Positions 1 through 64,000 of a stretch of 64,000 nt of DNA are shown here, piece by piece. Positions within the stretch are counted from its first letter, which is position 1; every line of letters begins with the position of its first letter. The notes beneath the pieces are model-generated. The model was not told where the DNA came from, did not search any database, and saw only the letters and a list, made by a program, of their open reading frames with translations. This stretch comes from Rhizophagus irregularis (taxonomy: Eukaryota). The stretch is from assembly GCF_026210795.1 (NCBI RefSeq), contig NC_089431.1, positions 868,001 to 932,000 of the forward strand, given 5' to 3'. Both the position numbers and the translations under genes were made by a program.

Positions 1-1
1 A

Positions 2-415
2 GACAAGTCTACAAAGTCCAAACATAAAGGAGTAAGCAAGAAGGGTATGAGTGATATGGCTAAGGACACATATTTCCCATCTTTAGGTGGAACTTTATTA
101 GATGATACAGTAGAAAAAGATGAAATCTTCGATCCTATGACTCAAGTATATCGGGACTGTCTGTTTGAAAATGGTGTCTTCTATGCCAAGAATGTGGGAA
201 TGCGTACAAAAAATCATGTAATATCACTAATCGAGTCAGAGAAGAAGGCATTATCCCCAATCGATACAAAACGCTGGATTTGGTCAGATGGTATATCCTC
301 CTTACCATTCGGACACTGGCGTATTCAAGTATATAAGAAACTTCTTGAGCGTGGTACAAGTCATGAGGCAGCAGAAAAAATAGCTATAGGGACCAGATTA
401 CCAGAGAAATATTAG
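2..415 (+). CDS. Protein-primed family B DNA polymerase, C-terminal part (5' truncated by window)
   Basis: Frame is open from base 2 (DKSTKSKHKGVSKK, a KxKGV motif). It ends in KKALSPIDTKRWIWSDGISSLPFGH, typical of Polinton/adintovirus pPolB C-termini. Confidence 0.8.
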   Translation, partial: DKSTKSKHKGVSKKGMSDMAKDTYFPSLGGTLLDDTVEKDEIFDPMTQVYRDCLFENGVFYAKNVGMRTKNHVISLIESEKKALSPIDTKRWIWSDGISSLPFGHWRIQVYKKLLERGTSHEAAEKIAIGTRLPEKY

Positions 416-487
416 AATGATATAGAATAGTTTAGTGATACTTAGGCATATATTAATAATAAATTATATTTTTTCCCGATAGTTAAA

Positions 488-841
488 ATGAAAGACGATC
501 CAATCTATGATATACATAGTGAAGAATATATCGATGACCTTATACATATCACAATTCAGAGAGGTCTCTTTAAAGATGTAGAGGATGCAATAAAAAGTAT
601 AAAGGCATTAGCTAAAATGGTCATAAGTTCTAAGACTAGTATTGATGCATTTATGAAATGCCCTGTACCAAACATTCCAAATGCCTTTTATGACTTAGTA
701 GAGGCATTTTATTATTCAATACTAAGAGAAAGACAATCATTAGCACATGACATCTAACAGATTTCTGGGAGGTGTCATATGATAAGATATTCTATGGAAT
801 TCTTCAGAATTCTTTGGAATTCCAAAATTTTTTTTTCGTAA
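488..841 (+). CDS. Hypothetical protein of the element, probably frameshifted near 750
   Basis: ORF 488-757. An adjacent frame continues LTDFWEVSYDKIFYGILQNSLEFQNFFS* to ~841. Confidence 0.4.
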
Positions 842-850
842 TAAGAACTA

Positions 851-1289
851 ATGTCTTTCAACCAGGTATACACTGAGCTACTAGTTATGTTACCAGCTTC
901 TGTAATACATGAGGCATGGATTCGTCTCACAACAAGGAAGCGTAGTCCACTATCTGTGTCCGATGCCCAGTGGAGTAAATTCCATGGTAGAGTTATTTTT
1001 GAAACATGAAGTAGAAAGATACCAGAAAAAATTAGCACGTCAGAGACTAACTGTTAAACAGACATATATGCCAAGAAACAGAATGACACAAGACATGATT
1101 AGTGAAAAGGTTTCCATACTTCAGAAGCACTTGCTTGAATATAATAAGGTTACTTTTGGCCGATTCATGCAGAACCTTACTAAAGAATATGAGAAATTGA
1201 TCAAGACAAATCATCAGATACGACATGAAATTGATACCATGAAGAAGCAAGTACGAAAAATAGAAAAAAAACTTGCTTCTATGTCGTAG
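851..1289 (+). pseudogene. Hypothetical coiled-coil protein of the element, frameshifted near 966
   Basis: ATG 851 gives MSFNQVYTELLVMLPASVIHEAWIRLTTRKRSPLSVSDA. A 1-nt shift joins SGVNSMVELFLKHEVERY... of ORF 909-1289. Confidence 0.45.
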
Positions 1290-1295
1290 TTCCCA

Positions 1296-1557
1296 TTATT
1301 CATCAAGAAATAGACGAATGGGTACTGTTGCTTTACTCAAATTTTGTGTGGACTGCGCATGGAATTTTTTTACTGTGCATAGACTTTGCATGGACTTTGC
1401 ATGGGAAATTTTAACTGCACATAGGCTTTGCATGGGCTTTACATGGGACTTTTTTACTGCACATGGATTTTTTCGTAAAAAATGTTGTTTAAGATTAGAA
1501 GGATATGGGAATTCCTTCCCACAATGCTGACAGGTACGATCAGCTAGTTTTTTTTTT
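1296..1557 (-). CDS. ATG-less C2HC/C2H2-type zinc-finger ORF (absent from the ORF track)
   Basis: Manual translation: KKKLADRTCQHCGKEFPYPSNLKQHFLRKNPC, then three 14-aa repeats (CAVKKSHVKPMQSL-like), stop at 1296. Confidence 0.65.
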
Positions 1558-2496
1558 ATAGGCTGGCTGGCTATCTACTGCAAAAACATTACGTTGTGCC
1601 TTATGTACAGAGAGAGGAATTGAGACAACCTGTCCATTTACATTTGCTTTGAACTCACCCTTTACTACAGGTTCCCAACCTGCACGATACTGCCACTGTG
1701 TACCAAGTATTAGCAATGATTTGTCCTTACCATTTTGATCCTTCTCGGTAGGTATAACAGAGAATTCGTCTGATATAGTGACTGTATTTGTACCTTCACC
1801 GATAGTTATGGGAATTTCATTGATAGTGCCAAGAGTTTTGGTTGATCCAGCTACACCATTAAGTGCATGTATATTCTTTCGATCTATTTTGAGACCTAGA
1901 TGCTTAGCTACATTTTCAGAGATTACTGAAGAGTCAGACCCTGTATCGATCATAGCATAGGGTATGCATACATTTTTGATTTTACAGGAAATGGTCGCTA
2001 CATCATTGGGATCATCTAACTGGAGAAAGTTGATTTCTAAGGGTCTTGGCCAGTATAGGTTTTTCTGCTGATAGGCACGTATTGCATGGTTCAGTATTTT
2101 GTCTTCTTTCTGTTCTACTTCAGATGGTACATCTGCAGGAGGAGTTGGTAATAGTGGAGTTGCTGTATTTACAGCATGAGCTAGAGGAGATAAAATGTCT
2201 TGCATATTTGCTGAAAGAACATCCCAGAGTTTCTTTCTTTCACTAACTGGATAGTCACTAACAAAATGGTTTAAAAGCGGGTCTTTCAGATTCTCATATG
2301 CTTGATTGGTATAAGCATTAATCTGTAGGAGGATTTCTTTAGGACATTGTACTGCTAGTGAAGCAATTATAGACTTCAGTGCTGCATGAAAGACTTCATC
2401 AGTTTTCTTGAGAATAGGTTCTCTTTTAGATTTGGAAGTACGGGATTTTTTCCCTTTATTTTTTACCGAAATTCCACGTTGACGAGTTTTTTTTTT
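1540..2496 (-). CDS. Retropepsin-type aspartic protease ORF
   Basis: AMIDTGSDSSVIS catalytic motif, flap GVAG, and LILGTQW. The frame stays open upstream of Met 2205 as far as the A10 run at 2487-2496. Confidence 0.85.
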   Translation of the reverse strand, partial: KKKTRQRGISVKNKGKKSRTSKSKREPILKKTDEVFHAALKSIIASLAVQCPKEILLQINAYTNQAYENLKDPLLNHFVSDYPVSERKKLWDVLSANMQDILSPLAHAVNTATPLLPTPPADVPSEVEQKEDKILNHAIRAYQQKNLYWPRPLEINFLQLDDPNDVATISCKIKNVCIPYAMIDTGSDSSVISENVAKHLGLKIDRKNIHALNGVAGSTKTLGTINEIPITIGEGTNTVTISDEFSVIPTEKDQNGKDKSLLILGTQWQYRAGWEPVVKGEFKANVNGQVVSIPLSVHKAQRNVFAVDSQPAYKKKTS

Positions 2497-4548
2497 ACAC
2501 TAAAGCAATTCTGAGGTTCATCCTCCTCCTCTTCTTCTTCAGTTAACTCTTCCTCAGTTTCTTCATCAGTTTCCTCATCACTTTCAGATTCTTCATAGTC
2601 AACTATGTGAGTATTGTTAACTTTCTTAGTACGTCTACTCCGTGAATACTTGTTTTTGGAATGACCTGTTCTACCACGCAGTTTGAGCAATGACGTTTAG
2701 GAGAAGATTTGGTTGTCTTTGTCACCTTTTTAACCTGACCAGTTCCAAAGTGATCTTTTCTTAGATGTTGTGTTTGTCCACCTAACTTTCTGGTAAGATC
2801 ACTCTCAATGAAAGTATGTATTGCTACAGGATTTGTTATGTCACCAGTATAGCCAAGACGTACTGCTATATCTGCAAGCTTTTCTAATGCAGTTCTATTC
2901 TGTGGTTGTTCTACTATAGTGGTTGGATTTTTCGCCCTCCACTTTCATACCATTTATTACGCAACTCATTAAAGAAAGCATCAAGATCAGCAGGAGCAGC
3001 AATTCTAACTCTCATTTCTAAAACATCAGGCAAATGATTATATAGATAAGGTAAAATTTCAGCATATACTTGTCCTTGTGCTAATGATCGAATCCTTTTT
3101 GCATATGTATCTGGTGTATCTATAGGAGAAAATGATTCATTCATGAGTGCTATTATAGCACCTTGATTTGTTCCAACCATCACATCTTTATATTTTCCTT
3201 GCAGCCAGTTTAGAAACTCTGGTTCTGTATTAATAGCAGCATTGGCATTATATGGATTATTTGCTGGAACAGGAATAAATCTACCAGACATTTTATTTTT
3301 CATAACACTACACCTCATAGCAGCATTAAAAACAGCAACAGCTAGTGGACGAGCCATTTCATTGACAGCTCTAAGCTTTTGATAATAAGAGTCTGGCGGC
3401 TCTTGTCCATCATAAAATGGTAACTGTGCAAGACCTGGTGATATAGTATGCATGACATCTTGTATTGTAGCCATGTTTGGAGGATTGTTTTGTAACGCTA
3501 ATATTTGTTGTTGTAAATTTAAAATATTTTGGGCCTGTGCTTGTACTTGGGTCTGTGAAATCCTATATTGTCTTTGCCAGTTTTGTGCCTGACGTATACA
3601 ACCTGCATGCCTTCTTCTCCAACGTTCTGTATCAGCATTATAGCGTAACATCAGCCTGTGTGCATTCCTTCTATGCTCAGCTATCTGATTCTGTTGGTTT
3701 GCTATCTGATTCTGTTGATTTACCAGCTGATTCTGCTGGTTTGCCAGTTGTGCATCTTTACGTCTATTCAGAAAACGTATACCTAGATTGGCTATTTGTA
3801 TTCCTGCAATACGTGCTTGATTCTGTTGTGCAACAGTTTTCCAGTGTCTACGAGCATTTGTCTCATATGTAAAATCATCACGTACTCTTATTAAGTTTTG
3901 ATTAAGAGCATTTGTACGATCTAAAGATTCTCCAAGTAATGTCTGCAATCCTTCTATCTGATTTAGTTGGTCTACACCAATTTCTTGCATTAGAGCAGCT
4001 TGACGAATAATTTCATCAAGACTTTGAGTGGTAGCATTAAAGACATCATCTATGTCTTGTAGAATTGGAATCCTATTCCGATCAAAAAATAGTCGAATCT
4101 CAGACACACAATCTGCAACTGCCCATCGGCGGTCTAGTATTCTTAGAATAGCATTGAATAATTCATTATCTTCATCCATTTCTATCTTTCCTTTACATAA
4201 AGATAATTCTTGAATGCGTTTTTTGAGTTTATCTACTATGTATTCAAGCTGAATGATACGTTCATCCTGGGTAACAAGTGCCTCTTCCTTTAACTCTAAG
4301 TGATCTCGATACTTTCCAAGTTCAACTAAAGTGGACTGACACTCTGCTTTTAACTGATCGATATCATCCTCACGTGAAACAAGATTTTTTTCAAGATAGA
4401 AGATATATTGTTCACATGCCTCTATCTCCTTTGTGAGTTTACGGATTTTCTCCTTATTGGAAATATTATTTGTTTCCTTTTGAACTAGCTGTTTGCGCAA
4501 ATCAAAGTTGCTATTTAACAAATCAAGATATGCCTGTTCAACTCCCAT
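2463..4548 (-). pseudogene. Gag-like protein (long coiled coil, capsid-like region, zinc knuckle, acidic tail) with two frameshifts (~2925, ~2676)
   Basis: ORF 2914-4548 contains LPFYDGQEPPDSY...TPDTYAKRIRSL (gag-like). It continues as ...EKLADIAVRLGY...RHCSNC/GRTGHSKNKY (degenerate CCHC knuckle) and then the acidic ORF ending at 2463. Confidence 0.6.
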
Positions 4549-5640
4549 TGATTCCTATTATTCCAATAGATTCTGATGAAGCACGAAATGTAGAGGTGAC
4601 TTCGGCTTTATGCAGAATATTCTACCAACCATCTGGATATCAGAGGACTGCCAAAAAGTTGTATGAGACATCACAAAATGCTGGATATGATTTCACCTTA
4701 GATGAAGTGCAGGATTGGCTTGAAAGACAGGCAGTACATCAAGTCCACAAACCTCATCCCCGATTTATCCCTCGTGTAAGTTTTAGTTCTATACAAGTTC
4801 CCAATGAAGTTCATCAAGCTGACATTTTGTATATGCCATATGACAAGGTTGGATATGTGACTTATCTTTTCTGTCTCAATATAGTTGATATAGCATCGAG
4901 GTATAAAGAAAGTGTCCCTATAGGTTCAACCAGTGTTAAAGATCGACAGGGAATCTTAACTTCTCATACTATTGCTCGGGCTTTTGAAAAGGTATATGAT
5001 GATACAACATGTCCGCTCACTTGGCCAAAATTATTGATTACAGATAGGGGTTCAGAGTTTAAAGGTGAGTGTGAAAAGCTGATGACTTCCCATAGTGTAA
5101 AGATTCAGAAGGCCAAGTCTAAGCGTACTGTTGGCATTGTGGAGCGATATAACCGTACCTTGGTTGAGAAACTATTTCCCTCTCAAGATGCATCTGACTT
5201 ACTAACTTTAGGTAAAACGAGATCTCGAGTCTGGGTAAAAAACTTACCTATTGCTGTAGAAAGTATAAATAACTCAGTGACCCAACAACTTGGTATATCT
5301 CCTGCTGTAGCTATAAAAAAATCACGAGTGTCTTCCAGATCTTCTTATCCTCGTGATGGACCTGTTGGGTATGAAGAAGAGAAACTACCACCTAATATAA
5401 GTGTAAGGTACTTACTTGAACCAAATGATCTGGAAGGTGGAAGACGTCGAGCAGGGAGATATGAATTGGTCACCTAAGATTTATCATATCCATATATCTT
5501 TAACACAGAAAAATCAACCAGTTTTGTACTGGCTTATTGATGATGATGGTAAAGAATCAGAGAGATCCTTTGTGAGGGAAGAACTTTTGGTTATACCAGA
5601 TGATACAGAAATTCCACCACAATGGGTACTTATGAATTAA
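4530..5640 (+). pseudogene. RVE (retroviral-type DDE) integrase, Polinton-like, frameshift at ~5455
   Basis: HQADILYMP, IVDIASRY, ITDRGSEF and VERYNRTL motifs. GGRRRAG/DMNWSPKIY is joined by a 1-nt shift into ORF 5416-5640. Confidence 0.88.
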
Positions 5641-6007
5641 GATAGTCTTCTACCTCATCATCTGCTTGGGAGTCTGTGAGGAAGTAGTCTTTTGCCAATT
5701 CATAGTATAACCTGTATAGCTTATTAATAGCAGACAAAAGTTTTGGTTCTCTGCTATACCAGGTCTTATAATTTTCCAAGATTTGCTGATACTTTGTCTC
5801 ATTAGGTAGAATAGATTGTGCTGTTTCAAGAACAAAATTTTCTGGTTCTTCTGCTTGACGCAATTTGATTATCCTTTGTTTGTAACATAACATGAATTTA
5901 CCATCTTTTGGTTTCTTGTAAAGGATGCCTGCTTTAATTACTGCAATTAGAGCTGACTCAATTTCATGGTATGTTGGCTTAGCTGGTATAGCTTGGGTAG
6001 ACATCAT
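5630..6007 (-). CDS. Hypothetical protein of the element
   Basis: 125-aa ORF whose stop overlaps the integrase end. Confidence 0.55.
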   Translation of the reverse strand: MMSTQAIPAKPTYHEIESALIAVIKAGILYKKPKDGKFMLCYKQRIIKLRQAEEPENFVLETAQSILPNETKYQQILENYKTWYSREPKLLSAINKLYRLYYELAKDYFLTDSQADDEVEDYLNS

Positions 6008-6059
6008 TTTTATATCATGTAAACTTTTTTTTAATTTAACTTATTTATACTTAATAAAA

Positions 6060-6296
6060 ATGATTGGAGAATATACTTGTGAATATTTACATAACACAGG
6101 AAAGCCTTGTGGTCATCCTTGTGTGAGGCCAGAAGGTTGTCGCATTCATTGGAAGACAAAATCACGCTTTCCTTGTGCTGTATGTGGTAAACCTACAGGT
6201 TCATCTAGTGGTCGATGTCAATCTCATATTGGGAGTTACTATCAAAATCGGTATGAAAATAGGCTTCGACAAAGAATCAGAGCAATTTATGATTAG
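6060..6296 (+). CDS. Small Cys/His-rich zinc-binding protein
   Basis: MIGEYTCEY...CGHPC...GCRIH...CAVCGKPT...RCQSH from ATG 6060. Confidence 0.6.
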   Translation: MIGEYTCEYLHNTGKPCGHPCVRPEGCRIHWKTKSRFPCAVCGKPTGSSSGRCQSHIGSYYQNRYENRLRQRIRAIYD

Positions 6297-6303
6297 GGTT
6301 AAA

Positions 6304-6742
6304 TTTTGGTTAGACTTTTGGTTAGACCTGATTGTCCCCAGATTTTTCGTATTGCAGGGGGAGCTTTACAATATGTCTAGTTGACTACCTGCTGTATATT
6401 TTTTGGTTAGACCTCGGTCGGATTTTTGGTTAGACTTGGTTAGACCTGTTGTCCCAGATTTTTTCGTATTGCAGAAAAAGCTTTACAATATGTCTAGTTA
6501 CCTTCCTGCTATACATTTTTTGGTTAGATCTGGGTCGGATTTTTGGTTAGACTTCACTGTCCCAGATTTTTTCGTATAGGAGGAAAAGCTTTAAAACATA
6601 TCTAGTTGCCTTCCTGCTATACATTTTTGGTTAGACCTGGGTCAGATTTTTGGTTAGACTTCACTGTCCCAGATTTTTTCGTATAGCAGGGAAAGCTTTA
6701 CAATATATCTAGTTGCCTTTCTGCTATATATTTTTGGTTAGA
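6304..6742. repeat. ~110-bp tandem repeat x4 (probable subterminal repeats)
   Basis: Recurrent ttttggttagac ... gtcccagattttt(t)cgtat ... aagctttacaatat.tctagtt units. Confidence 0.85.
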
Positions 6743-7651
6743 GCATGAATGGCTTAAATCATCGAATGAATCCCTTTTAGAGTATCATAAAAATAGTATG
6801 CCACAATGGATTGCTGAATTGTGCCATCGGTATTACAGACACTTCGTGTCCTTTATACCTTTGGCACTTATAAAGGCAATCTGATATAGCATAAAATTAT
6901 GATACCCTGGAATGGATTCATGCGTGGTAATAATGCCTAGAAATAAATGATGTTAATCTTATCTACAACGCTTGGGGGGTTCTTTTTAGCTATCAAGTAA
7001 TAACATATCAGGAATCAAGGTTAGGTGGTCTGGGGATAGAAAAACAGGTATAGTGTTATCATATCAGAAAACAAGGCTAGGTGGTCTGGGGGTACACTAA
7101 ATTATGGTTAGACCTATGTGATAACCGCTGTCCCAGAACCTCCAAGATTGTCCTACTTCCTTTTTACTTGTACTTTAATACTAACGATAATATCCATATT
7201 TCTTTTACTCCTTTTACTGTTTCTTTAACTCTTTTTACCTTAATACTAACAATAATAACAATATTTCTTTTATCTTTATATTTAATACTAATGTTATTAT
7301 AGCTGTTTCTCTTCTTTTTACATCTAATAATATTGTTACTCTTTACTCTTTCTTTTTTTTACTTTTATGTATTCTGTATATATTAATAAATACTTGTAAT
7401 TTTTTATGGTTTAATAAAATTATATCTAATAAAATATACATTATATAAACAGAAAATGATGAAGTATTATTTATCAAAATATTTTGAAACATTATGAAAT
7501 ATTAAGTTGTGTAAAATCACAGAATATTACGAATTATTAAATTATAGAGCATTACACATCATAGAATTTTGAAATATTTTAAAAAGTTGCGAAGTATTAC
7601 ACAGTAAAATTACAGAATATTACGAATCATAAAATTACGAAACCTTACATA

Positions 7652-10403
7652 CACTAGTCGAAATAAGGCAAATCAGCTAAAAATTGGATATCCAATTTTA
7701 GGTCGAATTATGGCTGAAATATGTCCAATTTTTACAAAAAAATATATTCTAATTGTTATTTAATTGACTGCCAATCAGATGTACTTCGGAACTTAAATCG
7801 GATATAAATCAGAACTAAATCATACTAAATTCGGACAGTCAATCAGATGTACTTCAGAACTTAAATCAGACAAAAATCGGACTATTTTTTTCTGAATTTA
7901 TTTCAATTTTTATTATCAAATTTATTAAATGTATTTATTAATTAAATGCTTAAAAACTTTATAATTATATTATTATTATTAGCATCTATCTAAATTACAA
8001 ATAAATATTGCTAATTCAAAATTATAATAAAATAATAATAATAAAATAAACCATGATTCGTACTTACGAATCTTGGTTTTGGTTTATCCATTCATCGGAA
8101 ATCCACCCAAGTCTATAAAAAAAGAAAAGAACGGTTATTAGTAATCGTTCATTAATATTAATAAAAAAAATTTAACTAAGATTCGTATATACCTACGAAT
8201 CTTGATCTTTTTCCGTTCTCCATAACTTGGAAGCCCACCCGAACCTATAAAATAAAAGAAAGGAACGGTTAGTACCCGTTCCAAAATAATAAAAAATAAA
8301 AATAAAAAATAAACCAAGATTCATACTTACTTACGAATCTTGGTTCCTTTTTTTCCGATCTTCGGAAGTCAACCTGAAACCTAAAAAATAAAAGAAAGGA
8401 ACGGTTAGTAAACCGTTCCAAATAATAAAAAAAAACAAAAACAAAACCAAGATTCGTATATACTTACGAATCTTGGTTCTTTTCTGTACTTCAGAATTCG
8501 AAAATCCACCCGATCCTAAAAAAAAGAAAAGAACGGTTATTAGTAACCGTTCATTAATAATATTAAAATAAAAAAGAAAAAAAAATCAAGATTCGTAATT
8601 AGTAGTTACTTACGAATCTTGATTTTCCATTCTTCAGAATTCAGAAATCCACCCGATCCTAAAAAAAGAAAAAACGGTTATTAGTAACCGTTCGTAATAA
8701 TAATAATAAAAAAAAATTAAACCAAGATTCATACTTACTTACGAATCTTGGTTCCACTTTTTCCAAAGATCGGAAGCCCACCCAAACCTAAAAAAAGAAA
8801 AGAATGGTTATTAGTAACCATTCATTAATAAAATTAAACAAAACAAAAAATTAAAACCAAGATTCGTATATACTTACGAATCTTAGTTTTTTTCCGTTCT
8901 TCGGAACTCGCAAACCTAAAAAAGAAAGAATGGTTATTAGTAACCATTCATTAATAAAATTAAAAAAAAACAAAATTAAAACCATGATTCGTATATACTT
9001 ACGAATCTTGATTTTTTTCATTTTTCAGAACTCAGAAGCCCCTCCTGAGACACCGAACCTATAAAAATAAAAGAAAAAGAACGGTTAGTAATAACCATTC
9101 CAAATATTAAAAAAAGAAAAAAAAACTAAGATTTGTAATACGGAATCTTAGTTTTTTTCCGTTCTTTGGAAACTAACCCAAACGGCCGAACCTATAAGAA
9201 AAAGAAAGGAACGGTTAGTAACCGTTCATATAATAGGAAAAAAAATAAAATAAAAAATAAACCAAGTTTCATACTTGTACTTACGAAACTTGGTTCTTTC
9301 CATTCTTCGGAACTCGGAAGCCAACCCGATCCTAAAATAATAAAGAAAAAAAGGTTATTAATAACCGTTTGTTAATATTACAAAAAAAAAACAAAAAAAA
9401 TTAAACCAAGATTCATTTATTTACGAATCTTAGTTCTTTTCCATTCTTCAGAACTCGGAAGCCAACCCGATCCTAAAATAATAAAGAAAAAACGGTTATT
9501 AGTAACTATTCGTTAATATTACAAAAAAAAACAAAAAAAATTAAACTAAGATTCGTTTACTTATGAATCTTAGTTCTTTTCCATTCTTTAGAACTAGAAA
9601 GCCCACCCGAAACCTATAAAAAAGAAAGGAACAGTTAGTAACCGTTCTGAAATATTAAAAAAAATAAAAACCAAGATTCTTAAGAATTTTGGTTCTAAAT
9701 CCCCTTCCCCTTCCCCCTTTCCCTATTTTTTACCTTAAAGTCCGGTTTTGTATTAAGGCCGGCGTCCTCTTATACGTCCTACAAAAAAAAATAATGAAAA
9801 GAAACGTTAGTTTGTTTCTTAAATTAACAAAACTTCACTTTCCCGTTTTTTACCTTAAAGTCCAGTTTCTTGTTAAAGCTGGTGTCCTACAAAAAAAAAC
9901 AATGAAAAGAAATTTGTTTCTTAAATTAAAAAAAAAATTAAAAAAAATATGTAAGTTTCGAAACGAAACTTATATTACTTCCAAAAAAAAGAGGCAGAAG
10001 AAAGGTGTGAGAAAAGGAGGAGAGCGAAAGGGGAAGCAAGGGAAGGATGAAAGAGAAAGGAAAGGACAATAGGGGAAGGAAGGTGAAGGACAAAAGGACA
10101 GGAAAAGTAGGGACGAAGTGAAGTGAAAGGAAGGGATGAAAGGGGAAAGTTTAAAAAAGATCCTTTTTTAAACTTTGATACACGTAACACATGATGTTTA
10201 ATTAGACTATTCGACCAATGTCTAATCGTAGATCATGGTTGAATTTTTAATTGAATATAGGCCGGCCTTTTTTGACTAGTGAAATTGGAAATCAGCTATG
10301 CCGAATGTCATCTGATATACAGACGATCATCAATTATTAGCCAAAATTTAGCTGAAATAAGGATGATTTGCCTTATTTCCGATTTGCCTTATTTCGACTA
10401 GTG
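7652..10403. mobile_element. Non-autonomous CACTA (EnSpm/CMC) DNA transposon
   Basis: Perfect 23-bp TIR CACTAGTCGAAATAAGGCAAATC (7652-7674 / 10381-10403), 3-bp TSD ATA on both sides, no transposase ORF. Confidence 0.88.
8045..9695. repeat. Tandem array of ~13 units (~125-145 bp), each with two palindromes
   Basis: aaccaagattcgta..tacgaatcttggtt and gaacggtta(t)tagtaaccgttc alternate, separated by A-tracts. Confidence 0.9.
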
Positions 10404-10454
10404 ATATAGTAATATTTTAAAATATTTTAAAAAGTTACAAAATATTACACTTAA

Positions 10455-10691
10455 AGTTGCTTGCCAAAACCTAAAGGTTTAGGCAAGATGGCATTTCGCC
10501 AAAAGTGAAATTTTGCTGAAACTATATTAAAGTTATATTAAAAAACTGGCAAAACTTTGGAGAAAGGCGAAACTGCTGAAACTTATTATAAATGCTGAAA
10601 CTGCCAAAACTCTGCTGAAACTATAATAAATCTATAGTAAAATTTTGATGAAACTAATCATAGGATTTTGAAGAGGTTTAGACAAGCAACC
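10455..10691. mobile_element. MITE with imperfect TIRs flanked by TTAA
   Basis: ttaa|agttgcttgccaaaacc ... ggtttagacaagcaacc|ttaa. Confidence 0.55.
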
Positions 10692-11128
10692 TTAATTATG
10701 CTTACGCAAACTTGTGGTAGGTCTGAAAACTTACAAAATATTATGTAAAATTACGAAATATTGCAAATCGCAAAATTATGGAATATTACAAATCGTAAAA
10801 TTACGAAGCTTTACCTATCGTAATATTTTGAAATATTTTAAAAAGTTACAAAATATTACGCTTATGCAAACCTGTGACGCAAATGTATTATTCTTGTACC
10901 ATCAGGTGCTATTTTCTTCTACCACCTTACTGTAAAAATATATTATGCGGTGAAGATCAACATGCATATGGTAGAAGAAGATAATATTTGCACCTGTGGC
11001 GGGTCTGGAAGCTTATGAAATATTATGTTGTGTAAACTTGTGCAACTTTTCACACTATATAATTTCCTGATGAAGGCGTATAATGATGAATATGATAACT
11101 GTTAGACATTCTCATTAAGGATAGTATA

Positions 11129-13530
11129 TGAGGACCCCGAACAATATATATATAGGTCAGATAAAAAATTCAAAATTTACTAAGGTCAATAAGCAAATAT
11201 TTTTCATGTCTGCTAAGCAAACTTTTATCTAACCCATAAATTTTTTACACTGCTAAGCAATTTATTTTATGACATATATATATTTATATATAATTTTTTT
11301 TATAAAATATGTATATAAAAAAAACTAAAAAAACAAAAATTTTTGAAATAAAGTATGGATAAAGTTATTATTATTTTTTTGTAATATTACAACTTATAAA
11401 TGTTTCTTATTACAGTTTACGACATAAATATTCAGAATTTTTATTTTTATGCATAAAGGAGTGCTGTCACACCAAGTCTTGTGCAACCAAAATAATAATT
11501 AAAATGGAAGTTGATCAGCCCTTTTTAAACATAAATATAGCGTGAAAAATTCTCACCTGATTGTTTATCAGCAGCAAAATAAAATTATGGCACCCACTTC
11601 AGTATTTGAAATGCAAAGGTTGACTGTTAAGGAGCTATGGAATAATAATATACGAAAACCCTCTGAAATAATTAAAATGACTGGTTTTCCAAAGTCTACA
11701 GTATATGACATTATCAATCGTCTAAAAAAAACAGGAAGTGTTGAACACTTACCCGTTCCTGGTCGTCCTCTTGTTCTGATACCAAAAAAACGTTGATATC
11801 TTGGCCGTCTTCTTAAAAATGATAATGCAACAACTTCAGCTTTAATGACAACAAAGCTGAATAATTTGTATCCAAATCTTAATGTATCAACCCGAACTGT
11901 ACAATGTACTCTTAAAAATAAACTTAATTATATTGTTTGTAGACCATGGTCTGTTCCTCTTCTTAAAGAAAGTCATGTTGAAGCTCGTCTTCAATGGGCC
12001 TTAAATCACATCCAAGATGACTGGACTCACACAATTTTTTTGGATGAAAGTACATTTCAGACGTTTCGTAATACTCAAATTGTACGTTACAAGGCTGGAA
12101 ACCCACATCCAGTACATCCTATGGTAAAACATCCATATAAGGTTCATGTTTGGGGTGCATTTTGCCGCCAAGGGCCAATTGGAGTTGCATTATTTACAGA
12201 AAACATGAATTCTGCTAAATACTGTGAAATCCTTCAATCTCAACTACTTCCTAATGCTTATCATGCTGGTTATGGATGGAATTTTCAGCAGGACAATGCG
12301 CCAATGCATACCGCGAAGCTTACTCATCAATTTTTTGTGATTAATAATGTTCCGGTTATTGATTGGCCTGCAAACTCACCTGACTTGAACCCTATCGAAA
12401 ATTTATGGGCGATTCTTAAAGGAAATGTAGAAAGAAGGGTTAATAATTGGGTTATGAAAAAAAAATCACTTGGTGCTAATGATTTTCAAGGCATAATTCA
12501 GCAAGAATGGGATAATATTGATAAAAATCTCTTCTTTAGTTTAGCAGATAGCATGTCAGATCGGATTAACATGGTCATAGAAAATAATGGTTATACGATA
12601 AATTACTAACTTTTAAAGTATGTTTATCTGCACATCTTAAGCTATTAATGGTATAAATTTGAAATAAAAAAAATAAAATTTATTATGTTTTTACATATTG
12701 TGATAAAATTCTGGATATTTATGTCGTGAACTGTAATATTTCGTATATCTGTTCTGTGACTTCAGAGCGTAATTTAGGCACTTTAGTCAAAGGAAACATC
12801 TAAAACCTTCTTAAGTAAAGTTGTTCAGCAGGTTCGAATCTACTTACATATAAATTTTTATCACGATTGAATAGATATTTATGGATTTATTCATGTTTTT
12901 TGTAACGCCACCAATACGCGGAATTTTTATTTTTAAAATTTACTGTAAAATTTGTCAAAAAAAATATTTTTAAAAAATTTTCTAAGTAAAAATGAAATAA
13001 CTTTTACTGATTATTACAAAAATTATAGTGTAAAATTATAAAAAAACAGAAAAACACTTATTTTTCTTGCTCTCATTTTTAATATATATTTTTTTACTGT
13101 TACACGGACGCGTATATGATTTATAATTTACGCGGACGCGTATTTGTTTTATCAAAAACATGATACACAATCACGTCTAAAAATGATTCCTGTAATACGT
13201 ATACAATTAACTTATTCTTTGTATTAAAAATAGTAAATTGTTTTTACACAAACATGTTTATAACTTTGTTTACATATTTTATTAAATTTTTTTAATGTGA
13301 AAAATGTAAATATATATTATATTATATATATATATTAAAAAAATCTATCCTGCTACGCAAATATATATCTGACTATTAATAATTTAATACTCTGCTACGC
13401 ATAATTATATCTGACTATTTAAAAATTATGGTATCAAATAAGCAATAATAAATCTCACATAGGAAAAATTTTTATATGTTGGTTAAGCAAACTCAAAACC
13501 TACCTTTATATATATTGTTCGGGGTCCTAG
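11129..13530 (+). mobile_element. Tc1/mariner DNA transposon (full length, inactivated)
   Basis: TIR core aggaccccgaacaatatatata at both ends, TA at 11127-28 and 13531-32, internal transposase. Confidence 0.92.
11587..12609 (+). pseudogene. Tc1-family DD34E transposase with in-frame stop at 11794-11796
   Basis: HTH N-terminus; FLDES, FQQDNA and SPDLNPIEN with 34 residues between D and E. ORFs 11542 and 11845 are in the same frame, split by TGA. Confidence 0.92.
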
Positions 13531-14405
13531 TATATGGATGGAAGTTTTTAGCTTTGAGCTCATTGTTGGAGCAAGTCTAAAGGTTTTTAATGAACACTGT
13601 GAGCACTTCAAAAAAATATGCTTAACTTCATTAATGCTTCATGCTCATGGTGAACATTTGTATTGAGAATAAGTTTATTAATCACTTTGGACCAGATCAT
13701 GAAAATGTAACTACTGTACATATAGTCTATAATAAAAGTAAAGGATGTGCAGTGTTGGTATATAAGGATAGAAAAGTAAGTTTATCAATCTTGAGTACTC
13801 CATGGCAAGATGTGTTTTTTAAACATTCTGATTGATTCTATATGGAAATAATAATTTTTTGTTATGTTGTTAAAGGAAGCTAAAAATATATAGACCTCTT
13901 TATAACCCAGAATCAAAATTTATCTTGTATTAAAATACAATATTTTAGCAGTGGCCAAAATGCTTAATGTTTGTTTCTGATGTGTATGCATTGTGGTGTG
14001 TTTGCATATGAATTGGAAAATAAAATACATGTATCAGTATTTTTAAATTATTGCAGTTTGAAAGAAGCATTGACAAAGATTTACTTAAGTTTCGATTACC
14101 TGAAATGCACAGTATGGATATCAGAAAAAATTTTCGCATAAATGTCAAGTGTCAGCAAATATTTTTTTTCCTTTTGTCTCACATTCTGTCATCCGGTTGA
14201 AGGGATGCCAAAAGATATGATACTACCAATAAAACAATATTCAATCAAATATGGATATTTTTTTACGTGTATGGGATACGCTGTAATGCTGGGGATGTGT
14301 ATGCTAATCTTTTGTCATTTTTATAGATTTGCAAGGGGAATTAACACAATGACAATTTATTTTGCTATAAAAAGAGACTGGATGAATTGTGTTGACCAAA
14401 GCTAA

Positions 14406-14610
14406 CCCTATAAAAAATTTTTATCTGAATATTTCCATTATTTCTCCGTGTCTTCTGTAAATTCTGTGAAAATGATACATTCACGGAATCATGGATATCC
14501 ATGTTAGCGAGATGAAAATTTCCATAATTTAAGGCTATAAATTCCATTAAAATGATACATTCATGGAAAAAATATGGAAAGATAAAACACGGATCAGATT
14601 TTTTACAGGG
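14406..14610. mobile_element. Putative MITE
   Basis: taa|ccctataaaaaat ... attttttacaggg|taa; imperfect TIR with a TAA duplication. Confidence 0.5.
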
Positions 14611-14934
14611 TAATTAATATACCCAATATGTCAGATTCAAAACAAACCAAGACATCAAGAAAAAAAGGCAAAACTCCAAAATCTGTCAACCATCTCTAGA
14701 CAATATCATATGAAGCTATCTTGAAAAATCATGATGATATCGTAGGGGATGAAGAAATTCCAGAGCTAGACCGGGGCACGTTGCTATGCACCTGCGTATA
14801 AATTTTAAAATATTTTTTAAGTTTTATATTTAAAATATATTTAAATTTTATACTTAATTGTTAAATATACTGAAAATTAGGTCAAATGTTACACACGATG
14901 ATCCAATTTACTATTTTTTTTTAAATTATAATAA

Positions 14935-15495
14935 CTAGCAGTAGCCCGTTGCTTCGCATCGGGTATACAGGTATGTATTGTAATTATATTTGATCGTCAT
15001 TTTTGATCACACGTTTATCAAATTTAAATTAATTTTGATGGAAAAAAAGGTTACAGTATGTGATATATATCAGTTATAACTTTAAGTGTAGAATGTATAT
15101 TTAAAATTTAAATAATTTCTGGAAGTCTTGGCAAATAATATATAATTTGACACAATTAAAATTTTTAATTTATAATGTGGATGGTCTTTTTTAATTATTG
15201 CGAAGGTATAATTCCGGCCAGAATTATACAAATTTCCTTTTCCTGCATTAGAATGAATTTGCCGATCAAGTGGTCTTAACTATTAAGAATAGATCAGGCG
15301 CAACGCCATTAGTAATTAACATTGTATGATTTGTATAACGTAATAGATCAGGTGTAAAGGCGCAGATGAATAACGCATTGCACAATTCAAAGATTATTTC
15401 TACAGGCTAATCTAAACGTTAGTCACACAAACACAATTTTTTTAGATAATTAAATAGATTATATAGACAAACAATTTTTTTTTTAATTATATAGA
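14935..15495 (-). mobile_element. Non-autonomous Helitron-like element
   Basis: Minus strand reads A|TCTATATAATT ... CCCGATGCGAAGCAACGGG (hairpin) CTACTG CTAG|T, i.e. 5' TC, 3' hairpin plus CTAG, inserted in an AT target. Confidence 0.65.
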
Positions 15496-16222
15496 TTGGA
15501 AAGAGAAAATCAGCGCGAAATTTTCACGTACTCTCATGAATATTTTTAGAAACATGTACTTTTTTGTATGTTTCCGAAAATTTTCTAAAAAAAAAAATTT
15601 TTTTAGGAGAGTATCACAAAGTTTTTAAGTTTGGCTAACTATTAAAGTATGACAGTTATATATATTAATGCAATTGTGCATTAATTAAAAATTGAACAAT
15701 ATGCGTAAGTTTTACTTTATAGAATCAGTAGGTTATCAGAAGTTTTTGATCGCGCAATACTGAGAAATAAAATATTTGTCGTACATTTGAGCCTAATTTT
15801 TTGTGTATACATTTCACGTTTCTCAAAAATTTCTCCATATTTTCATATTTAGGCACATACGAATATATGAATTGACCTTTTAAAGTTATATCGAGCGATC
15901 TTTACAGTCATACAACAAACACAACTCTGTAGTACATATTATTTGTATTACGATCTTTGTTGGATAAAATTCGATAATTCTTATATAATCTCTTTCGAAG
16001 GCGTCTATGTGAATGTTGTGAACTAAGCGCACAACATATTCTTATCAAAGCCTTTCTCACTATATTGAAATTGATCAAATATGAAAAAATTGCATTGAAC
16101 GAGCCAAATTTGGAGAAATCATTTTATTCACTTCCATTTTATTTATAAAACTAATCAAAAAAAAATTTTTTTTTTTTTCATAATCATTCATGATAAATTA
16201 ACAAATTTTACAATAATAAATA

Positions 16223-17893
16223 ATGACCTTTTGCTTTATTATTTTTATTACTTTCTTGTTTCCTTTTGTTTCAGCACAATTACCTGATGATGATTATTCT
16301 TTAGATGCATTTTCAGGTTATTTCGATATTTTAATTGGTTTTTTGGTTCCATTCCTCGTTTTTATAATTGTAGATTACGATTATGATGATGAAGGTTCAA
16401 AACCAATCGCACAATTAGCTAGGTCACTCATATATTTTTTAATTATTGGCTTACAACAAGAAATAGCTTACGCATTTTCTCCAGATAATGTTTCTAGCCA
16501 TGTTAAAATTTTACAACATATCGTGATTAGTTTATTGTTAATTGGAATTATTGGGGAATTTATCTTACTTATTAAATCAAGAGGAGCAAAAACCGAATCT
16601 TCATCAGATAATGAAGAAGAAGAAGAACGCATTGAATCCCTAAAAAGACATATACGAAAACTATTGCAAGGTTTTAAACGAACCCTTGAACAAAGCATTA
16701 AAACACAAATTCAAAATCTTAAACAAACCCTTGAAGAAAACTTTAATATAAAAATTCAAACCCTTGAAGAGAAATTCAATAATAAATATGAAATTCTTGT
16801 AAAAAGCATTAATAAACATTTTCAAATTCTAGTAGAAAATATTGAAAATCGATTTCAAACTCTAGTAGAAAGTATTAATAAACAACTTGAAAATCTTAAA
16901 GAAGACCTTGAAAAACAAATTGAAACTCTTAAGAAAAGCATTGATAAACAAATTGAAGCTCTTAAAGAGAAATTTGAAAAACAATTTAAAGAACAAACTC
17001 AATCTCTTGAAAAACTTAGGAATGAATATGAACAGAAAGTTAAAACCCTTGAAGAAAGAGTTAAAAACCTTGAAGGAAAAGAAGACCAATCCCAACAACG
17101 TATCATATGTCAATCGATTAATAAGATAGAAAGTAGGAATGCTCTGATGCCTATGCAATATATAAGTTCAACAAACGCTATTAGATCTATGAAACATATT
17201 ATTGAAAAGGGTGAATCACTAAAAATGCAAAAGATGACAGCAGACCTTGAAGAAAAAGAAAATCTAATTTATGGTGAACGTAGTATTCATGTTGGAAATA
17301 CATCAACTAATTCAAAAAGTAAAACTCAAAAAATGGTTAACAAAATTAATGAATTTCTTGATTTTACTAACTTTATTCGTTTAGGTTTCTTACTAGATTA
17401 TTTAGGTTTAATCCTTTTTATAATTTCAATTGGCTTTTTACTTAATGATTTGAAAGGAAGTATTACACGAAGTTTTATCTTAACTATAATTATTACTGTT
17501 TCTATCACATTTTTCTTTCAATTTATGATATTAATTATTGCATATAGTAGAAAAAATTTAAAAAGATATATTAAAGAGCATCAACAATCTTATAGTAATA
17601 TTTTTCCTAAATATCATGCTCATATTACTATTGCAAATGATCTTATAACCACTAATGTACTTTATTTGCCTTCTTTAATCAATTATTTCCTTTTGCAAAC
17701 TCCCGGTATTTTCAATAAGATATTTCTAAATTTAACTGCTTTGTTTGTTAGTTCTTGGATTGTACTTACGTATAAAACAGTTTTAAACAATGAAGGAATG
17801 AAGGAGGAAGGAGGAAAAGAGCCTGAAACTATGGATGAATTGAATGAGGAAATGGAGGAAGGAAAAAAAGAGTCTGATCATGAAAATGTTTAG
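16223..17893 (+). CDS. Multi-pass membrane protein with signal peptide and central coiled coil
   Basis: Intronless 556-aa ORF with hydrophobic N- and C-terminal helices and a central ~11-aa periodic coiled coil. Confidence 0.75.
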   Translation: MTFCFIIFITFLFPFVSAQLPDDDYSLDAFSGYFDILIGFLVPFLVFIIVDYDYDDEGSKPIAQLARSLIYFLIIGLQQEIAYAFSPDNVSSHVKILQHIVISLLLIGIIGEFILLIKSRGAKTESSSDNEEEEERIESLKRHIRKLLQGFKRTLEQSIKTQIQNLKQTLEENFNIKIQTLEEKFNNKYEILVKSINKHFQILVENIENRFQTLVESINKQLENLKEDLEKQIETLKKSIDKQIEALKEKFEKQFKEQTQSLEKLRNEYEQKVKTLEERVKNLEGKEDQSQQRIICQSINKIESRNALMPMQYISSTNAIRSMKHIIEKGESLKMQKMTADLEEKENLIYGERSIHVGNTSTNSKSKTQKMVNKINEFLDFTNFIRLGFLLDYLGLILFIISIGFLLNDLKGSITRSFILTIIITVSITFFFQFMILIIAYSRKNLKRYIKEHQQSYSNIFPKYHAHITIANDLITTNVLYLPSLINYFLLQTPGIFNKIFLNLTALFVSSWIVLTYKTVLNNEGMKEEGGKEPETMDELNEEMEEGKKESDHENV

Positions 17894-18834
17894 AATTAAA
17901 TATAATTAGAAGTTTTTGTTATGACTTTTTATTTATTTGTATTTTTGTTCTTTCCCATTTTTTAGTATAATAAAATATTTAAAAATTTCGCTATATTTTA
18001 ATTTACTGTAAGAATTTCTAATCGCGTGACCGCACAATTTTTGTCGGACTATTTTATGTTAATCTGATATCCATCACAACTAGGGTCGGTTTCCAACCTG
18101 AAAAGTCACGTGAATAAATTTTATTTGTTAAAAAAAAAAAATTCCCAAAATATTAATAATGTCAGTCAAAGATATTGTTCCTATTTGTCCCAAAGCAAAA
18201 TTGCGATTTATTAAAAATTACCTATCAATACATTTAAAGAATAAAAGAAAATCATCCTTACCGTTTTTGATCGTCAATCTATAATTAAAATACACAATCC
18301 CGTGAAAAGTTCTGTATTCGCCTAGACTTTTCTGGATGCCAACGTGTAGGTTATTTAAAGCCAAATTTTAATATTAAGGGCTTATATAAAACTATTTAAA
18401 TAGATTATCTCGTGAGTATTTTAATATTAAAATAATCACGAATAATATTGCACTTGTTGTCTTGTTGTGTACAGGTAAACTCTCTTAGAGTCAGTATGCT
18501 TAAAAAACAGTATTTACATATCAAGTATTTATTTGTTCATTAAATTGCTCGTCGTATTAAATAAAATAATAGAATATCGGCCAAAAATATTGTTCACTAA
18601 ATTGAAAAAAAAATGCGAAAATCATTAAAAATTTCTAAATTTATCACTATCGCCAATAATTAAAGAATAAATAAAAAACTTTAAATCATTCTTACCGTTT
18701 TTGATCAAGTCGATACACATATATAGTTAATATATGAAAATGAAATTATCAAAATTTTTATTGAATTGATCAAATATAGCAATCGATTGGGTGAGTTATT
18801 TTGTTTTCCTCTTCCTTTAATTTAAATATAAAAC

Positions 18835-20061
18835 ATGAAAATTTCCCTTTTTTTTCGCCATCATCACGGCAATCTTTTCACAATAATAGATAATGTCCTT
18901 TTTCTTTACCATCTTTATCACTTTCTTGTGTCAGCACAATTACCTGAAAATGATTATTCTCAAGAAGCATTCTCAGGTTATTTTGATGTTTTAATTAATT
19001 TTATGGTTCCTTTCGTCATTTTCGTAATGGTAGATTTCGATTATGATAAAGAAGGTTCAAAAACAGTCGCTCAATTAGTTAGGTCGCTCATATATTTTCT
19101 TCTCGTCGGCATGCAACAAGAATTAGCTTTTACATTTTCGTCAGTTAAAGTTTCTAACTTTATCAAAGTTTTACAACATATTTTAGTTGCTTTATTATTG
19201 ATTGAAATTATTGGAGAATTTACATTAAGCATTACAAAAGAAAAAAGCTCTATCCGCAATCCATTAAATAATGAAAAAAGCTCTAGTATCCATGAACGAA
19301 AAGTAGAACCTTTATTAAAAAAATCAGAAACTAAGATTTCAATTTCAAGTTCAGCCGATAGGGATACAAAAACTACTATTGAAAACAATGTGCAATCTGA
19401 AGAAAAAGAAAATGAGTTAAAACCAGAACCTAAGATTTTAATTTCAAGTTCAGCCGATAGGTATATGGATGAAATATATGAGCAACCTGAAGAAAAAGAA
19501 AATGTGTTAAAACCAGAACCTAAGATTTTAATTTCAAGTTCAGTCATTGACTGGATTATGGGAAACAAAAGTACTTTTATTCGTACATTATTCTTAATAG
19601 ATTATACATCTTTAATCCTTTTTATAATTTTACTTGGTTTTTTGCTTAATGATTTAAAAGAAATTATTACGCGTAACTTCGTCATAGCTTTAGCTATTTC
19701 TTTTTCTCTTACATTTATTGTTCAATCTACAATATTAATCGTCGCAAATCGTGGGAGCAAATTCAATAATTATATTGTTCATCATCATCAAGTTTATTAT
19801 AAAATATTTCCTAAATATCATGCTTATATCACCATTGTTATTGATATGACAATCACTAATGTGGTTTATTTCCCATCTTTAATTAATTATTTTCTTTTGC
19901 AAACCCCAGATATTTTTAATAAGATATTTCTAAACGTTAGTGCTTTATTTGTTAGTTCTTTGGTTATGCATATGTATAAAATAATTTTAAAAAATGAAGA
20001 AATGGAAAAAAAAGGTGGAAAAGTGGATGAAGGAAGAAAAGGGTCGGAGGATTACGTATAA
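18835..20061 (+). CDS. Tandem paralog of the 16223 membrane protein (signal-peptide region frameshifted)
   Basis: Shares SAQLP.DYS..AFSGYFD, LLNDLK..ITR.F, IFPKYHA.ITI and PSLINYFLLQTP.IFNKIFLN. Confidence 0.7.
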   Translation: MKISLFFRHHHGNLFTIIDNVLFLYHLYHFLVSAQLPENDYSQEAFSGYFDVLINFMVPFVIFVMVDFDYDKEGSKTVAQLVRSLIYFLLVGMQQELAFTFSSVKVSNFIKVLQHILVALLLIEIIGEFTLSITKEKSSIRNPLNNEKSSSIHERKVEPLLKKSETKISISSSADRDTKTTIENNVQSEEKENELKPEPKILISSSADRYMDEIYEQPEEKENVLKPEPKILISSSVIDWIMGNKSTFIRTLFLIDYTSLILFIILLGFLLNDLKEIITRNFVIALAISFSLTFIVQSTILIVANRGSKFNNYIVHHHQVYYKIFPKYHAYITIVIDMTITNVVYFPSLINYFLLQTPDIFNKIFLNVSALFVSSLVMHMYKIILKNEEMEKKGGKVDEGRKGSEDYV

Positions 20062-23000
20062 AATAAAGGAAAATAATGTAGCAATAGAAATAGTGGAAGA
20101 AAATTAAAAAGTCTGACCATGAAAAGTTTGGAATTGAACGCATTTCGATTATAAGTCGGCGTCGCCTAATATTTTATTAAACCTCGCTTGCTGATTTATT
20201 GTCTAGTTATGTGGTTTCTCAATTTAAGCACGAATTAGTATTAATCTTAATAGTCTCTTAGTTTAGTAGCATGTATTAAGTATATAATAAATAAAGTAAG
20301 GTTCTTTGTGACAAATTTGTTCGATCAAAATATGTAGACGTTTAATCAACATCTTTTCCGCGTATAAATAAATAAGGGTTATATAAAGTTTTACTATTTT
20401 TTTTTTTAGATCGGATAATTTGCCATTACTGAATGGCTGTGAAAAGAGAATGATATTCTGATAGGCGGATAATATTTCTTTTGTTATTTGTTTTACTTGC
20501 TTCAACAATTCAGCAGAGCTTGCGTTGGCTGTCATTTCACTCTAAATGCGTTGGTTAACTTCTATTTCATAATTTATACTCATCTCTTTATACAAGAAGA
20601 GTGACCTTTTGCACCTTGTAGCTTGTAGTTGCATTTTCGCTTTAAATTCCATCGATTATTTGAAGTTGTACCTCCCATCATCTGTTAGGTTTAGAAGTGA
20701 AACAGTAAATTTATTTAATGTACTTCTAAAAACCGGTGTTATAATATATAGATCTATATAGCAGCAGCCAGCAAGTTATTGAGCGAATAATTCAAGATAT
20801 TTAATTTCAATCAAAAATCTACCGTTTAATACATATTACTATTGTTGTTACCTTACAACTTTGACTAATATTTAGTATTTCATCTATAGTGATACAGACG
20901 ATTTACTAGGCTTGTTCAATTCTGATCGTTCTGGTTTTTTGATCGAAAATCCATTAATCAATCCTATCATGTGAACAAAATCAAAATTGAGTTACTTTGA
21001 TCAGCTTATTGAACGGTTAACCTTGGTCACCTTATATAAAATATTTTTCTTTTTAAAATTTTAAAAATGGTAAATAAGCAATACCATAAAGGTATATTAA
21101 ACTTTTTGAGGGCGCGTATTAAAACTTTACTAGACACCAAACACGTTAAAAAAAGGTGATCAAAATGATACCACATTTTTTGTTGTTCGGAAAGTTCAGG
21201 TTGTTGATCAGGTCACACAATTTCAAACGAACGGATCAGAATTGCTGCTGATCAAGTTGATCAACACGTACGATATCTGTTGGCTGTTGCACAATATCAA
21301 AACGAATTTTTTTACGATTTCTTTATTCTTATTTTCACAGAAAAAAAGTTTAATTTATGGAAGGTAATTATTCTATTTTTTACAATTAAAAAAAAATAAG
21401 GTTCTAGTTTATTATATATATAAGAATATTTTAATTGTTCGAAACCTGTGCATTTAACTTATAGTTAGTTTTATGCAGTAAGGCCGGACATAGAACAAAC
21501 TTAAACATCTAAAAAAAACTTCTCTTTGTTTGCAAGCATTTAGAATTGTTATGTTTTAGATGAGATCTCTTTTATGTTCAAGTTTCATAGTTTTGAAATA
21601 TTGACAAAGGCAGAGATCAACAATTATTAAAAATTTATTTACAATTACAGTAGCTAATTATTAATTTTTTTTTTTCCTTTTTTCGTGTTCTGATCTAAGT
21701 AAAACAGAAATATCTACAACTTATTTTTAAAAAAAATGAATTAGCATATTGCCAATTTTTACGTGAATGTTTTACGTATTGTGCTGGAGCACCATCAGAA
21801 GTTGCGTACAGCCATCGCCACAAACTAAATATCTTGGAGCTATTAGATCTTTGATTTTTGGATAATTTGTCAAGGATTTATTTATTAGTAGTAAGTATAT
21901 TCATTCATACATTTTATATTACGGTGCTTTGGCAAGAGCTTTTTTGAGTTAAAGTTACTCCTAAAAGTGGATTATACAAAGCAATAATAAATAACATTGT
22001 TTTTTGGTATATTTTATATACTACTAAAACCCAGCAAAAATTTCATAGTTATGATATTTTTGTGAGGATAGGTGTTGACATTTTAGGAATGTGGAATGAT
22101 TAACTAAATTTCTTTTATTAAATAATATAGAAATCGATGGTCAACGACGCGTAATGATGGTTGAAATGGCGAAAGAAATAACATAAAGATTCTAACCTAC
22201 GATCATTTGGAATCAGTGTTCTGCATATAACATTAAATTAATTATTACGTATAGACCAGAAGTATCATCAGTTATATTCAAAACAAAATCTTCCTTATCT
22301 GGATTAATTGGTAATAAAATTTATTATTTTGAATAAAATATATTTAATAATTTAATTAACACAAAAATTTAAAATTATTGTAATAGCTTCGAAAATATAA
22401 TGTCAGCAGCAGCAGCCAGTAACCATTTTAGGAATTTCGTGTCGGACTTTAAGATAGTTATAGTTTTCTTGTTGAATTTTTTCTTTCTATTCCTCCAAAC
22501 AACCTTACTTATTACAAGAATAATTGTCTTCATATTGGGATGATGCACGTCGTGTCGCTTTACTCCAACATATCATTGCCTCATTTCTCGCTTAATATTA
22601 TTAGGGAACCTCTTGTGTACAGTAGTATATAATATATAAGTCTTATTCGCGAAGAAAAAAATATATCCTTGGATTTTTTAATGGTGATTAACGGGATATG
22701 TAGAAACCATCATTAAAATTGTATATTGAGGTGATGCAAATTTTATTATTAGATAAGTTCTATAATACATACGTTCCTGTCGTATAATTTAAATATATTG
22801 AATTAAAATATTTTAGGGTAAAGTGTAAATGATCTTTTTTTTTTAAATTGTTAAATTATGATAAATTGGAATTTAATAAAAATAATATACCTATTCCGAA
22901 AAAAAAAGGATCCCACCTTTCTTGCCACCTGATTTAACCTGATTAACCTGATTAACCTTCATGATGTATGTGATGATTAATAAATGTTATAATGAATTTT

Positions 23001-23148
23001 TTTTTGCGTAACTTGATTTTAATTAGTTGAATCTTTGATGGTTTTTTTTTATTTAACGTAGAAAAAAAAAACGCCTAAAAAAAAAAACTCCTAATCTTCT
23101 AATCCCTTTAATCTCCTAAATAATCTCCTAAATAATCTTCTAATTTCC

Positions 23149-24849
23149 TTAATCTCTTAATCTCCTAATCTCTTGATTTCCTATGGATGAAAAAAATTCT
23201 TTTACAGCCAAAGAATTTTTACCAAATAAAACTTCCGAAATAATACTACAATTTTTCAATTGATAACCTAATTTAAATTGAGAAAATTCTAATTTATTAA
23301 TTTTTAAATATAATAAAGAATCAGGTATAAAATTAATAAAAGATAATATAACATCTTCATTAATTTTAATAATATTAAATTCATAAACATATAAAATTTT
23401 TAAAAATTTACAATGTTTAAGTATAGAAAATAAAGCTATAAAATCTTTTTCTTCAGATATTGGAGTGATTAATGAAATAAGTGAAGAACAATTTTTTGAT
23501 ATTAAATCAAATAATTTTATACAACGTTCCATACTTGTATGTATATCCAAATGAGTTAAATTATGTCCATTATTTTTTATAATAAAAGTAATTAAAGAAT
23601 TTTTTGAACTATATTCCCAATATGTTAATTTTTTTAATTTAGGAAAGTTCAATGAAATAATAATATTATTATTAATATCATCATCATCATTTTCATCATC
23701 ATCATCATCATCATCATTATCAATTGTAAAATGTAATTGATGTAAGATTAAATCTTGTAAATTATCAAACTTTGATAAACTTTTAATCGCGTCATCATCA
23801 ATTATGCATGAATTGAGTTTAAGCTTAATTAAAGTTGAAGTATGAATTTGTAAAGATTGAATTATTGGGGTAACAATTACATTATTACCAATTATAGAAA
23901 CGGATTGAAGAGAATGAAGAGAATTAATAAAATCGATCACATCATCAAATGAATCTTCCGATGAGATACTTAAGGATATTGAAATAATATTATATTTTGA
24001 AATCTTTTTTAATATTCTTGAATCAATCATTTGACAAAAATCAAAATGAGATAAATTTGATAAAAATTGATCATTATTATTATGATCTAATTGAATTAAT
24101 TGTTTACAAAGATGATTTGTGATGATTGAAACATCCATTATATAAAGGGAATCAATCATGGAATAATTAAATAATATTTTAAATAAAGATTCAATTATAA
24201 AATTAAAAAAAATTTGTGGATTTTTATCAAAATTAATAAAAGGACAATGAAAATTAATAGAATTTGTCATATAACGAAGATATTCCCAACCACTTAAACT
24301 TTTATATAAATAAAAATTGAGAAACCTTGAAGAATTTGATAATGTTTCACTTAATAAATTATTTAACCATTTATTTACCAATACCACCAAATCAACAAAA
24401 CTAACAAGTTTAATATATTTGGGATAATCAAATGATGATGATGATGTAGGAATTTTTAAATCTTGAATAGGAATTTTTAAATCATAATGTAATCTTGGAT
24501 AAAAATTTGAAGTATCTTTTGGTATATAAAAATGTTTTGATAAATTATTTAAATCTTTTTTAGAATTTAAATCAAGAAATGATAATAATATTGGTATTAT
24601 TTTATAAAATTTATTAAAAGGATATTTTGTTGTTAAATTTGTTGAATTTGAATTTGAATTTTTTAAATTTGGATTTGAATTTGTGATTAAATTTGAAAAT
24701 GATAAAGGAGCTCTCCATAATCGTACTATACTAAATTTACACCAATCATGATTAACTAAAGTGGCGGAATGTAAAGTTTTGATATCATTTTCTTCAATTT
24801 GATTTATAATACATTCTATACATTTACTTGGTAATTCTGGTAATATCAT
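23149..24849 (-). CDS. F-box/LRR (RNI-like) protein
   Basis: N-terminal LPELPSKCIECII...LHSATLVNHDWC...LWRAP, FDYPKYIK and C-terminal LxxLxL repeats. Confidence 0.8.
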   Translation of the reverse strand: MILPELPSKCIECIINQIEENDIKTLHSATLVNHDWCKFSIVRLWRAPLSFSNLITNSNPNLKNSNSNSTNLTTKYPFNKFYKIIPILLSFLDLNSKKDLNNLSKHFYIPKDTSNFYPRLHYDLKIPIQDLKIPTSSSSFDYPKYIKLVSFVDLVVLVNKWLNNLLSETLSNSSRFLNFYLYKSLSGWEYLRYMTNSINFHCPFINFDKNPQIFFNFIIESLFKILFNYSMIDSLYIMDVSIITNHLCKQLIQLDHNNNDQFLSNLSHFDFCQMIDSRILKKISKYNIISISLSISSEDSFDDVIDFINSLHSLQSVSIIGNNVIVTPIIQSLQIHTSTLIKLKLNSCIIDDDAIKSLSKFDNLQDLILHQLHFTIDNDDDDDDDENDDDDINNNIIISLNFPKLKKLTYWEYSSKNSLITFIIKNNGHNLTHLDIHTSMERCIKLFDLISKNCSSLISLITPISEEKDFIALFSILKHCKFLKILYVYEFNIIKINEDVILSFINFIPDSLLYLKINKLEFSQFKLGYQLKNCSIISEVLFGKNSLAVKEFFSSIGNQEIRRLRD

Positions 24850-25564
24850 TTTTAATTATGAAAGAAAAAGGAATAGAAGGATATTTAAAAAAGAGAAGAA
24901 ATAGTGAGAAAGAGAAAAAAAGCTTTTAAATAAAATGATTTTTTTTTTTTTTTAGTTGTGAACTTGTGATTGATGAGAAAATTTTTGGTTTTTGAACTTA
25001 ATATATATGCATTATACAAATATATCATAGTTATTACTATTGGTTTGCATAAATGTTTACATATCGCATAAATTATTTTTTCTATTATAATTTCCTTATT
25101 TTTTACAGTAATTAAGTATATTAAAATGTCTGATATATTAAGAATTTTAAGTTACACGAACTCGTTATAAAAAGTAAATGTGTGTGGCGTTTTTTTCCTT
25201 CTAACGAAATACAGTATATAAATGTGAATATAATGTGTACACATCTGATAAAATTATATTTTTACTGTAAAAAAAAACTTTAACAAATTCAGCATTATGA
25301 ATTTTCATGAACTTTCTTTAAATTATCATAAGAGAAAAGTGAAAGGAAGTTCATTAAAGTTCTTTGTTATTTTTTATTATTAGAATGTGGCTTATTTTAC
25401 ACGTGGTTACTATTTTGTATATCAAATGTGGCTTACCCTTTATTATTCTCGGTTATTAAGAATAAAAATTAATAAAATGAAACGCGTATAAAGCGTATTA
25501 CAAATTATGAATAATTGCATTATTATTATAATAATTTGTTTTAAATATCTAATTATTTATTTAT

Positions 25565-27072
25565 TTATTTATCGATAGTTATAATTTGTTGTTCTCTCCA
25601 TTTAGCACCTTTAAAATATACGATGATTAATGCTGATACACTCAATAAACTAGCAGCTCCTAATAAAGTAAACATCCAACCTAATCCGATTGAATCTTGT
25701 AATAGAATAGTAAATAATGAAAATATTCCTGTTAATACACTTCTTAAAAATACATGAGTTGATATTGCCGAAGCACTTTGATCAGGATACGAATCTATTA
25801 AATATGCTGATGTTGAAGTATATACAGTCATTACACTGAATCCACCTAAAAATAAATAAATAAATATTATAATGTCTTCCGGACAAATTATATAATCCCT
25901 TGTTACGCTCCGGACTAAAAAACAAAAAATTTCTTCATTTCAATACTTAATTAAATACTTACTTAAGAATATTAATATAATTGGTAATGAAATATGAACT
26001 TTTCGTTCAATTAACCATCCATACGCGATAAAAATTAATGGTATAATTATAGAACCTAACCATATACTATTAATTCTTTGTTCAGGTATAAGTTTACCAT
26101 TATTCTTATTCTTAAATTTAATTAATACAATATCAGACCATTTACCACCTATTACGTTACCTAAGATTTGACCCAAACCTAAACTAATAAATACTAATCC
26201 AGCTTTGGATGGGCTTAATCCATAAAACTTCTTGGTATCGAAGATGTTTTAATATTAATAATTCCAAATAGAATGCTCGTGTAAATATTTATTAAGATTA
26301 CATTCGGATATTTAAACATGTATAAAGGTAAGAATGGATTGAACTTTTTTTTCTTCATCATATCATCATGTTTGATAGTAAAAGTTATTTTTGAATTGTA
26401 TGTTTCAGAAATAAAGAATAAAGAAATTAAAGTTAATGATCCAAAAATTGAGAGAAACCAAAAAATCCATCTCCATCCAAGATAATCAGTAATATAACCA
26501 CCAACAATTGGACCAATTATTGGTCCTATTACTATAACTAAACTAAAATAACCATAAGCTGTTCCTCTCTCTGTCGGAATGTAAATATCTGAAATAGTAC
26601 CAGCTCCTATACATAAAGCTGCTGATACTCCTGATGCTTGTAATCCACGCATTATTAGTAATAACCAAATATTTGTGGCTACCGCGCATGTAATACTCGT
26701 AATCATGAATAATAACAATGATATTACATACGCTTTCTTTCTTGTTTCATATACTTCTGAATATGATGCCCATCCAAGTGGAGCTATTCCATTAAAAAAT
26801 GTGCTAATGGATATCAATGCATTAGAAAGGAATTTAGTGGTATGAAGACTTTCGGTGATATCTATAATTGAAGGGTATAGGATCGAATTGGCTATGGGTG
26901 ATGTCATTGTCACAAATCCCACCAAGCTTAGCGTAAATAATTTCTTATTTTTACTCCAATTTAATGGATTTAAATTTAAATTATTTACTTTTTCTTCTTT
27001 CGAATTTTGAATCGATTCTTCAACAATTATTATATTTTCGTCCTTGGAAATTTGTTCTTTTATTTCCGTCAT
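25565..27072 (-). pseudogene. MFS multidrug transporter (DHA1-like), frameshift at ~26228, one intron (~25848-25961)
   Basis: NPLNWS, RGLQASG, GAGTISDIYIPTERG, GPIIGPIVGG, LGWRWIFW, PEQRI and YLIDSYP motifs. The frame switches from PRSF to YGLSPSKAG with no GT-AG intron. Confidence 0.8.
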
Positions 27073-27715
27073 TGTAATAGAATAAAATAACTCGTATTAT
27101 CAGTCATACGTTTATATAAAGCATAATCCAATCTCTTTTTAAACTTAACTTACACCATATTTACACATAATTTAATCTAATTTTCACGGATAAATATCTT
27201 TAAATTGTAAACAAGCCATAAAATCTATTAAAAATTTCTTTTATTTCATTTTCTTTTTATCTGTTATGTAAATATTTCTTCAGCGAATATATTATTATAT
27301 CGACGAATATATTATTTTAATGTCATATACAATAAACAATACGGAAAAGTGGAAAACGCGAACCATGTCATTGACCAGTGACCACCTCAATTCATTAAAT
27401 TTCTTAAAATGTAATCCGAATGCTTTCTTAGTCCTAAAAAAATTCCATGAAATAAGTCAAGATTGACGATTTATTATAATAATGAATAATAATTTGCGAT
27501 CATAAATTACAGTAAGTAATTCATAGCGTAAATCTTATGATTGGTGTTCATTGTTGATTGTATGATTATACTTACCATTGTACATATAGCATTTAATTGA
27601 TAGAAACACTAGGAAATAGAAACACATAAGGACTTAAGGAAATTCATTCTTTTTTTATTTATTTTTTTTTTCAAAAAAAAAATAAATTACAAAATTAAAA
27701 AAATTTACAAAAAAT

Positions 27716-29422
27716 TTAATACAAAATTCTATCAGTTGCTACAAAATTATAATAACCATCAAACGTATAATTTAAACTAAGACCACTATCTTTCTTTTCT
27801 CGAACAAAATCTTCCAAAGGATCCAAATAATATTCATCTGATTCACTATCAATATAAAAAGTGATCTCATTAAACATTGTAGAAAAATGATCAAAACGTC
27901 TCTTAAAAGAATTAGAAGAAGAATAATATTGATCTTTTAAAGAAATGAAACGTAAAGAAGGGAAATTAATGAAATTAATATATCGATCAAAATCCTCAAT
28001 ATAACTCATCACATAATATGTAAAATCGGCAGAAAAATATTTTAAATGTTTTAAATGATTGATATAATTAAAAAAGGTGGGTTTTTTTCTTCTTAAATCA
28101 TCAACATATTCATCATCATCATCATTAATCATTCTAATACTAACTTTTAAATCCAAATGAGATAAATTTGGACATAATTTTGATAAAGGTAAACTATTTT
28201 CAATTATATCAATATAAATATTTAACTCTAAATGTTTTAGAGTTGAACCGGATGATTTGATAATTGATTCTACTAAATCATATCTAATCTCAATATCATT
28301 AATCTTCAAAGTTACTAATTTAAGATTTGCTCTAATCAAAGGTTCTAATATTATATTAATAGGATAACATTCATTAATTTCAAGATATTCTAAATTAATT
28401 AATTGATCAAATGTGTTAAGTAAAAACATATCATTATGATGAATGTATCTTAATACTAATTTTTTGAGGGAATTTGCTTGATGTTTTATAACAGAAATTA
28501 ATCTTAATATATTAACGAAATTATAAGTTAAATTAATTGATGTTAAATTCTTTTGACTCTTAATCACATTACATAATTTTAATTCCATAGTTGGATCGAT
28601 AAAAAATAGATCATAAAACCTGACCTTTTTTATATTTTTGCAGACTGTAGGTAAAAGGTCGAGAAATTCTTGAATATTATCAAATTGTTTTACTGAAGAA
28701 TTCATGATTGATAATTTTGTTATTTCTCTTATACCATGACTTGGATAATTTGATTGATATGATTGATAGGATTGATCTAAATGATTTGAATGATTTGAAT
28801 TATTTGAATGATTTGAGTGATTTGAGTGATTTGATTGGTTTCCTTCCCCTCCTTCTTCTCCTTCTTCTCTTTCTTGTAATTCTTTAAGAAGGAAAATATT
28901 ACAATTAGGTATATCCTGATATTTTTCTGCTAAATCCAATAATAAATTTTCAATCTTTAAAGAATTTTTTAATATCAATCTTAATAAAGATTTTTCAATA
29001 ATATCAATGATTTGATTATTTTTAAAATCAATATAAATATCAGAATAAGGAAATTTTTCAACATAATAATTTTTCAACCAATAAAATGCCGCACGTCGAA
29101 CTCCTCTTGGATCAAGAATTTTTATATAACATGTATAATTAAATAGTGGCTGATAAGAATCTTCAATATCAAGTTCATATTGATTTTTTAATAAATTCTT
29201 AACTTTTTCATCAAAAAATCTAATAAATATTTCAATATTAACTGGTGAATATGTATTTGGCATAGGATTATTCCATAAATATGGTATCACTTGTTTACAT
29301 AAATTTCGATTTACTCGAACACATGAATATAATGTACTTATATCTTTTTCAAGATAATGAAAGATATTATGTATAATTTCTACGGGAAAAGAATTAAGTC
29401 CTCTCGTTTTTTCTTTAGACAT
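27716..29422 (-). CDS. F-box/LRR (RNI-like) protein
   Basis: FPVEIIHNIFHYL...LYSCVRVNRNLC...LWNNP, PLFNYTCYIK, LRR-like repeats and an NHS low-complexity insert. Confidence 0.85.
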   Translation of the reverse strand: MSKEKTRGLNSFPVEIIHNIFHYLEKDISTLYSCVRVNRNLCKQVIPYLWNNPMPNTYSPVNIEIFIRFFDEKVKNLLKNQYELDIEDSYQPLFNYTCYIKILDPRGVRRAAFYWLKNYYVEKFPYSDIYIDFKNNQIIDIIEKSLLRLILKNSLKIENLLLDLAEKYQDIPNCNIFLLKELQEREEGEEGGEGNQSNHSNHSNHSNNSNHSNHLDQSYQSYQSNYPSHGIREITKLSIMNSSVKQFDNIQEFLDLLPTVCKNIKKVRFYDLFFIDPTMELKLCNVIKSQKNLTSINLTYNFVNILRLISVIKHQANSLKKLVLRYIHHNDMFLLNTFDQLINLEYLEINECYPINIILEPLIRANLKLVTLKINDIEIRYDLVESIIKSSGSTLKHLELNIYIDIIENSLPLSKLCPNLSHLDLKVSIRMINDDDDEYVDDLRRKKPTFFNYINHLKHLKYFSADFTYYVMSYIEDFDRYINFINFPSLRFISLKDQYYSSSNSFKRRFDHFSTMFNEITFYIDSESDEYYLDPLEDFVREKKDSGLSLNYTFDGYYNFVATDRILY

Positions 29423-30187
29423 TTTTTTTTTTAGAAAGAAAAAAAAGGAAGAGTTGAAATATGATCCTAACGTAAGCTATTTATATATTTTTTTATTTTT
29501 GGAAATTTGCGGAAATCATCCGACTTCTAAATTAGAACAAATTAAAGTGTGAACTAGTTTTTGAAGACCCTATTTTTTTAAAAGCATATTACTGCATAAT
29601 TTATCATATCCCTAATTTAATATTGTTAAATTTAGAATACTATTTATGTTGTTGTATTACTCATTAATACAATAAAGGTTAATAAGGCTTTAACCTTTTA
29701 CTAGTGAAGATCGACACAAAATAACGTTATTATATCGTTATTTCCTCTGATTCAAACTCATATGATTAAAAACAATTAAATTTGTATTACTTTACATAAT
29801 TGTGTAACGGAATTATACTTTTTATGATTGATAATAGGTTGTGTAATGAAATTATACTAAATATAATAAATAATAGTTGTGAGAAAAAAAAAAGCTAGGT
29901 TTCTTTTTTAGCTTATATCTGTCAAAATCAAATCAACTTTAATTAGAAAATTTGGTTTAAACATAAATATATAACTTTTTTCCTGATTATATCCTTTAAA
30001 AAGTTCATTATAACATTTAATTGAAGTTATTCTGTAAGTTTCAAGGATTTTTAAAGAAGTAAGAAAGTATAAAATATTAATATATATTAATAAAAATTTT
30101 AGTTAGTATATTTTTTATTAATTTTAATTACATTTTTTAATTTCAAATTATTTAATAAATTATTGTAAATTTTAGTAATATGTATAG

Positions 30188-30400
30188 TAATTATTCTTTA
30201 TACCTTAATCTTAATTCTGGCCATACTGGTTTTAACTTTAATAATTATTCTTTATAACTTAATCTTAATTTTGGGCATACTGGTTTTAACTAATAATTAT
30301 TCTTTATAACTTAATCTTAATTCTGGCTATACTGGTTTTAACTTTAATAATTATCCTTTATAACTTAATCTTAATTCTGGCCACACTGGTTCTAACTTTA
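30188..30400. repeat. ~54-bp minisatellite x4
   Basis: taattattctttataacttaatcttaattctggccatactggttttaacttta units. Confidence 0.85.
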
Positions 30401-31952
30401 AATACTTATTAAGTATTGAAAGAAATCAATTATTATATATATTGTTCATATATATTTCAATATTATATATTTTAAATTTTAAATTAAAATTTTGTTCATT
30501 ATATAAATCATTAAAAAAAATAAAAAAAATTAAAATTTTGTTAAATTATAAAATTATCATTATATCAAATATCAATAAATAATAAAATCAATAAAAGATA
30601 AATTCAAATTTATTATAGTTACTGAATTTTATATACAGTATATTATATAGTAATTATCAGTCATCTTCATATTGTATATTACAATCTAAATATAATTTAA
30701 TTTAATTTAATTTAGGAATTTGTGATATATCATTTGACCAGTTAAATGTTATATTCAATGGATAAAGTGCGGATAAGTCACCGAATTTACAAAAGTTAAA
30801 AGTATGTTTTTTTATATGACCATAAATTATTCTGCATATTATATTGTATATGCATATAAAAATCCTTTTATAGAAATAAAACTCCTTAAAAAGTCAGGCT
30901 TACAATTTAAAAATAATAAAGCGAAACAAAATTTTTATGATCATTCGTCTGATTTGCTTTTTTTTCTTCTTTACAATCGCGTTGTAATGTTATGATAACA
31001 CGTCCATTGATATTGAAGAAAAAGAAAACCATACAAAATTTCTTAAAAGAATCTTCTGTATAAGCTATATAAGCCTTGCGGACTCGCGGCTATCATCACG
31101 TCTTGAATTATTAAGATAAAGAACATCTAAGCCAAAATGTGGCAAAGAATTTGATGATAAACGTTATACCAACACAGCCATGATAATAACCATTCGATAA
31201 TCGAAACTCTTTGAATAATTTGATTTGTTTTTGTTTAAAAGTTAAAAAGTTATTTCATGTTTGAATCAGGAAATTAATCCAAGATTTGTGTAATATTGTA
31301 CTACAAACAATTATATTAACATACCAAGTATTCCTTTTTAAGGTAAATTACTGGACCTAACAAAATAATTCATTTTAATTCATACATTTTCAAAATTACG
31401 AACAAATATGTTTAAAATGTTTGTAAGATTTTTGATACACAAATAAATGCCTTGTGCATACATGCATAATACGACTAATCCGTTTAATTTATCATTTATC
31501 ATATCAGCAAACGTTATTATAAAAAAATCTTGTTTTCCAAATTTTCTAAATTCTTCTTTCATCTTCTAAAGGTTATGGTCAAAAATTCTAACTTACATTC
31601 GACAAATAGACAATTGTGCTCAATAATTCCTATAAAAGATGTCAAAAGAGAAATGTTAATAAGTGTTACCTTCGGAACTATGCATCATTTGCATATCAAG
31701 CAAAAACTGTAGATCAATAGATGTGTATTATATATAATAAATCATAAATACAATTATTATTATATAAATAAAATACAATAACATACAATACACTACTAAG
31801 CCACCTGTATATAAAGATCCGATCCCCCATTCAAAAGGGCGTGTTTGAATTTTCACACTATCTTTCGCTATTTGCTTTGAATCGAAGGCAAAGTTTATTG
31901 TATTTTATTAGCCTCAAAATATACTTTAAATGTTTGGTGTTAATAAGGAGTT

Positions 31953-34177
31953 ATGGATAAATATGATATATTGTTGAGTTGTTTGGTAGCAATGCACATT
32001 TTTCTATGTCCTTTTACTAAAGTAGAAGAGAGTTTTAACCTCCAAGCGACTCATGATATTTTGGAATATGGAATAAGTTTAGAAGCCTTAAAAAAGGTAG
32101 AGTGAAAGACCTTATATTTAGTTATTCAAATTATTATTTTTCTAAAAAAAAGTTATTTACTCATAACATATACATATTTTTTTTTTTTTAATTATTTAAA
32201 GTATGACCACTTTGAATTTCCTGGAGTTGTTCCACGTACTTTTGTTGGACCATTAGTATTAAGTGGAGTGAGCTTACCATTTATTAAAATTATGAACTTT
32301 ATAATTCCTAACTTAAACAAATTTATTTCTCAATATGTTGGTAAGTTATTAAATCTAAAATTTTTTATTTTTATTTGTAATAAAAAAAAATTTTTTTCTA
32401 AAAAAAAAAAAAAAATAATAATAAGCCAAGTTTAATAAATAAATTGAACTTATTTGTTTCATATTACAGTACGGCTTGTTCTTGGATTATTTAATATATA
32501 CTCACTCTCTCGCCTTCGATCATCGATAGAAATGTCATTTGGTCGTCGTATTTCAAAAGCTTTTGGTATACTTAGTGCGTGCCAATTTCATACTATTTTC
32601 TGGGCAAGCAGAACTTTACCCAATATGTTTGCGTTTACATTAAGTATGAACAAAATTCTAATTCAAAATTCAATTCAATAGTATCATGAACATGTGATTC
32701 ATTATTATTAGTTATTCTTGCATTTTCATATTGGATTTCTGCGATTACCTCTTCCGATTCAAATAAGAAATTACTATCAATGATTCGATATATGACATTT
32801 ACTATAATAATTTTTAGATTTGAAGTAGCTTTATTACTTGTTCCGATTACGGTGTTGGAATTGTGGTTAGGAAATTTGAAGCTTCTCGATGCTCTTAAAA
32901 CTGGAATTTTTACCAGTCTGTGGAGTTTAGGTAATTATTATACCAATGCTATAATTTTAATATGAGTTATAAGAGATCATATAGTTTTCGTGATTTGATA
33001 GGTCTGTCTTTATCGGTTGATTCCTATTTTTGGCAAGAGAGATGGATGTGGCCTGAAGGTTACGTATATTATTTTAATATCGTACTTGGAAAAAGTAGTG
33101 AATGGGGTGTATGTAGAAAGCATTTTTATAACTGTTCATTTTTTTTTTTTTTTTTGTTTAAAATTAATTATTTATTCATTTTAAATTTTTTTTTTTCAAT
33201 GATGCTATTAGGTTTTGCCCTTTCACGCATATTTCACTTCCTTCCTTCCACGGCTTCTTTTAATATCTTTACCATTAAGCGTATTTTCCGCATTTGTTGA
33301 TAAGCGTACTCTTAAGTTCTTACTCCTTATGCTTTTTTTTGTAACTGGATTTTCTTTCCTTGGACATAAGGAATGGCGGTTTATCGTTTATGTTGTGCCT
33401 ATCTTTAACATGTGTGCAGCTATCGGATGGATTTGGGTGTATGTATAATTTAATTCATTAACTTACTGATTTATAGATTACAAATATTTTCGTTTCACTA
33501 ATTTAATAATTTTTATACATTAAAGAGAACGAAAAGGTTCAAAATTCGTATTTATTTTGATAAACTGGATTATTATACTTTTGTTGATTATGAGCTTTTT
33601 AGCAAGTATATCGATGACACTTGTCTCTAGTGAAAATTATCCCGGTGGCGTTGCCTTACAAAAACTTCACAAGATTCAAAATGATTATAATAATGGTGAG
33701 ATAATTTATTATTATTTTTTTTCTATCGATCTTTTTTGTTTTTTTTTTAAAAAAAAAATTTACTATATATAAATATATTACATACATAACATATTATTAG
33801 CAAAAGTCCATCTTGATGCTTATACAGCAATGACCGGTGCATCAAGATTTGGTCAGATTCGTAATGACTGGGTATATTCCAAAAACGAATCCCATTTATC
33901 ACCATCTGACTATATAGATTATACATATCTGCTGACCAGTACACCTCAAGATCATGAATCTTATTTTAAGGTTATTTATACAGTAGATGGTTATGAGAGA
34001 TTAAAGTTGAAAATGCCAAAAGTACTCGTTCATAATTGGCTGGAATTTGTTGGAATTGTTTTTTTACGTTACGATAAAAATGCGGTTTTATGGAAATCTT
34101 GGCTTCCAGTACATATTATTACTGAGCCAAAAATCTGGATTATGAGAAGAAATTCTAAAACCCTTGAATCTTTCTAA
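31953..34177 (+). CDS. ALG12: Dol-P-Man alpha-1,6-mannosyltransferase (GT22), multi-exon
   Basis: [56 protein letters not shown] and MTGASRFGQ across GT-AG exons. Confidence 0.92.
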
Positions 34178-34933
34178 ATCAGTTCTATTTGCAGAATAAA
34201 TGAGACAAACTATATTTATACACGATTAACTGGTGAGTATAAAATTGTTTATTATTTTTATCTATTTTTCTTTCTGTATTATCTGACTTTTATATTTCAG
34301 TAACTGCCGTTCATTACCTTTATTGCCTTTGAATATTATATATACGGATATCAGAAATCTTGACCTATCATTTTTGGTTCAATATGCAATTTTTATAATT
34401 CGAACGAATTATCGGGAATTTGAATTTGGAAATTTTGTAAAAGTTTATTTATACAGTGAACCCGTTCACATAATTTTGATAAAAAGGGGCGTGTAACCAA
34501 CCAAATTGTATGATGTCTGACAAAATTAATAGCTAATCGTCACCGTAAATTGTGTCACGTTGTTGTACTTTTTGTGCCCAATGACTCATTGAATATTATA
34601 TCAATATTATTATTACTCCATGATGGGGTACCTAACGTGGTACCCGGTTTTTTTTATGCTTTGCCCCAACAATCGACTAAGTTACTAAGGGAGACGAAAA
34701 AAATACCTATTAAAAAAATAATTCCCATATCCGAAGGAAAGACGGGAAAACAATAAAAAAAAAAACATTTGAAACTTTTTATAATTTCTTTAAGGACTAT
34801 TAATCTAAAATAACTTCTTCAGTTTTATACTTGTTTATGCCACCTTTGAAAAAGTTTTTTGTTTCGTTGTAATAAGCTCAAAAACTTTAGTAAATTACAA
34901 ATACACTTAAACATCAGACTGCGCCACGCCAAG

Positions 34934-37900
34934 ATGACATTTCTACAGAACAGTACAATCAATCGAAAGTCGTTTCGTCACCGTAAGGTTGACAATAAGA
35001 AACCACTACGAATCTATACACCAGGTGAAATCAACGAAGATGACTGTATACCAGTCAGTAGAGCGGGAATAGAAATAGAGACAGGGGTAGAGAAGGAGGA
35101 GGAAGAGGTTCGTTTAACCGTTTCATTGTTAATAATGTACTATATAATTTTAAAAATTCAAAGAATAAATACTATAGTTTTCTTTAATGGAGTGAATAAA
35201 TTTCTCGTTCTTTATTAAAAAAAAATTGTCTTTTGAATAAGTGTTCTTTCTTTGTTATTGTTGCTGCGGCAAGATTATGTCATCAAAAAATAATCGTCAC
35301 ATGTATTCTTTAAAATTAAAAGAGAACGATCATATCCAAAAGATTTAGAGATTTTGATCTAATACGTGAATTTCAAGTTTTTACTCAATGACTCAAAATT
35401 TTCCTCTTTTTTTTTTTAAAAAAAACAAATTAATAATAGGAATGGCATTTAGTGAATGCATTAAAACTTCGTACAGAATCAATGGAAAAAGGAGCCACAG
35501 CTTCTGGAAAAGCCACGATTCCTGTACCAACGTCAAGTCGACGTATTTCATATTATGCTGATGTTTATCAGACACACAAATGGAAAAAACCTTCAACATA
35601 TGTTAAATTTTCTTTACCTGTTGAAGAATGTATAGGTTGTCTGTACTGTATGGACGAAAAAGATGATATATGGTTAGCGGAGCATAAACAAAAAAATAAT
35701 TCAACGTTAACTGAAGATCAATTTGAGGAAATAATGCAACACTTTGAAAATGTTGCAAAGAATAAACCTCAATTATTGGTTTGTAATAGTTATTTGAATC
35801 AAAAACGACATCCATTTTTTTTTTGTGACGTTTGATTCTTCATGTTGATCATTGCTCAAACCTAATTACTTCTTTCGTTATCATTCTTTCATCCTATAAC
35901 ACAATAGGCAAAGAAACAATTCCCATCTTGGCAAGATTGCGAAGCATGTCTTTCAGAATCGTTACTTGTCTTGAAAAGCGAAGCCGAAAAAGTGTATTCA
36001 TATTGGAAGAATAAACGTTGGGATCGGCTTAAACAATATCAAAAAGTCGGCCCATTAATGTTTGAAATAAAGGTTTGTTAGATCTTACATATAATTATGT
36101 AAATAAATGAATTTGATTAAAAATTGTTAAACCTTTTCTTTCTTTTAATTCCAGACACAAGAAGGTAAAGATGAAGAAGATCATCCATGGACCTGTTTCC
36201 GTCGTCGTGAACTTAAACCTATAAGAAGAACACGTCGCACAGAGACAGCATCATTTGATAAATTAAGGAAAATAAGGAAAGATATAAATTCTGGCCGTCA
36301 AATAATGGTCCATGTAACGATGAGAGAAAAAACAAAGAAACAGAAGATTGAATTAGATCGTAAAATTTTTGAGAAAGAATGTACCGCCAGAGAGCTACGA
36401 AAGAAGTTGGGTATTAGGAATGAAATAAGTCATGAGCAACCAAAGGTATATATATATTCATTTAATTTATTGGTTGATCAAGTATATTTATAAATTATTT
36501 AATCTGTTTTTTTCTCCTTGCAACTTAATAGAAGAGCCGAAAATCATCTTTGGCGGACTTATTAGGGTATGTTCACATTAAATACCTTTTAACGTTTTCT
36601 ATTATTATATTTACCTTCGAATTTCATCGCAATTAGTGTAACGAAGACAAAATCTGGTATCAAACTTTCTAAGAAAGATGACGAATATCCAATGACAGAT
36701 ATAACAGATGTAAGTTGATGTAATGATTTAATAATGTTTTTAATTTTAAGTAAAATTTGATAATTAATATACCTATGTTTTATTGTTTCTTGAAAAGTAT
36801 CCATACCTTGTTCAAAGGAAATCGCTTGCTGCTTCCTATTTCAGAAAATTTGATTCTCTCAAACCAACAGATCGAAATTCAATACAATGTACAGCCTTCA
36901 GAAGTCGATTTGGTAGAGGGGGTCGTAGAAGAAGGATTATCGATCGTCTTGACGTCTTTTCCTATCGACGCATACGAGAGACCAACGAAAGGTACAAGTA
37001 TGATTCAGATGGAATTGATGATGTTTTCAGTGACGACGAGTTGAACCAAGATGATGAAGAGAAGGAAGAAAATTACACAGAAAAGTATGAACTTTTAAAT
37101 AATTTTAAATGCGAAATAAATGATCGACGTTTAGAAATTCATGTGATTAAAATCAATTCATAAATTTTCTCTTTTATAGTATAATCCGGTTTCATTTGTT
37201 TAAAGAGGAGGATTATCAAAATCTTGGCGTTTATCGTCGGATACAAAAAGAAAAACAAAGTTCTCCTACGAAACAACAAAGCTTCGATGCTTTAACGGGA
37301 AACAATATACCTGCTCAAAATCCTCAACATACACCTTTAACTTTAACAAATCCAGAACAGCGAATAAATGAACTGCGTCTTGCGTCTCGTTCAAATACGG
37401 AATCTCGCACTGTCTCACAATTAGATGCTCGCGCGAATCAAGATTCTCGTCAAAAAATAGATTTGGGTAAATATTACTTTACTATAATGTAATAATAAGA
37501 ATTTTCTTTCCTCAAAGGCTAACATTAATTATTCAAACAGATCATCGCACAGGTGCTGACTCTCGAATCAATAATATGAGAAATAATGGACTAGATGCCC
37601 GTGCGAATGTTAATAATATATCGAATGTTGACTCACGTACATTTATCGATTCGCGTACTTATAATGGTTTGAATCGAAATCAAAGTGTCAATACTGAATC
37701 AAGTACGAGTCGAGATCCTCGTTTGAATTCTAATTCTCCATCAACACCACGATTAAATAGCGATTCTCGTACAGGTTCAAGACTAGTCAACAGTGTTAAT
37801 ACTGCAGATCCACGGGCACATAACGGTCTTATTTTAAGACCTACTGTGACGTTGAATCATCGCGAAAACATGACGAATCCATATAGACGCCCAATACCAA

Positions 37901-39463
37901 AAAATATTCGGATGCCAGATGATCCCAATAATAATTCTATCGGAGGTGTTACAAACGTTGTATCTGCTCTAAATGGGTTGACGCCTGCATCACTAGCTGT
38001 AGGATCAAACAATACAAGTATATCAGCCACCAGTTCACTTGCTAAAAATCCAATTACACAAATAAATTCTTCAGCAAGACCATTATCAAGTAATAACAAC
38101 ACAAATGGTCAAGGAAATGGCGATGGACTTACACGTACATTATCTAACCCAGGAATGATTACAAACAATGCGGGACAACTAGTAGGACAGATTTTAATGA
38201 GTTCTTCAGGTCAGATGTTAGATCCCAGTAAGATTAATGTGAACTCTGCAGGTCAATTAGAAGCACAAAAGATTAATACGGTTAAACAACAAAGAAATAG
38301 AGTACAGTTTACTCCAGAACAAATAAGCCAACTTTCTGATTCAAATCCAGCTTTTATGCAACAAATGCAAAAAATAATGTCTATGAAATCATCGTCGAAT
38401 CCTTCTACAAGCACTGTTACTCAACAAATAAATAATCAAAATAGTCAACGTCAAACTACAGTTCAAACTTCAAGGCAACAAAATATTACAGTGCCAAGTG
38501 TTGGATCAAACATACCTTCTAATTCCACTGTTCCACAAAACATTGTTCTTTCATCTGGGATGGTACAATCCCCTATGAGGCAGAATAACATAGTACAATC
38601 AAGTGGATCGAGCGGTTCAGTGCCTCAAAATTTTGCCCTTGCTAATGGGTTCAATATATCGCCATCATCTGGATCGTCAAATGTAAGACAAAATATTGTA
38701 CAATCAAATGGTGTATTGAGACAACAAAATGTTTCTATTGGTGTTAATGGATCACAAAACAATGTGAACGCTAACATATCTCTTGGCTCGCAGACGATCA
38801 ATGTGAATCCAAATGTCACAATTGGCACCAACGGTCCTCAACGATTCGTTCATCCAATTCATCAAAATGGTATAGTTAACATTAATAATATGGTACGTTT
38901 TTCTTTAATAGATGTATTAACGTTAACGATAAAATGGGATCTGTAGACTTAATTAACGAGATATAATAATTTTTTTTTTTTTGAAAAAAAAACAGCCCGG
39001 TGTTATTTCAACAAATGGACAATCAACTCCTATAAGAACCATCAATTTAGGAAATCGAAGCTATACACTTGGAGCAGCTAATAATATGGTTCAACTTAAC
39101 GGAATGAGACCAGGTTTAGCTAACATGGGGGTTAACCCTATTAATGCTAGACACCTTGGCACTTCAACAAATCTTCGACAGGTATCTACCGGCGCTGCTA
39201 TTCCAAACTTAACTTATCAGAATGGATTCAATGTAATAGCTAATAGTGGTGCTAACTTTGGACATACTAATTTGAACCAGATGGTGCCTATAATGAGTCA
39301 AAATGTGTTAAACGGTGCAATGTTAAATAATCTAATACTTCCAAGTCAAAGTCCAAGACAAAATAACGTAAGCCCATCAAGTGTATCGACTTCAAATGGT
39401 GGCAACAATTCTGTTGGAACACCTTCACCACAACCTCAAGCAGAACAAAGAACTGTTCGTTAG
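34934..39463 (+). CDS. EPL1: Enhancer of polycomb-like NuA4 subunit, multi-exon, with long N/Q/S-rich tail
   Basis: SFRHRKVDNKKPL, IETGVEKEEE, IPVP, YCMDEKDDIWL, HPWTCFRRRE..RRTRR and FRSRFGRGGR. Confidence 0.85.
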
Positions 39464-40829
39464 AGTGTTATGTATATACTTTTTTGGGGTGAAGGAATTA
39501 ATTTTAGCAAGAACTTTATATTAATATTTTCTTTCCAAAGATAATTAATTAGGGAAAATTTTTCCCTTCAATTGAAAAAAAAAATGAAAGGCTTGATTTT
39601 GATTATTCAGAGAATATTTTCAGAACCAGCAAGCAGTTCTTAATATAACACTCACCATATAAAAGGAAAAAAAAATGAATTAGTTTTTGGTGAGTAAGTT
39701 AATATAATTTGTAAATTGAGTTTTGCTTATGCAATTTTGCAAGAATACAAAATATTATCCTAAACATGCTATAAGCTAGCTGAAAGAGAACGCAGAGTGA
39801 TCAAAATGATATGAAGTTGGTTAGGTTGAATAGGGATTGATTATTATGTTACTTGCAAAGGATAATAGTTATATTTGCTTTAATTAGAAAATACCAACAA
39901 AAAATTGAAATCATATTATTTAAACCCGTAATATATAAATTTATATAATATGATTTCACAATGATTCTTATTATTATAATTTTTTTTTTCAGTCCATTGT
40001 GTGTATAAGTAAATAAATTTGTAAATTTTTTTTTCTTTATGTTATGATGAATCCTTTTTTTTTTTAATTTAGATAAAATACATTGTATATAGTTATATAG
40101 TATATAATTCAAAAATTTTTTTTTAATGAAAAAAATTTTTTACCTTGTTTCATTCCATTGTTATTTCATCCTTTTGATTTGTTCCATTGTAATTAAAAAA
40201 AAAAGAAAAAAAATCAATAATAATAATAATTATTATAATACTGTGTTTACTAATACAGAAATCAAAAAAAAAGAGTAAAAAACCGTTATTTAAAATTGAT
40301 TGATTTATATACAATTTTTTTTTAGGGCTTTAATTTTTTCCGTTTTTCGAAGAAGTAGGTCATTGTATCCACTTTCGAACAATAAAAATTTTTATAAATG
40401 GAATAAACTAAATGTGGTGTAACGGATATGATAAAATTACATTGTCCCAATATTTTGAACTTTTAACGTGTCACACTCTGTCAGTTTGCATTCATGTGAA
40501 TCGGGTATTCCGATAATATCATTTTTGTGATGAGAACTTTGATAAGAACTTAAAACATTTTATTGAAAGTTGACAAGAGAAAAAAAAAGGAAAAAAAAAA
40601 GAATTTCTAATTATCATTTTTTCAAAAAAAAAAAGAGAATTTCTAAAGTATCATTTTATCTGTTTCTAGAAAAAAAAAAAGAGTTTCTAAATTTATCATT
40701 TGATTTTAAAAAAAAAATTTCTAAGAAAAAAAGAGATCAATTGATCAATTCTATATATAACTTAAATTATTTATCTTATTTACTTAGATGATTTATCTAA
40801 GAAGATACCTTCTGGTTTTTTAATTTTTT

Positions 40830-42829
40830 TTACAATGGTATGCCATCAAGAAAAGCTTTATTGCCTTCTCTAGTAACAACAATTTGAACATTACCCAAAA
40901 TTCTTGAAACGAAACCTCCTTCACAATAAGCAAAATAAAATTCCCATTTCTTTTTGAAAATTTCGACATCATTTCGAGTCATATTGGGCCAACTTTTTAA
41001 CAAAGCAGGGTGAATGTGTTCATCAAATACTGAAAGAAATCTTTCACGCCACAAACGCAATGTACGCGCGTAATGAGGTCCAATGTTTTCAATATCATCA
41101 ACTATAAGGTTACCTTTTGAACCCTTGTTAATCGCTTCTACTAAGGTTGTCACACTTGGAACATGACATCCTAAAAAGTTGAGAAGTAAAAAAAGATTTT
41201 TTAAAAGACATTTTCATGTGAATGAACCAATTTTTCTTAAATTGTTCGAATCTTACCTGGGAAAATATATTTTCTTATAAAATCGACCTCTTTGCAATAT
41301 CTATCATATCTCGTTTCAGGCATAGTAATAACTTGAAATACACCAACACCATTTTTTTCGTTCAAAAATTTGTCACAACATTCAAAATACGTTTGAAGAT
41401 ATTCATAACCAACAGCTTCAATCATTTCAATACTAATGATTTTATCAAATTGATGAGAAGCAGGTAAATTACGATAGTCACATAACAAAACAGTTATACG
41501 ATCAGAAAATCCTGCATCTTCAATACGTTTTTCAGCGAGATTTTTTTGTTCAATTGAAAGAGTTAAGCTCGTAACACGGCATCCTGTTAGTCTTACGGCC
41601 TAGTATTAAAATGCAATTAGTAATACGAGAAATTAGTAGATATACTTTCTTTTGAAAAAAATAAATAATAAAAATACCAAATATTAAATACCTCGATAGC
41701 AAGAGAACCCCAACCAGTACCAATTTCCAAAACGTGATCATCTTTAGTGATTCTTGCTTTTTTGATCATCATTCTCAATTTTCTATATTGAGCTTCTTCT
41801 AAACTTTCCTCTTCATTTTCAAACACGGCACTGGAATAAGTCATGTCACTACTTAAGAAGGCAGCAAACATTTCATTGCTTATATCATAGTGGGCGGAAA
41901 TATTGTTAATGGCGTTGGAAATTGTATTTGCAAAGCGAAGGTTCATAACATAGTTTATAGAACTGAAAACGTATGAAGGAACTGTTGTAAGTTCGTCGAG
42001 GTGAGACCTATTCGCTACGAAAATCTGAAGAAAGGAAGTTGATTCAATATCCCCAAAAAATCAAGATAAAAAACCTAACAATTTATAAATTTATAAATAC
42101 CTTAATAAGAGTTACCAAGTCGTCGCATGTTACATCTCCTAGCATATACGCTTCAGCGTATCCCTATTAATTAACATTAGAAAAATAAGGTGACAATGAA
42201 AAATGGTTAGTATTTGTCAAATAAAGTTGGACAAATATATGATCGAATACTTTGTTGTGCAGATCTGAAATCATGTGAAATAAATATATGCTAAACAAAA
42301 AAAAAATATTGTACAACAAAAATAAAGAATACTTCGATGTGTAATACATCTTGTCAAACTGTGTAATATTAAAGCGAAATTAATTTAGAAATGATCATAT
42401 AACTTACCAAATCACCTAATATTAACAAACGAACCCAAAAAGAGTCGTTTATGATTTTGATTTCGCTCTTTAATTTCGAATCTTTAGGGCCAAATTCATA
42501 AATACAATCTTTACTAAGTACGCGAAGATGACCGACGTCAATTCGTGACATCAATGAAAGAACAGTATTTCGAGCTAATTAATACCATAATAACAAACAA
42601 TAATAGTAATTTTTAAATTAGTAAAAAAGACTGTTGAAAAGCCATCTTCGAAAATTGAAGAATTTTAGAAAGAAAAAAAAAAAAATTTAAAAATTTTTTA
42701 GTTGAATATACCAAAATGGAGTAAAGGCTCCCATGAGTTTGAAACGACGACCTCTTTTGCATATTGAAAGTAAGAGTCGACAGTCGAAATAACTTTGCTT
42801 GATGTATGATTTTTTTTTATATATGACAT
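40830..42829 (-). CDS. Cyclopropane-fatty-acid-synthase family SAM methyltransferase (UfaM/Cfa-like), multi-exon
   Basis: NISAHYDISNEMF...DMTYSSA, VLEIGTGWG, SIEMIEAVG, FIRKYIFPG, HYARTLRLW and WEFYFAYCEGGF; ATG at 42829. Confidence 0.92.
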
Positions 42830-43903
42830 GTTTAATTAATGTTTCTTTCGTAAGAGAGGAAACTCTTAGCAGAAAGACTGAAAGGTAAATTTGATGGTAT
42901 TTATATATGCACAGATGTAATTATTATGTATTGTTTAAAAGTAAGTTCGAAAAAATTTTAAGACGATGTACTACATTGTATTTCAGTTCATTTTTCGATT
43001 ATACCAAGTTTGTGAAATGAATGAGCTAATCTCTTATATCTTTGTATCCATTACAAAGATTATAAATCAAAATAGTATATACGAGTTACTTTTTGGTAAA
43101 TATGGTAAATATGATTTATGCAGAAATTTGTTTATGTTTATATTTTAATAAAATTGAAACGGTTTCATTTGTAACACGAAACACCGGATAAATCATTAAC
43201 CACCACTCTCAAATCGTATGACAAATTGATGATAAAGTTCCATAAATGTGATACAACGCGCGAAACGCGTTAAATTAATATATCTTATACATTTCTCATT
43301 ATCAAATTAAGAAACGATTGCATGAACGAGTAAAATTTAGAAAGAAGAATAACAATGATAACCTTTAATACTCGGTGAGAATGTCAATAATAGACTAGTT
43401 GATTATTTTTTTTTAATAGAAGATAGAGGCTATTAACTCAATAGATTTAATTAATATTATCTAGTAAATACTCCAAGCAATATATGCCAGATATGCCGGT
43501 AACCTCATGGTAATTGCCGACTGGTGTAATGGTATGTAGATCCAAATTATTTTAATAATTGATAAACCAGGATTAAGGTTAACGAAAACCATAATTAGCT
43601 ATGATTTTTAATTATTGGGAAAGAGAAACATTTTAATTTTTCCAAATTAAGTGTCATCGGAAAAAAAATAATGAGATAAGGTTACAAATAATGAATTCTC
43701 GGGATACTCGGAATTGCGGGTATCGCGCGGACAATAATTACTCGTATTTCCCAATTATGATTTATGACAAAGTAATATAAATATGACAGAATAATATAAA
43801 CAATGCTGTTGTATAACACTACCGTAATTTTCATATAAGCTCACCGCAGCTTTTATTTCTGGAAATCTATCTTTCTCGTTTTATTACTGATAAGGAGGAA
43901 AAA

Positions 43904-46809
43904 ATGTCAAAGATAGATATATTTTTATATGTTGTTATCGCTATTAGTACATTATTTTATATATTTAAAGTACCATTCTTTATAAATAATATATTTGAAA
44001 TATTATGTTTAATTATTATTATTATATTTTATTATATTATAAATAAAATATTAGAATCATCATTAATTTCATTAAATCAAGTTAATACCCGACATAAAAT
44101 ATATTTTTGTAAAACTTATCATTCTAGATTTTGGCCTGTTAAACATTCTTTTAAATATCCTGTATTATTTGTCGGAGTTGATTTAGATATATTAGAACAA
44201 CAACAATATAAAAAAGATGGTCATAGTTTGTAAGAATTTTATTTATTGTTTGATATACTTGTATTCTTTTTTTCGAATATTTTGCTTTTAATTAACTTTA
44301 TTTTCTGGATAGATTTGATATCGGATATAATAATAGTTCAATTATATTTAATATAAATGATGATGATTATCTTGGTAAAATAAATTCCGGAGATGATAAT
44401 TTAGAAAATCCGTATATACAAAAACCAAAAAATCAAATTAAATCAATCAAAGAAAAATTATTATGGCATATTAAACAACATGTAAGTTTTATTATTAATC
44501 TGCTTATCCTTCACTTCGATGATTATTGTTAAATAATTTTATGTGTAATTGTTTTTTAATTAGAATATCCCGACAGATGACTTAAGTAGATTTGAATTAG
44601 TTACGATGCCGAGATTTTTAGGATATGCGTTTAACCCGGCTAGTTTTCATTATTGTTACAGCAGAAATAATGAACTTAAAGTTGTAATATTAGAAATTAA
44701 TAATACTTTTGGAGAAAAACATTTACATGTTTTAAGTAGAGATACTGTTACTGATCAAGAATCACGGAACGGGTAAGATTCTTTCTTAATAATTAATGGA
44801 TGTAATTTAATATCTAAATTTAAAATAACTTTTATCTTTTTAATAGTTATGATATGAGTTTTACCATGAAACGAGCGTTTCATGTATCCCCATTTAATGA
44901 TCGTTTAGGGACTTACAAAATGCTTTGTAAAGATCCATCATCGGGTTATTTAGATATGAGGATTGTAATGTACGCAGGTCAAGATAATAAATCACAACTG
45001 AAAAAGAAAATGGTTGCTACAGTATCAGGACCTTCATATATATTATCAATGAATAGCTTATTATATGCTATAATAAGATATCCTTTTGATATATTTTTGA
45101 CATTTCCAAGAATATTAAAAGAAGCATATAAGTTACATTATAGCAAAAAGTTAGGGATTTATCATAGACCAATTCCTATTGAAGGGACTGTTGTTAAACT
45201 TGAACCAAATTCGATTGAATTGTATGTATTCTTATTTTTCAGTTTAAAAGTTTTTAATTTTGAACTTAATATATATCTAATCTTTTTCATTTTAAATAGA
45301 CACGCTCAAGAAATTATTACAAGTTATTTACGTTACTTAATAGAAAGTTCGTTAGAATCAACCTATATTACGATAAATTTACCTGACAAGAACAAATTAC
45401 CAATAATAATTCGTCCATCAAATCTTCCGATAATATCATTCTCAAACACTATAACAATAAATCTTCATGATTATTCATTTTTTACAAATTTATTAATAAA
45501 TCAAAATATTTATAGAGCTTTATTAATAAGTTATTTTGAAAAATCTTGGGATTGTGACGAATTAGGATTATTATTAAAATTATTTTTTAACAATAGATTA
45601 GATATAGAAAATAAAGTAGATAATAAGAAGGAACCTTTACATAGAGATTATAAAATTAAATTAAGTAATTTTGAAAATAGAATATCAATATTAAGAAGAT
45701 GGTATTGGAAAAAATCATTCAATAATCAAGAAAGTTCGGGTGAAAGAGCTAAAAAAGAGTTTGATCAACTATTACAAAAAATGTGGCCTCCCATAGGAGT
45801 AGATAGAGATTTTATTGCTTCTATAGTACAAAATGATGTTTGTTTTGATATTAGATTGGATGCTACCGTACGTATTTTTTAAAATTTTTTTTTTCTTTCC
45901 CTTTTTTAAGCTAATGTTAAGGTAAATTCTTTTTAGATAAATTCACATGAGGAAGTAGCAGTAGCGTTGAGAGATTTATTTGCAATAAATAGCGAAGGGA
46001 ATACAATAGCATTATTTGGTTATACACATCTTTACATGTTATCACCATTTACATTTCCTTCTTCAGCAACAATATCAAATATTTCACCAATCATAGCGTC
46101 AAAACTTCACTTACTTCCATTTCCACCAAGATATCTTGCCTATGAAAATAAAGAACCACTAAAACATCCAATAGATAAATTTATACATTCAAGCAAATTA
46201 TTTACTAATAAAGATAAATTAAAATATACTTGGATGATGTTATTAATGGTTTTGGGTTATAGTTTTGATGCTGGGTTTTGGCAAATGATAACGGGATTTA
46301 TTGAAGGTCCTAGAGGTAATCTTTATTTTGCAGAAAAATGGTTATGGGAAGGTATCGTGGATCTATTGAAAAGGTATGAAAGAAAGGATAAGGGTGAAGA
46401 AGAAGATAAGGATGAAGTCAAGAATGAGGATGAGGATGAGGATGAAGAACATTGGGCTGAATGTGAGAGTGATATTGAAAGTGATAATAGTATCAGTATT
46501 AAGAGTTCAAATGAAGAGAGAAAGAAACAAGTATTTGATGGCTGGGAGGTTGTTTATGAAAGGATAGGTATGTAGTATTATTTTTTTTTTCCGTCATATT
46601 TTCTTTTTTCTCAGCTAATTTGTTTATTTCATTTTTAAAAAGGTAATAATGATAAATTGCAAAAAGTTAAACCAACGCCTACCCCATCTTTACCATCACC
46701 ATCAACTAAACCTACAGAGGTTAATCCTATGATAGAAGAAGATAAACAACAAAGATTATGGCTATTTACAAAAATTTTTAGAGAAGTGATATTATTGAGA
46801 ACAGATTAA
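43904..46809 (+). CDS. DUF1365-family protein (UfaO-like) with long C-terminal extension, multi-exon
   Basis: HSRFWPVKHSFKYPV, TMPRFLGYAFNPASFHYCY, LEINNTFGEKH and KRAFHVSPFN. Confidence 0.85.
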
Positions 46810-47107
46810 AAATAATATTTTATAGAATTTTAAATTAATTAATTTAGTTTAATGAGTGAAATTTTAATAGATAAATAGATAAAATACTCAATGACTGCTT
46901 AATTATAAAGATTTATATTATGAAATTACGATAATTACTCATAAAATGTAATACAACTTTATAGCAATAAAAATTTTGTTTCATTAATTAATTTATTCAT
47001 CAAAAAATCTTAATACAAAATTACAAATTACAATATACTATGCTAATACAAATTACAGATGTTATTATTTTATATTACACAATTAAATAAATGTTCTTTG
47101 TCTAATT

Positions 47108-49151
47108 TTAAAGCCTTAAAACATTATCATTATCAGTATTATCATTTTTTTTACCGCTACATTTACCTTTTGCTTGTTTTTGCAGAAGACGTCGTTTCTT
47201 TCTCTGTCTTCTATTTTCTTTTGGTTTAACCTTCAAGTGAGAAGAAACATTTCCCTCTAATCTTTCCATAACCATATCCATACCACCATGATTAAAGATA
47301 TTCATCAAAGTTTCATTATAAGTATGTGCAGAACCAGAATCTTTAGCTATTTTCTTTATCTTAAACTTATTTACAATGCTATCCAATTCACCAGGTCCTG
47401 ATTCAGGATTATGTTTCATAGCGAGATTCGTAATGGCTAATTTTTGTATAGCATCTGCCATCATACTTTTATATTGCTTATCAGATTCAGGAGAAAGATC
47501 GGGGATTGGCCATTCTTCATGAGGCACATGTCTACGTATACTATATTCTGTTGTCTCTATTTCATTATTGCTTGATGGATTCGGATCGATTTCATTTGAA
47601 ATAATTGTGGTTGTTGTTTGTGAATCTGATTCAACTAAAACTTCTACAGGATGTTTTCCTGTATTTGATGATGTTGAAGCAACTGTTTGTACTGCCTGAT
47701 TATCAGAAACTCCATAAAGTGTTGAAAAATTAGTGTTTAATGTGGGAAGTATAGGGCTATTAAATGTCTGTTTACTCCCTTGAGGTGATACGGAAAAGTT
47801 GGAACTTCCGTTTGTCGATTGAGTTATTGAATTAATAAAGCCTCCTTGATTAAATACAAACTTGTTCAAATGTTCCGTTATAGATAACGAAGGTGTTTTA
47901 GTATCTATTTTGTATTCAGGTAATTGTACCGCAGAATTCAAAATTTTCTCAAGATCTACTTTGGGCCCATTTGAGGATTTATTTTTTTTGACTTTTTTAT
48001 TCTTCGTCTTTTTACATTTTATTGCGGGTAAATTGCTGCCAATTTGAGAATTTACAATTGACATTTTTTCTTCACTAAGAGATTTAGCAGTAGAGTGAAA
48101 TTTATCACTATGAAAAGTGGTCCTATATAACCCTTGCCGTCCTATTTCTAAAATATGTGTAAATAATTTTATTTACATAAATATCATTATAAACAACATA
48201 ATCACCTTACCTGCACTTTTTAGCTTTTCATAATATTCAGCTGCTAATGTCTCCAAATTAATAAAATCCGTCCCATGAACACCTGCTAATAACAGAAATA
48301 ATATAAAATTTAAAAAAAAAAGAAAAATTAATTTACGAATCAAATAATTTTATTTCGAAAATTTTACCCGAATTGAGTCTTCTCGACAAAAAGTTACTTA
48401 ATAGTTCAAGTAATACACAAGGATTATTATGATAAGATTGTAAATGTGCACTGTCTTCTTGGAACATTTCTTGATATTTATTTGAAAAATCAATTACAAT
48501 ATCAAAAATATCAAATGTATAATTATATAAGTTAAAAAATTTAATCACTTTTTCAACATAATTAGGTTCTCTTGCTTGTTGCTCTTTTGGTATATTATTT
48601 ACCACAGGTTCAAGTCCGGTATCAGTAGTCCAAGACTTTAATTGATTCGAAACAAATGTCGCAGGTTGTGGAATGTCATAATCAATTTCCATATCAACGA
48701 GTTCATCATCCGAATCATCTATTGAAACCGTAGCATTGTGAGAATCTTCTTCTCGTTCTTTGTTTTTACCTTTGTCATACACCAAGGATTGATTACTGGC
48801 ACCAAATGAATCAGATTCGTTTAATTGTACGGTATTCATATTAACAACAGAAGAAATGGTACCAAAGTCGAGATCAGTACTATATTCTCGTTCTTTACCT
48901 TTATCTTTATTAAACGCAACAAGTCTATTATCAGTGCTCTTCAATTCAAACTCTACTTCAGAATCTGAAGACGAAAGCACGATAATTTCATTATCAGGGA
49001 AAGTGTTATTATTGGAATTCACAGGAAAAGAAGGAACATTATTTCCCAATTCCTTTTGTGAACTTTCATACGCTTTCGGCTGATTATTACATAGTTGTGA
49101 ATAAAAGAACTTTGAGGTAGAAGAACTAGAGCTTCCTGGTGAAAAATCCAT
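47108..49151 (-). CDS. Hypothetical, largely disordered protein, multi-exon
   Basis: ORFs 48333-49151 and 47108-48064 are linked by short GT-AG exons near 48210-48285. S/N/D-rich with a basic C-terminus. Confidence 0.6.
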
Positions 49152-49384
49152 AGAAAAATTTCTTATTATCCTAAGGCATGTGTTTTTTTGACCATCTTAT
49201 AAAAAATATATATGATAACGTGATTTGATTAAGCCATATTTTTGGGGACGAAAATATGATTTTCCGGATTTTCATAAATTTGAACCGTGTGTAAATTGAA
49301 TGCAGCTTAAAGGGTCGCGCAATTTTATATAAATTGACAGTGAATTACCCCGAACTAAATTTTTTTTTTTTTTCTGCTCAAAAA

Positions 49385-51263
49385 ATGTCTCAAGAGCAAA
49401 GTAAAAGAATAGCAATAATTGGAAGTGGATGCGCTGGATTGGGAGCGGCATGGTTGTTATCGGAACATTCTCCGCATAATGTTACTATTTATGAGCAAAA
49501 TGATTATTTGGGAGGACATACTCATACGGTTGATTTTACAGTTCCTTCTACAAAGTCCTCTAATTCTCCGCTTACAACGCCGGTCGACACCGGATTCATT
49601 GTATTTAATCATGTTACGTATCCAAACCTTATTAAGTTTCTTCAACATAAAAATGTTGAATACATAGGTTCTGACATGGGTTTTAGCGTATCAAGAAACA
49701 AAGGAGAATTTGAATGGGCGGGAAAAAATATATTTACAGTCTTTGGGCAACCAGAGAATTTATTGAATTTGAATATGTGGAAAACTGTTTTTGATATTAT
49801 GAAATTTAATTTTCACGCAACTGATTTATTAGAATTGGAAGATGATCATCCCGAAAAAAAAATGAAACTGGGAGAATATTTGGATTTACATGGATACTCT
49901 TCAGCATTTAGGGATAATTATCTTTTGGTAATGTAATTTATGTAACTATTAATTTATGTTTGATGAAGATTCTAATTTAACAAACACGTGATTAATTAGC
50001 CGATGACTGCGGCGATTTGGTCTACTCCGCCGGACAAGTGTGCGCTTGACTTTCCCGCATTGACGTTAATACAATTTATGCATAATCATTTTTTCCTCCA
50101 AGTAATGAATCGCGTTCAATGGCTTACTATAAAAAATGGAAGGTTAGAAATTTGAAAACGTGCACAAATCGCGTTCATTATTAATTTAAATTGATTATTA
50201 TTTATTTATTTATTTTTAGTCGCAAATATGTGGAAACGATCGTTCCACATATTCATAGTGTACGACTTTCAACAAAAGTAACATCAATCACACGTAAATC
50301 ATCAAATCCTTCGGATCCTTCTTCACCACCAATCATTATTATTACAGATAGCAATGGGGGACGCGAAGAGTTCGATCATGTAATTTTCGCCACTCATGCT
50401 GATCAAGCTATACAAATTTTGGGTGACCAAGCTACCGATGACGAAAAGCGTATTTTGGGAAAAGTTCGTTTTAATAAAAATCGCGCCGTGTTACACTCCG
50501 ATCTTTCGGTAAGAGAAATTAAATTTAATTGATTTTTATTTTTATTTTTTATTCTTTTTTTTTTATTATTTTAAATTGATAAAATTATAATTGTACGAAT
50601 AGTTAATGCCAAAGCGCCGTTTCGCGTTCTCTGCTTGGAACTATATTACCAAATCTACTGAAAATTCTCTTAACACTGATCAAGTTTCTTTGTAAGATTT
50701 ATCGTTATTTTGTATAAAGTTTATTATGTTAATGGAAAATTATAATTGAAATAAAAAAAAACTATATATATTTTTTTTATAGGACTTATGACATGAACAT
50801 TTTACAATCAATCGATGAATCAGTTTATGGGCCGGTTCTTGTAACTTTGAACCCTCTTTACGAACCCGATCCATCAAAAGTCGTAGGTTCGTGGTCATAT
50901 GACCATCCGTTATACACACCAGAAACAATTGCAGCACAAGCTGAATTGCGTACTATCCAAAATCTTCCAAATCTTGCTACAACATTTGCAGGAGCCTGGA
51001 CAAAATATGGATTTCACGAAGATGGTTTTACTTCGGGTTTAAAGATTGCCAATGAATTTTTGGGTGCTTCATCACCATTTGGAATAATTGATGCCACTCA
51101 TATTAGAGGAAGACAAGCTGAATTAAATTTAACTGAGAAAGTACAAAAAAGACTTTGGATTTGGTTTGAAATGTGGGTGGAAATGTTATGCGTTATATTA
51201 ACTATAACGAAAGTTTATTACGAAATGGCCTACAAATGGACTAATCAAAAGAAGAAAGATTAA
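49385..51263 (+). CDS. FAD-dependent oxidoreductase, COG2907/amine-oxidase-like (UfaD-like), multi-exon
   Basis: IAIIGSGCAGL Rossmann motif, LGGHTHT, VDTGFIVFN..TYPNL, PMTAAIWS, ATHADQA, SAWNY and GAWTKYGFHEDG. Confidence 0.9.
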
Positions 51264-51778
51264 CTTAATAAGTAATATATGACATGAACAAAAGATTTTC
51301 TTAAAACTAATTTATTTTATAATTGATACTGTTAAATTATAAAAGATATAGTCACATCTTTTCTTTGATAAATTTTTTTATTTTATTTTATTCTGTAAGA
51401 GTGAAATCCGGACTAACTTTGTGTAGGAAAAATACTAGAGGTAATAAAAAGTGGTACTAAATACAAAGTAAGAATAACTAACTAAAGTAAGTGTTCTCCA
51501 TGTAAGGGGACTTTCTTTGATAAATAGAGTTAATAAATTATACCCGATTTTCCATAAGAAACTCAATCACGTGTATGTATATCACGTGATTGCAATCATT
51601 TGATATACTTATTTTTTTTACTTTTTCAATGAATAAATAAATGAGAAACTCTTTCCGACGATCGTAAAATACCAAAAATTCACAGAAAAAATTTTCGTTA
51701 AAAAACATATTTCTTTATAGACAAGTACCACTTTTTTCACCAGTTTTGGTCTCTACGTTCTTCTCGGAACATTATCAT

Positions 51779-54013
51779 ATGAGTTTTAATATCGGAAAAA
51801 AATTTTCAAAAAAATTCCTTAAAAATATAGAAAAATCTCATCGTTCGGTGACTAACGAAGAAGACATATACTTTACATATTCTTCACCAAATACAGTTAA
51901 AAATATGTCTAACAGTAAACCCAATAATAACACTGTAACCAGTATCGATAAAGTATCTACGGACTGTCCTATGGAAGAAGTAATAGCTACCTCTTCAACT
52001 CATGACCTTTCTCACAGCGAAATTGAACTCACATCACGTGACTCTTTAAAAAATGATACTCACACGCAAACACCAATCAACGATAATTTGACTAATATGG
52101 AAGAAGATCCCTCAGAACCTAACCCAGATAAAGGAAAATCACCGGAATCACAAACAGCCACACAAACAAACTTGCCAAATGCGATTCCAATGACCGTGCT
52201 AACTGATATTTTTACACAAACATCACAAGCTTCTAACAAAGCACACAAAGGATTTATTCCCAGAGATAGTTTTAAACCTGAACTCTCTAACAACGAAATC
52301 ATTAACTTACTAAAAACGGCATTTATCCGTGACAGTAACGCCTTTAAATTTGAATCTAATACAACTTCCACATACAAATATTTCACTATATACTTTAGAA
52401 CACGTGACTCGCTTAACTACTACATAGAAAAGAGTCCCAACAACCTTAAACAAGTTAAAATATACGAATTAACCAATGAAGCTATCAACACATTACTGGA
52501 TAAAAAATTCGCTGATTTGGACTCAGCAGTCATAAAAATCATGGACATACCTTATAATTACGACACAACAATGCTTATCAAACACCTCGCTATTAAAACC
52601 GGCAGCAACATCATAGACCAAAAAGAGCTCAAAAAGCCACCAAGAAAATTACCTAACCGCAACAATCGCGGACGCCCAATTTTCATCAAACCTGCATACA
52701 AACAACTAATCGTACGCTTCGATAAACAATCTGCCTATGACTATTTCATGAAAGAAAACTATTGGAGCCTAGAAATAGAAAATTTCGTAGTAAGAATTTT
52801 ACCAGGCAATCAAAACGATCCCGAATTTCAAAAACGCACCAGTAAATATTTTAAAATTACTGGACTACCGCTTAACACCACTGCTACGGATCTTGATCCA
52901 CTTATCAAACACATTTATGGACGTACTTGTACGTTTACACAAACTACTCGATACTCAACCATGAAAAATGCCTACATATACGTTTCACCAGAGAATTATC
53001 CTGATAACGCAACGGGAGGTGCATCATCACAATTCGCTAACCACACCATCTTCATCATCCCAGGGCACATATCAGCCAAAACATGCAACACTTGTGGATC
53101 ACCGTTACACATTTCTCAAAACTGTGACGATAAGAACTTCAAAACAACAAGTGACAACCGTAAACTCTATAACAAAAGATTCATTGATAGAAAAGAAGAA
53201 AAAATCACAATCCACGAAAACACCAGAAATAGATACAACCACGTGATTTCCCTTAACTCCAACAAAAATTCAAATTCATCTCAAACAAATAACAAACGCT
53301 CATCACCACAAACAGATAACCGCTATAAAAAACTACAACCTAATAATTTACAATACCCCCGTCAAACAAGACACCCGTACAACAAAACACACAACATAAA
53401 TGATATTAACAACTGGGACGAACCCTCCATGTCTACCCCCATAACCTGCATCAAAAATACGTCAAATGATGAGACAGACAAAAGAATTACGGAACTTGAA
53501 AAACAAGTCCAAAGTCTCCTAAAAAATATTAAATCTTTACAAGAAAGTAAAATTACAACGGATAAATCGATCGCGGACATCCATCACAACACTAACCTAA
53601 TGAACACATCACTCACGAAAGTGAACATACGACTAGACAAATACGACACAATCATTGAACATCTCACCACTAACATCAATTTACTTAGCAAGAAAGAAAT
53701 TTCATCCACCCAAGAACGTCCTCGCAAAATATCCAAAAAAGCTACACCATATGATCAAACTTCATATAGATCAACCAAATCCAAATATAACCTTAGAAAT
53801 AACAAAGAATACAACAATTCAGCCGATGATAGTGAATTCGTTCCGGCAACAGAAGATGACACTGACATCCCTGATGACAATGCTATGTCGGATGGTGCCG
53901 TCTTTGAAGGCATAATTGACAAAACACTAGACGAACCCGTGAAAAATGACACTTTCACCGTTAAATCTTATAACCCATTGAACCTCCTCCCGAGCTTCAA
54001 CGCGACACGTTAA
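51779..54013 (+). CDS. LINE ORF1 (RRM-like regions, CCHC knuckle, coiled coil)
   Basis: CNTCGSPLHISQNC knuckle and C-terminal coiled coil; first ATG at 51779. Confidence 0.85.
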   Translation: MSFNIGKKFSKKFLKNIEKSHRSVTNEEDIYFTYSSPNTVKNMSNSKPNNNTVTSIDKVSTDCPMEEVIATSSTHDLSHSEIELTSRDSLKNDTHTQTPINDNLTNMEEDPSEPNPDKGKSPESQTATQTNLPNAIPMTVLTDIFTQTSQASNKAHKGFIPRDSFKPELSNNEIINLLKTAFIRDSNAFKFESNTTSTYKYFTIYFRTRDSLNYYIEKSPNNLKQVKIYELTNEAINTLLDKKFADLDSAVIKIMDIPYNYDTTMLIKHLAIKTGSNIIDQKELKKPPRKLPNRNNRGRPIFIKPAYKQLIVRFDKQSAYDYFMKENYWSLEIENFVVRILPGNQNDPEFQKRTSKYFKITGLPLNTTATDLDPLIKHIYGRTCTFTQTTRYSTMKNAYIYVSPENYPDNATGGASSQFANHTIFIIPGHISAKTCNTCGSPLHISQNCDDKNFKTTSDNRKLYNKRFIDRKEEKITIHENTRNRYNHVISLNSNKNSNSSQTNNKRSSPQTDNRYKKLQPNNLQYPRQTRHPYNKTHNINDINNWDEPSMSTPITCIKNTSNDETDKRITELEKQVQSLLKNIKSLQESKITTDKSIADIHHNTNLMNTSLTKVNIRLDKYDTIIEHLTTNINLLSKKEISSTQERPRKISKKATPYDQTSYRSTKSKYNLRNNKEYNNSADDSEFVPATEDDTDIPDDNAMSDGAVFEGIIDKTLDEPVKNDTFTVKSYNPLNLLPSFNATR

Positions 54014-54128
54014 TTGTTGAAAATAACTCCTCAACAAATATTTGGACTCACTTACGATTTCTCCCTTTTTTGATTTTAACGTTTAAATTGTTTTCTACAC
54101 ATTGTTTTTATTAAAATTATTTTTTTTT

Positions 54129-57100
54129 ATGGAATACACCAATTTTACTAACATGGTTGGCGTCGAAAACCAACCTTCATTTCAAGTACCTATTAATTCT
54201 TTACCTTCTTCTTCAAAAAATATAGAAAAAACACAAAAAAATTCAAATAATCAAAATACCAAAAACAGATATAACAATAACAATAACAACGACAACAGTC
54301 ACCACAGCTCAGGATCTACATCATATACTCCTGATGTAAACGACGTACCTAACGAAGAACATATTACTAATTTACACGTCGTTAACACCGATAATAATTA
54401 TTTTATAGATTACCTCAAAATTGGAACCATCAATATTCAAGGGGGCTACAAAACCAAATTAATTGATATTATCAATTATTTTGATACACATAACTTTAAC
54501 ATCCTCAACCTAACAGAAACACAATATTGCCACAAACATGAAAATAACAAATTAGTCGAAAGACATCCTCATCCGACTAATAAAAATTTATCTATTTACA
54601 TAATTTTAGACGCTAATGGAGATAACAGGGGCTCTGGCGTAGGTATAATGCTTACTAGTACTTTATACCAACACGTCCATCAAATTCGTTTTCACAAAGG
54701 TCGCGTCTTAAATATCGAATTGGGCTTTAAACGTGACTATAAATTGAACATTACATGCCTTTATCTACCTGCGGGAAGAGACAAACATACCAATATTATT
54801 AAAAAAGAGTGCAACCAATTCATTGACCAACTATTTAGAACACAAAATACTAATGACGATAATCACAAATTTTACAACCTTATTATGGGGGATCTCAATT
54901 GCTACCCAAAAGAAAAAAATAATCTTAATCACCATATAATTCAGATGGCAAAATTAAAAGGCTTCAAAGACATGGCAAAATTCCATGCAGAAAACCAAAC
55001 TCCAGATATAACTAGAACCACACACAGAATAGATTATATATTTGGCAATAATAACATTTTAAACGCATCAATTCATACTTTTGCACAAAAAATCCCACCA
55101 TCACATTTCACTAGCGATCATAAAGCAGTGATTACTTTATTACAAAACGACCTTTTCAAACGCTCTCGACATCATCAAGGTAACAGACGAAATGAGCAAA
55201 AAGAGAAACCAAACTATTCACTAATGAATGATGATTTATGGGAAAATTACAAATCTCATTCGAAAACATATTTTAAACATCGTTTTCAATACATCGATTT
55301 AGATAATATTTCGACACAAGATGAATTGGACCATATTTGGAATATATTTGAACATAGTTTACATAACATCAAAAAGTCAACTATTCCTCAAAAGAAAATA
55401 ACACCCCAAGAACACCATCATTTATACCCTTTACACATTCGCCAATTGAACCGACACGTGATTACTTTATATAAAACGAAACAATTCCTAAATTTAAAAC
55501 ACATTTATATCAGGAATAAAATAGAAATACCAACAGACAAATCTTTGCTTGTCTCATCTATTCCCGACTCAATGTGGACTTCATATTTTAAAAACTGGAA
55601 AGTTCATCGTGATCATATACAAAAAATAGCACACTCAATGGATCACGATATAATATTAAATAATTTTATCACACAAGAAGATTTCTTTGCACAGAGAACA
55701 GAAATCTACAAATTATATAACCATTTAAAACTAAAAAGAAATGATGAATTATCACAATGGAAAACTGAACGTATTGATTATTTTATTAATCAAAGAAATT
55801 TTGATTTATCAACTAATCAAACAAAAATGATTAATTCAATACTTCAAAGAAAACCTAGAAAAATTACATTGGATCGATTAATTTTCAAAGATAATAATAA
55901 TGATACCATATTTACTAATAATCCACAAATTATACAAAAAGAAGCTATTAAACATTATCAAAATATAGGTAAACATGATAATCAATCGACGTACCGCTCT
56001 ATTGACGATTTACCTCTACCGTGGCGTACGATATATGATCCGGCCAACCACCATTCCAATAGTGATTGTTGGGATACGCTTCAACAACAAATTGATATTT
56101 CCGATGTATTAGCCATCTTAAAAAATTCTCCTACGAATAAAGCACCTGGTCCTTCTCAAATTACTTATGAAGACTTGAAGCACCTATATAAAGATGTCTT
56201 GATATTACTTACCCAGATCTTCAACTTATGTATCCATTTAGATACGATACCCACAAAATGGTGTGATGCTCTGCTATTCCCAATACCGAAACCACATGAC
56301 TGGGATAGTAAACTTACGAATACAAGACCTATCACCCTTTTGGAAACGACGAGAAAATTGATGGTCTCCGTTTTCTCTCAAAGATTAAATCAATCATTAG
56401 CGAAATACAACATCTTACAATTCAACAATCGTGCGGGTGTTTTGGGACAATCTTGTTTAGAACCACTGTTCCAAATACAGCATTCGATCGAACACGCACG
56501 TATTTATAAGAAACCACTATGGATTGCCATACAAGATTTATCAAAGGCTTATGATAGAGTCGATATTACATTATTACGATTAGCTCTGCAACGTATTAAA
56601 ATTCCGGAAAAGATAATTACTTTTTTCATTAATTTATTTTCTAACCGATATAACTCCATCATCCTACCTAATGGAAACCTAGCATCATATAAGGTCCTAC
56701 AGGGTATAGACCAAGGCGAAGTTGTTTCACCGCTTTTATGGAACATATATTACGACCCCCTGTTTTATCACATTAATCAACAATCACATCTTGCTTACAA
56801 ATGTGATACTACGAAAATTAAAAATATTTATCACAAAGACTCTGACATTATTCATAATTTTGAATTATCTTTGGTCAGATACCTCGATGACACCACCTGG
56901 TTTAGTCCTTCTCTAGAAATACTCGAAACTAAATTAGATATCGCACACTCATTTTATGAATTAGCAAAAATTAAAGTGAACATCGACAAATACAAAATCC
57001 TCACCAACCAACGATTAGGTAATGATAGAAAAACTGTACAACTCACCATCAATGGACAAAACACAGATGTTAACATTGTTTCTAAATATAAAGGCACAAG

Positions 57101-60100
57101 AATCTTAGGATTATATATCAACCCTTTAGATAGACACCAACAAACATTACTCAAAGCGCGCTCGATCATCATGAACCACGTGATCACAATGCGCCACAAA
57201 AAAATTGCACATTCTCACGCAATCTATATTATTAACAAAGTCATCTTCCCTAAGTTGGAGTATCTCTTCCAGCACACCATCCTAAATTATGCCCAAGTAC
57301 AGAAATTAGTTGTACCTATTAAAAAATTATTCAAAAAATTTTTTTCTTTACCACTTAATACGGCAGACAATATCATTTATAATAACATGTATCCACATAT
57401 TGATAATTTGATGGATTTACTAGTCAAATCACAATTAAATGCACTATCGGCTCTATTCAATACTGATATCCTAAGACCTATAGCGATCCAAAAATTGGAT
57501 ATATTAACTCACGAACTTTGGTATCCAGGTATACCTCGCGACATCAATAAATACATTGGAAAAATTTCCTCACCGAGTTATTTATCAAAGAGTCTAGCTT
57601 TACTAGAACAATATCAAATTCATTTGGACCCTACTATCAGTTATGGCATCACAGGAGGACATATACCAATAGTGGAATATCTTCCAAACTTATCTTCTAA
57701 TGATTACAAATCTTTACGAAACAAAAGGATCATGTACCTCAATCAACTTGTGTCCACAGATGGTAATTACCTTCTGACCTGGAACGAAGTGAAACGTCTA
57801 AATAACAACAATTTTAAAGGACCTAAACCTAAATGGTTTAAACTATTAGAAAATGATTTCACCCTAAGTAATTATCGTACTTTAACACACCCGCTTAACG
57901 ATAATTACACAATTCCAGCACGCTTACAACAAATCCCTGATCAATCCCTGGGTAATCACAAAAAACGTAATGAATGGACATATCATTGGGACGCTAGAAT
58001 ACAAAATTGTATTATTGGAAAAACATATATACAAGATACTGACACGTGTAATTCTATTACTACCATGGAACACTATTTACCTTTTAATAATGCTTCAATA
58101 TTAAATAATGTTACCCCGCAATCACCACGCTCTTTACCTTTAATTTTAATTCCTTGTTCAGGTTGCCATCTTAATGACCACAGTTTAATTCTACAAGACG
58201 CTCGTATTAAATGTTCAATTTCTATTCGTACGAATCGTCTTTCAACCTTTAACATTTTTAACCGTTTAAATCAAGAACATAAAAGATTCAAAAATCTTCC
58301 CCTATCTAAATATTATGTCAGCACCAAACCCTTATATCAAATTAGACATAGCGCACACAGCATTTATTTAGCTCAACATAATGTCAACACAGTAACTACC
58401 ACTATTATAACACCAGAACTACCATCTTTGCACAACCAAAATCATGTTCTTCAACAATTGTCGTCAGTAATAGACTTTGCCCTGTTATGTGACGACAAAA
58501 TTAAATTAACTTTAATAGACATAGCTTCAAAATTTCTTTCTCATACTAACTTTCAATTTTATTCAGATGGTTCTGTTTCAGATATAGGTACAATTAACAG
58601 TAAATCCGGATTCGGTTGGGTACAAACGAATCCCTTCTACCACAAATTTCATTTTTGGGTTCTACAATTTTTTTTCCTTCTTCTTTTAAAAGCGAAAGCT
58701 TTGCTATTTTGACAATTTTACTAGTTTTACCTCCCAACGCCACATGTGAAATATTTACCGACTCACAAAATTGTATAGATACTTTTAATCAACGTTTAGG
58801 CTCACCTATCATAAGTCTACGACGCAGGCTTAAACAAAACAACTTTTTAATATGGGACCTTATAATGTGGTTAATATCACAACACTCCCTTATTATCCAA
58901 CTGAGAAAAGTTAAAGGACATAGTAACGATAAGGCTAATGATCAAGCAGATGCCCTGGCTAAACGAGGCAGATATTCGCCCGACCCTATCATCATCAATC
59001 ACAAATTTTTTTTCCGAACTTCCCTAGCGCTGTTCAATTACAACCATATCAACGTAATTGATCGAAATTTACGCAAGTGGAGCAATATACCTATCCAGTC
59101 TAGAATTTTTAACATGGCTATGAATAACAGTTCACTGTCACCTATTAATTATCAAATCACATATGGCGACATTGACTGGACTTACACCAAACAATGGATC
59201 AATTCTAATCCTTTTGACATGCCCACGTCGTCTAAATTATCATCTATTCAATCGAACAAATTGAAGAAATCTACTTTTACATATCCAACAGGCAATATTT
59301 TACAACGCAATTATCCTAATCTTTATCCTTTCGGGCGTATTAATTGCACGGAATGTTCGATAGACGAAGACACCAACGCACATATTGGCTTATGTCCATC
59401 TCATCGTCAATCCATAACATCACTCCTTACAAAATTCAAAAAAAAACTGATCAATCTTATCAGAAAAGAACGCACTAGCAATATATCTTTTGATATCGAA
59501 TCAAGGATTAATAATTCTAATATGTTCAAAGTTTTTCCAGACATCTTAGACGCTGCTCGTCTACCTGATTCTTCAGATCAAATACGTATTCCACGAGAAC
59601 AACCATGGATTTTACTATTACATCATCTTATCCCACGAGACTTAGCTGTATTTTTTGATAACTACTTCAGCAATGCGGCGGATAGGTCGCGTTTCCTGCT
59701 AGAGTATGTTTCCGCTTTTACCTCGGAATTGAGAACTATTACCTGGTCACCACGTTCCCGCTCATTTAAAAAGTGGGAAAAAAGTTTAGATATTACTTTA
59801 AAGAAAAAGAAAAATTATCGCAAACACACGACTACTGCTTCCGGTCGGGCGTCTTCATCGACCACTGCTTTATCTTCTACCGTTGCCCGTAAGCGACGAA
59901 GTCAATATACTCGTTACTATCACAACAAAGTGTTACCTTACTTCAAACAAACAGTCAATTTTGATGTGTCCGCGTGTATACGTTGGACGACCTGTAATTT
60001 TTTACATAGTGGTTCATGGGAATCTTATAGAGATAATCTCTTATTTAATTTAGATAATTTCTCCCCGGTACAATCCTTTTTAGATTCACTTAGACCGCGT

Positions 60101-60109
60101 AATACTTAG
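54129..60109 (+). CDS. LINE ORF2: APE endonuclease, reverse transcriptase, RNase H and Zn finger; 1-nt frameshift at ~58632
   Basis: APE motifs NIQG/ETQ/GDLN/RIDY/SDH. RT motifs KAPGP, RPITLL, DLSKAYD, QGEVVSP, YLDD. RNase H motifs YSDGS/E/TDSQ/VKGH/ADALAK. C-terminal CTEC...HIGLC. Confidence 0.92.
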
Positions 60110-61062
60110 TTCAAAAGCCTTTACTTTGGTTATTAGGGATGTGATGTCGTGTTAGGGACTCCCCCGGATTCGTCAAAAGTACCAGAGTGGCGCTGTCCTC
60201 GGGCGGTTTGATTATAGCTTAGTATCAGATAGCGTTCGACATTTGTATTATCTTTTGTTCTTGTCTATCTTTCTATAATCTTGTTCACGTGGTTTTAAAA
60301 AAAAAAAAAAAAAAAAAAAATGAATAAATAAATGAAATAAATTTCATCATAGACCGTCATTGTCTACATTTTTAAAATAAAATAAAAAATAAAAAAAATA
60401 TCAATATAATCTTGCCGTAATGTATAAAAATGAAGGTGTTGATAAAGACGATCTTCAGTAACGATTAGCAAATACTCATTAATTTATTTACGACGATCCT
60501 GCGTACTGATAAGGTTGTGGCGTAGTACTTTTATCTGTCAATAATTTATATATTTCTAAAAAATATTTAATTATACAACAATGATCGATCTTCTTTTAAG
60601 TATAATTATAATCCATAATCCATTTTCCAATTAAATAAATAGAATACTGTCACATTACGGCCTAAATATATGCTTTAAAACTTGGTGACTTACCACCTCC
60701 TTTACTTCATTACGTGTAAACATAAGAATGAATGTATGAACAAAAGAGACAGAAGGTAGGTCTCAAATTTGATAGTAAAAATTTCCGACAAATTCAGTAA
60801 AATTCATGGGTAAATATGCAGGAGAAAAACAACACAATGATGCAGAAATATATTTTTAGAACGGACAGTTTTATTTATGGATCTTCCCATAGCCACAAAT
60901 GATTAATTATAGAAAATATATAATAAAAAGTCTCATTAAATTAGTTTCATTACGAGCAGTCCTTTTGTTGCTTTTTAAAAAAAGCATTAATGATAAATTT
61001 GCCCTCTAAATTTAATTATATTAAATATTGTTTAAGAAGAATACGTACTTTTTAAAGGTTTA

Positions 61063-62807
61063 ATGTCTGGTTACGAGTTTTTCACTTCAGGTGCTCCAAG
61101 ACAAGCCGATGAATCAGCATGGAAATATCATTTACGAAAATTATTTACGACCAAATCTTTAGAAAGTTTTGAAATGGAAAAAGATACATCGGGTTTAAAA
61201 AGAACTTTGAGTGCATTCGATTTGATAATGATCGGTTTGGGGGGTATTATCGGCACTGGAATATTAATTATCACAGGTAAAAAATAAAACAGTGTTTTTT
61301 TTTGCTAAAAAACAAAAAACGATCAATTTAATTAATTTAATTAATTTCTAATTCTTTTTTTTAATTCCTTTTCTTATAGGACAAGCTGCAGCTACAAAAG
61401 CAGGACCAGCTGTAGTAATTTCATTTATAATTTCGGGAATTGCAGCTAGTTTCGCGGCATTATGTTATTCGGAGTTGTCGTCAATGATTCCGGTGGCCGG
61501 CTCTGCGTATACGTATGTTTATGCGACATTAGGTGAACTCGCCGCATGGATTATTGGCTGGAGTTTAATTTTAGAATACGCAGTTGGTGCTTCGACAATT
61601 GCTGTTGGATGGTCAGGATATTTCGTTAATTTTTTTGATCATTTTGGAATAAAACTTTCACCATCATGGACGAGTGCACCACTAGTTTTTGATCATTCTA
61701 CAGGATATTTACTACGAATCCCCGGTGCTTATATCAATTTACCGGCGTTTTTGTTAATTTTATTTCTTACAATTATATTGATATTGGGTATTAAGGAATC
61801 TGCAACTGTAAACAACATAGCCGTTACATTAAAAGTTTTTGTTATATTATTATTTGTTATAGTGGGAATAACTAAGATTAATCCAAAAAATTACGATCCT
61901 TTCATTCCTCAAAATGAGGGATCATTCTCAGAATTCGGCATAACTGGAATATTATCAGCTTCAAGTGTTGTATTTTTTGCTTATATTGGATTTGATTCTA
62001 TATCTACTGCTGCTCAAGAAGCTAAAAATCCACAAAGAGATTTACCTATTGGAATCATTGTGAGTTTAATCATCTGTACTATTTTATACGTGGCAGTTTG
62101 CGTTGTCTTAACAGGGATTGTTCATTATCCCGAGTTGAATGATCCAGCTCCCGTAACTGTTGCGATTAATGCGATGGGAATGAGTTGGTTAGGAGTTATT
62201 GTAGATTTTGGTGCTCTCGCTGGATTATTATCTGGTATACTTGTTTTTCTCATGGGACAAACACGTATTTTTTATGCAATGGCAAAGTAAGTTCTCATGT
62301 TACGTGACCTTTTTTTGCAATTTATAAACTCACATTCCTTAATCTTTTTCTTTTGAATTTTTTTTTATTTTTTTTAGGGATGGATTATTCTTCCCGACAA
62401 TTGCATCAAAGATTCATCCAAAGTATAAAACGCCGCACATTTCAACGGCTGTCACAGGAGTAATCTGTGCAATTATATCATCTCTTCTTCCGATAGGGGT
62501 ACTAGCAGAATTAACATCAGTTGGCACTTTATTAGCATTCCTTTTAGTAAATATTGGAGTTTTGGTATTAAGAATTACAGCTCCTAATGCACCAAGAAAA
62601 TTTAAAGTTCCGGGAGGACCTTATTTGATTCCTATTATAGGAGCTTTATTAGATTTATTATTATTGTTTACTGCTACTACTGCTAGTTTAATAAGATTAC
62701 TTGTTTGGATGTTAATCGGGTTGGTTATTTATTTCCTTTACGGTAGATCACATTCGGTCGCTAATAATAGTAATCAATATATGAAAAATAAAGAATTAAA
62801 TGGATGA
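61063..62807 (+). CDS. APC-superfamily amino-acid permease (CAT-like), 3 exons
   Basis: GIIGTGI, AGPAVVISF, PVAGSAYTY, FFAYIGFD, EAKNPQRDLP and RIFYAMAKDGL; introns at ~61278-61379 and ~62287-62378. Confidence 0.92.
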
Positions 62808-63132
62808 AATAGAAATATTTTTTAATTTATTTTAACATTATGTAATTCCATGTAATAATGAAATATCAAATAAATTTTATAACTGAGAATGATATTGAAA
62901 ACGGGAAAATGTTTTCGAATGAATTATGATGATACTCCAAAACGCGTAATTTAATGATTCATTTTATAATTACCTTATAATCTAAAATACAATCGTTTTT
63001 TAACAAATAAACAAAGTCAGTTCTAACCAAGAAATAATAAAATAAAAGTAGTTCTCAAATTATTACATAAAAAAAAAATATATATATATATTATTAATAT
63101 AATAAAACATTAAATATAAAAATTAATTAAAT

Positions 63133-64000
63133 TTATTTTTTCCAATCTACGCCATACCATCCTTCTTCGCCATTCTCCCAATCCCATTGTTCAAAAGTGC
63201 GATCCACGATCGGTTCTTCAACCCATTCTTCGCCCCAATATCTCAAATTCCAAAATGTAGGATATTTTCTATCTTCTTTATAAACATAATCAACCCGATT
63301 AATAATTGAACGTGCTTTTCTCAATCCTTCACTAGTTACTTGTGAAGGTGATGCATAACTAACATCTAAATGTTGTAAACTATCACCTAAATATTCAGTT
63401 ATAACGCAAAGGTGATTATCACTTATTAAATAACAATCTGGCATATGTAAACTTCTTAATCTAGCTTTACAGTTCTCTAACCCAATTGCAAGTTCGTTTG
63501 CGGAAAAATGCCAATCCGCATTAATTATTAAATGTTCTAAGGTAGGTGGAAGAGCGTGAAAGAAATTTTCTAATAAACTATCAATACGAAGAATGCTTCC
63601 AAAAATTTCTAACTTATTAAGATATCTACTAAAACTTAATAAAGTTAATAAATATGGTAGGTCAGGCCTTTGAACATCTAATGCCAAATCTACAAGGTTC
63701 GGACAATATTTTGTGATTAAATCGATTACTATATTTGGATTATACACATCTTTAATTTCTATTGGTCCTAAATATATTGTAGATAAAGTTGATCCTGCAT
63801 TTTTTATTAAAGCTGCTAAAACATCATCCCTAACAGTAGACTTTTTAAAATTAAGTTTTTCTAACCGATTTAATGAACTAGAAACAAATGGTTCCATTAT
63901 ATTCTCAAGACTTGAACATTCTTCGAATGTTAAAGTCACTAATTTTTTCGATTCTGCCAAAGGTGCTAATGTAACACATTCTATAAAATCTACCTTAAAG
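63133..64000 (-). CDS. LRR (RNI-like, probably F-box/LRR) protein, 5' part outside window
   Basis: YCPNLVDLAL, LPPTLEHLII, LRSLHMPDC and LQHLDVSY repeats; frame open to the window edge. Confidence 0.75.
   Translation of the reverse strand, partial: FKVDFIECVTLAPLAESKKLVTLTFEECSSLENIMEPFVSSSLNRLEKLNFKKSTVRDDVLAALIKNAGSTLSTIYLGPIEIKDVYNPNIVIDLITKYCPNLVDLALDVQRPDLPYLLTLLSFSRYLNKLEIFGSILRIDSLLENFFHALPPTLEHLIINADWHFSANELAIGLENCKARLRSLHMPDCYLISDNHLCVITEYLGDSLQHLDVSYASPSQVTSEGLRKARSIINRVDYVYKEDRKYPTFWNLRYWGEEWVEEPIVDRTFEQWDWENGEEGWYGVDWKK

What the first reader, a model, noticed from the sequence alone, without database searches (positions are those of the whole stretch)
1..6296. Polinton-like element carrying a retroviral-style Gag-protease module
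Seen: pPolB and RVE integrase on the + strand flank a minus-strand Gag-like ORF (coiled coil, capsid-like segment, zinc knuckle) and a DTG retropepsin, with no RT or LTRs visible. Packing is tight: the gag and integrase ATGs overlap, and the cassette's last stop is 6 nt from the convergent gene's stop. That argues for an integral module rather than a nested LTR element. Established: canonical Polintons use jelly-roll capsids and an adenain cysteine protease. Inference: a chimeric self-synthesizing element that may use a Gag-type shell.
Basis: partly seen in the sequence, partly recalled or inferred. Interest (0 to 1): 0.82.

Follow-up and report, generated by a model that had tools for sequence, protein, structure and literature searches.

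The report
Fungal Polinton with retroviral-type Gag
This is a decayed copy of a large self-copying DNA transposon of root-symbiotic fungi whose whole family carries a retrovirus-style capsid and protease gene pair where other members have a DNA-virus shell, and which likely uses that borrowed capsid to package itself.

Summary
The window's first ~7.15 kb is the right part of a Polinton/Maverick of Rhizophagus irregularis (Gag 97%, integrase 98% identical to its proteins).

The gag-pro cassette is integral:
- A head-to-head integrase sits beside gag in 21 of 25 informative metagenome loci (CA identity down to 34%).
- No LTRs or RT motif were found.
- dN/dS is 0.10-0.21.
- Read depth is flat across polymerase, cassette and integrase.

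The CA region is predicted (pLDDT 90) to have the retroviral capsid fold: the top 38 structural matches are all Gag capsids. This copy is broken by four indels.

Known Glomus Polintons lack jelly-roll capsid and adenain, and this one's estimated size matches Polinton-1_GI. Prior art: a 2021 figure legend already labels Gag and retropepsin on a PolB element. Packaging is untested, integrase and CA trees disagree, and some relatives keep an A32 ATPase.

The parts
1..415 (+). [quoted passage not shown]
   Evidence: 76% identical to the end of the L001 polymerase, which matches DNA_pol_B_2/EndoVII clusters
488..757 (+). 89-aa ORF of unknown function
   Evidence: no Pfam or PHROG hit; no tblastn hit in 80 loci
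851..1289 (+). conserved accessory ORF with a coiled-coil end, split near 970 in this copy
   Evidence: homologues in L008, L012, L032, L058, L060; laid contigs show 2 gap letters over this stretch
1296..1550 (-). small C2H2/C2HC-type zinc-finger ORF overlapping the protease end
   Evidence: homologues in L001, L002, L015, L024, L059, L060, L067
1548..1557 (-). second A10 run at the protease/zinc-finger junction; offset is -1 in relatives but +1 in this copy
   Evidence: slippery heptamer near 14 of 14 protease ends
1540..2496 (-). retropepsin frame (basic linker, helical region, DTG at 1939-1947), in the -1 frame relative to gag
   Evidence: Pfam Asp_protease_2 above cutoff
2487..2496 (-). 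A10 slippery run 21 nt before the gag stop; predicted programmed -1 shift
   Evidence: 34 of 36 gag ends carry it, against 119 of 1760 background windows
2463..2925 (-). Gag C-terminal part: small helical hairpin, CCHC knuckle (2646-2689, broken here), acidic tail
2926..3474 (-). Gag capsid (CA) domain, two helical lobes
   Evidence: AlphaFold2 pLDDT 90; VIA top 38 rows all Gag CA, best Z 11.1; Atlas Retrotrans_gag 0.95
3475..4548 (-). Gag N-terminal long helical (coiled-coil) region
   Evidence: model of the L001 relative: helices 3-123, 131-157, 164-350
4530..5640 (+). rve/DDE integrase, head-to-head with gag, broken near 5455 in this copy
5630..6007 (-). conserved 125-aa ORF convergent on the integrase, unknown function
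   Evidence: homologues beside an integrase in L004, L007, L012, L031, L046, L047, L055, L067
6060..6296 (+). small Cys/His-rich ORF
   Evidence: homologues in L007, L031, L055, L067
6210..7157 (.). probable right terminal inverted repeat, with four 107-bp tandem repeats (6292-6730); both limits are inferred
   Evidence: depth at 6269 is over twice the interior, loose ends at 7160; repeats; GC drop after 7000. The left end and a TSD could not be seen

Best explanation
This is a decayed copy of a Glomeromycotina Polinton (protein-primed polymerase plus DDE integrase) whose family stably carries a retrotransposon-type gag-protease module, which likely replaces the jelly-roll capsid and adenain as the particle-forming unit. 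Shown: gene content, linkage across diverged relatives, purifying selection, conserved A-run junctions. Predicted: CA fold. Inferred, step by step: (1) most ribosomes make Gag, while a minority slip -1 on the A-run (or read a slipped transcript) to make Gag-Pro, and more rarely Gag-Pro-zinc finger; (2) Gag would co-assemble around the element's nucleic acid through the CCHC knuckle, perhaps helped by the zinc finger, without needing a DNA pump; (3) the retropepsin would mature the shell; (4) the particle would shield polymerase-made DNA plus integrase and carry them between nuclei of the shared fungal cytoplasm.
For: Linkage: head-to-head integrase in 21 of 25 loci with at least 1,150 nt upstream of CA; among 17 loci with both, integrase identity falls to 29% and CA to 29%. 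Polymerase on the same contig in L001, L012, L030, L036. Contigs bridge polymerase to protease and gag to integrase, and depth is flat over 1-6000 in 4 of 4 runs. No LTRs in the window or 8 of 8 relatives. No RT YxDD motif in any ORF of 150 aa or more in 80 loci plus the window's first 7 kb. dN/dS 0.10-0.21 in 7 of 7 gag/pro pairs, like integrase and polymerase. CA fold. Slippery site at 34 of 36 gag ends, -1 the longest onward frame in 32 of 36. Polinton-1_GI lacks MCP, penton, ATPase and protease (Krupovic 2014 Table S1).
Against: No particle, transcript or self-association was shown; the one run guessed to be RNA spans introns and is DNA. Integrase and CA trees are incongruent (Mantel r 0.05, p 0.27; AU p 5e-8 and 0.003), so the module is exchanged rather than co-inherited, or some metagenome contigs are chimeric. 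One lineage (L057, L058, L068) has no integrase next to gag. An A32-type packaging ATPase persists in 3 of 80 loci (L037, L050, L058), which is odd if no DNA pump is needed. Foldseek gave no match at E 0.001 or better, and Z values of 5-11 are modest for a helical protein. No conserved 3' stimulatory structure (mean z -0.28; no covariation). No complete element was seen, so a jelly-roll gene upstream of the polymerase is excluded only by size arithmetic.
Confidence: 0.6

Rival explanations
1. The module is integral but does not package the genome. Gag forms an Arc-like RNA/protein carrier or a replication scaffold, or acts as a dominant-negative or protease weapon against resident LTR retrotransposons or host defences, while the DNA moves as a capsid-less transposon.
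For: The best structural matches include domesticated Gags (PEG10, Arc) and the Ty1 restriction factor Drt2. Nine capsid-less Polintons are known. A ~350-aa coiled coil precedes CA. An invariant Met at the CA start could give a separately translated CA form.
Against: The complete CA-knuckle-slip-protease layout is kept across the family. Restriction factors usually need CA alone (recalled).
Confidence: 0.27
2. gag-pro is a separate, non-autonomous retro-derived unit (TR-GAG-like, name recalled) that repeatedly inserts into or recombines with Polintons.
For: Incongruent integrase and CA trees. Gene order varies between lineages, and one lineage lacks the adjacent integrase.
Against: No LTRs, no RT and no longer Gag-Pol relative among 210 candidates (weak). 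Start codons of gag and integrase lie within -19 to +57 nt in 17 loci where both were placed. Flat depth, and no cassette-skipping joint among 15 of 44 joints shown.
Confidence: 0.08
3. The elements also encode a highly diverged jelly-roll capsid outside the regions seen, and Gag is an accessory.
For: A32 ATPases in 3 of 80 loci and Glomus/Rhizophagus A32 genes related to Maverick ones. The left end was not seen.
Against: Polymerase start to right end is about 10.9 kb; adding one ~0.95-kb TIR gives about 11.9 kb, the size of MCP-less Polinton-1_GI (11,954 bp). No unassigned ORF above 415 aa appeared in the flanks of the longer loci inspected (outputs 31 and 38 were cut).
Confidence: 0.05

Closest known systems
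Polinton-1_GI / P_Gi1.1 and P_Gi1.2 of Glomus (Rhizophagus) intraradices (Krupovic et al. 2014, PMC4028283, Table S1 read in full)
   Same: Same host genus. Estimated size about 11.9 kb against 11,954 bp. No MCP, penton or adenain; ATPase absent in one family and present in another, as among the loci here.
   Different: The table does not mention Gag, retropepsin or frameshifts.
PolB element labelled Matrix/Capsid/NC/Pro in Starrett et al. 2021 (PMC8502044, Fig. 5 legend; section 3.4 read, figure not visible, supplement cut)
   Same: [quoted passage not shown] Rhizophagus PolB is mentioned elsewhere in the paper, so this may be the same family.
   Different: A legend label only. The text seen names no host for it and gives no family survey, fold test, frameshift or discussion.
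Canonical Polintons/Mavericks (Polintoviricetes, adintoviruses)
   Same: pPolB, rve integrase, probable long TIR, A32 ATPase in some relatives.
   Different: No double jelly-roll MCP, penton or adenain in the regions seen; Gag CA and a retropepsin instead.
Ty3/Gypsy and Ty1/Copia Gag-Pro, retroviral gag-pro, domesticated Arc/PEG10/PNMA
   Same: CA fold, CCHC knuckle, DTG protease, -1 slippery junction; two stacked shifts resemble the gag-pro-pol layout of some retroviruses (recalled).
   Different: No RT, RNase H or LTR. The integrase is a separate, opposite-strand Polinton gene. Gag starts with ~350 aa of coiled coil.
Caulimoviridae and spumaretroviruses
   Same: Gag-derived shells that hold DNA (recalled); their coat and Gag proteins appear among weak BFVD matches.
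   Different: Their DNA is made by reverse transcription, not by a protein-primed polymerase.

Membership tests
Polinton/Maverick | [quoted passage not shown] | tested here: met
   (whole gene seen in relative L001; only the C-terminus lies in the window)
Polinton/Maverick | retroviral-like DDE integrase | tested here: met
   rve E 5e-6, below Pfam cutoff; relatives annotated PF00665; D-D-E present
Polinton/Maverick | long terminal inverted repeats | tested here: inconclusive
   depth more than doubles by 6269, loose ends at 7160; left end not available, no genome held
Polinton/Maverick | 6-bp target site duplication | not testable with these tools
   left flank lies outside the window; no genome held
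virus-type Polinton (Polintoviricetes) | double jelly-roll MCP, penton and adenain | tested here: inconclusive
   none among ORFs scanned; window plus L001 cover polymerase start to right end; no complete element seen
virus-type Polinton (Polintoviricetes) | A32-like packaging ATPase | tested here: inconclusive
   no tblastn hit in the window; present in L037, L050, L058
retroviral/retrotransposon Gag | two-lobed helical CA fold | tested here: met
   predicted model pLDDT 90; top 38 VIA rows are CA, first unrelated row Z 4.9; Atlas PF03732; Foldseek best E 0.066 and 0.005
retroviral/retrotransposon Gag | CCHC knuckle followed by a retropepsin | tested here: met
   the knuckle is broken in this copy
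retroviral/retrotransposon Gag | assembles into particles | not testable with these tools
   needs expression and electron microscopy
LTR retrotransposon (nested element) | flanking LTRs | tested here: not met
   window and 8 of 8 relatives (three had under 400 nt downstream)
LTR retrotransposon (nested element) | reverse transcriptase downstream of protease | tested here: not met
   no YxDD motif in ORFs of 150 aa or more in 80 loci plus the window's first 7 kb (most loci are short); protease is followed by a zinc-finger or short ORF
programmed -1 frameshift gag-pro | in-frame slippery heptamer before the gag stop with protease in the -1 frame | tested here: met
   34 of 36 heptamers, 32 of 36 -1 frame
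programmed -1 frameshift gag-pro | 3' stimulatory RNA structure | tested here: inconclusive
   mean z -0.28 over 32 junctions; a 7-bp candidate stem 89% paired in 14 hand-picked sequences, no covariation

The most novel reading that the evidence does not exclude
Arbuscular mycorrhizal fungi host a widespread lineage of Polinton-derived virus-like elements that swapped the DNA-virus morphogenetic module (jelly-roll capsid, adenain) for a retroviral one (Gag, retropepsin, double -1 frameshift) and package protein-primed, non-reverse-transcribed DNA in a Gag shell: a cross-realm chimera of replicon and virion.
Probability: 0.45. Interest if true: 0.92.

Novelty: new variant of a known kind. Interest (0 to 1): 0.78.

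Why it matters
Glomus Polintons are listed as capsid-less, and Mavericks are reported as uniquely expanded in Glomerales and recently active in R. irregularis. A conserved Gag-protease module would explain how they manage without jelly-roll genes. If Gag packages the DNA, it would be a retroviral-type shell used by an element with no reverse transcriptase, bridging two virus realms. It is directly testable by expressing an intact natural Gag and by looking for particles in a culturable model fungus. The A-run junctions are also spliced over in public gene models, so many 'aspartyl protease' genes annotated in these fungi are probably Polinton genes.

Tried and rejected
- No host genome is held, so complete copies, the left end and the TSD were not examined.
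- IMG/VR: no Gag relative; one distant integrase, L081, in an unrelated contig.
- Reverse test (how often the integrase has gag beside it): not run on metagenomes, the single scan being spent on gag. Four contig lengths shared between searches are only a hint.
- Pfam and PHROG do not recognise the Gag or the polymerase core. PDB sequence searches gave coiled-coil noise or nothing useful. Phage tblastn hit only endonuclease VII.
- Search for longer Gag-Pol relatives: 4 hits of 210 candidates, all Gag-Pro models; weak evidence.
- Co-divergence of integrase, Gag N-terminus and CA was not found.
- No 3' frameshift structure is supported.
- Complex prediction of CA copies and the deep profile search for remote Gag donors were not available, so self-assembly and the donor lineage stay open.
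- Earlier findings of this scan: none.
- Rejected: that the gag/pro offset is a lesion of this copy (conserved at 34 distinct junctions); a nested LTR element.
- Kapitonov and Jurka 2006 is not held; Pritham 2007 was not read.
Full report
HOST AND OBSERVATION. The Gag-like ORF is up to 97% and the integrase up to 98% identical to proteins named Rhizophagus irregularis; other named hits are R. clarus, R. diaphanus, Glomus, Diversispora and Acaulospora. All described parts are present. The ATG overlap (19 nt) and the 6-nt stop gap are real. The window's 137-aa polymerase tail is 76% identical to a whole 1,392-aa polymerase in locus L001, which the ESM Atlas groups with DNA_pol_B_2 plus Endonuclease_7 clusters at 0.98; Pfam itself saw only the endonuclease VII insert.

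THIS COPY IS DECAYED. Gag is broken near 2920 and 2676, the integrase near 5455, and an accessory ORF near 970. L001 has an uninterrupted 697-codon gag. Laid contigs differ from the window by 3 gap letters over the gag breaks, 1 over the integrase break and 2 over the accessory ORF. The gap positions were not displayed, so assigning them to the breaks is my inference. One contig spanning 1817-3480 has only those 3 gap letters, which implies the gag/protease offset is shared with the other copies.

THE CASSETTE IS INTEGRAL. One metagenome scan with a Gag alignment gave 105 confirmed relatives, of which 80 were returned. Of 25 loci with at least 1,150 nt upstream of CA, 21 have a head-to-head integrase; two shorter loci have one too. 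The four without are L039 (about 120 nt upstream of gag, uninformative) and L057, L058 and L068, one rearranged lineage, in which L058 carries an A32-type ATPase. Some loci are near duplicates (L004/L005, L047/L050). The polymerase is on the same contig in L001, L012, L030 and L036, and a second polymerase type, read from motifs only, is in L047. It lies on the protease side in some loci and the integrase side in others. Most contigs are too short to show it. No direct repeat flanks the cassette in the window or in 8 of 8 relatives. No RT motif occurs in ORFs of 150 aa or more. In 4 of 4 runs, depth is roughly flat over 1-6000. It is about ten times that of a single-copy gene of the window in X5 and X9 and about sixty times in X8; the tool warns that depth is not copy number. 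Contigs bridge polymerase to protease (33-2482; 1-2629) and gag to integrase (4126-5300). None of the 15 joints shown, of 44, skips the cassette. dN/dS is 0.10-0.21 in 7 of 7 gag/protease pairs, against 0.13 for integrase and 0.16 for polymerase.

AGAINST SIMPLE CO-INHERITANCE. Over 17 loci, integrase and CA distances do not correlate and each alignment rejects the other's tree. The Gag N-terminus tracks neither clearly (16 loci). The layout is kept while the parts are exchanged, or some metagenome contigs are chimeric.

GAG FOLD. Residues 359-541, folded with 66 sequences, give pLDDT 90 and two helical lobes. VIA-align against 48,161 chains ranks Gag capsids in all of the top 38 rows: PEG10 CTD Z 11.1, rmsd 2.3 over 82 residues; Copia Z 9.7 over 152; Arc, Ty1, MLV, RSV and HIV follow. 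The first unrelated row is Z 4.9. The tool cautions that such Z values are modest for helical proteins; the strength here is the consistency. Foldseek's listed PDB rows are all CA but none reaches E 0.001 (BFVD best E 0.005). Atlas neighbours are Retrotrans_gag/Ty3_capsid clusters. A full-length model of the L001 Gag shows about 330 residues of long helices before CA (no globular matrix domain), then a small hairpin, the knuckle and a disordered acidic tail. CA begins at a Met invariant in 44 of 44 sequences: an internal start or a cleavage site.

EXPRESSION LOGIC. Of 36 gag ends with a knuckle (35 loci plus the window; 34 distinct junctions), 34 have an A8-11 run with an in-frame slippery heptamer within 30 nt of the stop, against 119 of 1,760 background windows. 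The -1 frame is the longest onward frame in 32 of 36 (at least 90 codons in 27), +1 in four. All 14 protease ends examined carry a second heptamer; the script found a zinc finger in the -1 frame in 5 of 14, and L001 shows one as well. In the window that second offset is +1. No stimulatory structure is supported, so transcriptional slippage or sliding on poly-lysine codons are alternatives (recalled).

SIZE. The L001 polymerase gene (about 4.18 kb) plus window 416-7157 gives about 10.9 kb. Adding one TIR of about 0.95 kb gives about 11.9 kb, against 11,954 bp for Polinton-1_GI, listed without MCP, penton, ATPase or protease; P_Gi1.2 has the ATPase only. This is arithmetic across two related elements with inferred ends, not a sequence match.

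MECHANISM. Most likely (0.6) Gag is the element's particle protein: a regulated Gag to Gag-Pro ratio, a nucleic-acid-binding knuckle and a maturation protease are the parts of a retroviral-type assembly system (established knowledge), and they occur where the jelly-roll module is missing. Packaging, the cargo and movement between nuclei are inferred. The retained ATPase in 3 of 80 loci and the long coiled coil are unexplained. A non-packaging role is the main rival (0.27).

LITERATURE. [quoted passage not shown] The unread part of that supplement may name the host. Krupovic 2014: passages and Table S1. Passages only: PMC11952901, PMC8647823, PMC5751038, PMC11296320, PMC3014272, PMC6431247, 10.64898/2026.06.19.733378 and 10.1101/2025.06.16.659975; none of these passages describes Gag in Polintons. 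Ten searches of an open-access library showed no family-level description, fold test or frameshift report; most listed papers were seen as titles only and subscription papers are not covered.

VERDICT. Real, and integral to a diverse family of mycorrhizal-fungus Polintons. The gene combination has been labelled once in print; its family-wide conservation, predicted CA fold and frameshift architecture appear undescribed in what I could search. New variant of a known kind, interest 0.78.

Noticed in passing
window 8020-9700: Array of ~135-bp diverged tandem units, each with internal inverted repeats; very high depth in the laid runs.
   Followed up: no
window 11845-12609 (+): Tc1/mariner-type transposase: DDE_3 above cutoff, HTH_Tnp_Tc3_2 just below.
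   Followed up: partly
window 51668-60109 (+): Three long ORFs that read like a non-LTR retrotransposon (ORF1, endonuclease-RT, RNase H); named from recalled motifs, not scanned.
   Followed up: no
window 40830-51263: Host exons that read like a cyclopropane fatty-acid synthase, a neighbouring conserved gene and an amine-oxidase-like gene close together (recalled motifs).
   Followed up: no
L047:4246-5484 and L058:5337-6326: Coiled-coil ORFs ending in a hydrophobic, membrane-anchor-like segment in two rearranged lineages; a possible envelope- or movement-like accessory.
   Followed up: partly
L047:7256-9259, L008:4793-5527: F-box domains; in L047 the F-box is in frame behind a second, different polymerase-like region.
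   Followed up: partly
L037:541-1731, L077:1-315: Extra Cys-rich, nuclease-like region fused to or following the integrase in one lineage; no Pfam hit for the L077 part.
   Followed up: partly
window 1-6000, run X8: Element depth is about 60 times single-copy depth, against about 10 times in X5 and X9: amplification bias, strain difference or extrachromosomal copies.
   Followed up: no
window 3474 and 4179 (-): A Met opens CA in 44 of 44 aligned Gags, mostly in strong initiation context (A at -3 in 22 of 25 distinct contexts), and a Met commonly opens the second helical block: nested starts or cleavage sites.
   Followed up: partly
window 3481-4371: A low-depth joint in 3 of 4 runs skips most of the Gag coiled coil (29 letters on the short side): possibly an internally deleted copy.
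   Followed up: no
P0001-P0031: Public gene models fuse gag and protease by different 'introns' across the slippery junction, probably annotation artefacts.
   Followed up: partly

What the first reader, a model, noticed from the sequence alone, without database searches (positions are those of the whole stretch)
40830..51263. Candidate eukaryotic furan/modified fatty-acid gene cluster (Cfa/UfaM + DUF1365/UfaO + FAD oxidoreductase/UfaD)
Seen: three intron-containing genes lie within ~10.5 kb, a CFA-family methyltransferase, a DUF1365 protein and a COG2907-type flavoprotein. Established: in Rhodobacter sphaeroides the same families (UfaM, UfaO, UfaD; sigmaE/ChrR singlet-oxygen regulon) convert cis-vaccenic acyl chains into methylated furan fatty acids. 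Plant cyclopropane synthases fuse a related FAD domain to the CFA domain. Inference: this is an operon-like lipid-tailoring cluster making furan or other methyl-branched antioxidant fatty acids. If the host is an AM fungus this is notable, because these fungi lack cytosolic FAS, import plant fatty acids and are rich in delta-11 monoenes, a plausible substrate. I cannot tell how widespread or already noted this linkage is in fungi.
Basis: partly seen in the sequence, partly recalled or inferred. Interest (0 to 1): 0.92.

Follow-up and report, generated by a model that had tools for sequence, protein, structure and literature searches.

The report
Fungal furan-fatty-acid gene trio
A root-symbiotic fungus carries three neighbouring, spliced genes that likely turn a membrane fatty acid into an antioxidant furan lipid as bacteria do, but most other fungi examined keep the same genes apart, and the oxygenase-like gene carries a leftover lipid-binding piece of the methyltransferase.

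Summary
Confirmed with corrections. The window is Rhizophagus irregularis DNA. It holds intact genes for a Cfa/UfaM-type methyltransferase, a DUF1365 (UfaO-type) protein and a UfaD-type flavoprotein; RNA reads show them spliced. An unrelated fourth gene lies between the last two. All three are adjacent by gene number in four Glomeraceae species, but unlinked in 10 of 10 other Glomeromycotina and in 38 of 38 fungal metagenome loci. The genes themselves occur widely across fungi, so the set is not a mycorrhizal speciality. New here: the DUF1365 protein also carries the Cfa lipid-binding N-terminal domain. It is colinear with bacterial DUF1365-Cfa fusions, and slime-mould homologs keep a decayed catalytic half. 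The flavoprotein groups with other bacteria, so the trio is not one transferred operon. Best reading (0.6): methylation, desaturation, then furan-ring formation, predicted to yield 9M3 from the fungus's 16:1 delta-11. No product was measured, and the H266Q signature shared with UfaM also occurs in cyclopropane-making plant enzymes. This scan noted bacterial versions before; no fungal one was found.

The parts
40830..42829 (-). Cfa/UfaM-type SAM-dependent fatty-acyl methyltransferase, 454 aa. Exons 42829-42712, 42574-42408, 42163-42101, 42024-41692, 41599-41257, 41170-40830. SAM motif intact; E288 and Y375 match E. coli E239 and Y317; Q316 replaces E. coli H266.
42830..43903 (.). 1,074-bp spacer between the divergent start codons of the methyltransferase and DUF1365 genes; candidate shared promoter (inferred)
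   Evidence: methyltransferase reads fall off near 42860; one assembled contig reaches 43464 on the DUF1365 side
43904..46809 (+). UfaO-type gene, 778 aa. Exons 43904-43946, 44055-44229, 44313-44481, 44564-44772, 44847-45221, 45300-45867, 45937-46567, 46643-46809; the first intron is not confirmed by reads.
44099..45171 (+). DUF1365 domain (residues 30-307); predicted nitrobindin-like beta-barrel; keeps the family-invariant H37, R39, E173, N176, T177, E180, S213 and Y222
   Evidence: (Z about 10, rmsd 3.9-4.1, 133-139 aligned)
45211..45594 (+). Cfa-type N-terminal lipid-binding domain inside the DUF1365 protein (residues about 321-422)
   Evidence: (5z9o 4-93: Z 7.6, rmsd 2.6, 84 aligned; 6bqc 14-89: Z 7.0, rmsd 1.9, 70 aligned)
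45595..46809 (+). C-terminal tail of the DUF1365 protein (residues 423-778), conserved in Glomeromycotina; no detectable methyltransferase similarity; low-confidence model
47108..49151 (-). Intervening spliced gene, 632 aa, Ser/Asn-rich, no family assigned; probably unrelated
49385..51263 (+). UfaD-type FAD oxidoreductase, 514 aa. Exons 49385-49927, 50000-50142, 50220-50508, 50603-50691, 50783-51263; one hydrophobic segment near the C-terminus (479-499).

Best explanation
These three intact, spliced Rhizophagus irregularis genes are fungal relatives of bacterial ufaM, ufaO and ufaD and likely make a methylated furan fatty acid on membrane lipids, which would act as an oxidant scavenger. Inferred steps, by analogy with R. 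sphaeroides: the methyltransferase adds a SAM-derived methyl at C11 of a delta-11 cis-monoene and shifts the double bond; the flavoprotein desaturates this to the 10,12-diene; the DUF1365 barrel, possibly heme-bound, inserts O2 to close the furan ring. The DUF1365 protein's own Cfa-type lipid-binding domain (shown by sequence and predicted fold) would anchor it to the bilayer or pull out the substrate lipid (inferred). With the fungus's 16:1 delta-11 the product is predicted to be 9M3; with 18:1 delta-11, 9M5. The genes are old and widespread in fungi (shown). The methyltransferase and DUF1365 genes probably descend from a fused DUF1365-Cfa ancestor by duplication and reciprocal domain loss (inferred), and the flavoprotein has a different bacterial affinity (tree). 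The three-gene linkage is a Glomeraceae trait in the data seen.
For: Same three families as the pathway shown sufficient in R. sphaeroides and R. palustris (PMC7380195, part 2 of 7 plus passages). Of 42 non-fungal loci found by methyltransferase patterns alone, 28 have DUF1365 next door and 25 have both partners. The R. irregularis enzyme has E285, A289 and Q316 where E. coli has G236, H240 and H266, as do 89 of 89 stand-alone bacterial relatives. The Halomonas UfaM shown to make 11-methyl-12-18:1 has the same letters, read by eye from its supplement, while its Cfa does not. The DUF1365 domain keeps the family's invariant residues, and a preprint lists DUF1365 among predicted heme binders (10.64898/2025.12.11.692455, one passage). 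Pleurotus contains 9D5 and 9M5 (PMC9883336, passages). In Chlamydomonas, CFA1, CFA2 and a DUF1365 gene are co-induced by singlet oxygen (PMC4067076, passages). AM fungi make 16:1 delta-11 and lack FAS-I (PMC10629195, passages). Fusion origin: BLASTP runs colinearly over residues 29-422 against a bacterial fusion, across its junction (E 2e-41). A profile built only from stand-alone bacterial Cfa N-domains scores residues 310-430 at 28.2 bits versus at most 6.2 in 1000 shuffles. Four dictyostelid-type homologs align over 638 columns with fusions, with decayed SAM and catalytic motifs. The nearest bacterial rows in the DUF1365 tree are all fused forms, and the fungal methyltransferases sit in a 30-row set with 13 fusions (SH-aLRT 95).
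Against: No lipid or enzyme data for any fungal member. H266Q is not diagnostic: cotton CPS1 and CPS2 carry it, have the same FAD domain fused on, and make cyclopropanes (PMC3132707, passages). The R. sphaeroides and R. palustris proteins were not in my trees, and alphaproteobacterial rows fall outside the fungal neighbourhood for both methyltransferase and DUF1365. Deep tree support is moderate (84/92 and 83/66); the methyltransferase tree is a quick search, and the fused set was partly sought with a fusion as query. Linkage is absent in 10 of 10 non-Glomeraceae Glomeromycotina (from gene numbers and contig lengths; several assemblies are fragmented) and in 38 of 38 fungal metagenome loci. 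Read depth differs between the genes and shows nothing about co-regulation. In a Fusarium light-response table no UfaM-type or DUF1365 row was found (Pfam labels only).
Confidence: 0.6

Rival explanations
1. The methyltransferase is a plant-type cyclopropane synthase, and the flavoprotein and DUF1365 protein assist it or convert the ring further (for example to a cyclopropene); no furan is made.
For: Cotton CPS1/2 share H266Q and C139S with this enzyme (S181) and make cyclopropanes; removing their FAD domain lowers output by about 70%. Algal FAD-Cfa fusions lie near the fungal rows in one tree. Fungal homologs are annotated as cyclopropane synthases.
Against: The only activity reported for DUF1365 in the papers I read is furan-ring formation from a methyl-diene. 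The fungal annotation rests on similarity; a review says the function is not known (PMC10282164, passage). A tested UfaM has the same residues.
Confidence: 0.22
2. The pathway makes another methyl-branched or oxygenated lipid, for instance a signalling lipid or a product on a non-phospholipid carrier; the extra domains of the fungal DUF1365 protein would redirect the substrate.
For: The fungal DUF1365 protein has about 470 extra residues, of which about 350 have no assigned fold. Coprinopsis cfs1, a likely ortholog, is needed for fruiting-body initiation and is light-induced. The closest solved relative of the flavoprotein is LkcE, an amine oxidase of different chemistry (E 3e-33).
Against: All three catalytic domains keep family-invariant residues, and the extra domain that can be assigned is a phospholipid-binding one.
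Confidence: 0.13
3. Whatever the enzymes make, the linkage itself is incidental: a relic of the duplication plus later rearrangement, kept by ordinary synteny in one family, with no co-regulation. This rival concerns the cluster, not the chemistry.
For: An unrelated gene interrupts the trio (two in Funneliformis). Other AM lineages keep the genes unlinked. Read depth is uneven.
Against: The flavoprotein has a separate ancestry, so its place within four loci of its two partners is unlikely by chance. Calcarisporiella, far outside Glomeraceae, has methyltransferase and DUF1365 two gene numbers apart and a flavoprotein on the same 1.24-Mb contig, 342 accessions away.
Confidence: 0.4

Closest known systems
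UfaM/UfaD/UfaO furan fatty acid pathway (R. sphaeroides RSP2144, RSP1091, RSP1090; R. palustris RPA2569-2571; Lemke et al. 2020, PMC7380195)
   Same: Same three families; the methyltransferase signature matches a tested UfaM; invariant DUF1365 residues are kept.
   Different: Eukaryotic spliced genes, head-to-head and interrupted rather than an operon; the UfaO-type protein is 778 aa with a Cfa lipid-binding domain and a tail instead of about 250-280 aa; activity is untested; nearest bacterial relatives of two of the genes are not alphaproteobacterial.
Bacterial DUF1365-Cfa fusion proteins (P0310 and 15 more loci: Thermodesulfobacteriota, Lentisphaerota/PVC, Vulcanimicrobiota, Bdellovibrionota and others)
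   Same: Colinear DUF1365 plus Cfa N-terminal domain; nearest bacterial rows in the DUF1365 tree and frequent neighbours in the methyltransferase trees.
   Different: The fungal DUF1365 protein lacks the catalytic half, and the fungal methyltransferase lacks DUF1365; flavoproteins beside the bacterial fusions do not group with the fungal one.
Plant and algal FAD-Cfa fusions with stand-alone DUF1365 (Arabidopsis AtUFAMD1 and AtUFAO1, PMC10940516; cotton GhCPS1-3, PMC3132707; Chlamydomonas CFA1, PMC4067076)
   Same: Same three domains in a eukaryote; H266Q.
   Different: Plants fuse the flavoprotein to the methyltransferase; fungi keep these apart and attach a Cfa piece to DUF1365. Cotton CPS1/2 make cyclopropanes.
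Coprinopsis cinerea Cfs1
   Same: Proteins named CFS1-like by their sources (Lentinula, Mycena) fall in the same fungal clade.
   Different: The C. cinerea protein itself was not compared; its product is unknown; no link to DUF1365 or UfaD was found in the passages read.
E. coli Cfa (b1661; PDB 6BQC)
   Same: Two-domain fold, SAM motif, E239 and Y317 equivalents.
   Different: H266 is Q, G236 is E and H240 is A; below the NCBIfam cut-off; outside the ufa-type group in the trees.

Membership tests
UfaM/UfaD/UfaO furan fatty acid pathway | Cfa-family methyltransferase, DUF1365 protein and UfaD-type flavoprotein all present and intact | tested here: met
UfaM/UfaD/UfaO furan fatty acid pathway | Methyltransferase groups with those of ufaD-ufaO-linked operons, not with E. 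coli Cfa | tested here: met
   (profile scores 195-437 for the ufa-type group, nearly all above E. coli's 224)
UfaM/UfaD/UfaO furan fatty acid pathway | Direct orthology to the tested R. sphaeroides and R. palustris proteins | tested here: inconclusive
   Those sequences could not be fetched; alphaproteobacterial stand-ins lie outside the fungal neighbourhood for methyltransferase and DUF1365 and inside a shared 57-row side for the flavoprotein
UfaM/UfaD/UfaO furan fatty acid pathway | Makes 11-methyl-12-trans monoene, then the 10,12-diene, then the furan with O2 | not testable with these tools
   needs expression and GC-MS
UfaM/UfaD/UfaO furan fatty acid pathway | Co-induction by singlet oxygen or related stress | not tested
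   only three runs of one study were laid
E. coli-type Cfa | Bicarbonate ligands E239, H266, Y317 | tested here: not met
   H266 is Q316; ligands as stated in PMC11387697 and PMC3132707
E. coli-type Cfa | NCBIfam PRK11705 cut-off | tested here: not met
   228 bits versus 400
Plant-type cyclopropane synthase | N-terminal FAD oxidase domain fused to the methyltransferase | tested here: not met
   separate genes 6.5 kb apart on opposite strands
Plant-type cyclopropane synthase | H266Q substitution | tested here: met
Bacterial DUF1365-Cfa fusion | DUF1365 followed in frame by the Cfa N-terminal domain | tested here: met
Bacterial DUF1365-Cfa fusion | Intact catalytic SAM domain behind it | tested here: not met
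   tail scores -0.5 bits against a catalytic-domain profile, not above shuffles; no CMAS hit
Conserved fungal metabolic gene cluster | Linkage kept across distant fungi | tested here: not met
   adjacent in 4 Glomeraceae species, partial evidence in 3 more and in Calcarisporiella; 0 of 10 other Glomeromycotina; 0 of 38 metagenome loci
Fungal sphingolipid C9-methyltransferase (also Pfam CMAS) | Orthology to the C9-methyltransferase clade | not tested
   no reference sequence in hand; placement among ufa-type enzymes makes it unlikely (inference)

The most novel reading that the evidence does not exclude
Fungi make furan fatty acids themselves by a three-enzyme route older than the fungal radiation. 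Its oxygenase is a heme barrel that carries its own lipid-extracting domain, left over from an ancient UfaO-UfaM fusion. The mushroom developmental gene cfs1 is the first step of this route. Glomeraceae assembled the three genes into one locus and convert their signature 16:1 delta-11, made from plant-supplied palmitate, into the antioxidant 9M3.
Probability: 0.3. Interest if true: 0.78.

Novelty: new variant of a known kind. Interest (0 to 1): 0.52.

Why it matters
Furan fatty acids are measured in mushrooms, but I found no paper naming the fungal genes that make them. Searches: DUF1365 alone gave 8 papers, none with a fungal title (five seen in passages, three by listing only); UfaD/UfaO gave three relevant papers among the 40 of 302 listed. 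Most subscription papers are outside the library, and Lemke et al. already said homologs exist in eukaryotes. If right, this names a testable three-gene route, predicts a specific lipid (9M3) in a major crop symbiont, gives a candidate product for the unexplained fruiting gene cfs1, and explains the architecture of fungal DUF1365 proteins. It is not a new kind of chemistry.

Tried and rejected
No whole genome is held, so paralogs and a FufM-type gene could not be sought. hhalign of fungal DUF1365 against fungal methyltransferases gave only E 0.03; Foldseek on the low-confidence full model gave nothing at E <= 0.001; the Atlas had no usable hit for the DUF1365 tail or the middle gene. My first idea, that the whole fungal tail is a decayed methyltransferase, was not supported: only the N-terminal domain is detectable, and only in 15 of 141 non-fusion hits at iE < 1e-3 with a bacterial profile. 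The idea that all three genes came from one operon was rejected by the flavoprotein tree. A pan-fungal cluster was rejected (positive control: 278 of 278 queries hit the window; 22 loci had at least 3 kb upstream, 10 had about 10 kb on both sides; two pairs are near-duplicates). The careful methyltransferase tree did not finish and the quick tree is used. Thinning: 24 rows were dropped from the careful DUF1365 tree and the set was cut to 80 rows; low-scoring second methyltransferases were left out. A predicted complex of methyltransferase and DUF1365 protein gave no verdict (not folded). The original cfs1 paper and Lemke 2014 were not held. Coprinopsis expression papers had no matching annotation terms. 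Ustilago lists a light-induced cfa-like gene, but I could not match its partners. No listed holder run was on record as RNA; raw-read runs of the same species label were laid instead. A motif scan of the spacer showed nothing I could interpret. Supplements of the bioRxiv preprint were not seen and may bear on the heme claim.
Full report
What is there. The window is AT-rich eukaryotic DNA from Rhizophagus irregularis: exon searches return that species at 99-100% identity, and my spliced models equal deposited proteins letter for letter. Three intact genes lie in the finding: a 454-aa Cfa-family methyltransferase (minus, 42829-40830), a 778-aa DUF1365 protein (plus, 43904-46809) and a 514-aa flavoprotein (plus, 49385-51263). 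The first two are head-to-head across 1,074 bp. A fourth spliced gene of 632 aa with no family hit lies between the last two. PolyA reads from three runs of one study, and two assembled runs, show all four genes spliced as modelled: 5 of 5 methyltransferase introns, 6 of 7 DUF1365 introns, and 2 of 4 flavoprotein introns among the listed joints. The first DUF1365 intron is unconfirmed.

How far the linkage goes. No fungal assemblies could be fetched, so I used gene numbers and contig lengths. All three genes are within five numbers in R. irregularis (several assemblies), R. diaphanus, Funneliformis caledonium (5130, 5129, 5126) and F. geosporum (13564, 13565, 13568). Two of the three share a contig in R. 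clarus, Glomus cerebriforme and F. mosseae. In 10 of 10 other Glomeromycotina with at least two genes in hand (two Gigaspora, two Diversispora, two Ambispora, Geosiphon, Acaulospora, Entrophospora, Paraglomus) they lie on different contigs. Some of these assemblies are fragmented, but in Geosiphon and both Gigaspora the scaffolds are 138 kb to 1.26 Mb. Of 38 fungal methyltransferase loci from metagenomes, found with an ascomycete alignment, none has either partner in its flanks; 10 have about 10 kb on both sides. One outlier: Calcarisporiella has methyltransferase and DUF1365 two numbers apart and a flavoprotein on the same 1.24-Mb contig at unknown distance. The genes themselves reach from early-diverging fungi to Dikarya and form one fungal clade in each tree.

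Which kind of methyltransferase. It falls below the E. coli-type NCBIfam cut-off. Of 42 non-fungal loci found by methyltransferase patterns alone, 28 have DUF1365 adjacent and 25 have both partners; three of the 42 are eukaryotic, alga-like FAD-Cfa loci. E. coli H266, a bicarbonate ligand (PMC11387697 and PMC3132707, passages), is Q in 26 of 26 fungal, 15 of 16 fused (one truncated), 89 of 89 stand-alone bacterial and 3 of 3 algal rows. A Halomonas UfaM shown to make 11-methyl-12-18:1 has the same letters, read by eye from its supplement (PMC12089945, passages and supplement 1). But cotton CPS1/2 also have H266Q and make cyclopropanes, so sequence cannot settle the product.

The addition: a split fusion. 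The DUF1365 protein is three times the length of the domain. Residues 29-422 align in one colinear block with a 696-aa bacterial DUF1365-Cfa fusion, across its junction (E 2e-41; profile-profile E 4e-76 ending at residue 422). A profile made only from stand-alone bacterial Cfa N-domains scores residues 310-430 at 28.2 bits against at most 6.2 in 1000 shuffles. The AlphaFold model is poor overall (mean pLDDT 54) but mostly 60-83 over this part. There it matches the N-terminal domains of Lactobacillus and E. coli Cfa (Z 7.6 and 7.0, rmsd 2.6 and 1.9) and sterol carrier protein (Z 6.0); such Z values alone are only suggestive. A confident model of a bacterial fusion shows the same order of elements. 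In E. coli Cfa this domain binds one acyl chain and the membrane. Sixteen of 122 bacterial-type loci are true fusions. Homologs from Dictyostelium and Polysphondylium, with two unnamed relatives, align over 638 columns with the fusions and keep a decayed SAM motif and no catalytic glutamate. The fungal tail beyond residue 422 shows no such trace. In the DUF1365 tree, fungi (100/99) and dictyostelids (100/100) sit among fused forms only, with moderate support (84/92, 83/66). Fungal methyltransferases lie in a 56-row set with 15 of 16 fusions (FastTree 98) and in a 30-row set with 13 of 22 fusions (quick IQ-TREE 95). The simplest reading is duplication of a fused gene and reciprocal loss; this is inference, and the sampling favoured fusions. 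The fungal flavoproteins instead group with algal and Pseudomonadota rows (57 rows, FastTree 100), away from those next to fusions, so the trio is not a single transferred operon.

Likely mechanism. In R. sphaeroides the three enzymes turn cis-vaccenate into 11Me-12t-18:1, then 11Me-10t,12t-18:2, then 9M5, with O2 as the oxygen source (PMC7380195, part 2 of 7 and passages). The fungal DUF1365 domain keeps the invariant residues and is predicted to be a nitrobindin-like barrel (Z about 10), which fits a preprint's listing of DUF1365 among predicted heme binders. AM fungi lack FAS-I and make 16:1 delta-11 (PMC10629195); the same chemistry on that chain gives 9M3 (my inference; the structure is listed in PMC9883336). 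Furan acids are measured in Pleurotus. Arabidopsis homologs sit on lipid droplets (PMC10940516, passages), and Chlamydomonas induces CFA and DUF1365 genes under singlet oxygen. Coprinopsis cfs1 is light-induced and needed for fruiting (PMC10282164, PMC8805025 and PMC12230235, passages). I put the furan route at 0.6, plant-type cyclopropane chemistry at 0.22 and another product at 0.13. Separately, I give 0.4 to the linkage being incidental.

Novelty. The pathway is known, and eukaryotic homologs were already noted by its discoverers and in plants and algae. In the library searched I found no paper that assigns the fungal genes, the Glomeraceae linkage or the Cfa-derived domain of fungal DUF1365 proteins. 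Earlier notes of this scan describe bacterial ufa islands only. Verdict: real, a new variant of a known kind, interest 0.52.

Noticed in passing
window 51668-60106: A LINE-like retroelement (781-aa ORF, then an ORF with reverse transcriptase and an overlapping frame with RNase H) begins about 400 bp after the flavoprotein stop.
   Followed up: no
window 1543-5474 and 11797-12606: Mobile-element pieces: aspartyl protease and integrase ORFs on opposite strands, and a Tc1/mariner-type DDE transposase.
   Followed up: no
window 34850-39463: Enhancer-of-polycomb-like (EPL1) gene, whose downstream ORFs end about 1.4 kb from the methyltransferase stop; transcripts of the two approach each other near 40000-40800.
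   Followed up: no
window 16220-20058: Two tandem, related intron-poor ORFs (557 and 409 aa) that share a similar hydrophobic N-terminal region; no family assigned above cut-off.
   Followed up: no
proteins P0417, P0424, P0432, P0443: Dictyostelid DUF1365 proteins carry a full-length but decayed Cfa half, a likely pseudoenzyme fusion.
   Followed up: partly
L047:8636-12067, L074:2033-5833, L041:8297-11348, L056:5365-7758: Other fusions of the same parts: alga-like FAD-Cfa genes and a bacterial FAD-DUF1365 fusion; all three pairwise combinations occur.
   Followed up: partly
L082-L103 (genome contigs): Many DUF1365-Cfa fusions are in sulfate reducers and other presumed anaerobes, although UfaD and UfaO need O2 in Rhodobacter.
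   Followed up: no
protein P0284: One R. irregularis annotation runs the flavoprotein on into 400 further residues (908 aa), probably a gene-calling merge.
   Followed up: no
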